Source of the DNA: a virus
Taxonomy: Duplodnaviria > Caudoviricetes
DNA: 64,000 nucleotides
Strand: one strand, 5' to 3'
Virus record (IMG/VR): IMGVR_UViG_2924263452_000001
Span: 63,363-127,362 of that record
Shown piece after piece: positions 1 to 64,000 of this stretch (positions within the stretch are counted from its first letter, which is position 1; each line of letters begins with the position of its first letter). Below the pieces are notes generated by a model, which saw only the letters and a list, made by a program, of their open reading frames with translations, searched no databases and had not been told where the DNA came from. Position numbers and translations under genes: made by a program.

Positions 1-80
1 TATGGTATAACATATACAAGTCAAACTTAGTTGTCATAATCAAACTATCATGTTGTTCCGTGTAACTGTCGATATTTTAA

Positions 81-1052
81 TTATTTATCTGAAGAGACAA
101 CCTTAACTGTAGCTCCTGCCTGAACTGTTGCAGTTGCCACTTCGTTCATCTTCTTGTATGCGTCATCAAGTTTATTCGTTAATTCATTGTTAGCCTGTTT
201 TAATGATTCAACCTGACTCTTGAGGTTGGCGATTTCTGCCGCTGCCATTTCCTCTGCATGTTTTTTATCAGACTCAATTGCACGCTTCTCATATGCAAAA
301 CTTCTTTCGGCTTTCGCTTTCGCTTCTTTCGCAGCCTCTTCTTTTGCAGCTTCCAGTTCACCAGGGAATGCTTCAATCTTCTCTTTCATCTCCTGGATTT
401 CTTTCTCTTTTTCTGTAATTGCATCTTCGCGGGCTTTTACTGCCTCTTCCTGCTTCTGGATTTCTGCTTCTCTTTTAGATTTTTCATCATCCCATGCGTC
501 AGAATCAACTTTCTTATTCATTCTCAGATTGTATTTGTATTCATCTGCTTCACGGATTCTCTTCTTTTTGAGTTCTTCTTCATATTCTTCCGCTTCTTTA
601 TCAGCTTTACTTTTTGCCTTAGAAAGCTTATTTTCAAGTTCTTCAATCTCTTCGTCAACTTCCGCTTTACGTTTCGCTAACTTAGAATCCTGTTCATCTT
701 TCAGCTTTTTATATTCTGTGTCCATATCAGCAATTTTAAATTTGTGAGCATTAATAATTGCTGCAAGGCTATCTGCTTCGGTTTTGATTCCGTACAGACT
801 TTCAAGTTCTTTTTTATATTCATCAATCGCAATTTTCAAATCTTTATACTGCTTAATGATTTCTTCTGAGAACACTGAATTTTTTGCTGCTGTTTCTGCA
901 TTTTTGAGTGATGCTCTAAGTGCTTCATTTTTTGCTGTTTCAATTGGAGAGTCATTCATTGCTTTTAAAGCTTCCAGTTCTTTTAAAGCCTGGTTATATG
1001 CTTCTAAAATCTGTGCCTTTGTTGACTTCTCTGTAATTTTAATTTCTCCCAT
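81..1052 (-). CDS. coiled-coil hypothetical protein
   Basis: 323-aa ORF, E/K/A-rich heptad character, same strand as neighbours. Confidence 0.7.
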   Translation of the reverse strand: MGEIKITEKSTKAQILEAYNQALKELEALKAMNDSPIETAKNEALRASLKNAETAAKNSVFSEEIIKQYKDLKIAIDEYKKELESLYGIKTEADSLAAIINAHKFKIADMDTEYKKLKDEQDSKLAKRKAEVDEEIEELENKLSKAKSKADKEAEEYEEELKKKRIREADEYKYNLRMNKKVDSDAWDDEKSKREAEIQKQEEAVKAREDAITEKEKEIQEMKEKIEAFPGELEAAKEEAAKEAKAKAERSFAYEKRAIESDKKHAEEMAAAEIANLKSQVESLKQANNELTNKLDDAYKKMNEVATATVQAGATVKVVSSDK

Positions 1053-1194
1053 TCGAGATCCTTTCTTTTTACTTTTAATTTCTCTTTGTCATCTATGTAA
1101 AATTGATTGATTTTCTAAATAAAATCAACATTTTATCTTCGTTCTACTTACAAAACCAACCAACAATAAAATATAATCACCTGTGCCAGATTTA

Positions 1195-2052
1195 CTATTT
1201 CCGATCTATTTTATTCGTTACTGTACGAATATTCTTAAACCGCTTCTCAATGTAATCACGATCTTTGGTAAATGTGGGGATTTCCTTATCAATAACCCAC
1301 TTGCTACGCGTAAACTCGTCTGGTGTTCCTTCATTATAGGTCTGTGGAACTTTGACACAACAAGTTCCTCTTTTAAGGTAAATTGGATAATCGTTCCAGT
1401 TCACACCCTTCTTCAACATGAGCATATCCATAAGTTCTTTTTGGTTCTTATGTTCAAGCTGCTTTGCTGAAAAGTTTGCCTGTGCAACTGACTGAATAGA
1501 ATTTCTCACACAGTCATTTTGTCTCCAGATAAACCCATTAATAACTTCAAATTCTGGCATATTCCATGCCCGACTGTCGAACATTGCCTTTCCGCATTTC
1601 CTAGCGTATTTGGTATAATAATCTGTTACTTTCTTTTTATCGGCTTCTGTTTCGCATCCTTTAAGTTCCTTTCTGACTCTCTCTTTAACGATGTCAGTAT
1701 AGAACTTGTTAAATGCCATTGTTGCCATGCTTGCAGAAATTGTTTCAACCTTACGCTTTACATATCCAAACCATGCTCCCTGTGCCATTGATTTATAATC
1801 AATCAGTAAAAGGGTAATCTCATCGCTCTGTGTATATCCCAGTACGCAACCGGAAATATTCTCGCAAAGATATTTCATAGTCTGCTGCATTGCTTCTATC
1901 AAAATATTATCAAAAGGCTTTGCCAAACCTCTTGTAAATGTATGGAATGCTTTACCATCAATCCTAATCATTACAGGAACTCTTTTTGTCAGATAATCTT
2001 TTCTTACATCCTCATACTCTTTCATTCGTTTCGCGAAATCGCTTGTGTCCAC
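1195..2052 (-). CDS. thg1: tRNA(His) guanylyltransferase Thg1-like protein (3'-5' nucleotidyltransferase)
   Basis: RMKEYE, IRIDGKAFHTFT, GYTQSDEITL, FDSR, WRQNDCVRNSI motifs; GTG start with GGAG RBS. Confidence 0.92.
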   Translation of the reverse strand: MDTSDFAKRMKEYEDVRKDYLTKRVPVMIRIDGKAFHTFTRGLAKPFDNILIEAMQQTMKYLCENISGCVLGYTQSDEITLLLIDYKSMAQGAWFGYVKRKVETISASMATMAFNKFYTDIVKERVRKELKGCETEADKKKVTDYYTKYARKCGKAMFDSRAWNMPEFEVINGFIWRQNDCVRNSIQSVAQANFSAKQLEHKNQKELMDMLMLKKGVNWNDYPIYLKRGTCCVKVPQTYNEGTPDEFTRSKWVIDKEIPTFTKDRDYIEKRFKNIRTVTNKIDRK

Positions 2053-2070
2053 TTTTATTTTCTCCTTTTG

Positions 2071-3162
2071 TTACAGATCGTTCTTAATTAAGAACTCTGG
2101 ATTTATGCATTTGAAAGAAATGTTCTGTTCAACATTTCTGAATACACAGCCTTCTCTTTCTCTCGGATAAATCTGGGATTTCCCCTGTACATAATGCACC
2201 AAATCTGAAATTTCCCAATCTTCCGGGATAACAAATTTTTCATCAAAAATCGGCACTATGTATATTCCATAATGCAGGAGGGTTCTCTGCATCTCTTCTG
2301 TTGTGAGCTTTCCTTCTGGTGAAATCAGATTGAACGCCCAGAATCTTTCACCGCCATCCATCGGATATTTGTTTCCCTGGATTCCTTCTCCGGTAATTTC
2401 TCCCTGAAGAACAATCCAATCAAGTCCACCGATAAGCGTCTGTAATGTTTCTTTGATTTTGAACTTTCTCGCCACATTCCAATAATACGAATTATCCTCT
2501 GTCACAAGCCGTTTGTTTCGACTGCAAACTCCAAACTCATATTTATTCTTTCCTACTTTCTTTAAGAAAAATGTGGCAGAAGTGCCATCAACCTTTTCCG
2601 TCACACTCAACACTGTTTTGTCTCTTTTCAGCTTTTCAAACAGTCTTGTCATGTTCTGGATTCTTTCTTCATCTGTCTTTTTAATCCAATTCGGGAAAGT
2701 GTCTTTTACGGATGGTTTCAGATAGATTTTTCTGAACCATTTGAATCGCATGAGAAACTTGATAATTGGATTTCGAGACTTCTTCTTGTTTTCTGATACA
2801 ACTGCGTTCTCTTGCTCCGCTTCTGGATCATATTTCGTAACACCTAATATCTCTGTTACATCATCACCAATTTTATAATCGCCAGGCGGCAAAACAGCCA
2901 AAGGCAAAACAAGTCCCTGTGAGACTTGACCACGTAACTTAATGGTCTTAACAACATACTTTCTTGATTTCAGGAAATCATATTCCGGAGTTTTTGGCAT
3001 TTTACTATCAATTTCGATGTAAACTACCTTGTCCCCCTGAGAAAAATTATCACTTTTGGAGATAATTACTTCCCATCCATCAATTTGTGCTACCTCAATT
3101 CTGTCAGCATTCGGAATCGGCTTGATATTAGCAATTGTTCTGATTGTTGCTAACTTTCTCAT
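2071..3162 (-). CDS. ATP-dependent RNA ligase, Rnl2/DRB0094 type, with N-terminal OB-like domain
   Basis: MRKLATIR start with GAGGA RBS; IKPIPNADRIE, LRGQVSQGL, motif I TEKVDGTS, LQGE, REGCVFR, SFKCINPEFL. Confidence 0.9.
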   Translation of the reverse strand: MRKLATIRTIANIKPIPNADRIEVAQIDGWEVIISKSDNFSQGDKVVYIEIDSKMPKTPEYDFLKSRKYVVKTIKLRGQVSQGLVLPLAVLPPGDYKIGDDVTEILGVTKYDPEAEQENAVVSENKKKSRNPIIKFLMRFKWFRKIYLKPSVKDTFPNWIKKTDEERIQNMTRLFEKLKRDKTVLSVTEKVDGTSATFFLKKVGKNKYEFGVCSRNKRLVTEDNSYYWNVARKFKIKETLQTLIGGLDWIVLQGEITGEGIQGNKYPMDGGERFWAFNLISPEGKLTTEEMQRTLLHYGIYIVPIFDEKFVIPEDWEISDLVHYVQGKSQIYPREREGCVFRNVEQNISFKCINPEFLIKNDL

Positions 3163-3197
3163 TAATTCCTCTATCTCGAAAATATTTATTTTTAAAC

Positions 3198-3240
3198 TGG
3201 TGGAATTGGTGATGCTTGATAGAATCACTTCCATCCACCA
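3198..3240 (-). other. hairpin in the RNA ligase leader
   Basis: tggtgga...tccacca inverted repeat enclosing gtgat/atcac. Confidence 0.45.
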
Positions 3241-3261
3241 ATGTAAGAAATATACGTTTTC

Positions 3262-3326
3262 GAGACACTTATTTTGCTCGTTCAATTAAAAGTTGAATGC
3301 AGAATTAGGTTTGCTGTATGTGTCTC
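3262..3326 (-). ncRNA. stem-ACAGCAA module, free-standing copy
   Basis: GAGACAC-ATACAGCAAA-...-GTGTCTC. Confidence 0.7.
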
Positions 3327-3329
3327 ACA

Positions 3330-3365
3330 CGGACATTTTTTAGCCTTTGGCTGTATATGTCACCG
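3330..3365 (-). ncRNA. stem-ACAGC(C)AA module, short variant copy
   Basis: CGGTGACAT-ATACAGCCAA-...-ATGTCCG. Confidence 0.5.
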
Positions 3366-3379
3366 TATAAATTTTTGCT

Positions 3380-4900
3380 CTATAATAAATCTTTTACTGC
3401 AACTTCTACCGGATCATATCTCTCGGAGTCAAGCTGATCTGTCAGGCACTTGTACGGATCAAGTTCACCGCTAAGTACCATTTTTACAATGTTTACTGAG
3501 AACCCAGAAACAAGTGCAACGCCAAGTTCGTTTTCCTTTACAGGAATTGCCCCAGTTCTTGAATTTACATTCCAGAATACCAAGCGCGGCATTTTATATC
3601 CATGTGCTTCAAATTTCTCAGCAATCGTATCAAAAAGTTTCTGATTTGGTCTGCCTGTCGTAGCACGATCAAATTCCATATCGCTTACGATAAGGATGTT
3701 TTTTGGCATATCTTCCTGTTTCATTTTCCCGTTGATTGCTACATTAAGGATCAAATCAAATGTTGCTGCAATATTTGTGTTGGAACAATCTGATTCTCTA
3801 TATGATCTGATAAGCTTATTTCTCAGTAAATCCATTCCAGTAAGGTCTACTACTTTTGGTCTATTTCCAAATGTAATATATTTATCTTTGAACTCTCCAG
3901 ATGATCTTTCAGAAAAATAGATAGCCAATGCTGTTGCTACATCCAATGCCGTAACACTGCTATTCGAATCAACTCTGCAAGTCATACTTCCTGATCCGTC
4001 TCTTACAACCAATGTAGAAGAATCACCCTCTACTAAATCCGGAAGTGCTTTCCATAATGCTTCAATCGCGGTATCTTTATTCTTTACAGAATAATAACTT
4101 CCATATTTATGAACGATATCATGCGGGAAAAGTACGCTTGCATTAATCTTGGCTTCACCTTTTTCAAGGCTTCCCAGATATTCTCTACGTCTTTCCTCAT
4201 CGTTTCTAAGGAATGCATCATTGTAAATCAGGTTTGCTCTTGATGGAACTGCTTCATAATTGATTTTGCCCCATTCTTTTGCAGACATCTGGCGTTCAAC
4301 GATTTTAATATATTCACGAAGTTTTGATAGTATTTTTCTGTAATTCTTCTCACTCAGTCCAAGATATGTTCTAACAACAGTTCCATTCTTCTTTGTCTGT
4401 TTAGAAGAAGCATTACAGCTCGGAAGCCATTTTCCAAGTAAGGATATTGGTTTTCCTTCTTCCATATTTTTTAAATCTTTTTCTAACTGCTCTTTAATCG
4501 CAGCCAACGCATAAACTTCGCACTCTGTTCCAAGCAGGCACATCAGATCATCGTATCTGCCATATTCAGGAATGAGTTTCACAAACGCTTTCACAATATC
4601 TGGTTCAGTGTTTGCCAGATGGTTCATAATAACTCTGAAGCTTCTTCTTTCTCCAAGCCCCTCCCTTGCGTCACGCAGATAGAAGAGCCATTTCAGTGCA
4701 TACAGTTTGTTATCCAGAAACGCATCAGTAAATTTACCAGTGATTTCTGTTGGTTGCATTTTTCTTAATGATGCAGTGGCGAAATTCAGATCAAGCAGAT
4801 ATTTCCCGGTTGTTCTGTATCCCAGTGCGCCATTCTCTGTCCGGCTTCTGTTCATATCGCCGTTTATTAATTCTTTTTCTACAGAATCCATAAAACCCAT
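3380..4900 (-). CDS. DUF2828-family protein: TROVE/Ro60-like helical region plus C-terminal vWA domain
   Basis: TENGA, RDAREGLGERR, EYGRYDD, KWLPS; MIDAS DGSGSM, NTN, SDMEFD, FWNV, LVSGFS; start MGFMDS with GGAGG RBS. Confidence 0.85.
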   Translation of the reverse strand: MGFMDSVEKELINGDMNRSRTENGALGYRTTGKYLLDLNFATASLRKMQPTEITGKFTDAFLDNKLYALKWLFYLRDAREGLGERRSFRVIMNHLANTEPDIVKAFVKLIPEYGRYDDLMCLLGTECEVYALAAIKEQLEKDLKNMEEGKPISLLGKWLPSCNASSKQTKKNGTVVRTYLGLSEKNYRKILSKLREYIKIVERQMSAKEWGKINYEAVPSRANLIYNDAFLRNDEERRREYLGSLEKGEAKINASVLFPHDIVHKYGSYYSVKNKDTAIEALWKALPDLVEGDSSTLVVRDGSGSMTCRVDSNSSVTALDVATALAIYFSERSSGEFKDKYITFGNRPKVVDLTGMDLLRNKLIRSYRESDCSNTNIAATFDLILNVAINGKMKQEDMPKNILIVSDMEFDRATTGRPNQKLFDTIAEKFEAHGYKMPRLVFWNVNSRTGAIPVKENELGVALVSGFSVNIVKMVLSGELDPYKCLTDQLDSERYDPVEVAVKDLL

Positions 4901-4996
4901 ATTGGTTTTCCTCCTAATTTTTCGAATCACTTTTAAAGTTATTAATTCCTATACATTATTACTTTTATCTTTGATGAAATGTATAAAAAATTAGAA

Positions 4997-5116
4997 TGTG
5001 CATGGCAAGACTTGAACTTGCGACTAATCCGATTCCCATATCTATAGTTGCTGTTAAAGGCTTTCCACAAGTCTTATTATTCTTGTCAGATGCTCTCCCG
5101 ACTGAGCTACATGCAC
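4997..5116 (-). ncRNA. tRNA-like RNA with ~50-nt insertion carrying the ACAGCAA module in the anticodon loop
   Basis: acceptor GTGCATG/CATGCAC, D-arm GCTC..GAGC, anticodon stem TCTGA/TCGGA, T-arm GCAAG-TTCAAGT-CTTGC. Confidence 0.8.
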
Positions 5117-5124
5117 ATTTTTAC

Positions 5125-5183
5125 AAGACACGTTTTTTCTTTACCTACGCACAATAATTTGATTCTTTGCTGTTTTGTGTCTT
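5125..5183 (-). ncRNA. stem-ACAGCAA module, free-standing copy
   Basis: AAGACAC-AAAACAGCAAA-...-GTGTCTT. Confidence 0.7.
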
Positions 5184-5189
5184 TAATAG

Positions 5190-5263
5190 TGGAATGTATG
5201 GGACTCGAACCCATGACCATCCGCTTATGAGGCGGACGCTCTAACCAACTGAGCTAACATTCC
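5190..5263 (-). tRNA. tRNA with CAT anticodon (Ile2 or elongator Met); CCA not encoded
   Basis: full cloverleaf GGAATGT TA GCTC..GAGC G TCCGC CT-CAT-AA GCGGA TGGTC ATGGG TTCGAGT CCCAT ACATTCC A. Confidence 0.93.
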
Positions 5264-5267
5264 TAAA

Positions 5268-5417
5268 AGGCAAGTGTGATTAAATCATGTAAAATCTATA
5301 CCCTGCATTTTTGATTTTCTTCAAACTGTTATATTTTAAGTTTGCTGTATGTGTCTAAATACTAGACACCGTTCATAATTTTTTATTGATATATGTATAT
5401 TGTTTTACCACTTGCCT
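5268..5417 (-). ncRNA. long-stem RNA with permuted ACAGCAA module at its apex
   Basis: closing stem AGGCAAGTG/CACTTGCCT; internal GTGTCT-AGTATTT-AGACAC-ATACAGCAAA. Confidence 0.7.
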
Positions 5418-5418
5418 A

Positions 5419-5486
5419 AGCGAATAATAGGACTCGAACCTATGCTCAACATTAATTGTCAGCTCTACCAACTGAGCTATATTCGC
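5419..5486 (-). ncRNA. tRNA-like RNA/pseudo-tRNA with shrunken anticodon arm
   Basis: intact acceptor GCGAATA/TATTCGC, D-arm and T-arm; anticodon arm only TGACA-ATTAA-TGTTG (5-nt loop). Confidence 0.75.
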
Positions 5487-5568
5487 TACATTCTGTCTTT
5501 CCAGAATGTCATAAAAACGTAACAATGATAGATGTAAAAACTGTAACAAATTGTAATGTGGATATCCA

Positions 5569-5698
5569 GTCTTTGCTAAAAGGCACTAACACGCCAATCG
5601 AAACTTCGCAAAGACATTTGTGCCTCAAATGCTATCTGCTTTAGCATTCATCCGTTGGCATCAGAAGTTTCACCGTCTGTATAAATCTTGATAGCAGA
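5569..5698 (-). ncRNA. putative multi-pseudoknotted RNA
   Basis: four mutually crossing complementary pairs plus a hairpin (see findings). Confidence 0.45.
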
Positions 5699-5779
5699 AA
5701 TCAAAATTTTACAGCTAGCGTAGATTATACAACCAGACATGCGCTTGTCCTGTACATCGTACAAGGTTACATAATCTAT

Positions 5780-5880
5780 TGGCGTAGCCGGGATTCGAAC
5801 CCGACACATTTCGGTTTTGTGGAGGGTGGAACAGATAAACGATTTTTAACCGATGACTTTACCCATTTTGTCTATACGCC
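5780..5880 (-). ncRNA. tRNA-like RNA with enlarged (~33-nt) anticodon loop lacking ACAGCAA
   Basis: GGCGTA/TACGCC acceptor, GAC..GTC D-arm, TCGGT/ACCGA stem, T-arm TCGGG-TTCGAAT-CCCGG. Confidence 0.75.
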
Positions 5881-5882
5881 GA

Positions 5883-6007
5883 CGCTGTGACTTGGACTCG
5901 AACCAAGAACCTACGGCTTAACATGCTATCGTTAAAATTGCTGTATATGCCTAATACTAGACACATTGGTTGACTTAACGTTGCTCTACCATTTGAGCTA
6001 TCACAGC
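5883..6007 (-). ncRNA. tRNA-like RNA (Asn-like remnants) with permuted ACAGCAA module in the anticodon arm
   Basis: GCTGTGA/TCACAGC acceptor, D and T arms intact; insert TGTGTCT-AGTATT-AGGCAT-ATACAGCAA; residual GTTAA..CCGT. Confidence 0.8.
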
Positions 6008-6059
6008 TTTTTCTTTATTTTGTTTATCTTATTCAAAAAATAAATGGTGGGGGAGATTT

Positions 6060-6178
6060 TGGGATCGTGCGGAATTGAACCGCAACTAAAAACTTGACAG
6101 AGTTTTCATCTTGTGTAAAATTGCTGTATGTGCTTCCCACCACAATACACATTCAAAAGCATCAACCAGATCAATCCC
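6060..6178 (-). ncRNA. tRNA-like RNA (acceptor + T-arm, no D stem) with permuted ACAGCAA module
   Basis: GGGATTG/CGATCCC, TGCGG-TTCAATT-CCGCA; TGTGT...GCACA-TACAGCAA. Confidence 0.7.
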
Positions 6179-6307
6179 ATATTTATTATTTTGGTGTTGA
6201 CTAAGATACCCCTCTTAGTAGGTTATACAATACCCAATAAATCCAATGCAGTCCGGGTCAGATAACACTGAACACCCACAATGTCAAGTTACAAACTCTG
6301 CATTTTC

Positions 6308-6389
6308 AAGACACAGAACGGATTTGAACCGTTTCGTCAGACCACCAAAATCTTTCTTTATCCTTTTATTCATTTGCTGCGTGTGTCTT
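6308..6389 (-). ncRNA. stem-ACAGCAA module enclosing a T-arm (YrlA-like topology)
   Basis: AAGACAC-ACGCAGCAAA-...-AACGG-TTCAAAT-CCGTT-CT-GTGTCTT. Confidence 0.72.
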
Positions 6390-6393
6390 TGAT

Positions 6394-6518
6394 CGCTAGG
6401 GATGAGACTCGAACTCATAACAACATCCTGTATGTAATGGAAAAGAATTTTTGCTGTAAGTGTCTGAATGCTAGACACATTTTTCTTTTATGTGCTCTAC
6501 CTATTGAGCTACCCTAGC
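6394..6518 (-). ncRNA. tRNA-like RNA with permuted ACAGCAA module in the anticodon arm
   Basis: GCTAGGG/CCCTAGC acceptor, D and T arms intact; AAAAGAA..GTGTCT-AGCATTC-AGACAC-TTACAGCAA..TTCTTTT. Confidence 0.82.
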
Positions 6519-6553
6519 CTATTTATTTCTTTTGTTCTCTCTTGAACAATTAT

Positions 6554-6582
6554 ATATTATCATACTTTTCTGTTTTTGTCAA
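6554..6582 (-). promoter_or_regulatory. sigma70-type promoter for the ncRNA array/RNA-repair operon
   Basis: TTGACA-N17-TAATAT with extended TG. Confidence 0.75.
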
Positions 6583-6652
6583 TAGTATTTTAACATATTT
6601 TTTTATTTCTTTTATCTTTCGATATTCGATAGGGTGAGAAAGTTCCCACCCA

Positions 6653-7633
6653 TTAATTTTGATAAAATGCCTTTTCCCAAGTTTCATATAATTTCTTCAG
6701 ATTAAATAACCTGGAATACATCGTTGTACCTTTTATATTCGGTTCTTTTACAAGGATTTCATTTCTAATTATTGTATCAATATATTCCATAGGTGTACCG
6801 GATTTGTGTATTCTAATTAATCTGTGGCTTTCTGCCAGTTTTGATTGAGTAAGTTTTTTATATATATTACTCTCTTCATAATATTTTTCATAAAATTCTC
6901 TGGCAGTGCGCATGATCCTAACAGTGCTTATTGTGGCATTCTCAGATCTTCCTTTTCTCAATGCACTAACTCTTGATCTTATCAAATATTCATTATCACA
7001 AATGCGTTCTTTTTTATCTTTTGACCTCTCTGATTCTGCATAATCAACGGATTCCTGCTCTGCGCAAAATCTACATAACAACAGTTCCTTTTGCGACACA
7101 TGATAGTCAATTGGATATAAAGGACTATGAATTATCATATTCTCATAATCAACATCAGTTTTCTTTAAATTCATAATCTCTTCCGGTTCTAACTCAAGGA
7201 ACATCAAACGAACTAACAGCTCATTTGGCTTTTCTACACCATCGTTGTAATCTGATGTTATCTTATATACCTCAGAACACATTTTTTCAAATTCTTCTTC
7301 ATCTTTTAAATATTGCACTAGAAGAGAGCGTGACTGGTTAACTTCGCTAAAATCTATTTTTTCAAAATTATTTTCCCCAACAATTTTTCCATTTTGCAAG
7401 CACCAATCAACATAACTTTTTAATAAACTCATTGTTTGTATAAGGTTTCCGGCTTTTGCTCCTGTTTTAAGATCCAAAACCGTAAGTATTTCATCCGTAT
7501 TCATTTCACAAATATCTTTATTGAATGTTGATTCAAGATCTTCAATGCCTTGGAAAATACGTATATATGCTTTATAAGAATTTTCGTTCGCTAATGTGTT
7601 CAAAAAATCTTTTTTCATTTTATCATTGTACAT
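6653..7633 (-). CDS. MrpR/YopR-like integrase-fold repressor (SPbeta type)
   Basis: MYN..K..FL start, E..FNKDICEM, LKSYVDWC, EIMNLKKTDVD; no intact recombinase RHRY tetrad; follows a DGQHR gene as in SPbeta. Confidence 0.6.
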   Translation of the reverse strand: MYNDKMKKDFLNTLANENSYKAYIRIFQGIEDLESTFNKDICEMNTDEILTVLDLKTGAKAGNLIQTMSLLKSYVDWCLQNGKIVGENNFEKIDFSEVNQSRSLLVQYLKDEEEFEKMCSEVYKITSDYNDGVEKPNELLVRLMFLELEPEEIMNLKKTDVDYENMIIHSPLYPIDYHVSQKELLLCRFCAEQESVDYAESERSKDKKERICDNEYLIRSRVSALRKGRSENATISTVRIMRTAREFYEKYYEESNIYKKLTQSKLAESHRLIRIHKSGTPMEYIDTIIRNEILVKEPNIKGTTMYSRLFNLKKLYETWEKAFYQN

Positions 7634-8916
7634 ATAGCGTCCTCCTTTTCTTTACAAAACTGGAAAAAGTGTCGTCTGTTACCATCTACGCAATATTTTT
7701 TAATTTCATTATCTGTAAAGTCAGTATTTGCGATAATTTGAGTTAATATTTCTCTCCATTCAGGGTTTCCCTTTAAAATGCTGCTTATCATTATATAATA
7801 GTTAATCGCCAGATAATGAACTGACCATTTTGTTTTCTTTACCTTCGCAAAATTACTAAAATCACCATACATAATTTTTGTAAGATAATTCATAAATGTA
7901 ATCAACCAGTCTCTTAATTCATCCTGATCTGCTTTTGTTTTTAACAATTCTACATCATAATATCTTGATATAGCCTCTGCAAATTCAATATATAGAATAA
8001 AGCCGCTTCCTCTTCTAAGTTCAACGCCATCTTTCGTAATATTCTTTACATACAACTCATCTGCATCACTACTTCTCATAATTGAGTCAACAATCTTATT
8101 CTGTACAGTCAGCTTCATAGCATCTTTGTGGCGTTTTGGAATAGGAACAGTTGTCCATTCCTGATTTAAGATTCTTCTGGTGTCTGTTGCGGTTAAATAT
8201 GTGAAAAATATACCAAATTTATCATCCTGATGTTTTGTAGATAATTCACACGCAATAGAACGATGATTTCCGTCTGGTACAATAATTGTTCCTGATGTTA
8301 TTGTCAAAGTTTCATTATCCTCATTATAAACTGGAGGATCAGCTTCACCGTCGTCCATCAGATTAAATCTTATACCATTATAAAAGAACTCACCGTTATT
8401 TATAAGATTTGCAATTTCTCTAGCACTTTTCTTATTTACTTTTGTTTTTAACTCACCGTATTTATCTTTTTTATAGTTTCGCTGCAACTCAGGTATGATT
8501 TGTAGTTTATTGGCATTTTTCAGTTTCTTAATTTCGCCTACACTTAACGGAAACATATATTGATTATCGGCAAGCTTTTGTACATGCTTAAAAACGATTC
8601 CATTTTTATAACTATTATTATCATTTTCTGGATCGTAATATTTATAATTCATAATTTCTGCTGGTTCAAAATAATCTTCTATTTTCCCAACAGTTTTTGA
8701 TACTTTTGAGGCAGCATTTAAAATCCAATATAATTCTGCATCGCTTGCATCTTCAAGTGAATATCTTCCAGACAGCATCTTTAAGAAATCACCTGTTGTA
8801 ATCTTATTGTCATGCATGATTTCTTCTTCAAGCTCTTTAGTCTTTGCTGGGCTAATACCCATAATGAATGATTTCACTTTTTCAATTAACTGATTCCTAC
8901 TGTCTGTTGATTTCAT
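7615..8916 (-). CDS. DndB/DGQHR ParB-superfamily protein (YopQ-like)
   Basis: ELQR, I..L...GEF, IRFN, IVPDGNHR motifs. Confidence 0.65.
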   Translation of the reverse strand: MKSTDSRNQLIEKVKSFIMGISPAKTKELEEEIMHDNKITTGDFLKMLSGRYSLEDASDAELYWILNAASKVSKTVGKIEDYFEPAEIMNYKYYDPENDNNSYKNGIVFKHVQKLADNQYMFPLSVGEIKKLKNANKLQIIPELQRNYKKDKYGELKTKVNKKSAREIANLINNGEFFYNGIRFNLMDDGEADPPVYNEDNETLTITSGTIIVPDGNHRSIACELSTKHQDDKFGIFFTYLTATDTRRILNQEWTTVPIPKRHKDAMKLTVQNKIVDSIMRSSDADELYVKNITKDGVELRRGSGFILYIEFAEAISRYYDVELLKTKADQDELRDWLITFMNYLTKIMYGDFSNFAKVKKTKWSVHYLAINYYIMISSILKGNPEWREILTQIIANTDFTDNEIKKYCVDGNRRHFFQFCKEKEDAICTMIK

Positions 8917-9000
8917 GCGACTACCCCTTTCTATATTTTGTTATCTTTAAGATAACATATTTTTCAAGAGGTGTCAACATGAAAACAACAATTATTTCCT

Positions 9001-9282
9001 TTAGCTTATGTGGGTGCTCAATTCTTTCACGATTAAATCTCTTTCTTCATCTGTCATTTCCAGGTCTTTTTCTCGAATCTTCAGACAATCAGTATCGTTT
9101 TTTACAATTTCGACGCTTACAATATCATGGATTTCGTCATACACAATAATCGCCTCAAAATAAGAAGATTTATGTACAATAACTCCAAGTGCATCGCCAA
9201 AATCTACGTAATCATTTTTTGTGGATTTCTCAATAGCTTCTTTTACATTCACACACATGTTTTCTTGATAGTTAAACTTCAT
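9001..9282 (-). CDS. hypothetical protein
   Basis: 93-aa ORF with RBS directly behind a promoter. Confidence 0.6.
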   Translation of the reverse strand: MKFNYQENMCVNVKEAIEKSTKNDYVDFGDALGVIVHKSSYFEAIIVYDEIHDIVSVEIVKNDTDCLKIREKDLEMTDEERDLIVKELSTHIS

Positions 9283-9332
9283 TCCTCTATTCCCCTTTCG
9301 ACAGAATCCAAGTAGTAGCGAAATTTTCTAAT

Positions 9333-9376
9333 CGAACGTATGTTTTTATATTACTCTTAATAACAGCATACGTCAA
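9333..9376 (-). promoter_or_regulatory. sigma70 promoter with overlapping Gram-positive LexA (SOS) box
   Basis: TTGACG-N17-TAATAT (9376-9348); CGAAC-GTAT-GTTTT at 9333-9346 covering the predicted +1. Confidence 0.6.
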
Positions 9377-9386
9377 TAGAATATTT

Positions 9387-10631
9387 TCAAAATCTTGAAA
9401 TTCTTGCGACCTCAATTAATTTTTCATTATTATTTTCTACTGCCTCAGTAACCACAAGTTGCAAAAGTCCATTAAGATAATGACCAAGTTCAACATCTGG
9501 AACACCAATCTTCTTTAAATCATGTCCATTTATATCTAAATGTTTCAAATCATAACAATATTCACATGGATTTAAGCATATTTCTTCAACGATATCTTGT
9601 GCTTTATATAAGCACCGCATCATTAATTTGTCTGCATTTTCATCGTATATCATTTTTGCCAACTTAAAATTGATAGTTTTTATTATATCTTCTTTTTGAT
9701 ATTTCGATAATAAACGTCTTATATTCCCAACAGAATCCGTAATAAGTTCTTTTCTGCACTCCATAATATTACACACAGACTTTGAAACTTTGTTCGGGTA
9801 TTTTATAAGAATATCAACTACTTTATGATAATTCTCTATTTTAGCCATATCAATTAAAATCGCCAGCTTTTCGCATAAGTCATCACAGTTCTGAACCATA
9901 TCTATTGTTTTATCCCACTCTGTTATATTGGCAATGTCTGGCATAACATATTCCAAAATATCCTGGTATTCTTTCAATATATCAAAGTTACCACTAATTC
10001 CATCTGTGCAAATAGTCTTTATAAACTCACTTTGCTTTCTTTCAATCGCAATATGATCGAGTAACCCCATATGCTTTCTCATTGCTGTTGCAGTGCTTTC
10101 TTCTATTTTAAACTTGAATCTAACGGCAAATCTTAAAGCCCTAAGAATGCGAAGGGGATCTTCTCTGAATCTGTCATCCGGATTTCCTACGCATCTTATT
10201 ATTTTATTTTTAATATCATCAACACCATTATGTAAGTCAATGATATTTTCTCCGTCATAGGCAATTGCATTAATCGTAAAATCTCTTCGCAGCAAATCTT
10301 CAGCCAAATTTCTTGTGTAACTTACTGTATCAGGGCGACGATAATCCGTATATTTTCCATCAACTCTATATGTAGTTATCTCATATGGTTCATGGTCAAT
10401 TATTATTGTTACTGTACCATGCTTTAATCCAGCAGTCATAATACGGAAATCTTTGAATATTTCTATTATTTCTGTTGGCTGTGCTGATGTAGCAATATCC
10501 CAGTCGTGCGGCGTATATTCCATAATAGAATCTCTCACACATCCCCCAACAATAACCGCCTCATGTTTATTTTCTTTTATTTTGTTTAAAATCATTTTTA
10601 CATTACTTGGCATAATTATATCAAGGTTCAT
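9387..10631 (-). CDS. cca: class II tRNA nucleotidyltransferase (CCA-adding enzyme)
   Basis: VGGCVRD, DWDIATS, EITTYR, DLLRRDFTINA, EDPLRILRALRF, ERKQSE. Confidence 0.9.
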   Translation of the reverse strand: MNLDIIMPSNVKMILNKIKENKHEAVIVGGCVRDSIMEYTPHDWDIATSAQPTEIIEIFKDFRIMTAGLKHGTVTIIIDHEPYEITTYRVDGKYTDYRRPDTVSYTRNLAEDLLRRDFTINAIAYDGENIIDLHNGVDDIKNKIIRCVGNPDDRFREDPLRILRALRFAVRFKFKIEESTATAMRKHMGLLDHIAIERKQSEFIKTICTDGISGNFDILKEYQDILEYVMPDIANITEWDKTIDMVQNCDDLCEKLAILIDMAKIENYHKVVDILIKYPNKVSKSVCNIMECRKELITDSVGNIRRLLSKYQKEDIIKTINFKLAKMIYDENADKLMMRCLYKAQDIVEEICLNPCEYCYDLKHLDINGHDLKKIGVPDVELGHYLNGLLQLVVTEAVENNNEKLIEVARISRF

Positions 10632-10926
10632 AATTCTTTTTGTACACTCCTATCTCTGGTTTTCCATTTTTATCAACGATGTAATATGGAGATACAGACA
10701 TACAACCATCCCAGGTATCATAAAAATACCAATACATAACTTTTGTATTTTTATCATACACAAGGCTTTCTCTCTTAGTTGTATTATAATCTCGATGACT
10801 AATTTCTATAAGATCACCATAAACGAAAGTTTCTTCTCCATATTCATTTACAACTACTTCTTTCCCACATCCAGCAGTAGAAAACATAAGCGTTAATGCT
10901 GTTAAAAATACAATTGCCTTCTTCAT
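10621..10926 (-). CDS. small lipoprotein
   Basis: signal peptide with lipobox TAGC; YDKNTKVMY motif shared with 20250..20552. Confidence 0.7.
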   Translation of the reverse strand: MKKAIVFLTALTLMFSTAGCGKEVVVNEYGEETFVYGDLIEISHRDYNTTKRESLVYDKNTKVMYWYFYDTWDGCMSVSPYYIVDKNGKPEIGVYKKNYEP

Positions 10927-11007
10927 ATTAATACACCTCCTGATTACTAAATCTCATTTTACCATATATGTCATAATATGTAAATATTTATTTCTTTTAA
11001 CTGGAAA

Positions 11008-12168
11008 TTATTTCCAGGAACATTTAGTTCTTAGAATGTGTTCTTTATTCATTTCAACAAGTATTTCATAAGTAGCCTCTTTATCTGGCTGTTCTGGTAA
11101 TGATGTATTTTCTGCAGCGTACTTCATCTTCTTTTCAAGATTATCAACCAACTCAAAAAATTCAGAACGATACGTCCCATCCGATTTTTGATATTCACCG
11201 TTACGAATGCTCATAAGTAAGTCGTGATCTTCTTCCCGGTATGTAATGATTTCTTCTTTTGTTAAAATATCAATACACATAAGATACAGTCGAACAAGAT
11301 GCATAGCGTGCTTGTTAAGGTGTAAATCATCTTTTTTAGTATTTCTCTTACCCAGTTTGTCGTAATCTTTTACGATGGTGTTAATTTCATTCCATATATT
11401 CCTGTAATCTCTTAGGGGGTAATGGTGTAAAACTACGTCACAAAACATTTCCACTTCCATATCTTCCCTTTCAGAGACATCCGAATATAGCTCAATACTG
11501 CCATATTCAAACTGTTTCATATTCTCCATGCGGCGCATTGCGGTATTATATTCACTAAATGCGTGCCGTAAAGCCCCATGATCGCCACAAAATGAGTATT
11601 TTATTGGTTCGCCATTGATTTTATGATACCGGCTCACAATGTCCTCCATAGCATGTGTGATTGAACCCAGGATATGTTTTTCTTTTTCTGCTTGTGGGTA
11701 TGAATCTCTTGCAAGCGCATTCTGCAGTCTGCGTAACTGGCTATTCGCATATCCACCAAAAGTTTTAATTGCCCTCCTGGACAAGAAGATTTTTCTGTTA
11801 TCAAGAAGTAACTGCCCTTCTGGACTGATAATAAAGTAGTGTTCTGGCTTACATCCAAGAATTTCTATGCAGTTAGGATTACAAGAAAGCAACAAGTCAA
11901 TCATTTTGTTCAATCCATAAATTACAGTATCGGTGTTGCGATCCTCGAACTGCTCAAACTCAATGTTTCCAAGTAAACTTTCGATAGGATTAAAAGTGAT
12001 TCCTCGAATGTCCGTATCTGATGTAGCAATATTCGTACCATAGGCGTGACTGCCACCATATGTAAGAAGAATAACATTATCTCCTAATGCTGGATCTTCT
12101 GTTAAAAAAGCATAATCCTTATTTGCCAGAAATTCCCAGTTCATGTTCTTTTCACTCATTTTCTTCAC
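11008..12168 (-). CDS. Pol-beta superfamily nucleotidyltransferase (RlaP/YcgL-like)
   Basis: GSHAYGT..SDTDIRG, NPNCIE, KHAMHLVRL, IRNG motifs. Confidence 0.85.
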   Translation of the reverse strand: MKKMSEKNMNWEFLANKDYAFLTEDPALGDNVILLTYGGSHAYGTNIATSDTDIRGITFNPIESLLGNIEFEQFEDRNTDTVIYGLNKMIDLLLSCNPNCIEILGCKPEHYFIISPEGQLLLDNRKIFLSRRAIKTFGGYANSQLRRLQNALARDSYPQAEKEKHILGSITHAMEDIVSRYHKINGEPIKYSFCGDHGALRHAFSEYNTAMRRMENMKQFEYGSIELYSDVSEREDMEVEMFCDVVLHHYPLRDYRNIWNEINTIVKDYDKLGKRNTKKDDLHLNKHAMHLVRLYLMCIDILTKEEIITYREEDHDLLMSIRNGEYQKSDGTYRSEFFELVDNLEKKMKYAAENTSLPEQPDKEATYEILVEMNKEHILRTKCSWK

Positions 12169-12547
12169 TCCGTTCTTTATTCATAATCGGCTGCAATACA
12201 TTTTCGATAAAGTCATCGGAAAGTTCCGGGCGATCTGTGCCGTTACATTTAAGCACAACTTCACAACCCCAAGTTAAAACGCCACAATAATTAAGTGGCA
12301 GATTAGTAAGAATTGCTTTTATCTCACCATAGAAACCATCGTCATTATATTTCTTTTTATCTTCTGGTGTTACCCATCCCCAGGTACTTTCTCCACATCC
12401 ATCAGCATCTTCCGGTGGAATATAGAATTTAATACATCCAGCCTTAAACTCTTCTTCTGATAATGACTCAATAAAATCGCCTTTATAAACCATACCACGT
12501 TCCTTGAACAGTTTCTTGATTTCTTCAATGTTCTCTGTATTACCCAT
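12152..12547 (-). CDS. hypothetical protein
   Basis: 131-aa ORF overlapping neighbours in an operon. Confidence 0.6.
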   Translation of the reverse strand: MGNTENIEEIKKLFKERGMVYKGDFIESLSEEEFKAGCIKFYIPPEDADGCGESTWGWVTPEDKKKYNDDGFYGEIKAILTNLPLNYCGVLTWGCEVVLKCNGTDRPELSDDFIENVLQPIMNKERSEENE

Positions 12548-13031
12548 TTCTTCTCTCCAATTCTTTATAGATATACTTTTTCATTTTTTCTTCAGCTTCC
12601 ATCATCCACCAATATTTGCCGTATACATCTCGCACAGTTCCGCCACTATATACATAATAGTGTTTGAGTGGCAAATCCTTATACTCTGGCAAAAACAGGT
12701 CAACATGCCGCTTTACCTTATACCAAATAGCTCTAATGATACGATCCTCGAAATCTTCTATCGGATTTTCAATAGGATAATACAATCGCAACTGAGTGCC
12801 ACATTTCTTCGCATCATATCCAGATAGCTCTCTTAGTTCATCTTTTGCCGGACATTCATCTGAAATACCAAGCCAAAACCAATACGCCTCTACAGACATA
12901 AACTTTCCGTCTTTTGTCTCTATTTCTTGCCTGTAGAAATTGCTCAACATGCGTCCAAGTTCTGTTTGACTCCCACTGTACACATTGATATGATTTTTGC
13001 CATCCATGTTCGGATCGAGTCTTTTCATCAT
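12540..13031 (-). CDS. phage NADAR-like protein (possible ADP-ribosylhydrolase)
   Basis: HINVYS...LGRMLSNF...GKFMSVEAYW, LSGYDAKK, PLKHYY resemble T4 gp30.3-type NADAR. Confidence 0.6.
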   Translation of the reverse strand: MMKRLDPNMDGKNHINVYSGSQTELGRMLSNFYRQEIETKDGKFMSVEAYWFWLGISDECPAKDELRELSGYDAKKCGTQLRLYYPIENPIEDFEDRIIRAIWYKVKRHVDLFLPEYKDLPLKHYYVYSGGTVRDVYGKYWWMMEAEEKMKKYIYKELERRNG

Positions 13032-13348
13032 ATTACCTTCTTATATAATTCTGGAAGTGGTTGCCAGGCTGTAACAGAAGCTCCAAGATTTCTGCTATAA
13101 CTCCACGAATTACTATATTCCCAATACATTCGCTTCACGACAGTAACACGGTTGTTTTTCAATGACACCATGACCGTCACTTCTCTTCGTTTCTTTTCAC
13201 TATCATTAAAAAATTCTTCTGGCTTATAAATTGCAGAAATCCAACCATTTTCATCACGATATTTTTCTATCAATTCTTTATTAAAAATTTCTTTTCTCAT
13301 AATCCCACTTTTTATTCCCATTAAATACTCTAACAAATACATGTACAT
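13028..13348 (-). CDS. hypothetical protein (DUF551-like C-terminus); true start probably near 13300
   Basis: GWIS...VTAWQPLPE motif. Confidence 0.55.
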   Translation of the reverse strand: MYMYLLEYLMGIKSGIMRKEIFNKELIEKYRDENGWISAIYKPEEFFNDSEKKRREVTVMVSLKNNRVTVVKRMYWEYSNSWSYSRNLGASVTAWQPLPELYKKVI

Positions 13349-13646
13349 GTGTATTTTTGTAATTTTCTATAAGTTCATTTTTATCCATTTTTGAATAATA
13401 CACTTTCCATTTAGAATACACATCTTCTGGAACTTCATTATCTTTCAATGATTCTGTAAATATTTCTAACTTATTACAACAACAATACTCTTTTGTATTA
13501 TCATATTCTCTCCCACATATGAAAAATTCAGCACTTTGGTATATAATTTTTTCATCAATAGGAAGATCGTGTATTCCCATGTACAAAACGTATTCACCTT
13601 TATAGGGTATTTCTTTTGCCTCAATCACTAATGGTTTCATATACAA
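13281..13646 (-). CDS. hypothetical protein
   Basis: 121-aa ORF with RBS. Confidence 0.5.
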   Translation of the reverse strand: MYMKPLVIEAKEIPYKGEYVLYMGIHDLPIDEKIIYQSAEFFICGREYDNTKEYCCCNKLEIFTESLKDNEVPEDVYSKWKVYYSKMDKNELIENYKNTHVHVFVRVFNGNKKWDYEKRNF

Positions 13647-13663
13647 TTATTCCTCTTATAGTA

Positions 13664-13693
13664 ATGGCGGAACAGAATAAATCCTGTTCCACC
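13664..13693 (-). terminator. hairpin ending the Ter/Psp operon
   Basis: tggcggaacag...ctgttccacca inverted repeat. Confidence 0.55.
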
Positions 13694-13702
13694 AAACATA
13701 CT

Positions 13703-13798
13703 TTATCTTTTATGTTTTTTAGCTTTTGCAATACCGAAACCAACAACAAAAGCTGTTGCGATACAAACGACAAATGCTCCGATATTTATAACAATCAT
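13703..13798 (-). CDS. 31-aa single-TM microprotein coupled to PspA (absent from ORF track)
   Basis: MIVINIGAFVVCIATAFVVGFGIAKAKKHKR; TAATG stop/start overlap with the PspA gene. Confidence 0.7.
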   Translation of the reverse strand: MIVINIGAFVVCIATAFVVGFGIAKAKKHKR

Positions 13799-14565
13799 TA
13801 TTTGTTACCTCGTCTACGTCTCATTTCTGCCAGAATATCATCAGCTTCGCGATTTCTTTCTTGCGCTTCCATTCTACGGTTCATAGCTTCAGAACTGGTA
13901 TCATATGCAATTTGAGCACCTGCAGCACGTTCTCTGGTTCTCTGCGCACCCTCTCTTACTCTTTCAAGCATACGATCACTTTCGCTTGAACTTGCACTTG
14001 CATTCATTCCCTCATGTAAAGAAATAATCTGCTGATCTGCTTCCATCTGGTAAACTGTTCTTTCTTTTTCTTCTTTGAGTTCATCAAGCTCCTGCTTAAT
14101 TGCATTGCGGATTTCTTCCTGCTGTTCTTTTGCTTTTTTGTACTCTTCGATAGTTTCCTTTAATGTATTGATTTTTCCCTGAACAGTAACTTTTTTCATT
14201 GCATACTGTCTGGCATTTTCTTCATCACCAGAATCAAAGCAACTGTTAATAGATTTGTCAATCTTCATTAACTCTTTCTTTAAGTCGTACTGCTCTTTCT
14301 CTGCTTCATCCAGCTTCCCAGCAATTTCTGTATATGACCGTTCTGCATTGCTGTATAAAGTTTCTTTTTCTCTAATTGCATTGTTGAAATAATCTCTTGC
14401 ACCATCTGGTGTAGAAGCATCCTGTCTCACTACTTCTTCGGTTCTTCCTCTAAACTTGATTACAAGCTGCTTAAAGAATGTTTTATTGACTATTAGTGCC
14501 ACTACTGCAACAACAACCAAAAGGCAAATACAAAAAATTACTACGTTACTTGTACCTACTGTCAT
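13798..14565 (-). CDS. PspA/IM30-like coiled-coil protein with N-terminal TM anchor
   Basis: TM helix then long coiled coil, GDEENAR, AGAQIA pattern. Confidence 0.7.
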   Translation of the reverse strand: MTVGTSNVVIFCICLLVVVAVVALIVNKTFFKQLVIKFRGRTEEVVRQDASTPDGARDYFNNAIREKETLYSNAERSYTEIAGKLDEAEKEQYDLKKELMKIDKSINSCFDSGDEENARQYAMKKVTVQGKINTLKETIEEYKKAKEQQEEIRNAIKQELDELKEEKERTVYQMEADQQIISLHEGMNASASSSESDRMLERVREGAQRTRERAAGAQIAYDTSSEAMNRRMEAQERNREADDILAEMRRRRGNK

Positions 14566-14566
14566 T

Positions 14567-15145
14567 TTACGCTACCTCAATTCCAAATTTTTCACAGAGT
14601 TCTTCAAGCCCTCTTACAACACCCTCACCGATTGCGTGGAATTTCCAATCATTTCCATCACGATAAATTTCTCCGGCAATAATAGCAGTAGAATTTCCGA
14701 ACTTTTCTTTAAGATCATATCTTGCGATTTCTTTTCCATTCTTGTTATTAATAACGCGAATGTATGAGTTATCAACCATTCCAAAATTCTGCATACGGCG
14801 TTCTGCTTCAAAGATAGTTGCACAAAATACAATTCTTTCTGCATATTTTGGCAGTTTTTCAAGAATGACCTTAATAACCTCATCATCTCCATCGCCAGAT
14901 CCGGTAAGATTATCACCACTATGTATAACACCACCGCTCGGATGTTCAAGGTTATTGTAGAATATAAAATCTTCATCGCATCTTGTCATTCCAGTTTTTG
15001 TAACAACAAAAGCGGATGCATCTAAATCAAAATCTCCATCGTCATCGTATTTTGCTGTGTCCCAACCAAGACATACAGAGATTCCGTCTACAATACTATC
15101 TTTTGATAATGCAACTCTTTCTCCCTTTTTAAGACTTACTGACAT
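14567..15145 (-). CDS. terD: TerD family protein
   Basis: [42 protein letters not shown]. Confidence 0.92.
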   Translation of the reverse strand: MSVSLKKGERVALSKDSIVDGISVCLGWDTAKYDDDGDFDLDASAFVVTKTGMTRCDEDFIFYNNLEHPSGGVIHSGDNLTGSGDGDDEVIKVILEKLPKYAERIVFCATIFEAERRMQNFGMVDNSYIRVINNKNGKEIARYDLKEKFGNSTAIIAGEIYRDGNDWKFHAIGEGVVRGLEELCEKFGIEVA

Positions 15146-15163
15146 GTTACTTTATCTCCTTCC

Positions 15164-15817
15164 TTATTTATATCTTTTTGCCATATCTGGAATACTGCTA
15201 TCATGTGTTCCTTCTCCGATGGCTTTAAACTGCCACTCGTTGTTTTCATCACGATATAATTCACCAACAATAAGTGCTGTACATCTGTTATAATCATCTG
15301 TAAGATTGTAGCGACAGATTTCTTCTTTGGTTGCATCATCTACGATTCTTGTATAACAGTTTTTAATCATTCCGAAATGCTGCCCTCTTACCCTGCAGTT
15401 ATAAATATTCACGGCTACAACTAACTTTTTAATATCTTCTGGCATTTTCTTCAGATCAATTGCAATCTGTTCATCATCATTCCTTTTACCTGTTCCACCA
15501 ACAAGGTTGTCGCCTCTGTGCTTAATGCAACCACTGTCATGTGTAAGGTTTCCATAATAAACAATATCATCAGATCTTGTCAGACCACATTCTGCAACTT
15601 CTTCTGTTTTTGTTTTTGAGAAAAGCCCGAACAGCCCAGATGTTATTTTCTTTGAGATTTGTTTTGTGGATTCACGAAGTACGAACACAGAAGAATCACA
15701 ATCAATACTGTTTCCATTCTGTGCCATATCCCATCCAAGTCCTACAGTTACATTTGCCAGTTTCTCTACTGCTTTTGAAAGATTTACTTTTTGTCCTTTT
15801 GTTAAACTTACCGCCAT
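15164..15817 (-). CDS. TerD/TerZ family protein
   Basis: SLTKGQKVNL, GLGWD, DCDSS, GDNL, DDEQI, WQFKAIGEG. Confidence 0.9.
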   Translation of the reverse strand: MAVSLTKGQKVNLSKAVEKLANVTVGLGWDMAQNGNSIDCDSSVFVLRESTKQISKKITSGLFGLFSKTKTEEVAECGLTRSDDIVYYGNLTHDSGCIKHRGDNLVGGTGKRNDDEQIAIDLKKMPEDIKKLVVAVNIYNCRVRGQHFGMIKNCYTRIVDDATKEEICRYNLTDDYNRCTALIVGELYRDENNEWQFKAIGEGTHDSSIPDMAKRYK

Positions 15818-15834
15818 TCTTTATTTCCTCCTAC

Positions 15835-16401
15835 TTAAACCCCGAAGCTATTGCAAAGTGCCTGTAAACCGCCAGAATATCCCTGTCCGATTGCATTGAA
15901 CTTCCATTCTCCATTGTGGCGGTACAGTTCGCCAAGAACCATTGCTGTCTCTGTTGAATAATCTTCTCCAAGGTCATAACGAATCATTTCTTCATTTGTT
16001 TCTTTATTCACCATTCTAATATGAGAGTTTGAAACCATACCGAAGTTCTGTAATCTTTCTTCTGCCATATAGATAGTTACAGTAAATGCAACTTTTTCAA
16101 TATCATCAGGAATTTTTGTCAGATCAACGATAATCTGCTCATCATCTCCATTGCCTGAACCAGTGAGATTATCTCCCATATGCTGAACTGCGCCACTTGG
16201 ATGCTTTTTATTGTTAAAGTATATAAAGTCTTTATCACTCTTTACTTTTCCATTTGCACCGAGAAGAAATGCTGATGCATCCAGGTCAAAATCATCACCG
16301 TCATACTTATTTGCATCCCATCCAAGACCGACGATAATTTGCTTTAATCCTTCATTTCCTTTTGTAAGATCCACTTTCTGTCCTTTTACTAAACTTACCA
16401 T
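15835..16401 (-). CDS. terD: TerD family protein
   Basis: [38 protein letters not shown]. Confidence 0.93.
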
Positions 16402-16419
16402 TTTATTTCTCCTTATTAT

Positions 16420-16608
16420 TTATTTTGTTTTACAGGAGCGGCTTTTTCGCCACTCCCTATTTATTAAATAAAACGAAATCGGATATGCCATAATGGTCAA
16501 AAAGATAAATGGTAAAAATTTTATTAGGCATGTTAAGATTAATCCAGTCGCATAACAAATCAATGTAATATTCTCAACTCTCTTATGCTCTTTATCTCTT
16601 TTAACCAT
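16420..16608 (-). CDS. small membrane protein
   Basis: 62 aa, hydrophobic hairpin, in operon. Confidence 0.55.
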   Translation of the reverse strand: MVKRDKEHKRVENITLICYATGLILTCLIKFLPFIFLTIMAYPISFYLINREWRKSRSCKTK

Positions 16609-16616
16609 ATGATTTC

Positions 16617-19241
16617 CTACTTTCTTCTAGTGATTGCTTTTCTCACAAGATCAATCGGAATAATTAAGAATGCCAGGGCTACCGTTACACCCCACTGTGT
16701 AAGTGTCATTGCTGTACATCCCATAATTTCCCCACCAAACTGTGCAAGTAAAAATGTAATGACAAAAATCGCAATTGCTATCTCTACAAAAAGTTTGTTC
16801 TTGCCGATTCCTTTAAACAGGTTAAATCCATCTGTTCTGATATTGAAACCGTTGAATGTTGCCATCATCACAAGTAATGCAAATCTCGCTGTTGCATAAA
16901 CTTCTTCGTTATTTCCAAATATATTCTGTATAGCTGGCAATAATGTGAGTCCAAAAATTCCTATAAATGCCATAACTGATACCGCAATCTGACTAACAGT
17001 TTCTTTTGATAACAGTTTTGATCCTTTTGGAATAGGCTTTTCTTTCATATACTCTTCTTTTGCTGGTTCTCCACCAAAGGAAAGAGAATTAAGAGAATCC
17101 ATAACGATGTTAATTACAAGAATCTGCACTGCTGCAACTGCTTCTACAGCCATAATAATCGGATATAAAATACTGAGAATTACCAGACCTACATTGATAG
17201 GTAACTGGAATTTCAGGAACTTCATAACATTGTGCATGAATGTTCTTCCAAGAAGAACTGCATCCGTAATTGACACAAAATTATCATCTGTAATAATAAT
17301 GTCCCCGGCTTCTTTGCATACATCTGTTCCAGATCCCATTGAAAAGCCAACGTCCGCAGCTTTTAAAGCTGGTGCATCGTTTGTGCCATCACCAGTCATA
17401 CCAACACAAAGTCCAAGTTCCTGTGCCAGTCGCACAATTCTCAGCTTTGTATTCGGTGTAGCTCTTGCGATAACCTTGATATGTGGCAATTTTTCTTTTG
17501 CTTCTTCGTCGGATAATGCATCAAAATCAATAGCTGACATCGCAATATCTGTGTCATCTTTGATAAGCCCGGCATCTTTCGAAATAGCTTTTGCTGTGTC
17601 AATGACATCGCCAGTTACCATCATAACCTGAACACCTGCATCATGCATTCTTTCAACTGCTTCTGGTACTTCTGGACGTACATCATCACGAATAGCAACC
17701 AATGAAGTAATGATAAGATCATCAGGTAAACCATTTTCCGGCAATGCTGATCTACTATAGCCTGTTGCAATTACTCGCATTGCTTTTACCGTGTATGATT
17801 TTACAATATCTTTTAATTTATTTCTTTCAACTGTATGTGTGCCATTTTCATCTTCATATGAAACGGCTACATCAATCAAACGCTCTGGTGCGCCTTTATA
17901 GTATGTGATTTTTCCGTCTTTTCCATCAGTTTCAACTGCACTGAATTTATTTGCACTGTTAAAGCTCTTTGCATTCGTTACCTTTACAGAATCAGTGATT
18001 GTTTTATATTCATCACTATCAATCATAGTAAGTAATGCTCTTTCTGTTGCATTTCCACCTACAATGTTTTTATTCTCGTCATACATAGCACTGCTATTTA
18101 ACGCTACATTCAACTTGAATAAGCTATCCACCATTGTTCCACTTGTAACTTTTTCTCTATTACACATTACATTTTCAACTGGAACAAGTTTTCCGACTGT
18201 AAGTGTTCCTGTCTTATCAGTACAAAGCAACTGAATATTTCCCGCTTCCGGAATTTTATTCGTATGTTTTGCCAGGACATTGTGCTTAATCATAATCTTC
18301 GCATTCTGTGCTGTTATAAGATTAATGATAAGTGGTAAACCTTCCGGCACTGCTGCAACAATAATGGTAAGTGCGGTTACTGCAATAGTAAGAATATTCT
18401 TCAGAACTCCAATCCAACCAATTCCAAAATATTCTGCAACGCCACCATATTGAATGATGTTTGTGATGATTAACGCTACTACAATAATTGAAGCTCCAAT
18501 ATACCCGAATTTGCTAATCTGTTTAGCAAGATCCTCTAACTGGATTTCCAACGATGTTTTTGTTTCTTCAATTTCATCAATAGTTGAGATTGTTTGACCG
18601 TTTACCGTATTAACTCCAACATTGGTTACAATCATTTTTCCCTCACCGTCAACCACTGTTGTTCCGGAGAATAATGCATAATAATTTACATAATCATCTG
18701 AATTTGCTTTTCTTTTTCCACCGATTTCGATATGTGGATTTCCTTTATTCCAGGCACTTTTTTTACATGGCTCAGATTCTCCATTTAAAACAGAATTATC
18801 TACTTTTAAATTTCCTTCAACAAGATATCCGTCTGCATAAATAGCCTCACCTGATTGAACAATAACCAAATCTCCAACAACAAGATCATCCGTGTTAATA
18901 TGTTCTATCTTTCCATCCCTAACCACATTGCAATAATGAACCGATGTCCTATCCCTTAATTCTTTCTCACTTTTCTGGCTTTTTAATCCTATATTCATTC
19001 CAAGAAGCGCAATAGCAAGTAATACTACTGCAACGCCAATCGGTTCTGAATAAGAACCCTGTCCAAACACTGCAATAACTGTGAACACAATCATCATGGC
19101 TAAAAGAATCTGGTTTATGTGATCCTTAAATGTTTCCATGAAGAACTGCAGTCCAGTTTTCATTTTTTTCTCTGGTAACTTGTTTGTCCCAAATTTTTCT
19201 CGGTTTTCAACCACCTGTCTACTTGTTAGTCCTTTTTCCAT
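16617..19241 (-). CDS. P-type (P2, Ca2+-type) cation-transporting ATPase
   Basis: GES, AVPEGL, DKTGT, KGAPE, TGD, GDGTNDAPAL, multiple TM helices. Confidence 0.95.
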   Translation of the reverse strand: MEKGLTSRQVVENREKFGTNKLPEKKMKTGLQFFMETFKDHINQILLAMMIVFTVIAVFGQGSYSEPIGVAVVLLAIALLGMNIGLKSQKSEKELRDRTSVHYCNVVRDGKIEHINTDDLVVGDLVIVQSGEAIYADGYLVEGNLKVDNSVLNGESEPCKKSAWNKGNPHIEIGGKRKANSDDYVNYYALFSGTTVVDGEGKMIVTNVGVNTVNGQTISTIDEIEETKTSLEIQLEDLAKQISKFGYIGASIIVVALIITNIIQYGGVAEYFGIGWIGVLKNILTIAVTALTIIVAAVPEGLPLIINLITAQNAKIMIKHNVLAKHTNKIPEAGNIQLLCTDKTGTLTVGKLVPVENVMCNREKVTSGTMVDSLFKLNVALNSSAMYDENKNIVGGNATERALLTMIDSDEYKTITDSVKVTNAKSFNSANKFSAVETDGKDGKITYYKGAPERLIDVAVSYEDENGTHTVERNKLKDIVKSYTVKAMRVIATGYSRSALPENGLPDDLIITSLVAIRDDVRPEVPEAVERMHDAGVQVMMVTGDVIDTAKAISKDAGLIKDDTDIAMSAIDFDALSDEEAKEKLPHIKVIARATPNTKLRIVRLAQELGLCVGMTGDGTNDAPALKAADVGFSMGSGTDVCKEAGDIIITDDNFVSITDAVLLGRTFMHNVMKFLKFQLPINVGLVILSILYPIIMAVEAVAAVQILVINIVMDSLNSLSFGGEPAKEEYMKEKPIPKGSKLLSKETVSQIAVSVMAFIGIFGLTLLPAIQNIFGNNEEVYATARFALLVMMATFNGFNIRTDGFNLFKGIGKNKLFVEIAIAIFVITFLLAQFGGEIMGCTAMTLTQWGVTVALAFLIIPIDLVRKAITRRK

Positions 19242-19555
19242 CCTGTTTCCTTTCTTTTATTTTGTTTATCTTTATCTATATCAACAGTACAGGTTTTTAT
19301 ACCTGTACTGGAAATAACAACAACACACTCTCTAAGTATGTGTTCTTTTATAGGAAATGTACACGAAATATCAATATGCCATTTATCATAAATAACATAC
19401 CAGTTGAATTTTACATTCCACCACTTTATTGATAATATATATGTTCCTGATTGAAAATAATTTCCTGAACTTCCAAACGGTTCAAAAAATCTAAAATAAT
19501 CTCTCCCATATATAAAACCAAATACAATTATTAAACAAATTATTATTTTTACCAC
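19226..19555 (-). CDS. hypothetical membrane-anchored protein
   Basis: N-terminal hydrophobic segment; promoter upstream. Confidence 0.5.
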   Translation of the reverse strand: MVKIIICLIIVFGFIYGRDYFRFFEPFGSSGNYFQSGTYILSIKWWNVKFNWYVIYDKWHIDISCTFPIKEHILRECVVVISSTGIKTCTVDIDKDKQNKRKETGWKKD

Positions 19556-19615
19556 CTTCTATATAATATCACCATTTCTTTTGTATGTCAACTATTATTT
19601 CTTTTATCTTATTGA

Positions 19616-20284
19616 TTATTTTTTATACCTGGTATCTTTTTTGTCTCTTGATTTTAAAATAACGCTGCGATATTTCTCATAGCTTTTTATGGACACATAT
19701 TTTCCATTTATTACGTCGAAGCACTGTTCCCCTCTTGCCATTTCATATGCATTTGCTGTAATTACAATGTATACTTCCTTATCCTTATGAATATCCAGAA
19801 TCAATTTAAAAAGTTCATCTTTCAATTCAACAACATTGTCAATACTAAACCCACTGTCTACTGCATCAGCAAAAATCCAATATTCGTTGTCATTCGGATT
19901 ATTTCGGAACATTGATCCAATCATTTTCGCAAAGTTCCCCATATTTAATGCTATGTTCTCTCCCTCACTGGAACACATACTCGTTGCAAGAAATGTAATA
20001 TCTCCGTAAAATTCGGCTTTGCTTCTTGCATTGCTGCCATCATTCTTTAGATTGTCAAACATTACACACGGGATATTTTCTTTTTGTACAATTCCGTATA
20101 ACTGTTTCAATAGTGTTGACTTACCAGCACCATTGCAACCAACCAAAACCGTAACACCAGGAACAAGTTCTATCGTGGCTTTATTATACATTTTGATACC
20201 TTCACCATAGGCATCATTATCAATTTTGAATTTCCGTCCCATAGTTTTTCTACTCTCCATAAACTTGTACTGTACCATCAGCAT
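19616..20284 (-). CDS. ABC/AAA-type ATPase; start probably MGRKF near 20242
   Basis: Walker A GCNGAGKST, SSEGE signature, Walker B-like IFADAVDSG. Confidence 0.75.
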   Translation of the reverse strand: MLMVQYKFMESRKTMGRKFKIDNDAYGEGIKMYNKATIELVPGVTVLVGCNGAGKSTLLKQLYGIVQKENIPCVMFDNLKNDGSNARSKAEFYGDITFLATSMCSSEGENIALNMGNFAKMIGSMFRNNPNDNEYWIFADAVDSGFSIDNVVELKDELFKLILDIHKDKEVYIVITANAYEMARGEQCFDVINGKYVSIKSYEKYRSVILKSRDKKDTRYKK

Positions 20285-20552
20285 TATATAATGGTGTTAT
20301 ACCAAATTTATAACCAGATTTGGCGATAAAATATTTCACTTTGGTATCTTTCGCATACACAATCCTATAAATTGCTCCTGAATCATCCCACTCTGTTATA
20401 AGTGTAAAATAGTTTCCACAAAGGCTATACTCTGTATTATCCTTTTGCCCAGTTACTTCTTGATATGTTTTTCCACATGCCGTACATGTAGTACATAGAA
20501 TGAATATAATAGCTGCAAAACAAGCAACTTTGTTAATAATTTTCTTTCTCAT
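20250..20552 (-). CDS. small lipoprotein
   Basis: lipobox CTAC; YAKDTKVKY, ITPLYNADG. Confidence 0.7.
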   Translation of the reverse strand: MRKKIINKVACFAAIIFILCTTCTACGKTYQEVTGQKDNTEYSLCGNYFTLITEWDDSGAIYRIVYAKDTKVKYFIAKSGYKFGITPLYNADGTVQVYGE

Positions 20553-20858
20553 TTATTTACCTCTACTTTTTATTGGTGTTCTTACCAGTGGCGAAGCTGT
20601 TGTATAATCACCATTCTCTTTTATGAGAGTCAACTGGCATCCACCCATTACTTCATAAGTAATTCCCTTTTTGTTATCAAGAAAAGCAAGTGCTTCATCT
20701 GCATCTTTAAAAACTTCCGGATAAATAGTTCCGTATGGATATGAAACCCACTGGTATATATCATGTCCATCAAAATGTCCACTGCCACTTCCACATAACA
20801 TAAATGTGTTCACATGTTTTCCGGATTCAGCAGAAAATATTTTTACAATTCGTTTCAT
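20553..20858 (-). CDS. hypothetical protein
   Basis: 101-aa ORF abutting neighbours. Confidence 0.55.
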   Translation of the reverse strand: MKRIVKIFSAESGKHVNTFMLCGSGSGHFDGHDIYQWVSYPYGTIYPEVFKDADEALAFLDNKKGITYEVMGGCQLTLIKENGDYTTASPLVRTPIKSRGK

Positions 20859-20877
20859 GTTTATTTAATTCGCCTTT

Positions 20878-21111
20878 CTAAAATAAATTTCCTTGACTGT
20901 CTACCAGTCCTTCATATCCGCACCATTTACATCTGCAATGCAATGACGCTCCATCAAAACCAGTTGTTTCATAATCTTTCATGTGACAATGCCAGCCTCT
21001 CTTGCAATAAATCTTTTGTAACGGTTTTACATGATTTGCTATGGCATATCCAATCCCGTCAAGAATAATAAGTGACATTAAAATTACACCTACAAATAAA
21101 CCAATACTCAC
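20878..21111 (-). CDS. small membrane-anchored Cys/His protein
   Basis: TM then C...GWH...CKWCG. Confidence 0.55.
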   Translation of the reverse strand: MSIGLFVGVILMSLIILDGIGYAIANHVKPLQKIYCKRGWHCHMKDYETTGFDGASLHCRCKWCGYEGLVDSQGNLF

Positions 21112-21113
21112 AA

Positions 21114-21560
21114 TTACGCCAACCTCCTCTCTAAGATTTGATTTACCAATTTTCCATCTGCTTTACCCTTAACCTGTGGCATGAGAACTTTCATGATCTT
21201 TCCTTTTTCTTTTTTGGTTGGACTATCTAATTCCAGATCCTTCAGTACATCAGAAATAACCTTTTCAATTTCTGCTTCATTCATCATCTGCGGCGCGAAT
21301 TGCTGCAGAACTGCCAGGCGGTTATTACACTGTTGAATAATGTCCGTTCTGTCTGCCGGTGTCATTTCCAGTGTTTCTTTTGTCTGTTTGATCTCTTTCT
21401 GTACTACTGCATCCTCTTCTTCTGGTGATAAAACTCGCATTTTATCAATTTCTGCATTCTTCAAAGCCGCCAAGAGTAGAGCCAATGTATCTTTCTTCTC
21501 CTTATCTTTTTCTTTCATGGATTTAACCATTTCGTTTCTTACTAATTCCTGTTTACTCAT
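21114..21560 (-). CDS. yqeY: GatB/YqeY domain protein
   Basis: MK.KD....L.L..AALKNAEI, KEIKQ, P..M, GKIMK.L...VKGKADGKLV. Confidence 0.88.
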   Translation of the reverse strand: MSKQELVRNEMVKSMKEKDKEKKDTLALLLAALKNAEIDKMRVLSPEEEDAVVQKEIKQTKETLEMTPADRTDIIQQCNNRLAVLQQFAPQMMNEAEIEKVISDVLKDLELDSPTKKEKGKIMKVLMPQVKGKADGKLVNQILERRLA

Positions 21561-21590
21561 TCTTGTTTTCTCCTTTATATAATATTTTTA

Positions 21591-24293
21591 TTATGCCATT
21601 TGTAATTTAGGTATTCTATCAACATCTCTGTTTGAAAACACTTCTATAAAATTCCCTTTTATATTAATACAACGTTCCCCAAGCTTTCCAATATGTTCAA
21701 TATCACTAAGCTTACGAAACCTATTTTTCCCAATCCTTACTGTATATTTATAATAAATTTTGCTTAAATTAGCACAGGTCATATTCTCTTGTTTTAAAAT
21801 ATCCTGATATATCTCATTTGGAACTACTGCCACATTTATTTTTTTATATTCAATATTTCGTACACATTTATTTTCTTTTAACAATTCTCCACTTTCACAA
21901 TAACTATATATATGAACTTCATCATTGAGTGGATTTATTGTACCTATGCTCGCCTTATACCCATCAATGTCATTTTGAGCTATTAAATTGACACTGATAT
22001 TATCCCACACATTATTCATATAATCTGCATTTTTGTATGGTATTTTTAACTGACCATTATTTCTATCAAGTAGATTATATGTGTTTTCCAATAAGCTTTC
22101 GTCATATATTTTATAAGAAAATGATTCCGGAACTGTAACATACAAATAAACATCTTCATTATTAGAATGCTCTCTTATAGTTCCCAAGTCGTCGTGTCTA
22201 CGTAATCTTCCGATAAACTGTATTAAACTTCCAATCGGACACAAACTGGAAATCCCATAGTCAAAATCAATATCAAGCGACTGCTCTATTATAGAAGTTG
22301 CAATCACTATACATCTTTTTCCTCTATGCTCTCTATTCTTTCCGAATTTCTTCAAAAGTTGCTGCGAAATACTGTCCTTTTGTTCTTGTGTCATTTCACT
22401 ATGAAATTTTATAATTTCTGCATCTGGTATTTTATCAATCAACAAATCATATAATTCATCAACCTCTCTTATTAAATTCCTTTTTATACATATACACGAA
22501 CCATTGCCAATTAAACTTTTGGCTAATTCAACGATTTTATCATAATCATTGTCAATATGCCTCTGTTCATATAATGTAATTCTCTTATTTCCTTCTTCAA
22601 ATACTTTTTCCTGAATAAGTTTTCCTTCTCTGTCTATGATTGAAATTAACGGATATGCAGTTGATATTTCGTTGTACTCACCATATACTCCCAGTAGTTC
22701 TTTCTTCATTCTTACTGGTAATGTTGCAGATAACATAACAACTCTAATCCCAAATATCTTGCACATCTCTAAAAATCTTTTTATTACTTCTAACTGAAAA
22801 TAATCTATGTCGTGAATTTCATCTATAATAACCGTTTTGTTTAGCAATCCCATAAATTCCAAACCATAATACGGAATCTTTCTCACAGACATTAAAATTT
22901 GATCTATTGTTCCCACTACATAAGGGTACATCAATTTAAGTCTTTCATCTGAAAGAATATACGATCTATCTAACACGTTATCCTCGTTGAAGTACGAAGT
23001 TCCAGTATATAATAATGCTTTTTCATTTATATTGCACTCTTTAAGAATGTCCCTAACTCTCCCCAACAATCCTTGCGCTGTACAAGTTGTTGGAGTGGCA
23101 AAATAAACACCGCCAGGGGATCTTGATAGTGCAGCATATATAGCCGCCTCTGTTTTTCCTCCACCACAAGCATCCTCAATAAGAATCAGCGAATAATCGT
23201 TTCTATCACAATATCCGCAAATAACATTCTGAATATTATTGGGACACTTAAATTTCCCAAAAATATTATGATATAATGAGTCTTTTTGTTCATAAGACAT
23301 TGAAAAGTTGCTTATATACTGTTCCTTACATCTCTCAGATATATTATCATATAAATATTTCATATATTCAGAATCTTCTTTAAAATCAAGACTCGTTTTT
23401 AATCCAATCGTCATTTGCCCTGAAGCCAACCAATCAGCAAAAACAACTATACTTGTTATTATTAAAGAAACTAGATCAATAATCTCATTTCCGTCTACAT
23501 CACTGTATAATTTCATATTTGTATTTTCTCCATTATGATACGGAAATAGTTTACAAATATATTTATACATACTTTTAATATCGTCCGGGATTTCGCAACA
23601 ACTCAAAAAATCTCGCGTTTCTGATCTTCCCACTTTATTTTGATGGTGGCACGAAATAATCTTTTTGGCAATCCCTATATTATATCTATCTAAAATCCCA
23701 TCCTTTTTTAAGAGCTGCTCCAAAATGATTTCAGAGTATACTTCATGCCGGAATTTTTTACAATCTCTTTCTGTTGGATTTTTCCAAAATTCATCGTGCA
23801 TTTTTCCTATATCATGAATCGCCGCTAAAAAGATGACAAATCTTTTTACATCGTTTGTATCTGACTCCGTTAATTCAGATATTCTTTTAATAGTATTCCT
23901 GAATATTGTATTACACAAATATTTTGCTATTACACCAGATTCTATTAAATGAATGTGTAAATATTTATCTGGTTTTGCATAATAGTTCATCCAGTTCGTT
24001 ATTTCTTTTTCGTAATTTTTTGTAATCAAATTTATTCCTTCAAAATCATTAAGTTTATATCTTGTTTCTCTAATTGTCTTTATAGAGAATTTTTGCTCTG
24101 CTTTATCACTGTAAATAAGTGTGGCAGAAATTTCTATATTTTCTTTAGATTCGTTTTCTAGCATATTCCATATGTATTCTCTTGTATTCGCAGGACAAGT
24201 TGACAAAAATACATATGGCTTTATTTCATAACAAAATCTAGTTAATTCACCTCTGATTTTATCTGGAATATTTTCACATATAATCAAAAACAT
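21591..24293 (-). CDS. cas3: Cas2(I-E type)-Cas3 (HD nuclease + SF2 helicase) fusion
   Basis: N-terminal ~92 aa ENIPDKIRGELTR..EI..VF..R..IW..EQKF..DFEGINL = Cas2e; HL, IHDIGK, RHE, HH, ADW (HD); CGGGKTEAA, GTIDQ, DEIH, SATLP, EQSLDIDFD, QFIGRLRRH (helicase). Confidence 0.92.
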   Translation of the reverse strand: MFLIICENIPDKIRGELTRFCYEIKPYVFLSTCPANTREYIWNMLENESKENIEISATLIYSDKAEQKFSIKTIRETRYKLNDFEGINLITKNYEKEITNWMNYYAKPDKYLHIHLIESGVIAKYLCNTIFRNTIKRISELTESDTNDVKRFVIFLAAIHDIGKMHDEFWKNPTERDCKKFRHEVYSEIILEQLLKKDGILDRYNIGIAKKIISCHHQNKVGRSETRDFLSCCEIPDDIKSMYKYICKLFPYHNGENTNMKLYSDVDGNEIIDLVSLIITSIVVFADWLASGQMTIGLKTSLDFKEDSEYMKYLYDNISERCKEQYISNFSMSYEQKDSLYHNIFGKFKCPNNIQNVICGYCDRNDYSLILIEDACGGGKTEAAIYAALSRSPGGVYFATPTTCTAQGLLGRVRDILKECNINEKALLYTGTSYFNEDNVLDRSYILSDERLKLMYPYVVGTIDQILMSVRKIPYYGLEFMGLLNKTVIIDEIHDIDYFQLEVIKRFLEMCKIFGIRVVMLSATLPVRMKKELLGVYGEYNEISTAYPLISIIDREGKLIQEKVFEEGNKRITLYEQRHIDNDYDKIVELAKSLIGNGSCICIKRNLIREVDELYDLLIDKIPDAEIIKFHSEMTQEQKDSISQQLLKKFGKNREHRGKRCIVIATSIIEQSLDIDFDYGISSLCPIGSLIQFIGRLRRHDDLGTIREHSNNEDVYLYVTVPESFSYKIYDESLLENTYNLLDRNNGQLKIPYKNADYMNNVWDNISVNLIAQNDIDGYKASIGTINPLNDEVHIYSYCESGELLKENKCVRNIEYKKINVAVVPNEIYQDILKQENMTCANLSKIYYKYTVRIGKNRFRKLSDIEHIGKLGERCINIKGNFIEVFSNRDVDRIPKLQMA

Positions 24294-24316
24294 TTTACAT
24301 TTTCCTTAACCTAAAA

Positions 24317-25575
24317 TATAATACCTTCTCTATATAAGAAGAAATACAGACGGGTTTTCCACTACCATTTGCATTTTTAGAACCACCTTCTCATGCAGAG
24401 AAGAAACCTTACAAAAGGATATGCTCAGTGTTACAATACAGGAATTACCTTCTCATATAGAGAAGAAGCATCGAACATATGTATCTATGTGACAAACACG
24501 AAGAATTACCTTCTCGTATAGAGAAGAAACTTCTGTTTATCTGTATTTATGCTCGAACATTTAGAATAACCTTCTCATGTAGAGAAGAAACATCGGTGCT
24601 GCCAATCAAGAGCAATCAACCGCTCAGAATAACCTTCTCATATAGAGAAGAAATTGAAATCCCCATTTCGAGGCAACAAATAGATTTAGAGTTACCTTCT
24701 CATATAGAGAAGAAATAAAGAAGCTATAAAAAAGCCAAGCGAGGACACAGAGTTACCTTCTCATATAGAGAAGAAATTTTTGATATGGATTCCGGCAGCA
24801 GTCGCGCCATAGAGTTACCTTCTCATATAGAGAAGAAGCCCTGACAAGTCCTTATGATACGATACACTATGAGAATTACCTTCTCATACAGAGAAGAAAT
24901 GTCTGCACAACTGCATCGTGATCTGACTCTTTAGAATTACCTTCTCATATAGAGAAGAAATTAAAAGCTTACTTTCCCACTTCTTTCTGCGGTGAGAACT
25001 ACCTTCTCATATAGAGAAGAAACAGAGGGATAATTGGAGGATCAGATTCTTTTTCGGAATTACCTTCTCATATAGAGAAGAAACACAAAAACTTGCGGGC
25101 TATCTCTTGATGCGTGGGGAATGACCTTCTCATGTAGAGAAGAAACTGTGCCACGCACCGGAAGCTCTCCATATTCAAGAATCACCTTCTCATATAGAGA
25201 AGAAACAGCGGCTAGCACTGTAAGAAATGGCTTGTCTTTAGAACTACCTTCTCATATAGAGAAGAAACCGGCAATATTCACCTTTATGGCACACCTGCAA
25301 GAGAATAACCTTCTCATGTAAAGAAGAAACGTACTCAGATTTTCTTGAAAGTTCTCTCCTGGAGAATAACCTTCTCATGTAGAGAAGAAACTTGATCCAT
25401 TTGAGATCTTTTCCCTCGCAATTAGAATAACCTTCTCATATAGAGAAGAAACTGATAAGAATTTTTATGTCTATTGATTGCCTCAGAATAACCTTCTCAT
25501 GTAGAGAAGAAACATGTTCCGCGGTTGCAAATGCTGATCTGATCTGAGAATAACCTTCTCATGTAGAGAAGAAAC
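24317..25575 (-). CRISPR. CRISPR array: 21 repeats (29 nt, GTTTCTTCTCTAYATGAGAAGGTWATTCT), 20 spacers of ~31-34 nt
   Basis: ~61-62-nt periodicity; CTTCTC/GAGAAG hairpin; I-E-like layout; degenerate terminal repeat at 24317. Confidence 0.98.
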
Positions 25576-25583
25576 TCCATAGT

Positions 25584-26201
25584 TTATAAGATTACAAACG
25601 GTAACATAAGCCCACTTCCATATGATTTTTGCTGCCCGATTCCATTTTTGCAAGCTTCAATGAATTTGTCACGATCATCTATTCTTACACGTAAAATGAA
25701 TGTCGATATTCCTAATTCTCTGCTCTTCACACCGTCCTTTGCAATATAGCACGATGTTTGGATTTCTTTATAAATTTTTTTCACCGTTGCACCGGATTCC
25801 AACATCTTTCTTATAACCCAATTTTCTTTTTCATATGAATCAGTAATGAGCATTTTTCTACTACTATTTTTTTCTTTTGACTTTATAACGTCAGTTTTTA
25901 CTGGGTTCACATGAATCTCAATATCAATTTCGTCATCTTCTATACATTCATCATAATTGATTTCTTCAGAATGAACCACAGAAAATCCTGTACATGCTTC
26001 AACATTTGGTTTATTTATAGACTGTAGAAAAATCACCTGATCTTTTTCATCGTTATAAAATAACACGCCTTCTTCTTTTCTATTTGATTTAAACATCCGC
26101 ATAATTGTCTTATGCATCTTATCAAAATCATGCAACTCCATTCGCATTTTTTTTATGTCATATTTTAAAATATATAAATACATAGCATCTAACCTCTGCA
26201 A
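25584..26201 (-). CDS. cas6e: Cas6e/Cse3 crRNA endoribonuclease; start probably MYLY near 26183
   Basis: HKTIMRMF, VNPVK, G-rich loop GIGQQKSYGSGLM. Confidence 0.9.
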   Translation of the reverse strand: MQRLDAMYLYILKYDIKKMRMELHDFDKMHKTIMRMFKSNRKEEGVLFYNDEKDQVIFLQSINKPNVEACTGFSVVHSEEINYDECIEDDEIDIEIHVNPVKTDVIKSKEKNSSRKMLITDSYEKENWVIRKMLESGATVKKIYKEIQTSCYIAKDGVKSRELGISTFILRVRIDDRDKFIEACKNGIGQQKSYGSGLMLPFVIL

Positions 26202-26728
26202 TTCCTATACGAACACCTTTTTGTTATTTTGTACATCTTACTTACATCAACTCTTTCTACTCCTTTGAAAACATTCCCTGCCGGATATTCCTTTCGACCA
26301 AGGTATAAATCTCTCTTCGGATGTTCAAGACAATAACCAATTCCTTTTGTAATATAATCATCATAAAGTCTAAAATACAAAACGAATTTCTTATCTACTA
26401 TGGCTTCTTTTCTTACGATAGAAAGCCCTTTAGGATCTATTTTCCCATTTCCACACATATGCTTATCCATGTTCGATTTATGAAAATCTTCCATGATTGA
26501 ACATGCTCCACTCATATCTGACTGTTCTGTATCTAAATATAGTTCAATATTATCTTCGATATAATCAATAAGTGGATTTTTATAAGTTAGATTTAGTGCG
26601 TTTTCAATTAATCCTCCAACTCCTGATAAGGTTGGTATGTATGATGTTCTTTTAAATATAGGTGTACTTGCAGTACCCCACGATTGAAGTGGGGCAGCAA
26701 ATACTAATTTTCCGTATAACTTTTCCAT
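26189..26728 (-). CDS. cas5: Cas5e
   Basis: APLQSWG, PTLSGVGGL, LYLGRK. Confidence 0.9.
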   Translation of the reverse strand: MEKLYGKLVFAAPLQSWGTASTPIFKRTSYIPTLSGVGGLIENALNLTYKNPLIDYIEDNIELYLDTEQSDMSGACSIMEDFHKSNMDKHMCGNGKIDPKGLSIVRKEAIVDKKFVLYFRLYDDYITKGIGYCLEHPKRDLYLGRKEYPAGNVFKGVERVDVSKMYKITKRCSYRNCRG

Positions 26729-28008
26729 TAGATATTTTCCTTTACAAAATCCATAATATCTTTTTCCTTATATGTCACACTTACATTTTCATCCGTAAGT
26801 CCAAATTCTTCTTTTCTAGCAAAATATGAAGGACGTAAAAACAGCTTTTTCTTCTCTTCTTTTATCCCCTCATTGTTTTTAATAATAGCAGAATCAATAA
26901 ATGTGTTTAAAGCATCAATCGAATCTTTGGCTGGAATACGAAAATCCACATCATATGCATCTCTTCTTTGACCAAATGTAACATACATTAATATAGGTTC
27001 TGATTCTGAAAAGTATGAATTTCGTCCTCCTGTTGGATGTGACCAATAGATAGCTTCCATGTAAATGCCGATAATTAAACGTGCTATTTCTCTCGCTTCT
27101 TCTCTTGTTTCTATTCCATTGTATCTCATTTCATTTTCGATCATCTGATTTATGTCAATACAGTATTCTTCCAGTAAAAGTGGTGAACTAATATCTATAT
27201 CAAATAAGTTTGCTGCACCAGGATTCTTATACGGATCGTATTTGTTTCCAAAAACAGTTTCTCTTCTTGACTGATAACTAGAATTGTATGCCTCTTCAAT
27301 TACACTAAAAGCACAAGCAACGGAAACAGAGCTATTAATTGTTTTAATGAAGCATGTGCTCATTCTTCCAAGTAAACAAAGTAAATGTCCGCAGCTATGT
27401 AATTTCCCAATTCTTAAAATAACTTCGTTTTTAAATTTAGTCTGAAGCTCTTTATCCGAAAAATCATCTACCGTTTTGAAAAATTCAATAAATGTATCTG
27501 CAATACATTTAATCTCATTTACAGAATATTTATTACTTTCTTTTGTTGTAATTGAAATACTTTCACTGCTTGATTTTTTTGGTTTCTTGTTACATTTACT
27601 ATCACTCTTATCATTTCCATCTTTAAAAATATTTTTCAAAATCAATAAAATTCTATCTTCCTCATCATCACTTAACTCTACACCAGTTTCCTTTTTGAAA
27701 TAACCTCTAAGATATTCGGCTAAAATAAGTTCACCAATTCTTCTTGTATCTCTTCCAATATCTAATCCCTTATATAGCTGCTTAATATATTCTTTCTGTC
27801 CATTCTTGATCGCCGCACTACTGCAAAACGTTCTGTCAACTCCATTGTAAGTAATAGTTTTAATATTACCAACGCCATCGCAATTTAAACGGGCAGCTTT
27901 GTATGATCTTAATACATGTACATTGATAATATTATTTTCATTGTCATTCATTCTTCTTTCAATAATTTCTTTAATGCATTCAATTTCTGTCATTTTTCTT
28001 TCCTCCAC
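26728..28008 (-). CDS. cas7: Cas7e/Cse4 (divergent)
   Basis: HVLRSY...LNCDGVGNIKT..Y.G..R...SS..IK, LLGRM, PTGGRNSY. Confidence 0.85.
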   Translation of the reverse strand: MEERKMTEIECIKEIIERRMNDNENNIINVHVLRSYKAARLNCDGVGNIKTITYNGVDRTFCSSAAIKNGQKEYIKQLYKGLDIGRDTRRIGELILAEYLRGYFKKETGVELSDDEEDRILLILKNIFKDGNDKSDSKCNKKPKKSSSESISITTKESNKYSVNEIKCIADTFIEFFKTVDDFSDKELQTKFKNEVILRIGKLHSCGHLLCLLGRMSTCFIKTINSSVSVACAFSVIEEAYNSSYQSRRETVFGNKYDPYKNPGAANLFDIDISSPLLLEEYCIDINQMIENEMRYNGIETREEAREIARLIIGIYMEAIYWSHPTGGRNSYFSESEPILMYVTFGQRRDAYDVDFRIPAKDSIDALNTFIDSAIIKNNEGIKEEKKKLFLRPSYFARKEEFGLTDENVSVTYKEKDIMDFVKENI

Positions 28009-28477
28009 TTGATAAATATTTTATTAATTTTTTCCCTGAATATTCCCAATTGCAAGCAAGCATATATAAATCATACATGTCACAACCATTTTCTTTTGAT
28101 AATGATTTTATTAACCTCTGACATATCCTCTTTGCTGTATGATTAAATTCCTTCTGTGTTACAAATGTTTCTATATTGCTTTTTGCTGATCCTGAAATTT
28201 CTGATGAATAGTAGTTTCTTTTTAATATATCACCTATTTTACTTGCCCCTGCTCCAATTGGATCTCTCATATTTAAAGCTAAAGAAACTACAAAAAGCAA
28301 ATTTCCATCAAACTTCTTGATTTCAGGAAAACTTGTATAATACGCAAGCAACTGTTCTCCACTAAGCTCATCTTCCGAATCTACATTTATTGCTTTTTTC
28401 AAATCTCTTCTTCTTTTAGAATTTTCTCTTTTAGTAAGAAGATTAAGTCCTTTATAAAACTCTTCTCTGCTTAACAT
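27980..28477 (-). CDS. cas11: putative internally initiated Cas11/Cse2 (165 aa)
   Basis: in-frame ATG (codon 551) with GGGGAG 5 nt upstream; R.DLKK and RL...L......D...L...W Cse2-like patterns. Confidence 0.6.
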   Translation of the reverse strand: MLSREEFYKGLNLLTKRENSKRRRDLKKAINVDSEDELSGEQLLAYYTSFPEIKKFDGNLLFVVSLALNMRDPIGAGASKIGDILKRNYYSSEISGSAKSNIETFVTQKEFNHTAKRICQRLIKSLSKENGCDMYDLYMLACNWEYSGKKLIKYLSSGGKKNDRN

Positions 28478-30127
28478 ATACACTCCCCGCACATTGTAAA
28501 CCGTATTATCCGGAATATCATTTGCACCATATTCTTTATATAAATATGCGAAAAATTTATTCTTTCTTCGTTCACATTCGATTCCTATAAACCTATCGCC
28601 ATACTTTTTAAATATTTTTATGGCTTCGGTTGTTACCCATTTAATCGCATTGTCTTTGTCGCCACTATTTATAATATCCATTAAGTTCTTATTTATAAAA
28701 AGTGCAGTTTCACATTGATACATGAAATTGTTTAATGCTGACTCTGCGATAACTGATCCTTTTGCTTTTCGGTTCTCTCCAAAACGTCTAATAGTGTCTA
28801 TATCTTTAATTGCTTTGTAAATCTCTTTTGCAATCGCTGCTATGTCATCACAAACTAATCGCAATAGTTTTACATTTACATTTTTATTTATTTGATACTC
28901 CAAGTTAATCATTTCTCTAACCTGACTGGTGTTTATTATATCAAACCCAACCAACTTAATAGAAAAATCGTCTGGGAGAAATTCGATATTATCTCTAGCA
29001 CTATTTAATCCGCTTATACCCATACCAGAAGCGATAGAGTTTCCTGATGACGGTATAAGAGCGTACATTTTCAAAAATGGCTTGTTATCTATTCCAGATC
29101 CTTCTAAGTCAATACAATTGCAAGCTTTCAGTTGCTTCCCATTCACTTTATAAACATTTGGATCGCGAACCTTCCATATTTTTGAGATCTTTTCTCTTTG
29201 TCCCGCATTTATTGATGGTTTTTTAAAATAAATGCTTCTTATAACCCCATTTTCATAGTCAACATTTCCGTATCTTATAAAATTATACGGTGTCATATAA
29301 CAATTCATAAATTTTATTTCGTGCAAGCCATTCTTATCATTTTTGTCGCGGTCAATTTCTGAATATATTTTCAGCATATCCGAATACTGTTTTCTTCTAT
29401 AAAATGGTACTCCTGAATAGTCAATATCCTTCGACGAAATATTTAGAAGTAATGTTTCAAAAACATTATTCGCTTTTATAATGCCAATCATAACAGTATT
29501 ACCTAATAATGTAGAAGCCCATCCAAGTCCATTCGCTCCAGAATAAAACATTCTGAGACACAATATATACAAATATTCTTGGAATGTCACACTTGCAAAT
29601 TTTATATAACTGTTTTCCTTTGAATACACAAAGCCGTTTCGTGTGGTATCTTCCTTGTAATAATTTTCATATGCTTCTACATCCATATACCCGTAAAACA
29701 TATCATTTGTTTCTTTTTTACAGGTTGGAACAATAAAACCAATTGGTCTTTCTTTTGCTTCAATTTCTCCGGCTGCATACTGTGCGAATGCTTTTTTCTC
29801 ACCAAGCAGCTCAAATGACGTTCCTTCTTTTCTGCAGTTGTCAAAATATTCTCTAATAATATCCATATCAAATCTGCCTTTTTTAAGAAGATCATATATA
29901 TCACTTTTTCTTTCAGTTGATCGCGGTTTATAGATGTCACACAAGAACAAATCTAACAATCGAATAATTCCAACTGCAGTCATATCAACTCCCAGAACTG
30001 GCAATATTTCTTTGTATTCATGAGCATTTTCAAAAAGTTCAAGAACAGATACATTTATATCATTTCCACTCTTATCTTTAACTCTGATGCATTTACTTTC
30101 TAAAATATCGTATGTTGTATTCATCAA
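27980..30127 (-). CDS. cas8e: Cas8e/Cse1 fused in frame to Cas11/Cse2
   Basis: Cse1 N-terminus YDILE..I.V...G....VS..ELF..A, IIRLL, FELL....FAQ; C-terminal 165 aa Cse2-like. Confidence 0.8.
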   Translation of the reverse strand: MMNTTYDILESKCIRVKDKSGNDINVSVLELFENAHEYKEILPVLGVDMTAVGIIRLLDLFLCDIYKPRSTERKSDIYDLLKKGRFDMDIIREYFDNCRKEGTSFELLGEKKAFAQYAAGEIEAKERPIGFIVPTCKKETNDMFYGYMDVEAYENYYKEDTTRNGFVYSKENSYIKFASVTFQEYLYILCLRMFYSGANGLGWASTLLGNTVMIGIIKANNVFETLLLNISSKDIDYSGVPFYRRKQYSDMLKIYSEIDRDKNDKNGLHEIKFMNCYMTPYNFIRYGNVDYENGVIRSIYFKKPSINAGQREKISKIWKVRDPNVYKVNGKQLKACNCIDLEGSGIDNKPFLKMYALIPSSGNSIASGMGISGLNSARDNIEFLPDDFSIKLVGFDIINTSQVREMINLEYQINKNVNVKLLRLVCDDIAAIAKEIYKAIKDIDTIRRFGENRKAKGSVIAESALNNFMYQCETALFINKNLMDIINSGDKDNAIKWVTTEAIKIFKKYGDRFIGIECERRKNKFFAYLYKEYGANDIPDNTVYNVRGVYMLSREEFYKGLNLLTKRENSKRRRDLKKAINVDSEDELSGEQLLAYYTSFPEIKKFDGNLLFVVSLALNMRDPIGAGASKIGDILKRNYYSSEISGSAKSNIETFVTQKEFNHTAKRICQRLIKSLSKENGCDMYDLYMLACNWEYSGKKLIKYLSSGGKKNDRN

Positions 30128-30145
30128 TTTCCTTTCTATTATATT

Positions 30146-33046
30146 TTATATTTTCCCTATAGTTAAAATTCCTTCGTCTAACAACTGATTTATATATTGC
30201 AAAAGTGTTTCCTGAGTTTCCAAATCTTTTTCTGTTTCAATTTCTTGATAATCGAAAAACTTTTTAAAATTGTTTTTACCCATACCGCCCCAACAAGTAC
30301 AATAACAATGAACTTCGTGGCGATAATACGGCTTATCATAAATTCCAATCCATACAGAATTGTCAGTACAATACTTTCTATCTGCATCTGTTCCAATGCT
30401 TTTTGAAATACACCAGGCATTTATCACATCATTTCGCCAGAACAACGGCTCTTTGATTTTAGAGCAATCATTTACAATCAGTTTATTTATGTCTGAAGGT
30501 TTCAAGTTATATTTATTCTCGACTTTTGGTTTTCTCATATTGCAGCCTCCTAGAATGATAACCACGAATCTTCATCGTTTGGATCAATATAAGAACTAGA
30601 TAACATATGTATTTCACCACAACATTTACACACCACTTCATGTCTTTCCCTGTCATTGATAATATCACAATATTTTACATTCATAGGTAAGTGGCAATAA
30701 TACCCAACTGCATTCTTAGTGTGACCACAAGGGGCTTTAGGTCTTTTCCCAAACAGTTTGAATAATAACCATTGGAATTTTGCATATCTGCGTTCATCCA
30801 ATTGAATTTTCCAAAGTAAAAATCTCATTCATATCATCCTTTTTTGCTATGTATTTTTAGGTCACGACATCCAAGCAGAGACAACTTTCAAATCTTCTTT
30901 CTTTACAAGATCTTCCGAAATAACTAAATCATTTTCATTCATTTCGTATATTTCCTTGCATTGTTTCTCAATTCTGTCTCTATCCCTAGGTGTAAATAAC
31001 CCGCCGCGTCTTATTTTTATCTCGTTACATTTGGCTTCTATTGCATCTTCAATAGGGACACCATTCATACGCATTTCGATAATACCATTACTGCCACAAG
31101 GCAAATAGAAATGTTTCTGGCACTTTGTACAAGACTCTTTATAATACGTGTAATTTTCGTGTCCTTTAATCTGAAAAGCACATCCAGAACTAATCCATCT
31201 TTCACTACGTTTCTTACAAAGCGGGCAAAATAATATGTTATTAATTGGAAACATCCTGTTCTTTCCTCCTTGTACCATAATCAAAAGCTCCAATATCTTC
31301 TGTGTCTACACATTTTACAAAGTCCTCTATACAAGCATCCATATCTTCGAAATACATACTGGTCAACGAATGCGTGAATATTCCAGGAGCACGTTCTTCT
31401 ATGGTTTCACAATCTTCTTTAGCATATCCCCCACCAACCAAAACAAAAACTGTTTTATAGTCTTTCTTATGTTCATCCCAGAATTTCTTTATTGCTTCGA
31501 GAAGTTTTACTCTTTCAAGAATTTTACTGTTTTCAATAACATCTTCTATAACGCCTTTCTCTGGTGTAACTTCAGAACATGCTCCATATTTTTTATATCT
31601 TGCAGCATACTCTTCGCTAATTGGCGCATATAAGCCTTCTGGGATTTTTTCATTGTATGCGATTTTTAAGTTAGTTCTTAATCCCGGCAAATCATTTCCT
31701 TCAAGCAAAATATCATAACCATGTTCCTGATCCACTTTTATCCTTGCTAATTGGTTGTAAGGAACGATAGTATCTGGATCAATTGCAACTCTTTTGAGTC
31801 CCAAATATGCTGACTCAACACCACAACCATACGATCTATAATCATTATACTCTATGTAATATTTCCAAGTATTTTTTGGACAATATGCTGCCTTTGCTAC
31901 CACAACATAACCAACAGCAATCTCATTTGTGCCGATTATTCGCGCCATATATGTAAATGGTTCTTGTGCATTTGTGGAATCAAAATTATAATGTGGAGTT
32001 CCTACTCGCATCATTTTATTTCTTTCTCCTGTACATATTTCGCAAAATCAACAAGCTGCTTTCTTTTACTTTCAGCATCACTGTCATTCGTATAAACATA
32101 TCCAAGTGTTATTTCAATTGTCTTACATACTCCAATGATGCATCTTAAATTTTCGTCTTTCCCTGAATATTCATATTTTATTCCGGACGCAGCAAGGTCA
32201 ACAACTGAAAGCACCCAGTCTATAACTGTTGTATCTTTTCCTGCCAGCTTATCAAAAAATCGCTTGTACTTTATAAACACGTATTTACAGGCATATCCAA
32301 GTGACTTGAATATTGCGTCACATATTCCAATGATTTCCATAAAAGCTTTATCCTTGTCACTTGAAGTTCCTGATCCGCATGATGATCTTGCAATTTCCAA
32401 TATGCTATCAGCCCAGTCAATTACAATATTCCCACTCATGTTATACCTTTCTTACCTGAATAAACTTGCCTGTTTTTCAAGCATATGTGCGAAAATTCCG
32501 CCTATGGCTTTATTTACTGCACTGTAAATATCTCTCTGTGTTGCCTCTTTATTGGCTTTACACGCTTTACTACAATATTTTAATCTCCGGCAGAGTTTAC
32601 AATTTCCATCGGAAAGCCAGCGTTCATTGTCAATTGATTTCGTCATAACATCTTTCCTCTTCGTCGTTATCACTGTCAGCAGAAAAAATAATCTCTTTGA
32701 TTTCATCAGCCTTTTCCTCTGGCAGATATTCTGAAAGTGGGAATAACTTGTCAATTTCTTCAAATACAAAACCAAGTGTTCCAATAGCTCCTATAGCCTG
32801 ATGAAATTTCGGAATCTCATCAAGAATTTCTTCTGACACAATCTCAGTACAAGCCTGAGCTTTTTCCATAAGGACAAAAAATTCATTTGTCAAAATCTCG
32901 ACAAACTTTTTCATATTTTCGGAATCTTTGTTTTCCGGATTAACTGTCGCAGCCTGAGTTGCTTTCACAGGTCTTTTTCTGTAATGCCCGTTTCTATTTC
33001 TTCTCTGGTGGCTTCTATTTCCATTGAATTTCTCATTGTTATTCAT
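30146..33046 (-). other. run of hypothetical phage ORFs (30146-30565, 30550-30828, 30862-31293, 31241-32014, 32011-32439, 32452-c.32650, 32630-33046)
   Basis: tightly packed co-oriented ORFs, several with CxxC pairs. Confidence 0.6.
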
Positions 33047-33464
33047 ATTCTAATCGCCCTTTCGTATTATCATATCTTTCATGCTTTACAATTCTTAATG
33101 CTTCTGCAGAATCGGAGTCTGGATCAATGTCGTCCAGACTCGTTTCTTCTTCCTCTGCAATTTGTTCAACTACAGATTTAATATCTTTTGGATATTTTGT
33201 GCTTAATACCCTGTTTAGTGTGACAACTATAATGTCAGCTTTTTCGTATAATGATTTGCTTTGACCTTTAAGCATTACTGCTTTTCTCAGATAAATCGAA
33301 TCATCATAATCCCAGTCCATCGACATACGATCCTGGAACTTTACATATATATCGCTGTCTGTATCTACACTGGCAGCAGATATGGCTGTAAATACAAGAA
33401 GCACAACAATTATAACTGAAATTACTGCACACACTTTTCTCGTTGCACGCTTACTATAATTCAT
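33039..33464 (-). CDS. membrane-anchored SleB/Hydrolase_2-like protein (degenerate)
   Basis: TM then VTLNRVLS.KYPKDI.SVVEQ; catalytic Glu region not evident. Confidence 0.5.
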   Translation of the reverse strand: MNYSKRATRKVCAVISVIIVVLLVFTAISAASVDTDSDIYVKFQDRMSMDWDYDDSIYLRKAVMLKGQSKSLYEKADIIVVTLNRVLSTKYPKDIKSVVEQIAEEEETSLDDIDPDSDSAEALRIVKHERYDNTKGRLEYE

Positions 33465-33879
33465 CTTATTCTCCTGTACTTATCCTTTTGTAGTAATACA
33501 GCTAAGTAAATCCACTCCTGAAAACTTCAAAACAACTTGTTACTTTCATATCTTTACCCATTATTTATTTCTATTAACTTCATTTGCTTTTCAGGTGTCT
33601 TTCTTAGAATTATGTTTTCTAATACAGACACCGAATGAAGATAATATTCCTTATTTAGTTTCGTTGCTTATAACCTGAAAATTCTCATGAAATATATCCA
33701 AATCTGTCTGGAATCCATATTTATCTTCATCAATTATATACACATCTTCGCCCTTAAACATGCATCTATATGTATGCCCCTTGATGAAATTGCTAAATCT
33801 GCCATCTTCCATAAGAACTTTTATATCGTCTTTTGCTTTTACTATTGCCATTGTACTTTTCAATAGTCTACACTCCAAG

Positions 33880-34602
33880 TCATAAAATGTTCACATCATT
33901 ATAATACTGTTCCATGTTTTCATCTTCAAGACCACAATATCTCAATGTAACTTTTGGAGTTGCATGATTAAACATTTCTTGAAGGTGACACAAAAACATT
34001 GCATCATCCTGATGTGCCTTTAGCTGCCAATAGCCAAATGTCTTTCTCAATGAATGCGTTCCTACGTTAAAAGTAATTCCTACTTCCTTCGCTGCTTTTT
34101 TCAAAATATTGCCAGCCGGACGAACCTCAAGGTGTCCATTTCCTTTTCTACTTTTGAAAATGTATTCATCCCTTCCATGTATTTCCCCGTTTCTTATATA
34201 CTGTTTAAAGTATTTAAGAATAGCTTTTTTGCAAGACTCATTCAGATAGAATGTACGCCACTTGCCAGTTTTTTCTTCTTTTATTCTGATTGCGTTTGCA
34301 ACTTCTGAATAATTATCCGGGAAAACCTGTCCCCATGTAAGTTTCAGGAGATCCCCTGCTCTAAGACCAACATTTACACCAACAACAAATAAGAGATCAT
34401 TACGCCACATCTTTTTCTCAACGAAATAATTGTGCATTTTCTGAAGATCTTCTTCGGTTTTGAACGGATAAACTCTCTGTTCTTCGCCCTCTTTGTAGTT
34501 ACCTTTTTTCTTTGGCTGTTCCTCAACATGCTTTACAGTAAAATTTATGATCTTTTTATTTTCTTCTTTTAATGCGGATGTTCCGTTGATATATGTTATC
34601 AT
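33880..34602 (-). CDS. short tyrosine recombinase (catalytic domain only)
   Basis: GLRAGDLL, EEKTGK, HSLRKTF, FNHA, TLRY; 240 aa. Confidence 0.92.
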   Translation of the reverse strand: MITYINGTSALKEENKKIINFTVKHVEEQPKKKGNYKEGEEQRVYPFKTEEDLQKMHNYFVEKKMWRNDLLFVVGVNVGLRAGDLLKLTWGQVFPDNYSEVANAIRIKEEKTGKWRTFYLNESCKKAILKYFKQYIRNGEIHGRDEYIFKSRKGNGHLEVRPAGNILKKAAKEVGITFNVGTHSLRKTFGYWQLKAHQDDAMFLCHLQEMFNHATPKVTLRYCGLEDENMEQYYNDVNIL

Positions 34603-34628
34603 AATGCTCCCTCCTTTATTGTTGTTTT

Positions 34629-35042
34629 TTATTCAATGCTCTTTTTCAGTGTTCCAATCCACTTCTGTTTGTTATAATCTGATGTATCTGAAAGTGCCAC
34701 ATAATTCATTAACTTATCAATATGCTGAATTGTATTGTTTACAGCCAACATGAAGATTTTCTGTTCGTTGCAACTTTCCAGTGTTAAATATGACTCATCC
34801 TGGCACTCTGAATAATCAAGCCCAAATTCGCCACCACTGATAATTGTCTGTCCCATGAAAGTAATGCTCCATGCTTCACGCTTCATTCCATCTGTTTTAT
34901 AATGAAACTCAAACATCTCTGAGTCTTCATTGCTATGATGGTGGGTTTCTGTAGGATCAAACTTTTCATTGAGCTTGTCAATGATTCTCCCTACCATTTC
35001 CATATCTGGATTAATAAATTCTTTTCTTGAAATACTATACAT
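34629..35042 (-). CDS. hypothetical protein
   Basis: 137-aa ORF with RBS and upstream promoter. Confidence 0.55.
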   Translation of the reverse strand: MYSISRKEFINPDMEMVGRIIDKLNEKFDPTETHHHSNEDSEMFEFHYKTDGMKREAWSITFMGQTIISGGEFGLDYSECQDESYLTLESCNEQKIFMLAVNNTIQHIDKLMNYVALSDTSDYNKQKWIGTLKKSIE

Positions 35043-35109
35043 TTTTTACCCTCCTATTGTTTGATTTCCTTGTAATTATATTACCATATTCCTCCGGCAA
35101 TTTCAAGTG

Positions 35110-35703
35110 TTATTTACATTTATTTTGTTTATCTTTCATCAATTCTATCTGCATTTCCCTATAATAAGGTACTGTCATTAGTTCCCGGCGAATTTCATCA
35201 TACATCTTATGCAGCTTCGGATTTACCCATTTCATCCACTCTTTACGATCATCCATAACCATAAGCTTTCTAACCTGTGTGGCAGAAATAGGGATTCTTC
35301 CACGATTTACAATAAGCTGCGACATATCAACCACATCTTCTCTTGCGAACCAGTGGTTTCGCTCTTCATCATCTCCGGTAATCATCAACTCTGGAACTTT
35401 GTAGATATATCTGTCTACATTCTCCAGAAGATACTTGCCCCACTCCGGACGAATATCATTCTCATCTGTCAGATCAGACAGTGCATAAATCATGATTTCC
35501 GGCGAATCTCTGTATATCTCTTTCAGCATCTTCGTTCTGGTGTTGATATTAAGCGGATTTCTTTCTGTCCCGCATTCTTGTGATGATCCTATTAGAATTA
35601 AGATCCTGTCGCAAAGTTGTGTCCCCATATTTATGAGCGATTCATGACCTATATGATAAGTCTGGAATCGCCCACAAATTAAACCTACATCATAAGGCTT
35701 CAT
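35110..35703 (-). CDS. nicotinamide-nucleotide adenylyltransferase (NadM-like)
   Basis: GRFQ..HIGH, IGSSQ, RNP, ISATQVR. Confidence 0.85.
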   Translation of the reverse strand: MKPYDVGLICGRFQTYHIGHESLINMGTQLCDRILILIGSSQECGTERNPLNINTRTKMLKEIYRDSPEIMIYALSDLTDENDIRPEWGKYLLENVDRYIYKVPELMITGDDEERNHWFAREDVVDMSQLIVNRGRIPISATQVRKLMVMDDRKEWMKWVNPKLHKMYDEIRRELMTVPYYREMQIELMKDKQNKCK

Positions 35704-35733
35704 TGTTCTGTTCCTCCTAAAATTCTTGTTTTG

Positions 35734-35886
35734 TCAAAGTCCAAAAATCAATAATACAAACGCTACTGCTAACATCACGAATGACATCATGGCTAAAAAT
35801 ACTCTTGTACCAACTTTTATAGCATTCATATTCGTAAGCATATACCAACAAGTCAAACTAATTATTACACTTGAAATACTTCTCAT
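35734..35886 (-). CDS. 50-aa membrane protein (absent from ORF track)
   Basis: MRSISSVIISLTCWYML...VLLIFGL; GGAG upstream. Confidence 0.5.
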   Translation of the reverse strand: MRSISSVIISLTCWYMLTNMNAIKVGTRVFLAMMSFVMLAVAFVLLIFGL

Positions 35887-35907
35887 AGTTTTTCACATAC
35901 TCCTATT

Positions 35908-36072
35908 TTAACCCATATCTACGATAAAGCCATTTTTTTCTTCAGCAAAAAACGATTTATACGGTACATCGTAATCCGGTATGAAGCCAATCTTTTTCAT
36001 CATACTTCCGCAATACGGGCAATAATTATAATTTTCATGTTTCTTTTTGATTTCTTCACATCTTTTACACAT
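35908..36072 (-). CDS. 54-aa zinc-ribbon protein (absent from ORF track)
   Basis: MCKRC...NYCPYCG; AAGGA RBS. Confidence 0.55.
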   Translation of the reverse strand: MCKRCEEIKKKHENYNYCPYCGSMMKKIGFIPDYDVPYKSFFAEEKNGFIVDMG

Positions 36073-36086
36073 ATTTTTCCTTCAAA

Positions 36087-36438
36087 TGGAGCTGACGGGA
36101 GTTGAACCCGTGTCCGAAATACATACTAACTACACAATCTTTTTACGCAATACTCTTTCATTTGGATATTTATTTTTAAACGTCATCCTAGCGAAAATGA
36201 GACAGCTAACCGTTTCCCAGGTATATACTGGTTTCTCGTCCACCACCTATTTTTAAGAAAAACAGGAAACTTCTGCGGGAATTTCGGCTCTATATAGATT
36301 ATATCCCACAATCATCTATATAGAGTGTAGACTAGGCTACCATTCTTAATTCTTCAGCGTTTAATTTAAGTCGGTTGTTAGGCAACCACTCCTGCGAATT
36401 ATGTCCGTTCTGTACCCCGTCGATACCATTACAGCCCC
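36087..36438 (-). ncRNA. ssrA: tmRNA; tag (A)AEELRMVA; CCA not encoded
   Basis: 5' GGGGCTGTAATGGTATCGAC, 3' GGACACGGGTTCAACTCCCGTCAGCTCCA; TTAAAC-GCT resume context, tag ORF 36358-36332. Confidence 0.93.
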
Positions 36439-36446
36439 ATATTTGT

Positions 36447-37587
36447 TTAATATCTTCTATTTAAAATAAAGACTCTGCATCTCCAACTTATACTACCATT
36501 TCCAAGGAATGTCTCAAATTCTTCCACTACTTCATAGCATATCGGAATATACCCTACACCAAGCTGATCTTCGTACTCTCTTGGAATGCAAATCCATTTT
36601 CTATCTTTTGATATTGTGCAACTCTGTACTGGCATCCCATCGAAATTATTTTCGTCAACCACCAGAATGTGAAACTTATACTCGTCAAAATCCGGCGTTT
36701 TACTTTTTATACGATTTACAATTTCTTCATAATGTCTTGATAGGCTGTCCATCAATTAAAATACCTTTCTTAATATCTATTTTTGCCAGTCCCTCAAATG
36801 ATTGATATATTGGCAAGCATTCTTTTTTCGGTAATCCATTTCTGCCTTTCTCATATGCAAAATTCACAGTTGTACATTCCAGAATGTCTCCATTCAAGAA
36901 ATCCTGATTTACCCATCTTCTACGTGGAATTTTTACACTTGTAACTTCTCTTCCATCCAACATAAACTTAATTGGAAATCCAACAAGCTTAGAATCCATA
37001 TAGTATTCATATGTGCAAGTTTTCCATACACTGTTTTTGTGCATTGGACATTCTTTATTGAACTCACAGTTTTTAAGAACTTCATTGTATTTTTCCCAAC
37101 TCTGAAACTCTCTTTTTATCTGTGGAAGCACTGGATCAAAATACTTACATATCTCATGTGCATGAGATTTTCTGTAAAAGTCACCTACTACAATTTTGTT
37201 TAAAACACATTTCATAGGTCTTGGATCTGTTGGGTTCTTACGTCCCATATCCTTACAATGGCTACAGTCAGCGCAGCGGAATACAGAACCAAAATCTTCA
37301 TACTCGCAACCTCTGCAAAGTCCATCATAATAATAATCTGAAACGTATTTATCACATTTGGCTTTTCCTTCTTTGGTTGCTTCAAAGATTTCATTTTCTT
37401 TCCGGCTGTCATCGTAATACTCAAACATATCATTAGAAAATCTGGCAGCATCACAATAGCATTCAACGATATATTTCACTTCTCCGTCTTTTTCAACAAC
37501 ATCTTTTACCGTTGTTAAATGTGTTTCAAATTTCCAACCAACAGCAAAAGCGACATATACCATATCACCTACTTTAAACACTGCCAA
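36447..37587 (-). other. two hypothetical ORFs (36447-36755; 36727-37587, Cys-rich)
   Basis: co-oriented ORFs; GGAGG RBS for the longer one. Confidence 0.55.
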
Positions 37588-37593
37588 AACCTC

Positions 37594-37872
37594 CTAATAA
37601 TTAACTATTTCTCTTATTTCTTTACCTGGCGTAAAGTGTAAGACTTTTCTGCCTTTTATATAGAGATCTTCTTGTGTATTTGGATTTTTCCCCATCCTAC
37701 CTTTTCTATCTCTTGTATCAAATGTGCCAAAATTCACAATTTTTAATCCACCGTATAATTTTACAGCTCTTTTGACTTCCTCAAAAATTAAGGTTGTCCA
37801 TTCTTCTACGTCTTTCTTTGTACGTCCAGTATGATCGCTTACCATATCAACGAACTCTCTCTTGTTTATCAA
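37594..37872 (-). CDS. hup: HU/IHF-family DNA-binding protein
   Basis: NKREF, NFGTF, R.GKNPNTQE, FTPGK. Confidence 0.92.
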   Translation of the reverse strand: MINKREFVDMVSDHTGRTKKDVEEWTTLIFEEVKRAVKLYGGLKIVNFGTFDTRDRKGRMGKNPNTQEDLYIKGRKVLHFTPGKEIREIVNY

Positions 37873-37935
37873 ACAACAATCAACATCCTTTAAATATAAT
37901 AAGCCTTATTGTGTATATCTTTTATTTTTGCTATC

Positions 37936-38727
37936 TTACATATGTTTAAATGCCACTCCACGCTTTTCCATTGAATCTGCAAGTGCGGAACTTCCTCTAC
38001 CTCTTCCAACGATTGTATAATCTGGAGTAAACACTTTATTTATCTTTTCAAGCATTTCTACCGCTTTTTCCGGGGTTTCTGCCGGGATCATGTATCTATT
38101 ACCTGAATTAATAATTGCCAGTTGTTTCTGATTTCCATACGTATCTCCATATAAAAGAGCGATTTTATCTGATTTAAAATTAATTGCTTTGTTCCCAACA
38201 AGGATTATAATTCCATCCGGTGCAGATACTTTTACAGTGCTTTTATTGTATTTTCTTGCAATCAGCAGCCCTATGTACCCATCTTTTAAAATAAGGTTTT
38301 CAGAAACAACGATCTCTTTAATATCACCGTTTTCCAGATATTTTTCTGTATCTTCCATTACTTTAAGTGGTGACGGATTTGATCTCCTGAATGCTTCTGT
38401 TACAAGTATACTGTCAGTTTTAACTATAAACTCTGGCTCTTTTGGCTCAGTCATGTACTCTTTCTTCACCTTAAGAGTAGTAATTGCAGCTTCAGCAATC
38501 TCTTTTATAGCTTCCAGGCTTTCGACATTATCGAAATTCATGATTAATGGTGTTGGTGAATTTTCACCATACACACGTGTTCCGATTCCAAGCGGTTTTC
38601 CATTTGCAAATTCAATTGAAACTTTATTTGGATCATCAGGTCTAGGATTCATACCAACGTGTATATCACCTTTTCCAAAATCACAAACCATCTCCCTAAG
38701 TTCCATCTGGCATTTCTGTGTAATCAT
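37936..38727 (-). CDS. hypothetical protein with ParB-like segment
   Basis: IVVSENLILKDGY...A motif. Confidence 0.45.
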   Translation of the reverse strand: MITQKCQMELREMVCDFGKGDIHVGMNPRPDDPNKVSIEFANGKPLGIGTRVYGENSPTPLIMNFDNVESLEAIKEIAEAAITTLKVKKEYMTEPKEPEFIVKTDSILVTEAFRRSNPSPLKVMEDTEKYLENGDIKEIVVSENLILKDGYIGLLIARKYNKSTVKVSAPDGIIILVGNKAINFKSDKIALLYGDTYGNQKQLAIINSGNRYMIPAETPEKAVEMLEKINKVFTPDYTIVGRGRGSSALADSMEKRGVAFKHM

Positions 38728-38740
38728 TATTTCTTCCTCC

Positions 38741-39004
38741 TTATATTTCTATTATCTTCTTTTTGGTATGTCGCTCAATAAATTCATCAAAAGTCATTTG
38801 TTCTGCTCGCTTTCTGGCATTAATCGCATCCTGAATATTATCAAAATAGCCAAGATTATAATTTTTCCCCTTAAAAGCTATTCTCGCATACCATTGACCT
38901 TTGCAAGTGTGGAACGAAACACCTGTGCATCCAGAAGTATTGTTCTTTTGGATTTTTTTATTCTTAATCCTTCCTAAATTTGTTCCTGTTGCCATTTGTT
39001 TCAC
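38741..39004 (-). CDS. AP2-domain DNA-binding protein
   Basis: NNTSGCTGV, WYARI, LGYF, AINARKRAE. Confidence 0.8.
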   Translation of the reverse strand: MKQMATGTNLGRIKNKKIQKNNTSGCTGVSFHTCKGQWYARIAFKGKNYNLGYFDNIQDAINARKRAEQMTFDEFIERHTKKKIIEI

Positions 39005-39744
39005 CTCACATTTTATATATTATCATACTTTTTATTATATGTCAATCATTATTTTGTTTATCTTCTATTCATTTTTATATGGGATTTCAATTTCAATGAA
39101 ATTCTCTCTATGTTTATACCAGTCTTTTGTAGCTTTTGGACTTAATGCCAAATACGTAGCACTAGCGGACAATTTTGAAGCCTGTAGCATATTCCTTCTT
39201 TCGCTTTTATTATCGTTACAATACTTAAAACACCCTTCTGCATTGTACCAAGATCCGTTGCTACACTGTAAACATCCAAATAACTTTATTCCGTCATCTG
39301 TTTTTAAGATAACCCCTTTCATCACTTCTGCTCCTTCGATTTTCAAAAAGTTCTCTTTCTTTTTTCTCCGCTTCACGTGCTGCATATATCACTGCTATAT
39401 CCATAACAACCAGCAAAACAGCAATAATAATCAACAGGAGTAATATTGCCTTCATTATTTATTTTCTTCCTTTCTATCTGCTGGCTTAACACCCTTTGGT
39501 AATTCTGCGCGTAATTTGCTTTCTATAATCTCATATCCGCCAAATCTCTTGTATCTCTGTACGATATGTCCATTTTTAAGAATTTTCTTTGCCGGAATCA
39601 TAGCCATGCTTTCATTATCGTATATTTTTACTCTTGTAAAACCGGCTTTTCGCATTGTATCAAGAGACTCCTTATAGTCCTCTTCATTTTCACTTTCAAT
39701 AACAACCTCTTCAAACGACATATATTTTTGATTGATTACTTTAC

Positions 39745-39951
39745 TCATATGTTTACTATGCCTCCTTTGTAATTTTTTAATCTGTTATATTCTGACATGG
39801 CTCTCAACAATTCTTCAGGCTCATAGAAGAAGAATATTGTTCTTTCTGAGTCCTTATGACTTTTCTGATAATCTTCAAGCATAAATCCTTTTAGAAGAAG
39901 ATACCCTGCTAACCGCTTAGAATATATAGGTGTATATGCTGGTGTTCCCAT
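39745..39951 (-). CDS. small conserved phage protein (DUF5659-like)
   Basis: YSKRLAGYLLLKGF...IFFF...EL..AM..Y. Confidence 0.6.
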   Translation of the reverse strand: MGTPAYTPIYSKRLAGYLLLKGFMLEDYQKSHKDSERTIFFFYEPEELLRAMSEYNRLKNYKGGIVNI

Positions 39952-40036
39952 TTACGTTCACTCTCCATTCTATGTTGTGTCTTTGTATAAAGTATATCAC
40001 GCATTGTTATATATTACAACATTTATTTGTTTTATC

Positions 40037-40498
40037 TTATAAGTTTTTCACAATGATCCAACCTAATTCCTGGTCATACTCTTCATTAAATCCAATGCGC
40101 TTCAAAAAATGGCGGTAAACTCTGTGTCGTCTTGCATCAGCTCCACAAACCGCAACTTTATATCTCAAGACCTTATCGCTTTTATTAAATAATTTCCTAT
40201 CTTGTATAAATTCTTCTAACTTATGATACGCCCAGATTAATCCTTCTGCTCCACATTTTCCAGTGCATTTTGTACATAAATCTCCGCTACCTGTTTCCAA
40301 TAGCCAATTTCGCAACATCTTCTTTTTATCAGCAATTCCGAATGTAACAAAGTAGTAAAGCGTTTTTCCTCTCGGATATTTCGAAAACATAATAACTGCA
40401 GTTTGCCCGCTTGACAATTTAGTATATTCTATCCACCATTGATTTTCTTTATCATATTCCATTAGTTGCTCCCTTTTGCTATATTGCATTTTACACAC
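40037..40498 (-). CDS. hypothetical protein
   Basis: 153-aa ORF; D.RR.RVY..FL.R.GF motif. Confidence 0.55.
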   Translation of the reverse strand: MCKMQYSKREQLMEYDKENQWWIEYTKLSSGQTAVIMFSKYPRGKTLYYFVTFGIADKKKMLRNWLLETGSGDLCTKCTGKCGAEGLIWAYHKLEEFIQDRKLFNKSDKVLRYKVAVCGADARRHRVYRHFLKRIGFNEEYDQELGWIIVKNL

Positions 40499-40872
40499 AT
40501 TGTCTGATAATTATACAGTTCACTTGCCCCACCTTTTGAACGTGGGACAATGTGATCTTTTGTCATTAAAACTTCATTTCCTGATTCATCTAAGGCATAC
40601 AAATTCAGATGATATCTTGCAGCGTTAAAGTCCTTTTCTTTTCCGAAATATTTTCCCTCAATTCCACAACATGCACACTTTAAGCCTTTTGTAAAAAATG
40701 TCTGAAATCTCTGACTGTTCCCTTTTATTTTGTCGCCATTAATTACAACCATAGCTTTCTTATCTTCTGGCTCGAATAACACATCTTTTACAGCATTGTA
40801 TACTTCTTCAATAGTCAGATTTTCTTTTCTGCGTAACCCTTTATAATAGCCCTCCGGCTTCTTTTTCTTCAT
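40462..40872 (-). CDS. HNH endonuclease
   Basis: CACC, TKDHIVPRSKGG, NYQTMCVKCN..K. Confidence 0.88.
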   Translation of the reverse strand: MKKKKPEGYYKGLRRKENLTIEEVYNAVKDVLFEPEDKKAMVVINGDKIKGNSQRFQTFFTKGLKCACCGIEGKYFGKEKDFNAARYHLNLYALDESGNEVLMTKDHIVPRSKGGASELYNYQTMCVKCNIAKGSN

Positions 40873-40884
40873 AATATCTCCAAT

Positions 40885-43866
40885 CTATGATACTTTCTGA
40901 TCTCCCCAACGAATAACATATCCGTCATCTGTCTTTTCTTTATACATCAGATTTTGTAGCATATCACTTTCAATTCCAAAAATATCATATATTTCATCAT
41001 CAGAAACATCCTGATTCTTCATAAATCTATTCAGCTTATCTTTTACAAGAACCATTTTCAACAAATTACTCTCAATGCTATTTTCATATGTAACGAAATA
41101 TACCTGTTTAAATCTTGTAGAAGTATAACGGATAAATCGGAAATAATACTGGCTCATACTTGAATTATTCCAATGCAGCTCTGGAATAATACACTTGTCT
41201 ACAAAATCAATATTCATGCTTGCAGAAAGGCTCTGCTGTGTACTAATCAGAATACCGTTTTTCGTTTTCTTAAGATCTTGCACAATTTTCTTTCTTTGTT
41301 TCAAAGTAGTTTCGTTTCCAGTAATGACAAATACTGGTCTATCTGGAAATGCTTTTCTGATTGCTGTTTCATAAGCTCTCACAACCTCAATGTGTCTCAC
41401 GCCAATAGCAACCCTTTCTCCCTGAAAGTCTACCAAAAGAGAAAGAACTGATTTGAATTTTTCTGGCATAATCGACTGATCGTATTCTCTTAATGTTTGT
41501 GGCGCACCACAAATCTTCAAAAGTGTAAGCAACTGATTTAAAATTTTCAACATAGCGTCTTTTCGGCTATTACCCGTTTTATGAAAGAGATATTCCATCT
41601 TGTAAAATTCATCAAGCGCAATAGAATAAAGTCTTTTCTCTTCTTCTCCCATTTTACAAGCTACCTGTCTAATCTCATACAATTTCTTTCCGGTAATCTC
41701 TTCAAATGTTCTTGTAATGATAGTTTTATTAATCATTTGCTTCAGATAGTCCGCATTAAATATGTCTTGTGTAAACTGACTAACTCCAAATACAGTGATT
41801 TTATCCGGGATATGGCTTGCTGTAAAAAGTTGGTGTCCTTTTCTATATGCTGGATATGGTTTCATATAGTATTCGTTTTCTGTCCACTCCAATTCATTTT
41901 TATTTTCTTTATTTCTTTCTTGAATTTCCGGACATTCACTCAGCATATTGATAGAATTGTTATACAGCAATTCAAGCTGCGGAAAGATTTCTGCAATATT
42001 ATTTCGTGTACTTGTTCCGGTCATCAATGTTTTATATTTCAAGCGACGAAAAGCATTTAAAACAGCTTTTGTACGCTTACTATACATATTGCTTATATTG
42101 TCGGATTCGTCAAAAATTAAAATAGCTTTCTGACATATAGATTTCACAAATCGTTTTATAAATTTATGATATTTACACATCATATTTAAAGTAATAATTA
42201 CAAACTGTCCCGGCTTGATATTCTGAATATCTTCCAAGCTCTCAATCATCCAAAAATCAATGCCGTATTGTGTCAGTACATCATTCCAATTGTTCTTAAT
42301 TGCGATTGCTGTACTAACGACAAATACATTTTTCACCTGTTTCTTCTCAAGCCTATATTTCCCGATTGCAATACCCGCAAGTGTTTTTCCTGATCCCTGC
42401 TCCCACTGGATAAAACTATATCTCTTTTGTAAAAACAAGTTGAGATCTCTTTTTTGCGCATTATTCAAATGTATAGTTTCTTCATCGTCTGATAATTCAA
42501 AATCATTCAACCATTTTTCAATTTCTTTATCTGGCTGCATATCTGCAAAAGCCTTATTCTGCACACTATATTCCTGTCTTTTTTTGCTAACCAGACGTTT
42601 TACCGACTTAGTGCTAAACGGTCTTGTTAACACATCATCCGATAATACCGCCTGGTTAATATCCAAGATTTTCCCATCCAGTTCAAAAGAATAATTATTC
42701 TTAATTATCCTATTTTCTTTACTTCTGGTTGGGTTCTGCTTTCTTAAGGCAGATTTTAAGTGTTTCACGACATCTGGCTTCTTAATTTTTAGCTGCTCCC
42801 ATTCGTCCCACTTAATATGATCCGGCTTTTTCTGTGTACGATATTGGCTTACATATTCACAACATTCTGCATAATGATCTGAAACAAGCGGGTTTCTTTT
42901 TATATCATAAAGTAACTTTTCAATTTTATACTGCCATTTAGCATCTTCTTCCCCACCTCTTACAATTTCAAGGAATACTTTCTGTTTGATACTCTCTCGT
43001 TTCTCTGTAACAGGTTTTAAATACTTTTCCCAGATCTCACTGGAAGAAACACCGGATAACAGGTCTTTGTTATATCCAACGTTTTCCAGATATTCCGATT
43101 TCTTTTGAACAAAAAGAACTTTAGTCTTATAGTTCTCCACGCCCAAATGCTTAAATGTATTCTTATCAAGTTCTATCTGACAGATAAAATTGAAATGTTC
43201 ATTCAATCCGGCAATCATACCGCCATCAGAAAATTCGTCTGCACAAAATGACAATGGTACAATTATTGCCATGATTCCGGCGGGCTTCAACAGTTCCGCA
43301 GCTTTTAAGCAATAATAATATTCGCTTAAAAAGCTATTATTGTCTTTCCCCCACCTTAAATTATATGGCGGGTTTCCAACAATATAATCAAATGTGACAT
43401 CCGGCTCATAGAAACGAATATCTGTGTTTTCCAGTTTTGCATCCGGATAGAGATATTTCGCTACTCTGTAAGATTTTCCGTCCAATTCACAACCGTAAAA
43501 GTTTGATTCTACCGGGCAGCAGCTTGCAAAAGCCCCGTGACCACAAGTAAGATCTGCCACTAAATCATTATTTGAAATATGTAGGCAATTATAAATCCAC
43601 TCTACTAATTTATATGGTGTGAAAAATTGCCCCTGCTCAATTTCAGCTTTTGCTTTCTGATAGTCATAATAATTTGAGTAATTAGAGAACTGCAGTCCAT
43701 GCAGCCCTCCAACACCTGTATAAGCGTTAAAAATATCTTCTTTGGAAATTCCTGTTTCGGATTCCGGCAGATTATTGTTTACAATATATTCGATTTTTGT
43801 GTTTATGTCGCTCCGCTGATCTTGCGGGATAACCTCATTTGAATAATTATATTTCATATCTGCCAA
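40885..43866 (-). CDS. N6-adenine DNA methyltransferase - SF2 helicase fusion
   Basis: GQFFTP, DLTCGHG, GCE, NPPY; EQGSGKT, DESD, TGT helicase motifs. Confidence 0.88.
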   Translation of the reverse strand: MADMKYNYSNEVIPQDQRSDINTKIEYIVNNNLPESETGISKEDIFNAYTGVGGLHGLQFSNYSNYYDYQKAKAEIEQGQFFTPYKLVEWIYNCLHISNNDLVADLTCGHGAFASCCPVESNFYGCELDGKSYRVAKYLYPDAKLENTDIRFYEPDVTFDYIVGNPPYNLRWGKDNNSFLSEYYYCLKAAELLKPAGIMAIIVPLSFCADEFSDGGMIAGLNEHFNFICQIELDKNTFKHLGVENYKTKVLFVQKKSEYLENVGYNKDLLSGVSSSEIWEKYLKPVTEKRESIKQKVFLEIVRGGEEDAKWQYKIEKLLYDIKRNPLVSDHYAECCEYVSQYRTQKKPDHIKWDEWEQLKIKKPDVVKHLKSALRKQNPTRSKENRIIKNNYSFELDGKILDINQAVLSDDVLTRPFSTKSVKRLVSKKRQEYSVQNKAFADMQPDKEIEKWLNDFELSDDEETIHLNNAQKRDLNLFLQKRYSFIQWEQGSGKTLAGIAIGKYRLEKKQVKNVFVVSTAIAIKNNWNDVLTQYGIDFWMIESLEDIQNIKPGQFVIITLNMMCKYHKFIKRFVKSICQKAILIFDESDNISNMYSKRTKAVLNAFRRLKYKTLMTGTSTRNNIAEIFPQLELLYNNSINMLSECPEIQERNKENKNELEWTENEYYMKPYPAYRKGHQLFTASHIPDKITVFGVSQFTQDIFNADYLKQMINKTIITRTFEEITGKKLYEIRQVACKMGEEEKRLYSIALDEFYKMEYLFHKTGNSRKDAMLKILNQLLTLLKICGAPQTLREYDQSIMPEKFKSVLSLLVDFQGERVAIGVRHIEVVRAYETAIRKAFPDRPVFVITGNETTLKQRKKIVQDLKKTKNGILISTQQSLSASMNIDFVDKCIIPELHWNNSSMSQYYFRFIRYTSTRFKQVYFVTYENSIESNLLKMVLVKDKLNRFMKNQDVSDDEIYDIFGIESDMLQNLMYKEKTDDGYVIRWGDQKVS

Positions 43867-43870
43867 CCTC

Positions 43871-44728
43871 CTAAACTAATGTGTAACCGCACCATTCTCT
43901 TGCAAAATCTCGGCAAAATTCGCCACTCTGAAAAGTAATGTCAACTCTTCCGTTCTTATAGAATTTAATATGTTCAACACCGACTGACGGGGCTGAAAAT
44001 CCATTTTTAAAATCTTCTTCTTTTAATGTTATATAATAGCTATCATATAGTCTATTTAATGAAATAATACGGCATTCTTCTTTATACACGTTATATGAAA
44101 ACGCCTCCAGCATCGCATACATCCAGTTTGTACTATTAAAGTGGTAATCGCTGCCATATGACTGGCTGCAATAACCGCCAGTGTAAATGAGCTTTTTCCC
44201 ACTTATCTTAATACTCCAGTTATTGCGACAACTGTTATAGCATTCTTCTTTCAGCTTATCTTTTATTTCCTTTATTGCTTTTTCTTTAAAACTCAATCCT
44301 CCAAGCTGATCGAAGATTTTGTCAAGTACAGTGTGGTAATCAATTTCATCAATCACAAGGTCTTTTACTGGATCTGTTTTTGAATAACGATATAATTCAC
44401 GTGAATAATTGTATTCTTCAAATGTATTTTCCAGTTTTACATTATATTTTCTTTGGAAGTAAGAGAAAATACCACTAATATAAGAATTTTGAATTTCGCT
44501 GACTTCTTTTGGAACGTTGAAATCTCCCACAATGAAACTAGAAAAATCATTCTTATCTTCTTTTGTATATGTGCTATCAACTGACTTGTAAATATCATAC
44601 ACGCTTTTGTGTACAGCAAGTGTGCGTTTATACAGTTCTTCTCTATGTGATAACCACTCCTGATCCTCTTTACTGATTCTGTCTGTTTTCTTGATTTCAA
44701 AATTTTCAAATTTGCCAGTTAAACTCAT
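43871..44728 (-). CDS. hypothetical protein (DUF4942-like C-terminus)
   Basis: IKFYKNGRVDITF motif; adjacent to the MTase. Confidence 0.5.
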   Translation of the reverse strand: MSLTGKFENFEIKKTDRISKEDQEWLSHREELYKRTLAVHKSVYDIYKSVDSTYTKEDKNDFSSFIVGDFNVPKEVSEIQNSYISGIFSYFQRKYNVKLENTFEEYNYSRELYRYSKTDPVKDLVIDEIDYHTVLDKIFDQLGGLSFKEKAIKEIKDKLKEECYNSCRNNWSIKISGKKLIYTGGYCSQSYGSDYHFNSTNWMYAMLEAFSYNVYKEECRIISLNRLYDSYYITLKEEDFKNGFSAPSVGVEHIKFYKNGRVDITFQSGEFCRDFAREWCGYTLV

Positions 44729-44749
44729 TTCTTATATCTCCTTATTTAT

Positions 44750-45883
44750 TTACGCTATATTGTACGCCGGGCTTGCACCGAATACGGTGACAAACTCTTT
44801 AATTTTTTCACGTATCTTTGTATCTCCAACGCGACTAATTACCTTCTTTAACTCTTTTATTGCTTCAGCTTTTGTGTTTCCGGTAGCTAATTTTACACCA
44901 CATTCAGTAGAAGAAACTGCAAATCGTCCATCAGGCATTTCTCGGATAAAGCACTCAAAACCTCTTTTTACAATTCTTTCTCCCAGAACCTTTTTATATG
45001 TGGCTTTTTTCTCGCCGTTTTCGGTTGTACCTTCTAAAATGTAAAATTCCTGTTTGTTTGTATCTAATTCTTTATTTACTTTATCTTCTTTCGCATTTTT
45101 CACTTTATAGTCGTTCATTTCCTGGTAGTCTGCCTTGTGAAGATTATCAATAAAGGATCTAGTTTCTTTGTTACTTTTTGGAAGTTTAAGACCTGTAACA
45201 CACTCAAATGTCTTTCTGCTTGCTTTATTACCTGTATACAAGCGTTCTTTTAATTTCTTTCTACACAATGGATGACTGTCGATATTATCAATATATACCA
45301 GGAGTTTAAACGCCCCAATAGGGTTCTTAAATTCACCCAATTTATCAATAAAAATCTTTTCCATAGTGTTTGCATTAGAAGTTCCGGAATACATTTCTGC
45401 CATAGATTTTGCCCAGGTTTCAAATTCTGCAAGTTCTGCAGCCTGTTTTTCCTCTTCTTCTCTGGCTGCTTCTTCTGCCTGTCGTTCTGCAACTTCTTTT
45501 TCTTCTTTTCTCTGTTTCTCTTCTTCGATATAAGCATTTACACGTTCTTCTGAAACAAGATCATTTTTAATGAGATACATACAGAAATCATATTCTGTTT
45601 TGGTAATCTCACTGAAAACTCTTGTTCCGGCAAACTCACCGTCTTTGATTGTGGAATATACTCTATAGGATTTCTTTGTTTTCCCGTTTACAGTTTCTTC
45701 TGCAATCTTCGGTTCTTTACCATTTCTTAAATCCTGAAGCATTTTATCCCGGCGTTCCATTACAACACCATTATATCTGAACGCTTTAGACAGGCATTTT
45801 TCAATTTTTCCAGCCTGTAAAGCTGTTCTGTTATCTGTAAATCCTAAAAATGAATTGTTATTTGCCAACTGATACATACTCAT
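44750..45883 (-). CDS. hypothetical early protein
   Basis: 377-aa ORF behind a consensus promoter. Confidence 0.65.
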   Translation of the reverse strand: MSMYQLANNNSFLGFTDNRTALQAGKIEKCLSKAFRYNGVVMERRDKMLQDLRNGKEPKIAEETVNGKTKKSYRVYSTIKDGEFAGTRVFSEITKTEYDFCMYLIKNDLVSEERVNAYIEEEKQRKEEKEVAERQAEEAAREEEEKQAAELAEFETWAKSMAEMYSGTSNANTMEKIFIDKLGEFKNPIGAFKLLVYIDNIDSHPLCRKKLKERLYTGNKASRKTFECVTGLKLPKSNKETRSFIDNLHKADYQEMNDYKVKNAKEDKVNKELDTNKQEFYILEGTTENGEKKATYKKVLGERIVKRGFECFIREMPDGRFAVSSTECGVKLATGNTKAEAIKELKKVISRVGDTKIREKIKEFVTVFGASPAYNIA

Positions 45884-45914
45884 TTTTAAATCTCCCTTCG
45901 TTTTCTATACTCTT

Positions 45915-45943
45915 ATTATATATTATAAGTTGTGTCTTGTCAA
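45915..45943 (-). promoter_or_regulatory. consensus sigma70 promoter with GACACAACTT box in the spacer
   Basis: TTGACA-N17-TATAAT; box at 45927-45936. Confidence 0.85.
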
Positions 45944-46617
45944 CACCATTTCATTATTTCTTTTATCTTATTTTGTTTTTCTGGCGGCAGTCTTATATAA
46001 ACCACCACCAAATACATTATTTCAAAAATTCTTCCAGCTTTTCAATATTAAAAGCCCAAAATGTGCAACTGTTAGTATGATACTTTTCAAAAGCTTTTTT
46101 CTTGAGCATTTCATTAGTATAAACTGCCCCACATCTATTCAGTCTATCAAAAAGCTTCTTACTCATTATTGGAGAATACGTTTCCCACAGTTTTCCTGCT
46201 TCTTTTGTAATGATCTGATAACAAGCACCGTTATCCAAGATTATATCCTTTTCATTTATATCCAATATATTACGTCCAACTTTTAAATCCATTATTTTAT
46301 ATCTCCATTTTATTTTCTACTTTATTATACAACATTACATATGAAATATCAATATTTTTATTGCATTTATCTTGTATAACTTTTTAACTATTCTTATTCA
46401 ACAATAACTTCATAACCACCATCTTTTTTAACTCGGTTATTCCATTCTTCCATATATTCCAGCAAAGTGATACCTTTTAGTGGTTCTTTGCCACATGCCA
46501 GAACTTCAAATAATTCTTCCATAGATACATTCTTTAAATTATTCATGGTATACCTCCTTCTCTATTTTCTATTTTTCTGAAACTTCGATCTACAATCATA
46601 TGATCTTATTCTTCTTA

Positions 46618-48304
46618 TAAAAACAATCTTTCATCGTTTTTCTAAAATATATCGTTTAAACCAGTTAGTCATTCCATTTTCAAACTGCAATAGATACGAC
46701 CATTCATCTGATGTGTCAATTTCGATTACTTTTCCAACCATACCGAAAAGTCTTTGGCATTTATTGCCGTTTAAATGTTCATCATAGAATTGTGAATCAA
46801 CAATTACTTTTGCATAGTCTCCAATTTCCAGTTCCTTTTTTAGTTCTTCTTCATGTTCCGTTCCAAACCATTCACCAGGAAATATATCCAAATGCCTTTT
46901 CCACATTTTAATCACCTACCTTAAAAGCAATTTTTCATTCAATTAATGTATCTACATCAATATCTATTTTAAAAATAACAAACGATCCTGGCTTCATTAA
47001 TTCATCAGTTTTTTTAGCAACTTCTTTCCAATTTAATCCTTCATAATCTCTCTTTAAAATTTCGATAAAATCAGTTTCGTAAATTTTCTTATGAGTTTTT
47101 TCTATATCAACACATCCCCTACTATTCACTTCAGGTCTACGTATTTTTACAACATATGCATCATATTTTGTGTCGATTATAAGTACACTTGCCATTTCAC
47201 AGATTCTTTTATCTGGCAATCTACTTATAAGTTTTGTTTTAATATCTCCAACATCCTCTTTATACAAATGTGACTCGTAAACACAATCTACAAAACTTCC
47301 AAGTACCTTCATATTATTACCTCCAATTTTTTAAATGAAAGGATTTTTCAACTATTCATTTTCCCTCTTTTAATATCAAGCAATTCTTTTAGGATAACTT
47401 TTTTAATGTCAAATATTCCGTTCTCCCAAACATCCATCTCTCCGTATTTATTAAATCCAGATGTGCGGATTTCTCCATTATCCATGCAGCTAATACATTT
47501 CAAAATATCACAGTGTCCAGTTCTTGCTCCCCATAACCTGACAGAATCTAATACAATTTCAGAGTATGTGGTTATAATCAAATCTTCATTTGCTTTAAAA
47601 TACGTATCACATAATTTCAAAATTTTTTCAGATAGTTTATAAGGATGTAATGTGCTCTGTTCTGGAAAATACTTCACATGTTCATAATCTCCTGCAAGAT
47701 ATAAATTTCCATTTCGTTGACCTGTAACAATGATTATTTCCATTATATCACCTCTTTAAAACCGTCATTTTACAATAATAAATCCGCAATTTCCGCTACT
47801 GATAACTCATTTCTTGCTATTTTTAATGCCTGTAAATCAGTAAGATTGTATTTGTCTCTAAATGGAATTACTAAATTACATATTGTCTTTTTGCTTAATT
47901 TATTACTTCTACATAATCTTTGATAACTACTTTGCAAATTTCCGACTTCTCTCAATAAATTTTCCATAGCATTCACCTCTTATTCCATGAAACTATTCTT
48001 TCATCTACTCTTTCTTAACATCTTTGAAAAGTACGAATCTTTTATTCATAACATCAACAAAAATTCCATAGCTGTTATTATCTTCACCTGTAGATTTTCC
48101 GCATGGGTACATAACATCCCGGACTTTTCTTCCATTATTATACATAAGCTCATACCTATCGAAATAATTCAATGAGCTTCCTACGACTTCAAGATTATAT
48201 TCTTTATTGATTTCCAATGAGCGTAAACCATCTTTCTGTGTATTATATTCGTTATTGTGTTTATTAACACTTATGACTTTCACTTTCATTAACTGTTCCT
48301 CCAA
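46618..48304 (-). other. five short ORFs (46631-46915, 46935-47312, 47348-47743, 47770-47976, 48005-48304), each ending at a TRAAA-N5/6-TTTYA site
   Basis: sites at 46618, 46922, 47336, 47757, 47988. Confidence 0.55.
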
Positions 48305-48589
48305 ACTATTTTCTAATATTTTACCTCATTATATACAAATTGTCCATAAAACGAAAGAATCCTTTATTGTGGCGTATCGTTTCAACGGTACGCCATTTGT
48401 TCTTATTCTTCTGGAATTTCAACGAATTTCACAGAATTGTCAAACTGTGGTTCACTCCATAATTCTGCAGCGCATTCTTCGCAAACACAAACGTCGTGAT
48501 AGCCTATTCCTGTGATATTCTCATTTCCATTTATAGGATATAAAGTTTTATTACCGCACTCCGGACAAACAAACACTTTATCATGTATA

Positions 48590-49723
48590 TTATTCATTCA
48601 CTGATACCTCCATTTCTTTCTCATTTTCGGCTTCCAACTCTTCAGCAAAATATCTTTTAAAGTCATCTTTTAAAACTTCAATTCTGCCGTTTACCTTTTC
48701 TTTTTTGATTGATCCAGTTCCACAATTCTCTGCATATTTGCAATCCGGGCTGTACTTTCCGGCGAACTGTTCAAACCAGCTATAATATTCGCTTGGAGTA
48801 ATTCCGGAATTAATAGCTTCATCAGCCATATAAATAAACATCGGGATATTAATTACCTTCATAAACTTCTCTTTACCGTCAAATCCTTCTTCCAGATAGT
48901 CCATGATCTTCTCTAATCTCTCACATTTTGCATCTGAATAGTTATCATGTAAAGATTCTGCATAGCTTATAACACAACCTTCTGAAATAGATGTGAGTTC
49001 ATAATCACCGTCTTTTACGTCCAGCAGCATCATTGACTGTATAAATGTCTTTTCGTCTGCTGCTCTTCGATACTGTGCGCCAGTGAAATGACAAACCTCT
49101 GTAAAGAACTTTCTATTAACCATCTCTTTTACAAATTTAGCCAGCTTCATACCTAACTTAACATTTGCAATCTGCGTTTTGCTTAATCCAGATCCGTTAT
49201 TAAGTCGGTAAAACATTTCTTCAATTTCTTCGTCTGTACATTCTTCCAGATTATAAATTGTGAAATTATATGAACTGATAGCCGCCTGCAGTTCTTCTGG
49301 GAGTTCAGAATATCTTAATCCGGCAATCTGGTAGGTATCACCATCTATATCAACATCCGGAGTCTGTTCATGTAATGCAAATTCATCATTCATAAAATCA
49401 AACATCGTTCTCAATCTATGCTGACCGTCAATACAAGAATAATTAGATACAGGTCTGTTCCTGGAATCTTTTGAACCCTTATTCTCTTTAATCATATAAA
49501 ATGGTGGAATAACAAACCCAACCAACATAGAATGTGGCAGCAGACTTTTTCTCCAATCATCCCACATTCCATAACGTCTCTGAATAGGGCAATCAAAATC
49601 TAATACATGTGACTTTTCATACATTTTTTTGAGCTGCATTAAGCTATAAGGAATAGTTGACTTTTTCATAGTAAATACCTCCGTATTCTTATTATAATAT
49701 ATTTTTGTGAGTGATCCAAGCAC
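48590..49723 (-). CDS. DUF262 (ParB-like, GmrSD N-terminal) domain protein
   Basis: IQR..W, S.L..S...G..IP, IDGQHRL, MFYRLNNG. Confidence 0.85.
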   Translation of the reverse strand: MLGSLTKIYYNKNTEVFTMKKSTIPYSLMQLKKMYEKSHVLDFDCPIQRRYGMWDDWRKSLLPHSMLVGFVIPPFYMIKENKGSKDSRNRPVSNYSCIDGQHRLRTMFDFMNDEFALHEQTPDVDIDGDTYQIAGLRYSELPEELQAAISSYNFTIYNLEECTDEEIEEMFYRLNNGSGLSKTQIANVKLGMKLAKFVKEMVNRKFFTEVCHFTGAQYRRAADEKTFIQSMMLLDVKDGDYELTSISEGCVISYAESLHDNYSDAKCERLEKIMDYLEEGFDGKEKFMKVINIPMFIYMADEAINSGITPSEYYSWFEQFAGKYSPDCKYAENCGTGSIKKEKVNGRIEVLKDDFKRYFAEELEAENEKEMEVSVNE

Positions 49724-49727
49724 AAGT

Positions 49728-52446
49728 TTACTGCACTCGTTTTAACATAATCCCAAGTGTGGCGGATCTCAATGTCTGCCCTGGCTCTAACATTCGTAAA
49801 TACTTCCTAGTGAAGTTGTCTTTGTAGTCATCGTATTTAAGCGGGTTTCCTTTTAAATCTGTAAGCTCAAATACCTTTCCTGTAGTCGTTCTATGTACTG
49901 CATATTCTTCCATTATTTGTTTTATCTCCTATAAAAATAACTTTGTTTTGCGATTATTACTAATCCACTCATGGAATCGCTTGAGTCTGTATAGTTTCCA
50001 TTTAGGTACAATTTGTACTTTCTTGTAAATGCGAACTGCTCATATACAATGATACATTTCTCATTTGCACTCTTCCAGTAAATCGGAAGTCCCTTATATT
50101 TTCCAAAATACATTGATCCTATTTCCTCTCTAACATAAAGACTAAACCATCTTTGTATGTAATCCTGAAATTATAGGTCTTTTCTAACCAATCATTAAAA
50201 CCATCGTCATAATACATTTTCTGCACTCCTGGCTTGATATTGTCAAGCAATTCAATGAAACATCCGGTTATTCCAATAACCGATTCTGCAATAACTAATG
50301 GTTTTTCCATGAACGCCAATGGAGATGCAACCGCCAAAAACTGACACCTATTAATATTAGGATTACTACTACTATCAAATCTTTTTACAACAATCGCCGC
50401 ATTTTTGCAATTTCCGTTAATAAAACTATTATAAAATTTGTTTGCATTTTCTTTTCTTTCCTTTTTGTTTGTTCTCATATTTACCTCCTATGCCACCTTG
50501 TAAATAGTGTTTAAAAATGTTACTTCCATTTTTGTCTGATCTGTGTTAGTAATGATTTTAACAATACCTTGCGTAGAATGATATTTACCAATTAAACGCC
50601 CTTTTCCGGCTTCCCTATACTTTTTATTGGCTTTCTCATTCTGTGTGCTTAAATCGCCATATACGCCCTTCTGGAACATATTTATAAAATCACATACCTG
50701 CATTTCAAACCGTCTGTTGTTATTTATTTCTTCTAAGATTGAATCGTCATAATAGATTCGTCTAGGTGATTTAACGACTGGTAAATAGTATTTGATTCTA
50801 TTGCCTATCGTACAAAAAGAAATTGACGCTAAAGTGAAGATAGCTGCCATAATTACATATTTTGTATCAAGGTTTCCTGGAACTTCTGTTTGTTCCACTA
50901 ATGTCCAATAGTCCGAAGATCCGGCACAAAACCAAACAAACAAAAATGCTAAAATCCCACAACCAGCAGAACAGATATAGAATAATTTACTTGCAGATTC
51001 TCTTTTCATGATTTTTTTATGTGGTGGGAAATCAATCCCACCTTTCCTCCTTATAATTATTTCTTTTATCAATTTGCCTTTTTAACACATTTAGTAACCT
51101 CATACGGGGTTTTCACTTCCTGGATCTCGCAATATGCAAGAATACCTTCATCAAAAAACTTCTTAATTCTTTCCAGATATCTCCCGCTCATATAACCGAA
51201 GCTGTTACCTGGATTAGCTCTTCCGGTGAGTTCTTTCTTCAGCTTTTTGTCAAGTCTGTAAGCTGTAAAGTATGAATCATTTTCATGTATTCTATAAACG
51301 TAACCTTTATAAACTCCACCAGTTAAGGATCTTTTTACTATGAAACACTGACCTTCTTTAAAGCTTCCGGCACACTCTACAGCTTTATTTTCAGTTTTAT
51401 ATTTTGTTTCAACAACGTTTTCATATACAAAACCTTTACCGTCTTTTGCAAGCATTGATCCGGCAGCAGTATCAATTTTGTTTATGAATGTAAGGAAGTT
51501 CTTGTATAACTTCAGTTTCTTTTCTGCTTCTTCATAGAGATATGATCCTTTTTCGTATTTCTCCAGTGATTTCTCTGCCTCTTCTTTATCGAAATATTGA
51601 AGTCTTGAGAATTTTGCCACGCCATTTCCTTTCGCGATGATAACACCGTCTTTTTCGACGTGCCAGCTCATACGCGGCGGATTTGCCTGAAATGTAGGAT
51701 AATATACTGTTATAGATGTGTTATTATCTTTATTTTCTTTATCTTTTGCAAGCAGCTTTTCTATTTTCTCTTTGGCTGTTGCTTCTTCTGCCGGACTTGC
51801 ACCACGATCCTGTCTAATCTCTTTCAGCTTCTTAATCTTCTGCTGAATCTCAACAGTAAGCTCGATCTCTTCTGTACTGCTACTTCTACGGTAATCTTTT
51901 TTACCGCTTCGACTTCCAACGATATAATCAGAACAGTCAATCACAACAACATAACCGTTTTTCGTTGCGATTCCGTCCCAGTCTGCCGGACTCCAGTAAT
52001 CTGTCATAGAATCTGATTCGTCAGGTTTGAATCCGAAGATTTCCCAACCTCTTTTTGACAGTTCCATTGCAATTAAAACCTTTGCATCTCTAAAATCATA
52101 ATAATTTGTTCTACTTGACATAATTAAATCCTCCTTAATTATCTTCTGCTAAATTCTTTTCTAATTCTGAAATTGCTTCTTCTCTTGTCTTATAACATCC
52201 ATAATCTTTTGCAAGTTTTAATGTGTTATCGACCTGTAACAAATAGTCATTTATTTCATAATGACTAAATTCCCCACCATATGAAACTTTACACGGTCTA
52301 AGCACATGATAATAACCTTTTGTATTTATATAATAATAAAAATTACCTTCTGCTGACCGATAATGTTTATTCGGATAATAGCTCTTTCTATTTCCACGTA
52401 TTCTGTCTCTTGTTTTATCAGTCCTTTGATCGTATGGCGATTTCAT
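49728..52446 (-). other. early hypothetical ORFs (49728-49913, 49922-50113, 50119-50478, 50488-51072, 51069-52121, 52135-52446)
   Basis: packed co-oriented ORFs with RBS; 51069-52121 has a DUF2786-like KIKKL...GAS..E...A motif. Confidence 0.6.
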
Positions 52447-52745
52447 TTTGTTGCATCCACCTTTCTATTAGATTATGTTATTTCTTTTAAGTTGTGTCTT
52501 TCTTTATGGTCTTATTATACGATATATATACGCATATGTCAACAGTTATTTATTATTTCTTTTATCTTATATATCTTTTCCTCTGGGGGACAAAATGAAT
52601 CCTACCAAATCATAGCTGCATCATTACTATTAATACATACTTATATATAATAATCAACAACATATATAAATCAAATCCGGAAGAACTATAGTTATACTAT
52701 TACATTATTTCAAATAATTATTACTTTAAACTGTTGACAGCTTTC

Positions 52746-53075
52746 TGGATCTGTGTAACATGTTCTTCGGTTTGGCTCAGTTGGACATAGTTTCCCCCTG
52801 TCTAGGGGGATAATGCGCACACCTATGTCCTTTCGGATGGTTTCAGCGTATCATTAGTATAAGGCTTGTAAGCTCTATATCCGCCCAGAGCTGATGACCT
52901 TATCCCACACCGGATAACCGCCACTTAATTATTTAACCTTGCCAGCCACAAGTTTTACACTCTTTTTGTATATCGGTCAGTGCTAGACCACAGATTGTTT
53001 TACATGGTTACTGTGTCCATGTCCTTAAATGCACACACTTAAGAAAGCCACGATTGATAGACCATTACAGATCCA
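52746..53075 (-). ncRNA. putative ~330-nt structured RNA (strand inferred from context)
   Basis: GC-richer ORF-free interval closed by tggatctgt/acagatcca, with nested hairpins. Confidence 0.5.
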
Positions 53076-54229
53076 CAACCGCAGCTTATTTCCATATTAA
53101 ATTTATTTTGTTTATCTTTTATACTATTTAAGCGTTAATATGTATAATATCTGTATAATACTTCATTGCAGATTTAAGGAAGTCTCTGACTTCTTCTTTT
53201 GTCTTGCATAATTTGCCACATGTAACGTAAGTTACGTCGTTACCACTGTTTAGAGCCTGGCACACTTGCACATTATAGTAATACTTGCCCTCCACCGGGA
53301 TTGAATATTCTCTAACGTGGGCTACATCTGTTCTTTTTGATTTCATAATTTCACACCTCTCTTAATAGTTAATACCTGATTCTGTTCTTTTAGTTTTTTT
53401 TGTATAAAATTTTTACACTTAACACTTCTATCAGCGAATCCGGTTTTAATGCACCAAATTCTTTATTATCCCACACATAACGCTGTGATGTGAAGATTTT
53501 ACCGTTAGATTTAAAGCGGGTTTTAAATTCCACTACATATCCAACATACTTATCAATATCTTTTAAAAATTCCGCATATGTCATAATATTGTCCTTCCTA
53601 TAATGCCAATTTTAACCATTTCTGTTCTGTTTTGTTGATGCTTCTAACAAGTTTTAAGTCGTCCTTACCTTATTCCAATTATCTGTTAATGTATAATCTA
53701 CACCATATTCACGACCTAGCCATTTTGATGATATTTAATATTTATCATTTTAAAACTCCCTCCCAAATGCTTTAAGCGTGCCATTTCTATGGTTTTCATC
53801 CACTATTTAAACAATTTACTTGCATCAAAAAAGATTGTTTTACCGTCCCTTGTTTCTCTTGCTGCACTCCAATGAAAAGATGCACGCCCGATACCAGATA
53901 ACCAGGTTTCACGATCCATATTATCAAGAACGTATTTTGTTGATACTTTCTTGTCATTTTCATTTTCATACTGCATTACTTCAATAGCTCTTTCAATTTG
54001 TGGGATATCCTGGTCAAGATATCCACGCTTTTTAAAATAATTCTTGTCTGATTCTGATAACTTTATGCTTTCACTTTCTGTTTTGGTTGCCATTTTATCA
54101 ATCAACCATTCTACTGACATGCCATTTTTAAGACTTGCCAATTCGTCAAACTTTTGTACCGCAAGCTCTAAAGCTTCTTTTTCTTCATATCCCTTTTTCT
54201 GGATCAACTTTCCAGCTTTTAGAACATTG

Positions 54230-54685
54230 TTATACGTTTTTCTTTTCATATTCCTGCTGCACCTCTCTTACTTTGTTTTTTAATTCTGTAAACTGCTGAT
54301 CCGTTAACCATTCCGGTTTTTCATCTTTAGAAAATGAATTTAAAATTTTTTCCATTTCATTTAAGATTGTATCAATATCAGACCACAAACTATTTTTGCT
54401 GCATCCTGAACGATTAATATAATAACCACAATCCATCTGCAGTCTACTAAGCAACATATAATCACGCTCTCTAGGACTTCTAACAAAAGGATTTTCACAT
54501 TCAATATTATCTTTTACATAATAACAAGGCTCTCCATCAATGTCGCCGTATTTGTCACGATATGCGCCTGTATAAAGTGCTAAACCATTACGCCCATCAT
54601 TTATGTCAAAGTACAATTTCCCTTTTTCGTCCTCATAGCAAGGATATTCTGTATAACCACCAAAACCAATAAAACTTACTTTCAT
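54230..54685 (-). CDS. LPD11-like domain protein
   Basis: YMLLSRLQMDCGYY...LW...KPEWLT. Confidence 0.6.
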   Translation of the reverse strand: MKVSFIGFGGYTEYPCYEDEKGKLYFDINDGRNGLALYTGAYRDKYGDIDGEPCYYVKDNIECENPFVRSPRERDYMLLSRLQMDCGYYINRSGCSKNSLWSDIDTILNEMEKILNSFSKDEKPEWLTDQQFTELKNKVREVQQEYEKKNV

Positions 54686-56885
54686 CTTCGCACCCCTGAT
54701 TATTCATGTAAACAAGACAATTGTTCTTTTAAAGCATCTAATTTGTTTATGCTTTCAGATCTAGCGTATTCATCCGCCATAAATTCAAGCTCGTCTTTCC
54801 GGCACTCTTCAAGACACTCCTGAAACTGCTCATTTGACGAATTTGAAAGAATAAGTTCTGCAGTGTCATAATCTTCAGCATCTTGCAATTCACGTTCTTT
54901 AAGGTACAAATCAAAAAGACCTTTTTCTCTTAATTTTTCTTCTACTGTTTCATCTGCCGGATTATTTTCCCAGCCTTGCATACAAAAATGAAACAGCTCA
55001 ATAGATTTACCTTTATATGTAGATTCGTGAAAAGAATTGCCATTAGCTACATCATACCAACTGTAAACATTTCCGTTTTCGTCCATTTCAACGATAAAAC
55101 GTAAATGCTGATTTTCAAGTGCATCTTTGTAGGCTTTTTCGCCTATATTGATGATTTCGTCGTATTTCTTTTCGATAAGCTCTAACCAATTTTTATTCAT
55201 TATTTTGTCCTCCTATAATATCATTAATACTGCATCAGGTCAATATTTATTTCTTTTTTCTTTTTAAATTAAATGCTGATTGATATATTTATAAATATCA
55301 TCAACACAAACATGCTGTCATTTCAATAAAAATTGATATTCTTTTGATTCTGTTTGCCATTTCTTAAACCCTCTTTCTTTTATTTTCGGTTTAACCACCA
55401 ACCGAAAAGGATTTTTTGTTAAGCTACATATTTGCAATATTCTGATTTAATCCAGACTTTTTCGCCGTTCTCGTTATAACATCCGGCGACTGTTTCTGTT
55501 TCATTCGCCCATCTGCAGCCCTGTCTTTTAAGCGTTCTCGTTCTGTATGTTTCTCTTTCACCGATCCAGAACACTTTTAAGACCGTTCCTTTTGGAACTT
55601 TTCGCCCTTTAATCACTTCCACGTTGTCACCTATTACAAACTGGTTATGAAAATGTTTCCAAGCGATTATAGTAGCTTCATCAAGTGGGAGAAAACGCAA
55701 GATCTGGATTTCGTCATCATCCAGGAGTCTATCATTGTCGATATCCCAGACAATTTTGGAAAACTCTTCTTTTGTTTCCGGGTTGAAAAATGTTGCGACT
55801 TCTACGCCACCATTACTTTCTCCTACTTTGTAAAATCCTTTATAGTTATTCATGTCGTACCTCCCGCTTTTTAAGTTGTGTCCTCTGTTTGTATATTTAT
55901 ATTATCATTATTTCTTTTAACTGTCAATACTTTTATTTAATATTTTTTTATTTATTTTATCTAATATTATAAATATACTCTGCTAGGCTATTTGTCCCCC
56001 TGCTAATTACAAAAGTCCTCGAATATTTCTATTCAAGGGACTTATTATACAGTTTATTAAATTCTTCTGCCAAATAGACAGTTCCCAAACCGTTTGTTAT
56101 ATCTCGATATTCACCATCCTCAAAGTCCCAAAAGACTTTCTTTTCCGTTCCTTTTCTCATTACTATATCCATATGCTCTAAACCTCTTTCACATTCCATG
56201 TGATTTTTGTTAAATCATTATATAAGTTTCGCCATCTCCCTCGTAATTGTTCGCTGCTTTTTCCGCGTCTTCCAGACTGGAGCAAACAGCTATTCTTTTA
56301 TAACTCGGGATCTCGACTACTTCAATTTTCATCGGGGTTGTTTCCAAGGTGTCCATGAAGTCCGTCTGTACGAACTCGTTTTCGTCCTCGTCAAACTCGA
56401 ACTCGTTTTCCTCAATCACATATTCCTCAACTGAGTAAAACGTCATATTGTGATTTTCAAACTTGCTGACGCTTGTCTTGCGTTTTGCAAGTTCCTTTTT
56501 AGCATCTTCCAGATCGTCAAACGTTTTTATGTATTCAGGGGAAGGATCTAACGCTGTGCATCCTTCTTCAATGTTCTTTCTGTTTTTGTAGTTAAATTCC
56601 GCTGTTCTTTTTACCAGATCATATTTTTTCATGTTCTATCCCTCCATTACATTCTGATCTTTATATTATTGATTATATTATAATGCTTTTAATTTCACAA
56701 TACCATTTAATCGTTCAATCGGCATACAGAAATATTTCCATATGCCTATCAGCGGTTAAACATCATTCTGTTAATTAGTGCAACTTTTACTGCGCTATTT
56801 CCGTTACAAGATCATTGACGGTTATACCATCCGTATTTCTCCACCACGAATATAAAGTATACTTCTATTAATGCTCTTGTTTCAT

Positions 56886-57101
56886 CTACGCTCTTTTATT
56901 CCACATTTTAATCACTGTATATTCTTGCTGTGCATATCCAGGATCAATCATAGCCATACAACCAGTGCAGAAGATTCTATATCTATCTCCTGCGTTGTGT
57001 TTGTATTTGTCAACAACTATCTCCTTTCCACCGCAAAATGGACAAGGTTTTATTTCATCTTCTTTGCATTTTCTAATTTCGCCAAATGTAAAATCATTCA
57101 T
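56886..57101 (-). CDS. Lar-family restriction-alleviation-like Zn protein
   Basis: KPCPFCGG...C..C...WNKR. Confidence 0.75.
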   Translation of the reverse strand: MNDFTFGEIRKCKEDEIKPCPFCGGKEIVVDKYKHNAGDRYRIFCTGCMAMIDPGYAQQEYTVIKMWNKRA

Positions 57102-60100
57102 ATTATTTCACACCTCACAATTCTTTTAATACTTTTGCAAACTCAATAAACATTTTCAGTTCTGCTTGTTCATATTTAAGTGTCATTTTCCAATATTCAT
57201 TATTCAATCTTTTTTCTGCAATTGTTTTCTTATATTTTTCTATGTATTCTTCACAAACATTTTGCATAAATACGCATTTTTCCAATACTTCTTCTTTACT
57301 TCCACGCTGATCAACAGGAAGTCCCCATCTATCATTAAAATCTTCTGCTATTCCATATCCATAGAATGTATCTGAAAACTTTGCCAATAACCATTTACTT
57401 CCCATTCCTGTAGGCATTTCTGATAAGATTTTCATATTATTTTCCACCTCTCAATCACATATATGATTAATTCTCTCATTGTAACATTCATCTTTTATAT
57501 GCAGTGCATAATATAAACATGTTTGGATATTACCTATTTCTTCCATTGTCAAATCATATTTTTTCGCATACTGCTTTTCTTTGGTAAAAATTCCACCACA
57601 TAAAAATTCTTCATCGTTTAATATCGCTTTAATAACAGGAATTAATGTATTTGTTTTCATATGATTTCCACCTTCCATTAAAATGTCTCTTTCATCTAAG
57701 CGTGAATTTTTTCACTGTTAATATATCCGGCAAGCGAAAGATTGTAAATCTGTTTTGCTGTTTCTGAAATTGTCATCTTTTTACCCTCCTATTGCAGCAT
57801 ATTTATTAATTTATCTTTTTCGCTCTCTGTAATCTGTTTATTATCATATGCTTCCAAAATTTTAGAGATCATGCTACTTACTTCGTCTTTTAATTCCTCT
57901 TTCGGAATCATTTCAGCTTCAACATATAAGCTGTTGATCTCTTCGTCCAGGTCATCTGCCAGATCACTCACAATTTCATAATGGCAATCTTTTGACACAT
58001 CATATTTTTTGTGATCCACGAAAACCTCACAAGTGAAAAGATCTTCACACTCAAATCTTTTGTAACAATTTCCGTTCACTTCGTCTATCAATAATACTTT
58101 AAACATATTATGTCCCCCCTCATTATAAAGTTGTGTCTTTTGCTTATGTATATATAATACCATTATTCCGTTTAACTGTCAATACATATTTTATCTTTTT
58201 TATTTATTTTATCTGTTGCATAAAAAGATCCCGGTTTCCCAGGATCTCAAAATGATACATTCTATTTCTCAACAACATCATACCTTGCTATGATATCATC
58301 AAAAGCGTTACTGTCCCGACTATACACGAACCAAGAAACCACCTTGCTGCCAGTTTTAACGCCCTTTACGCGTTTATAATTGATATACCCACATGTTGCT
58401 TCACCTTCGCCGGTTTCGGCGTTTTTTACTACTCCTGTGACCTTTTCGACATAGTAAAAAGCATTGCCTTCTCTGCTCTCTATTTTCTTCCAAAATTCCG
58501 GTGAATTATCGCCCTCCAAAATGCGGATATGCTTATATTCACGCTTGATTTTTCTTTCTACTGCTGCGGCTCTCTGGTAATTTGCCGCCTGTACCGGGAA
58601 ACCGGAAAACAATGTTGTAACAATTGCTAATGCCGCCATAATCTTGATAACTGTTTTATTCATATGATAAATACCTCCTAAATATCCTTATAACGCCGTA
58701 TTTTCGATTTTAACGGGCTTTGTATTATTGCTCATACATTTTATTGCTTTTATCTTTGTGATTGCTTAAAATGCCATTTAAAGCTTTCTGTGGTCTTTTT
58801 CGTGAATCTCATGCAGTTTATTCATAGTTTCGTGAAATGATCTCATGCTTTCGTCGGCTGTTTTGTCGTTTTCCTTCTTTTTTCTGGTAGTGTCTGCATT
58901 TTCACAAAATGCAATTAATAGAGTCAAGCACAAAAGAAATAACGTCATCATGCCGCGAACACCTCACGAATTAATGAAACAAGTTTTTCGTCCGGATAAT
59001 CTGCAGTAAGATCTTGTAAAACCTTCATGCTGCGTCGGTTTACAATTTCACCCAGCTTTTCAGACCTCACACCTAAAACCTGGTACACATCTTCTGTTTT
59101 ACAAGGGACGTATTTTTCAATTTCAAGAACCGGATAAACACCGATTGCACGAAATTCATCATATTTTTCTTTAAATCTTAAAGAAACACGGTATAATATG
59201 CCTGAATCATCAATCCGAATATCTTTTTCAAGACACTTTTCGCCGTGTATTATTGCAGTGTAAAGACTCAGTGTAAAACCATTTTTACACTTTGCATTTA
59301 TCTTGTTTACCTGATCTTTTGTAATTTTTGCCATGTTCTTTCCCCTCTATTCCTGATTCATATTTACTGCATCAATAACCATATCGTCATAAATGGTCTT
59401 TGTACCGTTGTTATCAATAATCATGGCGCATAAATCGCCTTTATGCCAGTCTTTCACATCTTCGGCGTAAAACTCAAATATAACGCCATTTTTGAGCTTT
59501 ACAGATACAACACTGCTTTTCTTGTATGTTGCTCTTACAATTCCGGCAGCAGGATATAAATGACTCTTATGTGCTTTTGCCTGAATTGCTGTTGCTGGTG
59601 TAATTGCCATTACTGCAGATAATACTGTTGCTAATACTCTTTTTAACATGATGTTTTTCCTCCCATATCCTCAATTTTTAGTTCCAATCTTTTCCCATAA
59701 AATCCTCTAACACCGCCTCAACCTTTGAAAGATTTTCTCTGTGAGTGGCTTTTGCGGATCTAAGAAATCGGATATTATCGTTTACTTTATTATCTGGTGT
59801 ATTCCACTGTACTCCAGCCGCATCCTCTTTTTCTGCCAAAAGAGTTTTAACTTTCTCTACAGCTTTCTTTTCTTTTTCTACCTCTGCCTCAAGCAATTGC
59901 TGAATAAACAATAATGAACTGACTTTCATATTATTTTCCCCCTTTTTACCTTTCCAAACACTTCTGTTTTCATGATTTTTATTTCTCGCTTGAACACTGA
60001 TAACGGTCTGCCATCATCAGACACCGGGAAACCATTTCCGGCATGACGGGCAAAATGCCCGTTTCGGCTTTAATAAAAGGAATCTTTCTCCATTTCGTCA

Positions 60101-61269
60101 TCAACTTCTTTCGGTATTGGAATAGGCTCGAAATCATCATTTTTCCCATCCCAATAATCAAATAATTGTTGTATGTACTGATTCAACTCCTCTACTCTGC
60201 ACATTTCCGTCCCTCCTTTAAAAGTTGTGTCTCTTGTTTACATTCACATAATACCATTATTTCTTTTAACTGTCAATACAATTTTCACATTTTTTATTTC
60301 GTTTTTCTTTTGATATAGCCTTCCATTTCATCAATCTGATCCAAAATCAAATTAACGGCTTCCATATTCCCGCTGTCAAACTCCTGCAACATTTTCTCAA
60401 TTAATTCGCTCATTTTGTCCCCTCCTGTAAATGCGGCGGCTCATGTTGTGTGAATGCCGCTACTGTTTATTTCGTTTATCTTGTTAAATAAAAAACATTT
60501 CGCCGTTCAACTCAAGTGCTACTGCGTCCTGTTTCATTTCTGTTTTAAGATCCTGACAGAAATCAATAACTCTATCAAGGTTCTTTTTCAGATCATCCTC
60601 TCCGGCGTATGCAAACACCATTGTAGTGTTTTCTTTTACAAGTCCGGCGGTATCTGATACCCAGTAGCCCAGGGCTTCAGTTGATGTTGCACCACCGAAG
60701 CAATCAGATAATAATGTAGCTGCCGCATCTACATATTTACTATTGTCGATTATCTCGTTAATGTTCACTGTTGCTGGAATGTAAACAGTGATTTTACTTT
60801 TTAAAGAAAACATTGCTTTAAGTCTGGAATTTGTCATGGATTTTTACCTCTTTCTTTTTATTTATTTTAAGTTGTGTCCTTTTCTCTTTTATATGTTTAT
60901 ATTATATATTTATTTCATTTATCTGTCAAGTACTTTTTTAACTTTTTCTTATGCTGCTTCTATTGTGCGACTACGTACACAAAAGATCTCTTTTTCGCCC
61001 CAGATCTGCAGCTTTGCTGTTTTCTGTTCCAACACTCTCTCATTGCTTTTTCCGGCGTGCTGGATTGCTTTATATGTGACTGTTTTCGCAGTCTTTTTTA
61101 TGATCTCATATGTGACACCACTTTCATAGTATCTTTCTCCAATCTCAAATTTTTTCATGTTTGACCTCCTGTAAGTTGTGTCTTTCATTTGTTAAAGTTA
61201 TAGTATCATTATTTCGTGCATCTGTCAAGATGTTTTTTCGATTTTTTTTATTTATTTTTCGGTAAAAAA

Positions 61270-61291
61270 ATAAGGGCTTTCGCCCTTATTA
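61270..61291 (-). terminator. intrinsic terminator
   Basis: aataagggc-tttc-gcccttatt hairpin followed by a U-tract on the minus strand. Confidence 0.7.
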
Positions 61292-62010
61292 AGCAACCTG
61301 GAGATCGCCGATCTGCTGTAGATATCCGGCAAGCTCTTCCAAGGTTTCGGCAGTGTAAAAACCACCGTCAAGCCCTGTGGAAATTTCCGCCCCGTCAGCT
61401 TTCCAGCCGTCACAATCATTTGAAATTGTGTACTGAATGCCTTCGGACGGGCTAACAAATTCAAGGTTTCCGTTTTCAATTGATTTAATTAATTCTGTTT
61501 TATTCATGTTATTTCCCTCCGTATAAGTTGTGTCTCTGTTTTCTATATTTGTATTATACTTTATTTCGTCTATCTTGTCAACAGATTTTTTAATCTTTTT
61601 AAAATCCGTATTTCATGCAGTCTTTTATCATTTTGACTGCTTCGCGCCAATCTTTAGAGAACATTTTAAATTCGTCCATGTCCTCTACTTCACAGATTGC
61701 ATAACCCGGAACTGGCACGTCAATTCTATATCCTTTTATTCTCTCCAGAAAGAATATAGCTCTATCAACTATAGTCTGTTCTTTTTTGTTTTCATCGTTG
61801 AAAGTTACTTCAGCGACTCTATAATCATAGTCTTTGCTTCTTCCTTTATATGATATTCTCATCTTTTTCCCTCCATTTTATTAGTTGTGTCTGTCTCTTG
61901 TTTATATTTGCATTATATCATCATGATTATTGATTGTCAAGTATATTTTATATTTATTTTATTTCTTTTATCTCAAATAAAAAAAGGATCTTCCCAGATC
62001 CCTTTTTGCT

Positions 62011-62484
62011 TTATGCTATTCTATCATTTCTATGAGGTGTGACCTCTTCACTGCCGTAAAGGTTTCGCAGTTCATCCATTGATAATTTACGTTTACTCTT
62101 TTTGTAATATCTTTCCCCAGCGTGCCAACTCCAAGCTTTTTTGTTATTACACCACTTAAAGCCCGCAGCCTTCAGCACGTCTTTTGCGCTGTATGTGTTA
62201 CCTGTTACCCAGATCCAACAACCGATTATTTCAATGATAACCGCATCAAGATTAATTATTTTGTTTAATGCATCGCGGAAAAGTTCGTCTTTTTCTGGAT
62301 CATATTTCCACGCGTTCTCTGTTTCGTCCGCATTCTTCAGGCTTTTCATAGCCTCTTCATATTCTACATTGATAATCTTGATTTCGTCAGCAGATCCGCC
62401 GTTGTCCGGGTGATTCGCTTTCACAAGATTCTTATATTCTTTTCTCAGCTCTTCCAGGTTTTTACAATTTGTGAAATATTTCAT
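62011..62484 (-). CDS. J-domain (DnaJ-like) protein
   Basis: LEELRKEYK.L....HPDNGG...K.IN.EY; IIGCWIWVTG, AGFKW. Confidence 0.85.
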   Translation of the reverse strand: MKYFTNCKNLEELRKEYKNLVKANHPDNGGSADEIKIINVEYEEAMKSLKNADETENAWKYDPEKDELFRDALNKIINLDAVIIEIIGCWIWVTGNTYSAKDVLKAAGFKWCNNKKAWSWHAGERYYKKSKRKLSMDELRNLYGSEEVTPHRNDRIA

Positions 62485-63678
62485 ATCTTTATCCCTCCAT
62501 ATTTTAAGTTGTGTTTATTTATTTAGTTTATCTTGATGTTATATTAACACACATTTTTCCGGTTGTCAAGTGTTTTATTTATTTTGTTTTACTTTATTTC
62601 AGATCAATATAAAAGCCCGGAAACCACAGTTCCCAGGCTGATTATATCATTTATTTATATTATCTTATAATGTACTAAGTACACCCTCTAAGATATCAAT
62701 TTCAGAAGCATTAACGAATACCTCGAAATGAGTAAGACCATAACCACAGTTACTCGCTTCATATTTAATTTTATTAGCTTTCAGCGCACCTCTGAATGCT
62801 TCGCTTTCCACGTTGTTTAATTCTACATTTAACCACTTTCTCATTTTTTGATCCTCCATTTTTTCTTTTTAAGTTGTGTTTTTTGTTTATTTTATTTCGT
62901 TTATCTCTTGTTGATGATTGAATTATATAACACTGTTTTCTGTTTGTCAATAGTTTTCTATTATTTCTTTTATCTTTTTTGCTTCGCTTGTGATCCGTGG
63001 CTTGTGATCCGATGTTTTCTTGCCACATAATAACGTGTGCATGTACAGACATATAATAGGAAAATAAATTTGTGTGTATATCTCGCCCCACTTTTATGAG
63101 TGTTTTTCTTGCCCTTGTTTTTTATGTTCTTATGTAGAAATTTATTTTCTACGATTTCCGCCACCCTCCAGAGAATTGATGATCTCAGGATCTTGACAGA
63201 CTGGAAAAGGAAAAAGAGCGATAATAAGAGGAAAAAGAAAGAAGGGAAAAAGGGAAAAGGGAAAGGGGAAACATTTTATCGTAAATCTCTATTTCCCAAA
63301 AATCTATCGAACACCTTCACCGCCATGCTGCCGGGATTCCATCTGTCAGTCACCCTCCCCCCGATTCCGAAACCGAGTAATATCCGGGGGATTTTCTGCC
63401 CCAGGCTGTCGAATGTTACTTAAGTTCATTAAGTAACATTCAGAATTTTCCGACAACCACCGTGTTTTCAGGCAATTCCAGATAGTTCGCTGATACCGGG
63501 GGATAGTTTACATAATATGTAACGCCCTACCGTCTTGCCCTGGCTATCGAGGTCACTATCACTCTCACACCTCAAAACCAACCTCGAACAACACCTCGAA
63601 GCAACACGACAACCATCGTATTTACAGCATTTTAAATATATAATAAAATCCCACATAATCTGGGTTAAAATCCTTTAT

Positions 63679-63807
63679 AATCCTTTATTTATCGGCGTTT
63701 TACCGAGTTTTCAAAAAATCATAGATTTTCTGGCATTTTCCAAGACTTCATAATACCATTACCAACCAACAAAAGAAAAAGAAATCCTTTATTTATCGGC
63801 GTTTTAC
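63679..63807. repeat. 25-bp direct repeat AATCCTTTATTTATCGGCGTTTTAC x2
   Basis: 63679-63703 and 63783-63807. Confidence 0.8.
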
Positions 63808-64000
63808 GGCTTTCAACCTGGATAATCTACCGAACTCATTTAAAATAGCTTCACTCCAAGATCAATGATCTGAAATCAAAGTGCAAAAATCCGGTGAAAA
63901 AAATGTTCTTAAAAATTGTCGTGTATAATTGTCTATACTAACGTATAGCCAATTATATTAATATTTATATATATTATTCTTTTTATTATATATATATATA

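Follow-up and report, generated by a model that had tools for sequence, protein, structure and literature searches.

The CRISPR-Cas locus described here lies in a 64,000-nucleotide window, the whole stretch of DNA that was analyzed, which forms part of a 127,362-bp IMG/VR virus record (a linear fragment, approximately 75% complete). All components are arranged on the minus strand in the order cas8e-like gene, cas7e, cas5e, cas6e, CRISPR array and a gene for a fused Cas2e-Cas3 protein. Matches to Pfam, TIGR and PADLOC families agree with the type I-E assignment and the gene order of the initial annotation. Just upstream of cas8 is a candidate operon promoter (TTAACT-17-TATAAT; 30138 to 30166), recognized by a consensus scan with 10 of 12 matches. 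The cas7e gene (Cse4/CasC; 26728 to 28008) matches PF09344 (E = 5e-19) and PADLOC Cas7e (1.7e-21), cas5e (CasD; 26189 to 26728) matches PF09704 (E = 2.2e-11) and PADLOC Cas5e (4.8e-16), and cas6e (CasE; 25584 to 26201), coding for the predicted crRNA endonuclease, matches PF08798 (E = 1.4e-21) and TIGR01907 (51.3 bits, above the cut-off of 45.2). The three Pfam matches all exceed their family cut-offs and, together with a 21-copy repeat array, the Cas family matches are far beyond chance.

The large subunit (27980 to 30127) is a very divergent Cas8e-like protein of 715 amino acids (714 if translation begins at the ATG at 30124). Its N-terminal part matches PF09481 (Cse1; E = 3.3e-8, 33.6 bits versus a cut-off of 24.7) and PADLOC Cas8e (1.7e-10), and residues 6-323 align with Cas8e from four relatives at an hhalign probability of 96.8%. 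This gene had been read as cas8e-cas11, of which the cas8e portion holds. There is no separate cas11 (Cse2) gene, as no open reading frame lies between cas8 and cas7, and no firm homology links the Cas8 C-terminus to Cas11. The phage protein is about as long as the Cas8e (515-568 residues) and Cas11 (168-180 residues) of relatives combined, and the last 165 residues of the frame (aa 551-715; 27983 to 28477) begin with an internal ATG codon, M551, preceded by GGGGAG. On the strength of its size and a weak motif match to Cas11 (BLASTP E = 0.023, hhalign E = 0.14), this C-terminal region may stand in for Cas11, as a fused domain or as a separate product translated from M551.

The fusion gene (21591 to 24293) codes for a 900-residue protein that matches PADLOC Cas3e (6.6e-111) and Cas2e (2.4e-19), and that scores above the cut-off for TIGR01873. 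Its Cas2e domain (aa 1-95; 24009 to 24293) matches PF09707 over residues 1-89 (E = 9.9e-18), resembles the E. coli Cas2 structures 4MAK, 4P6I and 5DS4 over residues 1-91 (phmmer E of approximately 3e-5), and adopts a beta-alpha-beta-beta-alpha-beta fold in an AlphaFold model, so the proposal that the fused Cas2 is of the I-E type is borne out. The HD nuclease domain (aa 112-293; 23415 to 23960; PF18019, E = 2.2e-15) keeps all the residues that are invariant in 30 fused homologues (H115, H160-D161, H183, H216-H217 and D287). Likewise, the SF2 helicase core (aa ~355-705; 22179 to 23231; TIGR01587, E = 2.7e-47), with a DEAD region at residues 371-528 and a Cas3 C-domain at residues 598-701, retains the motifs GxGKT (377-381), DEIH (491-494), SAT (522-524) and QxxGRxxR (692-699), and both sets of catalytic motifs are therefore as intact as first supposed. 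The AlphaFold model (pLDDT 80.6) has Thermobifida fusca Cas3 (4QQW) as its top PDB match in Foldseek, with a TM score of 0.71 versus approximately 0.45 for the Cas2/3 structures of type I-F systems. An assembly artefact had been named as one way in which the fusion could prove spurious. However, the identical 900-residue protein occurs on 23 contigs whose samples are independent, another 28 contigs carry one of three close alleles, and this recurrence on 51 examined contigs excludes such an origin.

The array (25575 down to 24322) contains 21 repeats and 20 spacers, beginning 8 nt past the cas6e stop codon and ending 28 nt ahead of the cas2-cas3 ATG. Its 29-nt repeats (consensus GTTTCTTCTCTAYATGAGAAGGTWATTCT), the last of which is degenerate, are separated by spacers of 31-34 nt. 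Each repeat has a 3' hairpin and an 8-nt 5' handle, which together with spacers of about 32 nt places it among type I-E repeats. Across 70 repeats the stem CTTCTC/GAGAAG is nearly invariant, whereas the loop and the handle vary. No spacer matched a target in any collection searched, and since no protospacer was found, no PAM is derivable.

Several features set this locus apart from canonical type I-E systems (E. coli K-12; T. fusca, PDB 4QQW and 6C66; E. coli Cas1-Cas2, 4P6I and 5DS4), with which it shares the Cas8e, Cas7e, Cas5e and Cas6e families, the Cas3 fold, a Cas2 domain like that of E. coli, and the architecture of repeats and spacers. First, Cas2 is fused to Cas3 and there is no stand-alone cas2e. 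Second, the locus has neither cas1 nor a separate cas11. Third, the array is leaderless and embedded in the operon between cas6e and cas2-cas3. The absence of cas1 had been reported for the locus, and a profile search for Cas1 (PF01867) confirms it, with no match across the entire 127,362-bp record. Because this record is a fragment, absence is demonstrated for the locus and the record rather than for the whole phage.

Huge phages described by Al-Shayeb et al. in 2020 and 2022 reportedly carry CRISPR-Cas systems that lack an adaptation module. Those systems resemble the present one in residing on a large phage, in lacking cas1 and in keeping an array beside the effector genes, but differ in that here a Cas2 domain survives as part of Cas3.

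Type I-F systems, including that of Vibrio phage ICP1, retain cas1 and acquire spacers. Their Cas2/3 proteins (Pseudomonas aeruginosa 5B7I, 8FLJ and 9P11; ICP1 8K22) carry Cas2 at the N-terminus of an HD-helicase Cas3, as does the phage fusion. In contrast, their Cascade is composed of Cas8f, Cas5f, Cas7f and Cas6f, whereas the phage Cascade genes match I-E models, and the corresponding I-F model, TIGR02562, covers only 84 residues of the phage fusion (44 bits versus a cut-off of 566). Because both halves of the fusion match I-E families and structures, we concluded, in agreement with the initial annotation, that it arose independently of the type I-F fusion. ICP1 nonetheless provides a precedent for a phage that turns a Cas2-Cas3-fused CRISPR system on a rival element (PMC6452262). 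Among the I-E variants of Makarova et al. (2025), I-E2 (Cas5-HNH), I-E3 (Cas11-PD-(D/E)xK) and I-E5 (CAST) likewise are derived type I-E systems with fused or lost components, as described in the accessible portion of that classification, where I-E4 is not described and no described I-E variant has a Cas2-Cas3 fusion (PMC12669027). The architecture of the phage locus is also not described in the literature searched. The expectation that it was uncatalogued therefore holds for that portion of the 2025 text, but the architecture is not unique, as it recurs on phage-like contigs and in bacteria.

Indeed, the suggestion that the fusion is peculiar to this phage locus had to be abandoned. An N-terminal Cas2e domain is present in 59 of 196 full-length homologues, and approximately 45 protein clusters carry the fusion, which arose at least twice within type I-E on the Cas3 tree. 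Most of these clusters fall in one Cas3 clade, which comprises 39 fused members and 12 unfused ones (FastTree support 99; IQ-TREE SH-aLRT 99 on a reduced 39-row set), and the phage fusion resides within it. The approximately 39 fused clusters of this clade derive from gut bacteria, phage contigs and other contigs that resemble mobile elements. Bacterial members, such as an Agathobacter sp. metagenome-assembled genome (GCA_017472825.1, MBQ8626148.1), have the layout cas8e-cas11-cas7-cas5-cas6e-cas1-leader-array-cas2/3. In the metagenome loci L030/L031 and in L033 (from Agathobacter sp.), cas6e is followed by cas1, a leader and an array directly upstream of cas2-cas3, and cas1 also adjoins the fusion in L001 (another metagenome locus), P0006 and L025. 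These bacterial loci thus share with the phage the fusion, the gene order and a related repeat architecture, but unlike the phage they possess cas1, a leader and a separate cas11, and one (L030) has a terminator and an AT-rich gap ahead of cas2-cas3. Judged by gene content, the phage locus is the bacterial layout minus cas1 and the leader, the absence of which brings the array up against cas6e. There is likewise no cas1 beside the fusion in L021 and L062. By its placement on the tree, the phage fusion is inherited from a little-described I-E lineage whose bacterial members keep cas1, and retention of the Cas2 domain consequently calls for no special function in the phage.

These observations are most readily accommodated if the phage has simply lost its spacer-capture gene, which we consider most likely. 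We favor, with moderate confidence, the hypothesis that the locus is an interference-only offshoot of the fused I-E lineage that has lost cas1 and its leader and retains an old array. A single transcript would start at the candidate promoter ahead of cas8 and cover the array as well as cas2-cas3, and Cas6e would cleave the conserved hairpin of each repeat at its base to yield 61-nt crRNAs. Cascade, formed from Cas8e, Cas7e, Cas5e and Cas6e, with cas11 perhaps merged into cas8, would then locate matching DNA and recruit Cas2-Cas3, whose HD domain would nick the DNA for the helicase to shred. By analogy with systems of other phages, competing mobile elements are its probable targets. The Cas2 domain would be an inherited part of the nuclease rather than a phage adaptation for borrowing Cas1, and the array would be an old spacer store that changes mainly through deletion and through recombination between co-circulating strains.

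Two features of the array favor this interference-only hypothesis. The first is the missing leader. Only 8 nt separate cas6e from the first repeat in 13 of 13 phage contigs covering the junction, and the sequence of this gap varies between strain groups. The second is the unusual polymorphism of the repeats, which differ pairwise by 2.8-3.9 nt in the phage, whereas repeats of cas1-bearing arrays, as is expected of actively growing ones, are nearly uniform (0.6-1.1 nt in L031 and L030) or less so (2.1 nt in L033). The same features weigh against the main alternative, which is adaptation in trans. In this case, the phage Cas2-Cas3 would work with a host Cas1e, or a host Cas1-Cas2/3 complex would act on the phage array, and spacer gain would continue, perhaps linked to interference in the manner of type I-F priming.

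Spacer content can be read in either direction. The 51-52 distinct spacers in phage arrays are distributed over strains with nearly the same Cas2-Cas3, such that three loci (WIN, L010 and L035) with approximately 98% identity in this protein have few or no spacers in common. Furthermore, two loci (L036 and L042) have a core (31-32) in common but carry different spacer blocks (42-44+22 and 45-48) between it and cas6e. These patterns fit polarized gain after loss of cas1 as well, and count against the interference-only hypothesis. However, a graph of spacer order across 26 arrays is acyclic, and spacer loss and recombination therefore suffice to explain the observed orders. Arrays of a single allele group differ by deletions alone, and all of them begin with spacer 1. 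Since unique spacers are also internal to arrays, and every array is compatible with one ancestral order, spacer gain is not required.

Evidence from the Cas2 domain is also double-edged. It is intact, and pN/pS values well under 1 in every domain (0.24-0.33 for Cas2 and 0.00-0.23 for the rest) indicate that it is maintained under purifying selection. Its divergence relative to the Cas3 core (ratio 1.09, versus 0.89-1.07 in other aligned fused proteins, several of them from cas1-bearing loci) is no faster than that of the core, and so it may still have a function. In addition, Lachnospiraceae, which are likely host-type bacteria, encode Cas1e beside the same fusion, and a related element that lacks cas1 (L021) has retained a leader almost the same as the one in a bacterial locus with cas1, which makes use in trans plausible for that element. 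For the phage, no array with its repeat core occurs among 185,579 species representatives. We found no positive evidence for the earlier idea that Cas2 recruits host Cas1, and we regard adaptation in trans as rather unlikely. Its most specific form, in which the phage protein and a Lachnospiraceae-type Cas1e, itself encoded with a Cas2-Cas3 fusion, add spacers to the leaderless, operon-embedded array, strikes us as doubtful. If this is true, the virus would carry a priming machine that evolved independently and acts in trans, coupling interference to capture as Cas1-Cas2/3 does in type I-F.

A very improbable alternative is that cas1 is encoded in the missing 25% or so of the genome, in which case the system would be a full I-E variant with its genes in separate places. 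The carrier is a putative large gut phage, an assignment drawn from the IMG/VR label and many PHROG replication and nucleotide-metabolism genes. No match to a terminase or a capsid protein was found in the 127-kb record, which leaves room for further genes, and relatives differ in where cas1 lies, some having it before the fusion, some behind it and some between the array and cas6e. However, cas1 lies inside the cas locus in every relative that has it, and the absent sequence probably holds the structural genes. Moreover, a relative phage whose 467-kb genome is complete, with terminal repeats, has the same fusion but no Cas1 anywhere. As a weak argument, none of the best 120 lineage-related Cas1e clusters has any of the long contigs of this phage as its longest contig. 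Finally, that the locus is an inert remnant with no interference left is scarcely credible, for although no target of its spacers was found in the collections searched and its repeats are degenerate in loop and handle, all five genes are intact on the 51 contigs, pN/pS across the whole fusion gene is 0.03-0.16, every catalytic motif is present, and the Cas6e-binding stem is conserved.

The Cas2-Cas3 fusion, regarded as a hallmark of type I-F, has thus evolved independently in type I-E, and fused I-E systems offer a natural second case in which to ask if a Cas2 tethered to Cas3 links spacer capture to interference. The locus also provides a clean example of a phage paring a bacterial CRISPR system down to a weapon, as cas1 and the leader are gone and the Cas2 domain survives only as part of the nuclease. 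For annotation, it follows that a Cas2 match on a phage is not evidence of a capacity for adaptation.

The operon lies on the minus strand and consists of a very divergent cas8e (27980-30127), cas7e (26728-28008), cas5e (26189-26728), cas6e (25584-26201), a CRISPR array and a gene for a 900-amino-acid Cas2e-Cas3 fusion protein (21591-24293). These assignments were made with Pfam, NCBIfam and PADLOC; that of cas8e draws on a profile assignment and on hhalign comparison to the Cas8e proteins of relatives (residues 6-323 against four relatives, 96.8%). The fusion protein comprises Cas2e (residues 1-89), a Cas3 HD domain (112-293), a DEAD helicase (371-528) and a Cas3 C-terminal domain (598-701). 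Close downstream of cas2-cas3, positions 13798-19241 carry a PspA-like gene, three TerD genes and a P-type cation ATPase, which together form a stress- or tellurite-resistance-like module on the phage. Most contigs of sibling phage strains also have a called vWA/TerF-like gene, located after the ATPase gene and before the first TerD gene.

An assembly artefact is not the source of the fusion, since the identical protein is encoded on 23 contigs from independent samples, and three further alleles of approximately 98% identity are found on 1, 11 and 16 more (28 in all). The Cas3 portion retains every HD residue as well as helicase motifs I, II, III and VI, and all of these coincide with invariant columns in an alignment of 30 fused homologues, in agreement with the earlier view that these motifs are intact. 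In an AlphaFold model built with the 30-sequence alignment (pLDDT 80.6, pTM 0.80), the Cas2 domain has a ferredoxin-like fold and precedes the HD domain. The best structural matches of this model are to the type I-E Cas3 of T. fusca (TM 0.70-0.72), whereas matches to type I-F Cas2/3 structures reach a TM of about 0.45 at most. Sequence comparison agrees: the entire Cas2 part is matched by E. coli Cas2 structures, and the Cas3 part matches type I-E Cas3 structures far better than those of type I-F. Because both halves are closest to type I-E by structure and by sequence, the fusion is independent of that in type I-F, as the initial annotation had proposed, and only the Cas2/3 domain order is held in common with the type I-F protein.

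The fusion extends well beyond this phage. When 1.84 billion representative proteins were scanned in full with HMMER, using residues 1-300 of the fusion as the query, approximately 45 full-length proteins had a match spanning Cas2 into the HD domain, and a local Cas2 profile detected the Cas2 domain in 59 of 196 full-length homologues. A tree built on the Cas3 part alone unites 39 fused proteins, including that of the window, with 12 unfused ones in a single clade (support 99); in an IQ-TREE analysis of a reduced set, the corresponding 39 rows fall exactly on one side of a branch (SH-aLRT 99). The closest clade members, from the bacterial loci L030/L031, are 39% identical over residues 1-296. 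Both these loci and L033, from an Agathobacter sp. MAG whose fusion protein is annotated by NCBI merely as Cas3, have the order cas8e-cas11-cas7-cas5-cas6e-cas1-leader-array-cas2/3. The gene for cas1 directly follows the fusion in two other relatives (L001 and P0006) and directly precedes it in a third (L025). The Cas1 proteins of the relatives are ordinary Cas1e, with named homologues from Lachnospiraceae and Peptoniphilus.

Given bacterial clade members that carry cas1 beside the same fusion, the initial view of the fusion as a peculiarity of the phage locus is not supported. The tree indicates instead that the phage inherited its fusion from a type I-E clade and did not invent it. The array occupies the same position in L030/L031 and L033, and thus its placement ahead of cas2-cas3 is ancestral for this sub-lineage; apart from lacking cas1 and the leader, the phage locus matches the bacterial layout. 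A second, small group of fused proteins sits elsewhere in the Cas3 tree, and therefore fusion arose more than once within type I-E. Its members (P0177, P0192, P0207, P0246 and P0257; 1016-1060 amino acids) are located beside the Cas3 proteins of Nocardiopsis and Salinactinospora, a position that points to an independent fusion event within type I-E. The fused variant is rare: the class of G001 (a MAG with the title uncultured Clostridia bacterium) was sampled with 401 genomes, and in the 399 scorable ones the Cas2-HD part has zero matches at E ≤ 1e-8. Species-representative genomes searched with the repeat core returned just seven matches, each of them single and at the level of chance.

The phage array holds 21 repeats of 29 nucleotides and 20 spacers of 31-34 nucleotides on the minus strand, between cas6e and cas2-cas3. 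Each repeat follows the type I-E layout, in which a hairpin (CTTCTC, a 5-nucleotide loop, GAGAAG) is followed by 8 nucleotides. The first repeat begins 8 nucleotides past the cas6e stop codon, and the last, which is degenerate, ends 28 nucleotides ahead of the cas2-cas3 ATG; these short gaps leave no room for a leader. The 8-nucleotide spacing recurs in 13 of 13 junction-spanning phage contigs, and therefore the loss of cas1 is older than their divergence. At this junction (25576-25583 in the window, and the same place in sibling contigs L035-L043), two sequence versions occur among strains, ACTATGGA and CAGAGGAA. We considered a common leader motif, ATAAAC ahead of the first repeat as in L030, and ruled it out because the junction differs in other strain groups. 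The hairpin stem is invariant across 70 repeats while the loop and handle vary, and Cas6e processing of the repeats therefore appears to be under selection. In some repeats (window 24322-24350, and in the arrays of sibling contigs L010 and L044) the loop is inverted, giving CTTCTC-ATATA-GAGAAG rather than the version with TATAT, which suggests flipping of the hairpin loop within repeats.

Comparison of 26 arrays, carrying 51-52 distinct spacers, indicates that the phage array is more likely an old one that is seldom or never lengthened than one that grows by acquisition in trans. Within an allele group, arrays differ by internal deletions only, and spacer 1 stays first; between allele groups the spacer sets are very different. 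In sibling contigs L036 and L042, a common core is flanked towards cas6e by blocks of four spacers that differ between the two contigs, which resembles polarised gain. However, unique spacers also occur within arrays, and some arrays combine two groups as mosaics. In addition, the order graph is acyclic across all arrays, so that differential loss from one long ancestral array, together with recombination, accounts for all of them. Furthermore, repeats in the phage arrays differ from one another by a mean of 2.8-3.9 nucleotides, compared to 0.6, 1.1 and 2.1 nucleotides in the cas1-bearing bacterial arrays of L031, L030 and L033, respectively, and a passage of the 2025 classification (PMC12669027) takes repeat polymorphism as a mark of rare spacer uptake.

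The second-to-last spacer of L036, L042 and L044, one that the window array does not carry, exists as three alleles differing at 5-6 of 32 positions, and the neighbouring shared spacers of these contigs differ at 0-1 positions. This pattern could stem from drift, from re-acquisition or from exchange with a target that varies. A second apparently hypervariable spacer (id 36) was set aside, as it reflects a mere 1-nucleotide indel in an A run.

A better candidate than the window phage for spacer uptake in trans may be L021, a 54-kb contig with genes for DNA polymerase III alpha, a sigma-70 factor, NrdD and Cas12a. It carries the same fused system without cas1, and its leader of about 70 nucleotides (9026-9092) is almost the same as the leader of the cas1-bearing L030 (8866-9011).

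It is unlikely that the window phage has a cas1 gene at a distance from the operon, in the part of its genome missing from the record. The IMG/VR record (127,362 base pairs, linear, 75% complete as estimated by CheckV), of which the window forms the right half, contains no Cas1, and the claimed absence of cas1 thus stands for the locus and for this record, which is the extent of its coverage of the phage. Terminase (PF03237) and HK97 capsid (PF05065) have no match in the record, whose content is restricted to replication, nucleotide-metabolism, tRNA-repair and recombinase genes, indicating that the structural module belongs to the missing part. Loss of cas1 recurs on mobile elements. An IMG/VR phage genome of 467,383 base pairs (L062), with direct terminal repeats and rated 100% complete, carries cas8e-cas11-cas7-cas5-cas6e-cas2/3 at 4179-11655 with Cas2e and Cas3 fused. 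No Cas1 is present in this entire record, and there is no CRISPR array within 9 kb of the operon.

Among the four phage alleles, the pN/pS of the Cas2 domain is 0.24-0.33 (1-8 changes per class), and that of the HD, helicase and C-terminal parts is 0.00-0.23; thus the Cas2 domain is constrained, less so than the rest of the protein. The ratio of Cas2 to Cas3-core divergence is 1.09 for the phage versus 0.89-1.07 for other fused proteins, several of them from cas1-bearing loci, and so, relative to its own Cas3 core and over deep evolutionary time, the phage Cas2 domain is no more diverged than theirs. This fits a structural role within Cas3 and a residual function equally well.

Relative to type I-E membership, the window system goes without cas1 plus a stand-alone cas2 and without a separate cas11, as no separate small-subunit gene is found in the locus. 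The initial annotation read the first gene as cas8e-cas11; Cas8e is borne out, and the Cas11 portion is plausible but unproven. At 715 amino acids, the phage Cas8 approximates the sum of Cas8e (515-568) and Cas11 (168-180) of the relatives, and its C-terminus weakly matches their conserved C-terminal Cas11 motif. Initiation at the in-frame ATG of M551, which follows GGGGAG, would yield a 165-amino-acid product. An AlphaFold model of residues 480-715 made without an alignment has a pLDDT of 37.5, too low for use. The C-terminus found no usable match in the ESM Atlas, zero matches in the PDB (phmmer) and nothing relevant in Pfam at E values up to 10, where the stand-alone small subunits of the relatives themselves barely reach Cse2 (E 0.03-0.1). 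A search for shorter homologues returned only fragments of the same protein.

From the anatomy of the locus and what is known of E. coli and T. fusca, we infer that the system would operate like type I-E interference. A promoter-like site, recognized by consensus match only, lies directly upstream of cas8, and neighbouring genes either overlap or have no more than 8-28 nucleotides between them, which makes it likely that one transcript crosses the array and continues into cas2-cas3. Cleavage of each repeat by Cas6e would give 61-nucleotide crRNAs and would also split the Cascade message from that of cas2-cas3. Cascade would then bind target DNA and recruit Cas2-Cas3, whose HD domain would nick this DNA and whose helicase would drive its degradation. 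No spacer targets were found in the phage's own genome or sibling flanks, in INPHARED cultured phages (three arrays), in PLSDB plasmids, in IMG/VR (four spacers, masked at every sixth base) or in JGI metagenomes (one spacer). Sequencing runs in which a quarter or more of the sampled words occur bear the labels bioreactor and pig gut, and two are unlabelled or plain 'metagenome'; judging by these labels, the habitat is probably gut-associated. None of the runs listed as containing the sequence is an RNA run.

A type I-E Cas2-Cas3 fusion is not described in the 2025 classification (PMC12669027; main text, where I-E2, I-E3 and I-E5 are named), in Altae-Tran et al. (2023), or in full-text literature searches whose coverage stops short of a 2022 survey of virus-encoded systems. 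The chief value of these observations resides less in a single phage locus than in a lineage, spanning bacteria and phages, that provides a second and independent Cas2-Cas3 system.

Follow-up and report, generated by a model that had tools for sequence, protein, structure and literature searches.

[quoted passage not shown] The locus lies in a 64,000-nt stretch of DNA, hereafter the window, of a 127-kb phage record (IMGVR_UViG_2924263452_000001:63363-127362), and is a compacted type I-E interference module on a gut-type phage. The most plausible reading of the SD and ATG is that they preserve the start of the ancestral cse2 gene, and on balance we favor a scheme in which the fusion gene also gives free Cas11e from this start. 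Internally started, free Cas11 has been demonstrated so far only in other CRISPR subtypes; judging from the sequence, it is probably made from the phage type I-E gene as well. In kind, the mechanism has precedents, the fusion itself has been given a single line in the literature, and the gain is incremental.

The fusion gene and its locus

The cas8e-cas11e gene (27980..30127, minus strand) was listed as an ORF of 715 codons beginning with a TTG at 30127. The true start is probably the ATG at 30124, giving a protein of 714 aa (82.1 kDa), because this ATG is the codon directly after the TTG and the relatives of the gene begin there. The fusion gene is the first of an operon that continues, on the same strand, with cas7e (26728..27993; PF09344, E 5e-19; TIGR01869; true start ATG 27993), cas5e (26189..26728; PF09704, E 2.2e-11; TIGR01868), and cas6e (25584..26201; PF08798, E 1.4e-21; TIGR01907 above its cut-off). 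The start of cas7e overlaps the end of cas8e-cas11e by 14 nt, and its SD (GGAGG) lies within the codons of the Cas11 tail. The operon adjoins a type I-E-like CRISPR array (24379..25575, minus strand; 20 repeats of 29 nt, spacers of 31-34 nt), which is located between cas6e and a cas2e-cas3 fusion (21591..24293, minus strand; 900 aa) comprised of a Cas2 domain (PF09707, CT1978; residues 1-89) and then the Cas3 HD, DEAD, and Cas3 C-terminal domains. A six-frame search of the 127-kb record yielded no Cse2 family match that would represent a separate cse2, and there was no Cas1 family match anywhere in this record. The spacers had no targets among GenBank phages.

The first ∼516-540 residues of the fusion protein constitute a complete Cse1/Cas8e. 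This body (28577..30124, minus strand; approximately residues 1-516 of the 714-aa form) has the N-terminal globular domain and the C-terminal four-helix bundle. Sequence models recognize part of it: the Pfam Cse1 family (PF09481) matches residues 10-231 only (E 3.3e-8; 33.6 bits vs. a cut-off of 24.7), and TIGR02547 was not reported in the NCBIfam search of the window protein. In the full-length AlphaFold2 (AF2) model, the Cse1 part has pLDDT values mostly of 75-98, and the helices assigned to the bundle (residues 418-448, 458-477, 480-486, and 490-516) have values of 75-89. The best 23 Foldseek matches of this model are all Cse1/CasA (E down to 3.3e-13; TM-score normalized to the target ∼0.5-0.7), with alignments of 516-608 columns that span entire Cse1 chains. 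Among the 218 Cse1-type relatives found by phmmer with the window protein, alignments to Cse1 proteins of 520-551 aa extend to query residue ∼509; the nearest unfused relative, P0003, is only ∼36% identical over the Cse1 part. The bundle is followed by a linker of ∼34 residues (28478..28576, minus strand) that ends in NVRGVY and contains the internal SD, and the model has pLDDT below 50 for residues 513-569, the linker region.

Homology of the C-terminal domain to Cse2

The remaining C-terminal portion coincides with a nested ORF (27980..28477, minus strand; 165 aa, 18.9 kDa, pI 9.3), and profile comparisons and structure models identify it as a divergent Cse2/Cas11e homolog. A profile of the fused C-terminal domains, built without any bona fide Cse2 row, aligned with a Cse2 profile over 133 columns in register (hhalign E 3.9e-6, probability 87%), whereas the reversed control gave an E of 0.088 and shuffled controls 0.66-0.92. 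A weaker, single-family version of this test gave an E of 0.0015. An HMM built from seven Cse2 proteins also matches the domain in register (E 0.005-0.1), and among 197 sequences the in-register matches were confined to the long forms. The domain falls outside the detection range of the curated Cse2 models, as neither PF09485 nor TIGR02548 matched the 165 aa or the full protein at E ≤ 1.

Structural comparisons point to the same family. The AF2 model of the domain has nine helices at a pLDDT of 61, with Cse2 rows included in the input alignment. Its six best VIA-align matches are all Cse2/CasB (Z 10.1-7.5, the next at 5.4; 139-146 residues aligned at an rmsd of ∼4 Å), and the best 11 Foldseek matches are all Cse2, yet with E of 0.056 or worse. 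The top three ESM Atlas neighbors of the domain, obtained in a search independent of our own alignment, are likewise all Cse2 clusters. The preliminary description of this DNA had judged the 165 residues to look like Cse2 and had proposed a structure prediction against Cse2 as a check, and both the profile alignment and these structural matches bear the assignment out. The length of the domain (165 aa, compared with 166-175 aa for stand-alone Cse2 proteins) and its position between the Cse1 part and cas7e, which is that of cse2 in ordinary type I-E operons, are also those of a small subunit. Stand-alone relatives of the 165-aa domain were sought, and only fragments of the same fusion gene were found. 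Together with the complete Cse1 part, these observations give solid grounds for describing the protein as a complete Cse1 and a Cse2 homolog in one ORF.

The internal start and alternative readings

An in-frame ATG (28475..28477, minus strand) at codon 551 is the candidate start of the free Cas11e and leaves 165 codons. It is preceded by an SD-like GGGGAG (28483..28488, minus strand) contributed by the codons of R547-G548-V549 (CGG GGA GTG); the minus-strand context, GTGCGGGGAGTGTATATG, consists of GGGGAG, the 5-nt spacer TGTAT, and ATG. This placement had been given in the preliminary description and was confirmed from the sequence and from the frame, since (30127-28477)/3 = 550 makes ATG 28477 codon 551 of 715. 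In the alignment with stand-alone Cse2 proteins, Met551 is matched to their Met1. In seven ordinary Clostridia type I-E operons, cse2 begins at an ATG that overlaps the cse1 stop codon or lies directly next to it, with the cse2 SD inside the last cse1 codons, and the arrangement in the phage gene is this ordinary junction minus the stop codon.

In the mechanism we propose, a former cse2 would have been joined in frame onto the 3′ end of a complete cse1, and the fusion would have retained the ancestral cse2 ribosome binding site (GGGGAG, now codons for R-G-V) and start codon (Met551). One mRNA would then yield two products, the 82-kDa Cas8e-Cas11e from the 5′ ATG and the free, 18.9-kDa Cas11e from the internal ATG. 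The tethered Cas11 domain may occupy the Cse2 position beside the Cas8e four-helix bundle, and the free copy the other Cse2 position on the backbone of six Cas7 subunits implied by the 32-33-nt spacers, for a putative stoichiometry of one tethered and one free Cas11 per complex. Both copies would stabilize the R-loop, after which Cas2-Cas3 would be recruited.

The internal SD is unusually strong. The predicted duplex with the anti-SD (-7.4 kcal/mol) is equaled in only 6 of the 581 internal in-frame starts (1.0%; ATG, GTG, or TTG codons inside window ORFs of at least 150 aa), and in 2 of 306 when only ATGs are counted. The median for the first starts of window ORFs is -5.7 kcal/mol, and the duplexes of cas8e itself (-5.0), cas5 (-5.7), cas6 (-3.9), and cas2-3 (-5.1) are all weaker. 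GGGGAG occurs a single time in the 2148-nt gene. From these sequence features, we consider initiation at ATG 28477 somewhat probable. An argument from rare codons (CGG makes up 3.4% of Arg codons) was dropped, because the common AGA gives an equal or better SD.

The main alternative is that the gene makes just the 82-kDa protein with one tethered Cas11, and that little or no initiation occurs at the internal SD and ATG, a relic of the fusion event; we hold this to be possible but less likely. Random synonymous recoding of N-V-R-G-V-Y with phage codon usage gave an SD at least as strong in 48% of cases (P = 0.48); the motif thus arises from the R-G-V residues regardless of codons, and is therefore a by-product of this peptide and not a codon-level mark of selection. 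Ancestry alone could place an SD and ATG here without present function, because ordinary type I-E operons carry the cse2 SD and ATG within the last cse1 codons and an ancestral junction of this kind would leave relic signals. The aligned SD-ATG spacing of 4 nt is short for phage genes, being found in 3 of the 70 window gene starts with a clear SD (37 of the 70 have 7-9 nt). The mRNA structure around the internal start is neutral as to initiation: local folding exceeds the mean stability for the gene by ∼1 standard deviation, and the SD is of average accessibility. Promoter-like matches numbered 59 (vs. 50 ± 6 in shuffles), giving no support for a separate transcript from an internal promoter. 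Against the relic reading, an SD of -7.4 kcal/mol with an ATG on an mRNA normally suffices for some initiation, and this one surpasses the gene's own SD. The site is also intact although the Cse1 part has diverged to the low identity seen with P0003, which is only suggestive, as the fusion is undated.

The number of Cas11 copies required bears on the same choice. Repeats of 29 nt and spacers of 31-34 nt match those of E. coli type I-E, whose Cascade has the composition CasA1 B2 C6 D1 E1, and this spacer length fits the usual Cascade geometry with two Cas11 positions, one more than a tethered domain would fill. In types I-B, I-C, and I-D, moreover, the fused domain alone is insufficient. However, in E. 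coli type I-E both silencing and plasmid interference proceeded without Cas11, and deletion of Cas11 only reduced activity in a Cas5-HNH type I-E variant (PMC10910872); because Cas11 has been reported dispensable for some type I-E activities, a single tethered copy could suffice.

Comparison of relatives adds a limited amount to this question. The sole relative compared at the DNA level, L001 (98% identical), keeps the SD and has one synonymous change in the spacer. Met551 is invariant in 31 family members, which is uninformative given that no relative sharing this C-terminus is less than 90% identical and that variability within the family carries no information. In the metagenome scan that yielded L001, the pattern demanded Arg as the fourth residue of the nested ORF and was therefore blind to the 90%-identity branch, which has Lys there. 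A 165-aa protein of the same extent as the nested ORF (P0153) is recorded from three contigs. In three of the four other long Cse1 families, compared as proteins only, a Met lies 10-30 residues upstream of the start of the Cse2-like domain, directly after R-G-G or G-R-K-E, and would give products of 172-197 aa; another long form, P0081, has no Met at the junction, as the relic reading would allow. Viral contigs scanned with the window protein, with P0037, P0025, P0081, and P0088, with an alignment, and with a degenerate DNA pattern contained no relatives, and tblastn against phages and plasmids found no relatives of the fusion gene. Genome contigs yielded only the seven ordinary Clostridia loci, each with a separate cse2. 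A Cse2 profile search for longer proteins returned none; it also missed the fusion P0088 and is insensitive.

It is very unlikely that a second Cas11 (and Cas1) is supplied from outside the locus, either by the ∼25% of the phage genome absent from the record or by a host type I-E system with a compatible Cse2. The record is a linear fragment, estimated by CheckV to be 75% complete, and the Clostridia from which related Cse1 proteins come have ordinary type I-E operons. The cas operon is nonetheless contiguous, with unrelated genes on both sides, and the record that was searched has no cse2 match. Replacement by a host Cse2 seems unlikely because of the wide divergence between the Cas11 domain and Clostridia Cse2; the seven-protein HMM matches the domain only at E 0.005-0.1. 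An artifact, whether cse1 and cse2 run together by a frameshift error in the assembly or an unrelated helical domain at the C-terminus, is scarcely credible: the Pfam and NCBIfam Cse2 models do not match the 165 aa, the domain model has a low pLDDT from an alignment with Cse2 rows, and the gene is split in L001, but proteins of the 714/710-aa form make up two clusters (67 and 20 members) from many independent contigs, the interruption in L001 comes from one extra base in a homopolymer, in a record where cas7 is split too, and both the hhalign match and the alignment-independent ESM Atlas neighbors indicate Cse2.

Implications and comparison with known systems

No Cascade is better studied than that of type I-E, which also serves as a genome-editing platform and requires six cas genes. 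The natural Cas8e-Cas11e and Cas2-Cas3 joins illustrate phage compaction of this system. Should initiation take place at the internal ATG, a 1:2 large-to-small subunit ratio would be maintained with one gene fewer, the production of two subunits from one gene known from types I-B, I-C, and I-D would be extended to type I-E, and the gene would offer a natural template for shortening type I-E editing systems by one gene. A long-standing idea holds that the large subunits of types I-B, I-C, and I-D arose via capture of the small subunit. The phage fusion, in which both parts and the old start signals are recognizable, would represent an evolutionary intermediate for such capture: a fusion step caught in progress, with a complete Cse1, a complete Cse2, and the old ribosome binding site still in use.

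Relative to the canonical type I-E Cascade-Cas3 of E. coli K-12, T. fusca, and T. thermophilus (Cse1 x1, Cse2 x2, Cas7 x6, Cas5 x1, Cas6e x1), the phage locus has homologous Cse1, Cse2, Cas7e, Cas5e, Cas6e, and Cas3, the same order (cse1, cse2, cas7, cas5, cas6), 29-nt repeats, and 32-33-nt spacers. The differences are an in-frame cse1-cse2 fusion, the lack of a cas1 in the record, a cas2-cas3 fusion, an array placed between cas6e and cas2-cas3, and carriage by a phage.

Fusions of cas8 and cas11 have been mentioned in passing for the Cas5-HNH type I-E variants (Altae-Tran et al., 2023; PMC10910872), which likewise have a type I-E-derived large subunit fused to Cas11. Those variants are without Cas3 and carry an HNH domain on Cas5, whereas the phage system keeps Cas2-Cas3 and has no HNH. 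That paper does not discuss an internal Cas11 start, and our literature search found no description of one in type I-E. A further fusion is P0088, a 691-aa metagenomic protein in which Pfam and TIGRFAM recognize both parts. Similar to the phage fusion, it has Cse1 (residues 4-472) followed by Cse2 (538-673) and a Met at the junction (GRKEM). Its Cse2 part is only ∼17% identical to the Cas11 domain of the window and is close to ordinary Clostridia Cse2 (E 8e-48), for which reason P0088 is probably an independent fusion. The generalization that type I-E encodes cse2 separately, from which the preliminary description had argued, is thus true of the seven Clostridia operons but does not extend to these natural fusions.

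Internal translation of Cas11 was correctly cited in that description as known from types I-B, I-C, and I-D, where it is required (McBride et al., 2020; bioRxiv 10.1101/2020.04.18.045682). The outcome proposed here is alike, with one tethered Cas11 and free Cas11 in the minor filament. In those systems, it is the C-terminal domain of the large subunit itself that is Cas11-like, whereas the phage candidate has a complete Cse1, including the four-helix bundle, and then an additional Cse2, and just one free copy of Cas11 would be needed.

Organization of the cas operon and the Cse1 part of the fusion gene

The source record is a linear IMG/VR virus sequence of 127 kb with a completeness of 75% (CheckV), and its second half, the window, has a G+C content of 34%. 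The minus-strand cas operon comprises cas8e-cas11e (27980-30127; 715 codons in the ORF list, with a Pfam Cse1 signature), cas7e (26728-27993, from the true ATG at 27993), cas5e and cas6e, followed by a CRISPR array on the same strand (24379-25575; 20 repeats of 29 nt, spacers of 31-34 nt) and a gene for a 900-aa Cas2e-Cas3 fusion (21591-24293). In the latter, an I-E-type Cas2 domain (PF09707, residues 1-89) heads Cas3, though no cas1 is detected in the 127-kb record. Fusion of Cas2 to Cas3 is a hallmark of type I-F. The array lies within the operon, with cas6e on one side and cas2-cas3 on the other, has almost no leader at its flanks, and varies in its repeats chiefly in the 3' handle; distant-mode blastn of the array against GenBank phages returned no match. 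Cas7e is long (421 aa), with a Lys/Ser-rich insertion at approximately residues 130-170 that is absent from ordinary Cas7e; its Shine-Dalgarno sequence (SD), GGAGG, is encoded by two Gly codons in the tail of Cas11, and cas7e, counted from its ATG, shares 14 nt with the fusion gene. Elsewhere in the window (14567-19241, minus strand), three tandem TerD-like genes (192, 217, and 188 aa) precede an 874-aa protein resembling a P-type cation ATPase, as judged from the translations by eye, an unusual cargo for a phage.

The listed TTG start of the fusion gene directly precedes an ATG at which its relatives begin, and the protein is therefore probably 714 aa long. Its Pfam Cse1 match is restricted to residues 10-231, and a phmmer search of 1.8 billion representatives recovered 218 Cse1-type relatives, with alignments to members of 520-551 aa extending to residue ∼509. 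The full-length AF2 model (input alignment of 59 sequences) has a confident globular domain and a four-helix bundle (helices 418-516), with confidence dropping from residue 513 on. Foldseek searches with this model placed Cse1/CasA chains in all of the top 23 ranks (516-608 columns, E down to 3.3e-13). Judged from sequence and predicted structure, the first 540 residues make up an entire Cse1, so that the C-terminal part is an addition to Cse1 and not a replacement of Cse1's own C-terminal domain.

Identity of the last 165 residues

The preliminary description likened the last 165 residues to Cse2, and this was borne out by several lines of comparison, with the curated Pfam and NCBIfam Cse2 models giving no match to the domain. 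An HMM built from seven ordinary I-E loci of Clostridia genomes, each with a separate cse2 of 166-175 aa, was searched against 197 collected proteins. Its strongest match was the C-terminus of P0088, a 691-aa metagenomic Cse1 protein (8e-48), and the next best were weak matches, in register, to the C-termini of long Cse1 forms, including the window family (HMM positions 7-106 to residues 555-657); the long Cse1 protein P0037 matched at chance level, and a few 500-aa Cse1 proteins also appeared with E above 1. In profile-profile alignment, a query made solely from the C-terminal domains of the window protein and the long Cse1 proteins P0002, P0025, P0081, and P0037, containing zero recognized Cse2 rows, matched the Cse2 profile over 133 columns (E 3.9e-6, probability 87%), compared with 0.088 for the reversed control and 0.66-0.92 for column shuffles.

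The AF2 model of the domain has nine helices (pLDDT 61), and its top matches are all Cse2/CasB: ranks 1-11 in Foldseek, and ranks 1-6 in a scan of 48,161 chains that does not rely on Foldseek (Z 10.1-7.5; next Z 5.4). This structural line is only partly independent, because the folding alignment included Cse2 rows. The nearest neighbors of the domain in the ESM Atlas, which does not draw on the alignments of this analysis, are three Cse2 clusters (scores 0.86-0.88; 190-197 shared features). The domain is basic (pI 9.3), as suits a DNA-contacting small subunit. Its assignment as a diverged Cse2/Cas11e is well supported by sequence and model comparisons, as is the reading of the gene as a Cse1-Cse2 fusion.

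Possible translation initiation at Met551

The in-frame ATG at 28477 (minus strand) is codon 551 of the ORF and is preceded at a distance of 5 nt by GGGGAG (28483-28488), both confirmed to the base as previously noted. The predicted anti-SD duplex of GGGGAG (-7.4 kcal/mol) is of a strength seen at only 6 of 581 in-frame start codons internal to long ORFs of the window; it is stronger than the median for the first start codons of these ORFs (-5.7), and exceeds the SDs of cas8e and the other cas genes. When the six upstream codons were synonymously recoded with weighting, the observed strength was reached 48% of the time. The rare Arg codon CGG was considered as a signal of selection and rejected, since the common AGA would also give an SD (AGAGGAG). 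Aligned SD-ATG spacing is 4 nt, a distance found at 3 of the 70 window gene starts with a clear SD (37 lie at 7-9 nt); a similarly short gap (aaaggag, 5 nt, ATG, by eye) precedes the ordinary cse2 of one Clostridia I-E locus. Local mRNA folding is ∼1 standard deviation more stable than the gene average, the SD core falls within a predicted hairpin loop, and accessibility is average. Promoter-like sites show no excess that would suggest a separate transcript. A 165-aa protein record with the exact extent of the nested ORF, recorded from three contigs, lends weak support to a free Cas11e. Overall, the balance tips modestly toward internal initiation at Met551 yielding a free Cas11e, and internal translation is plausible.

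In the proposed mechanism, one mRNA would give two products: a fused 82-kDa protein, providing Cse1 and the adjacent Cas11 position, and a free 18.9-kDa Cas11, taking the second position along a six-Cas7 backbone. Such a backbone is expected from spacers of 32-33 nt and the E. coli Cascade stoichiometry, CasA1 B2 C6 D1 E1. The linker of ∼34 residues, predicted by AF2 to be disordered, may be long enough to reach the first Cas11 position. A precedent exists in types I-B, I-C, and I-D, whose Cas11 is internally translated and for which a fused copy has been proposed to nucleate the minor filament (McBride et al., 2020, bioRxiv 10.1101/2020.04.18.045682).

The main rival, less probable though of real weight, is a Cascade with just the tethered Cas11 copy. 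It is made credible by the dispensability of Cas11 in E. coli, where neither silencing nor plasmid interference required it, and by a Cas5-HNH I-E variant in which Cas11 deletion only halved activity (PMC10910872); the internal SD and ATG would then be a relic of the fusion with little or no use. Supply of a second Cas11 from elsewhere seems improbable; family-model searches across the entire 127-kb record gave matches to neither Cas1 nor Cse2. Least probable of all, given the profile-profile match to Cse2 and the Cse2 neighbors in the ESM Atlas, is an artefact or a non-Cse2 C-terminus.

Relatives, probable origin of the candidate internal start, and comparison with known systems

The fusion family occurs widely in metagenomes, in two clusters (67 and 20 members) and on contigs as long as 254 kb. 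No member falls below 90% identity, so that the invariance of R-G-V-Y-M across them is uninformative. Among these close relatives, per-residue variation in the Cas11 domain is ∼2 times that of the Cse1 N-terminal domain (11-12 versus 1-6 variable columns per 30). The sole relative compared at the DNA level (ADJT01012479.1, 157 kb; 98% identical) retains CGGGGAG, with one synonymous spacer change (GTG to GTA). A single T inserted into a T run interrupts its cas8e-cas11e (9542-9567 of that locus), and its cas7 is also split (8406-8476); these look like homopolymer sequencing errors and not real pseudogenes.

Four further long Cse1 families were found (P0025, P0037, P0081, and P0088), of which P0088 is a Cse1-Cse2 fusion by both Pfam and TIGRFAM. 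At the protein level, three of these families carry a Met located 10-30 residues ahead of the point where the Cse2 domain begins; it follows RGG or GRKE, residues often encoded by SD-like codons (RRGGQFTM in P0025, RGGYEYMM in P0037, GRKEM in P0088; products would be 172-197 aa); P0081 has no junction Met. These junctions are suggestive, and Gly/Arg/Glu-then-Met may recur as a mark of cse2 starts that were retained. In multiple alignment, Met551 coincides with the initiator Met of stand-alone Cse2 proteins, and both run parallel to their ends. In the seven ordinary operons, the cse1 stop and cse2 ATG abut or overlap (2 nt apart to 8 nt overlap), with the cse2 SD (aaggag, aggagg, or aaaggga) within the last cse1 codons; the fusion junction has this layout, except that no stop codon intervenes. 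The simplest account is that cse1 and cse2 were joined in frame and the ancestral cse2 initiation signals were retained, which would explain an ATG at the domain boundary; such an origin is by itself no proof that the ATG is used at present.

The genes test as type I-E throughout, with the curated Cse2 models as the one exception. They differ from canonical I-E in that cse1 and cse2 are fused, cas2 and cas3 are fused, no cas1 was detected, and the array is inside the operon. In the literature searched, such a fusion is mentioned just once, in a sentence about Cas5-HNH variants (PMC10910872), and an internal start in type I-E is not described. The working proposed here from sequence, one gene with an inner start, is like that of the hidden Cas11 of types I-B, I-C, and I-D; in those systems, however, it is the C-terminal domain of the large subunit itself that resembles Cas11, whereas here the Cas11-like part is appended to a complete large subunit.
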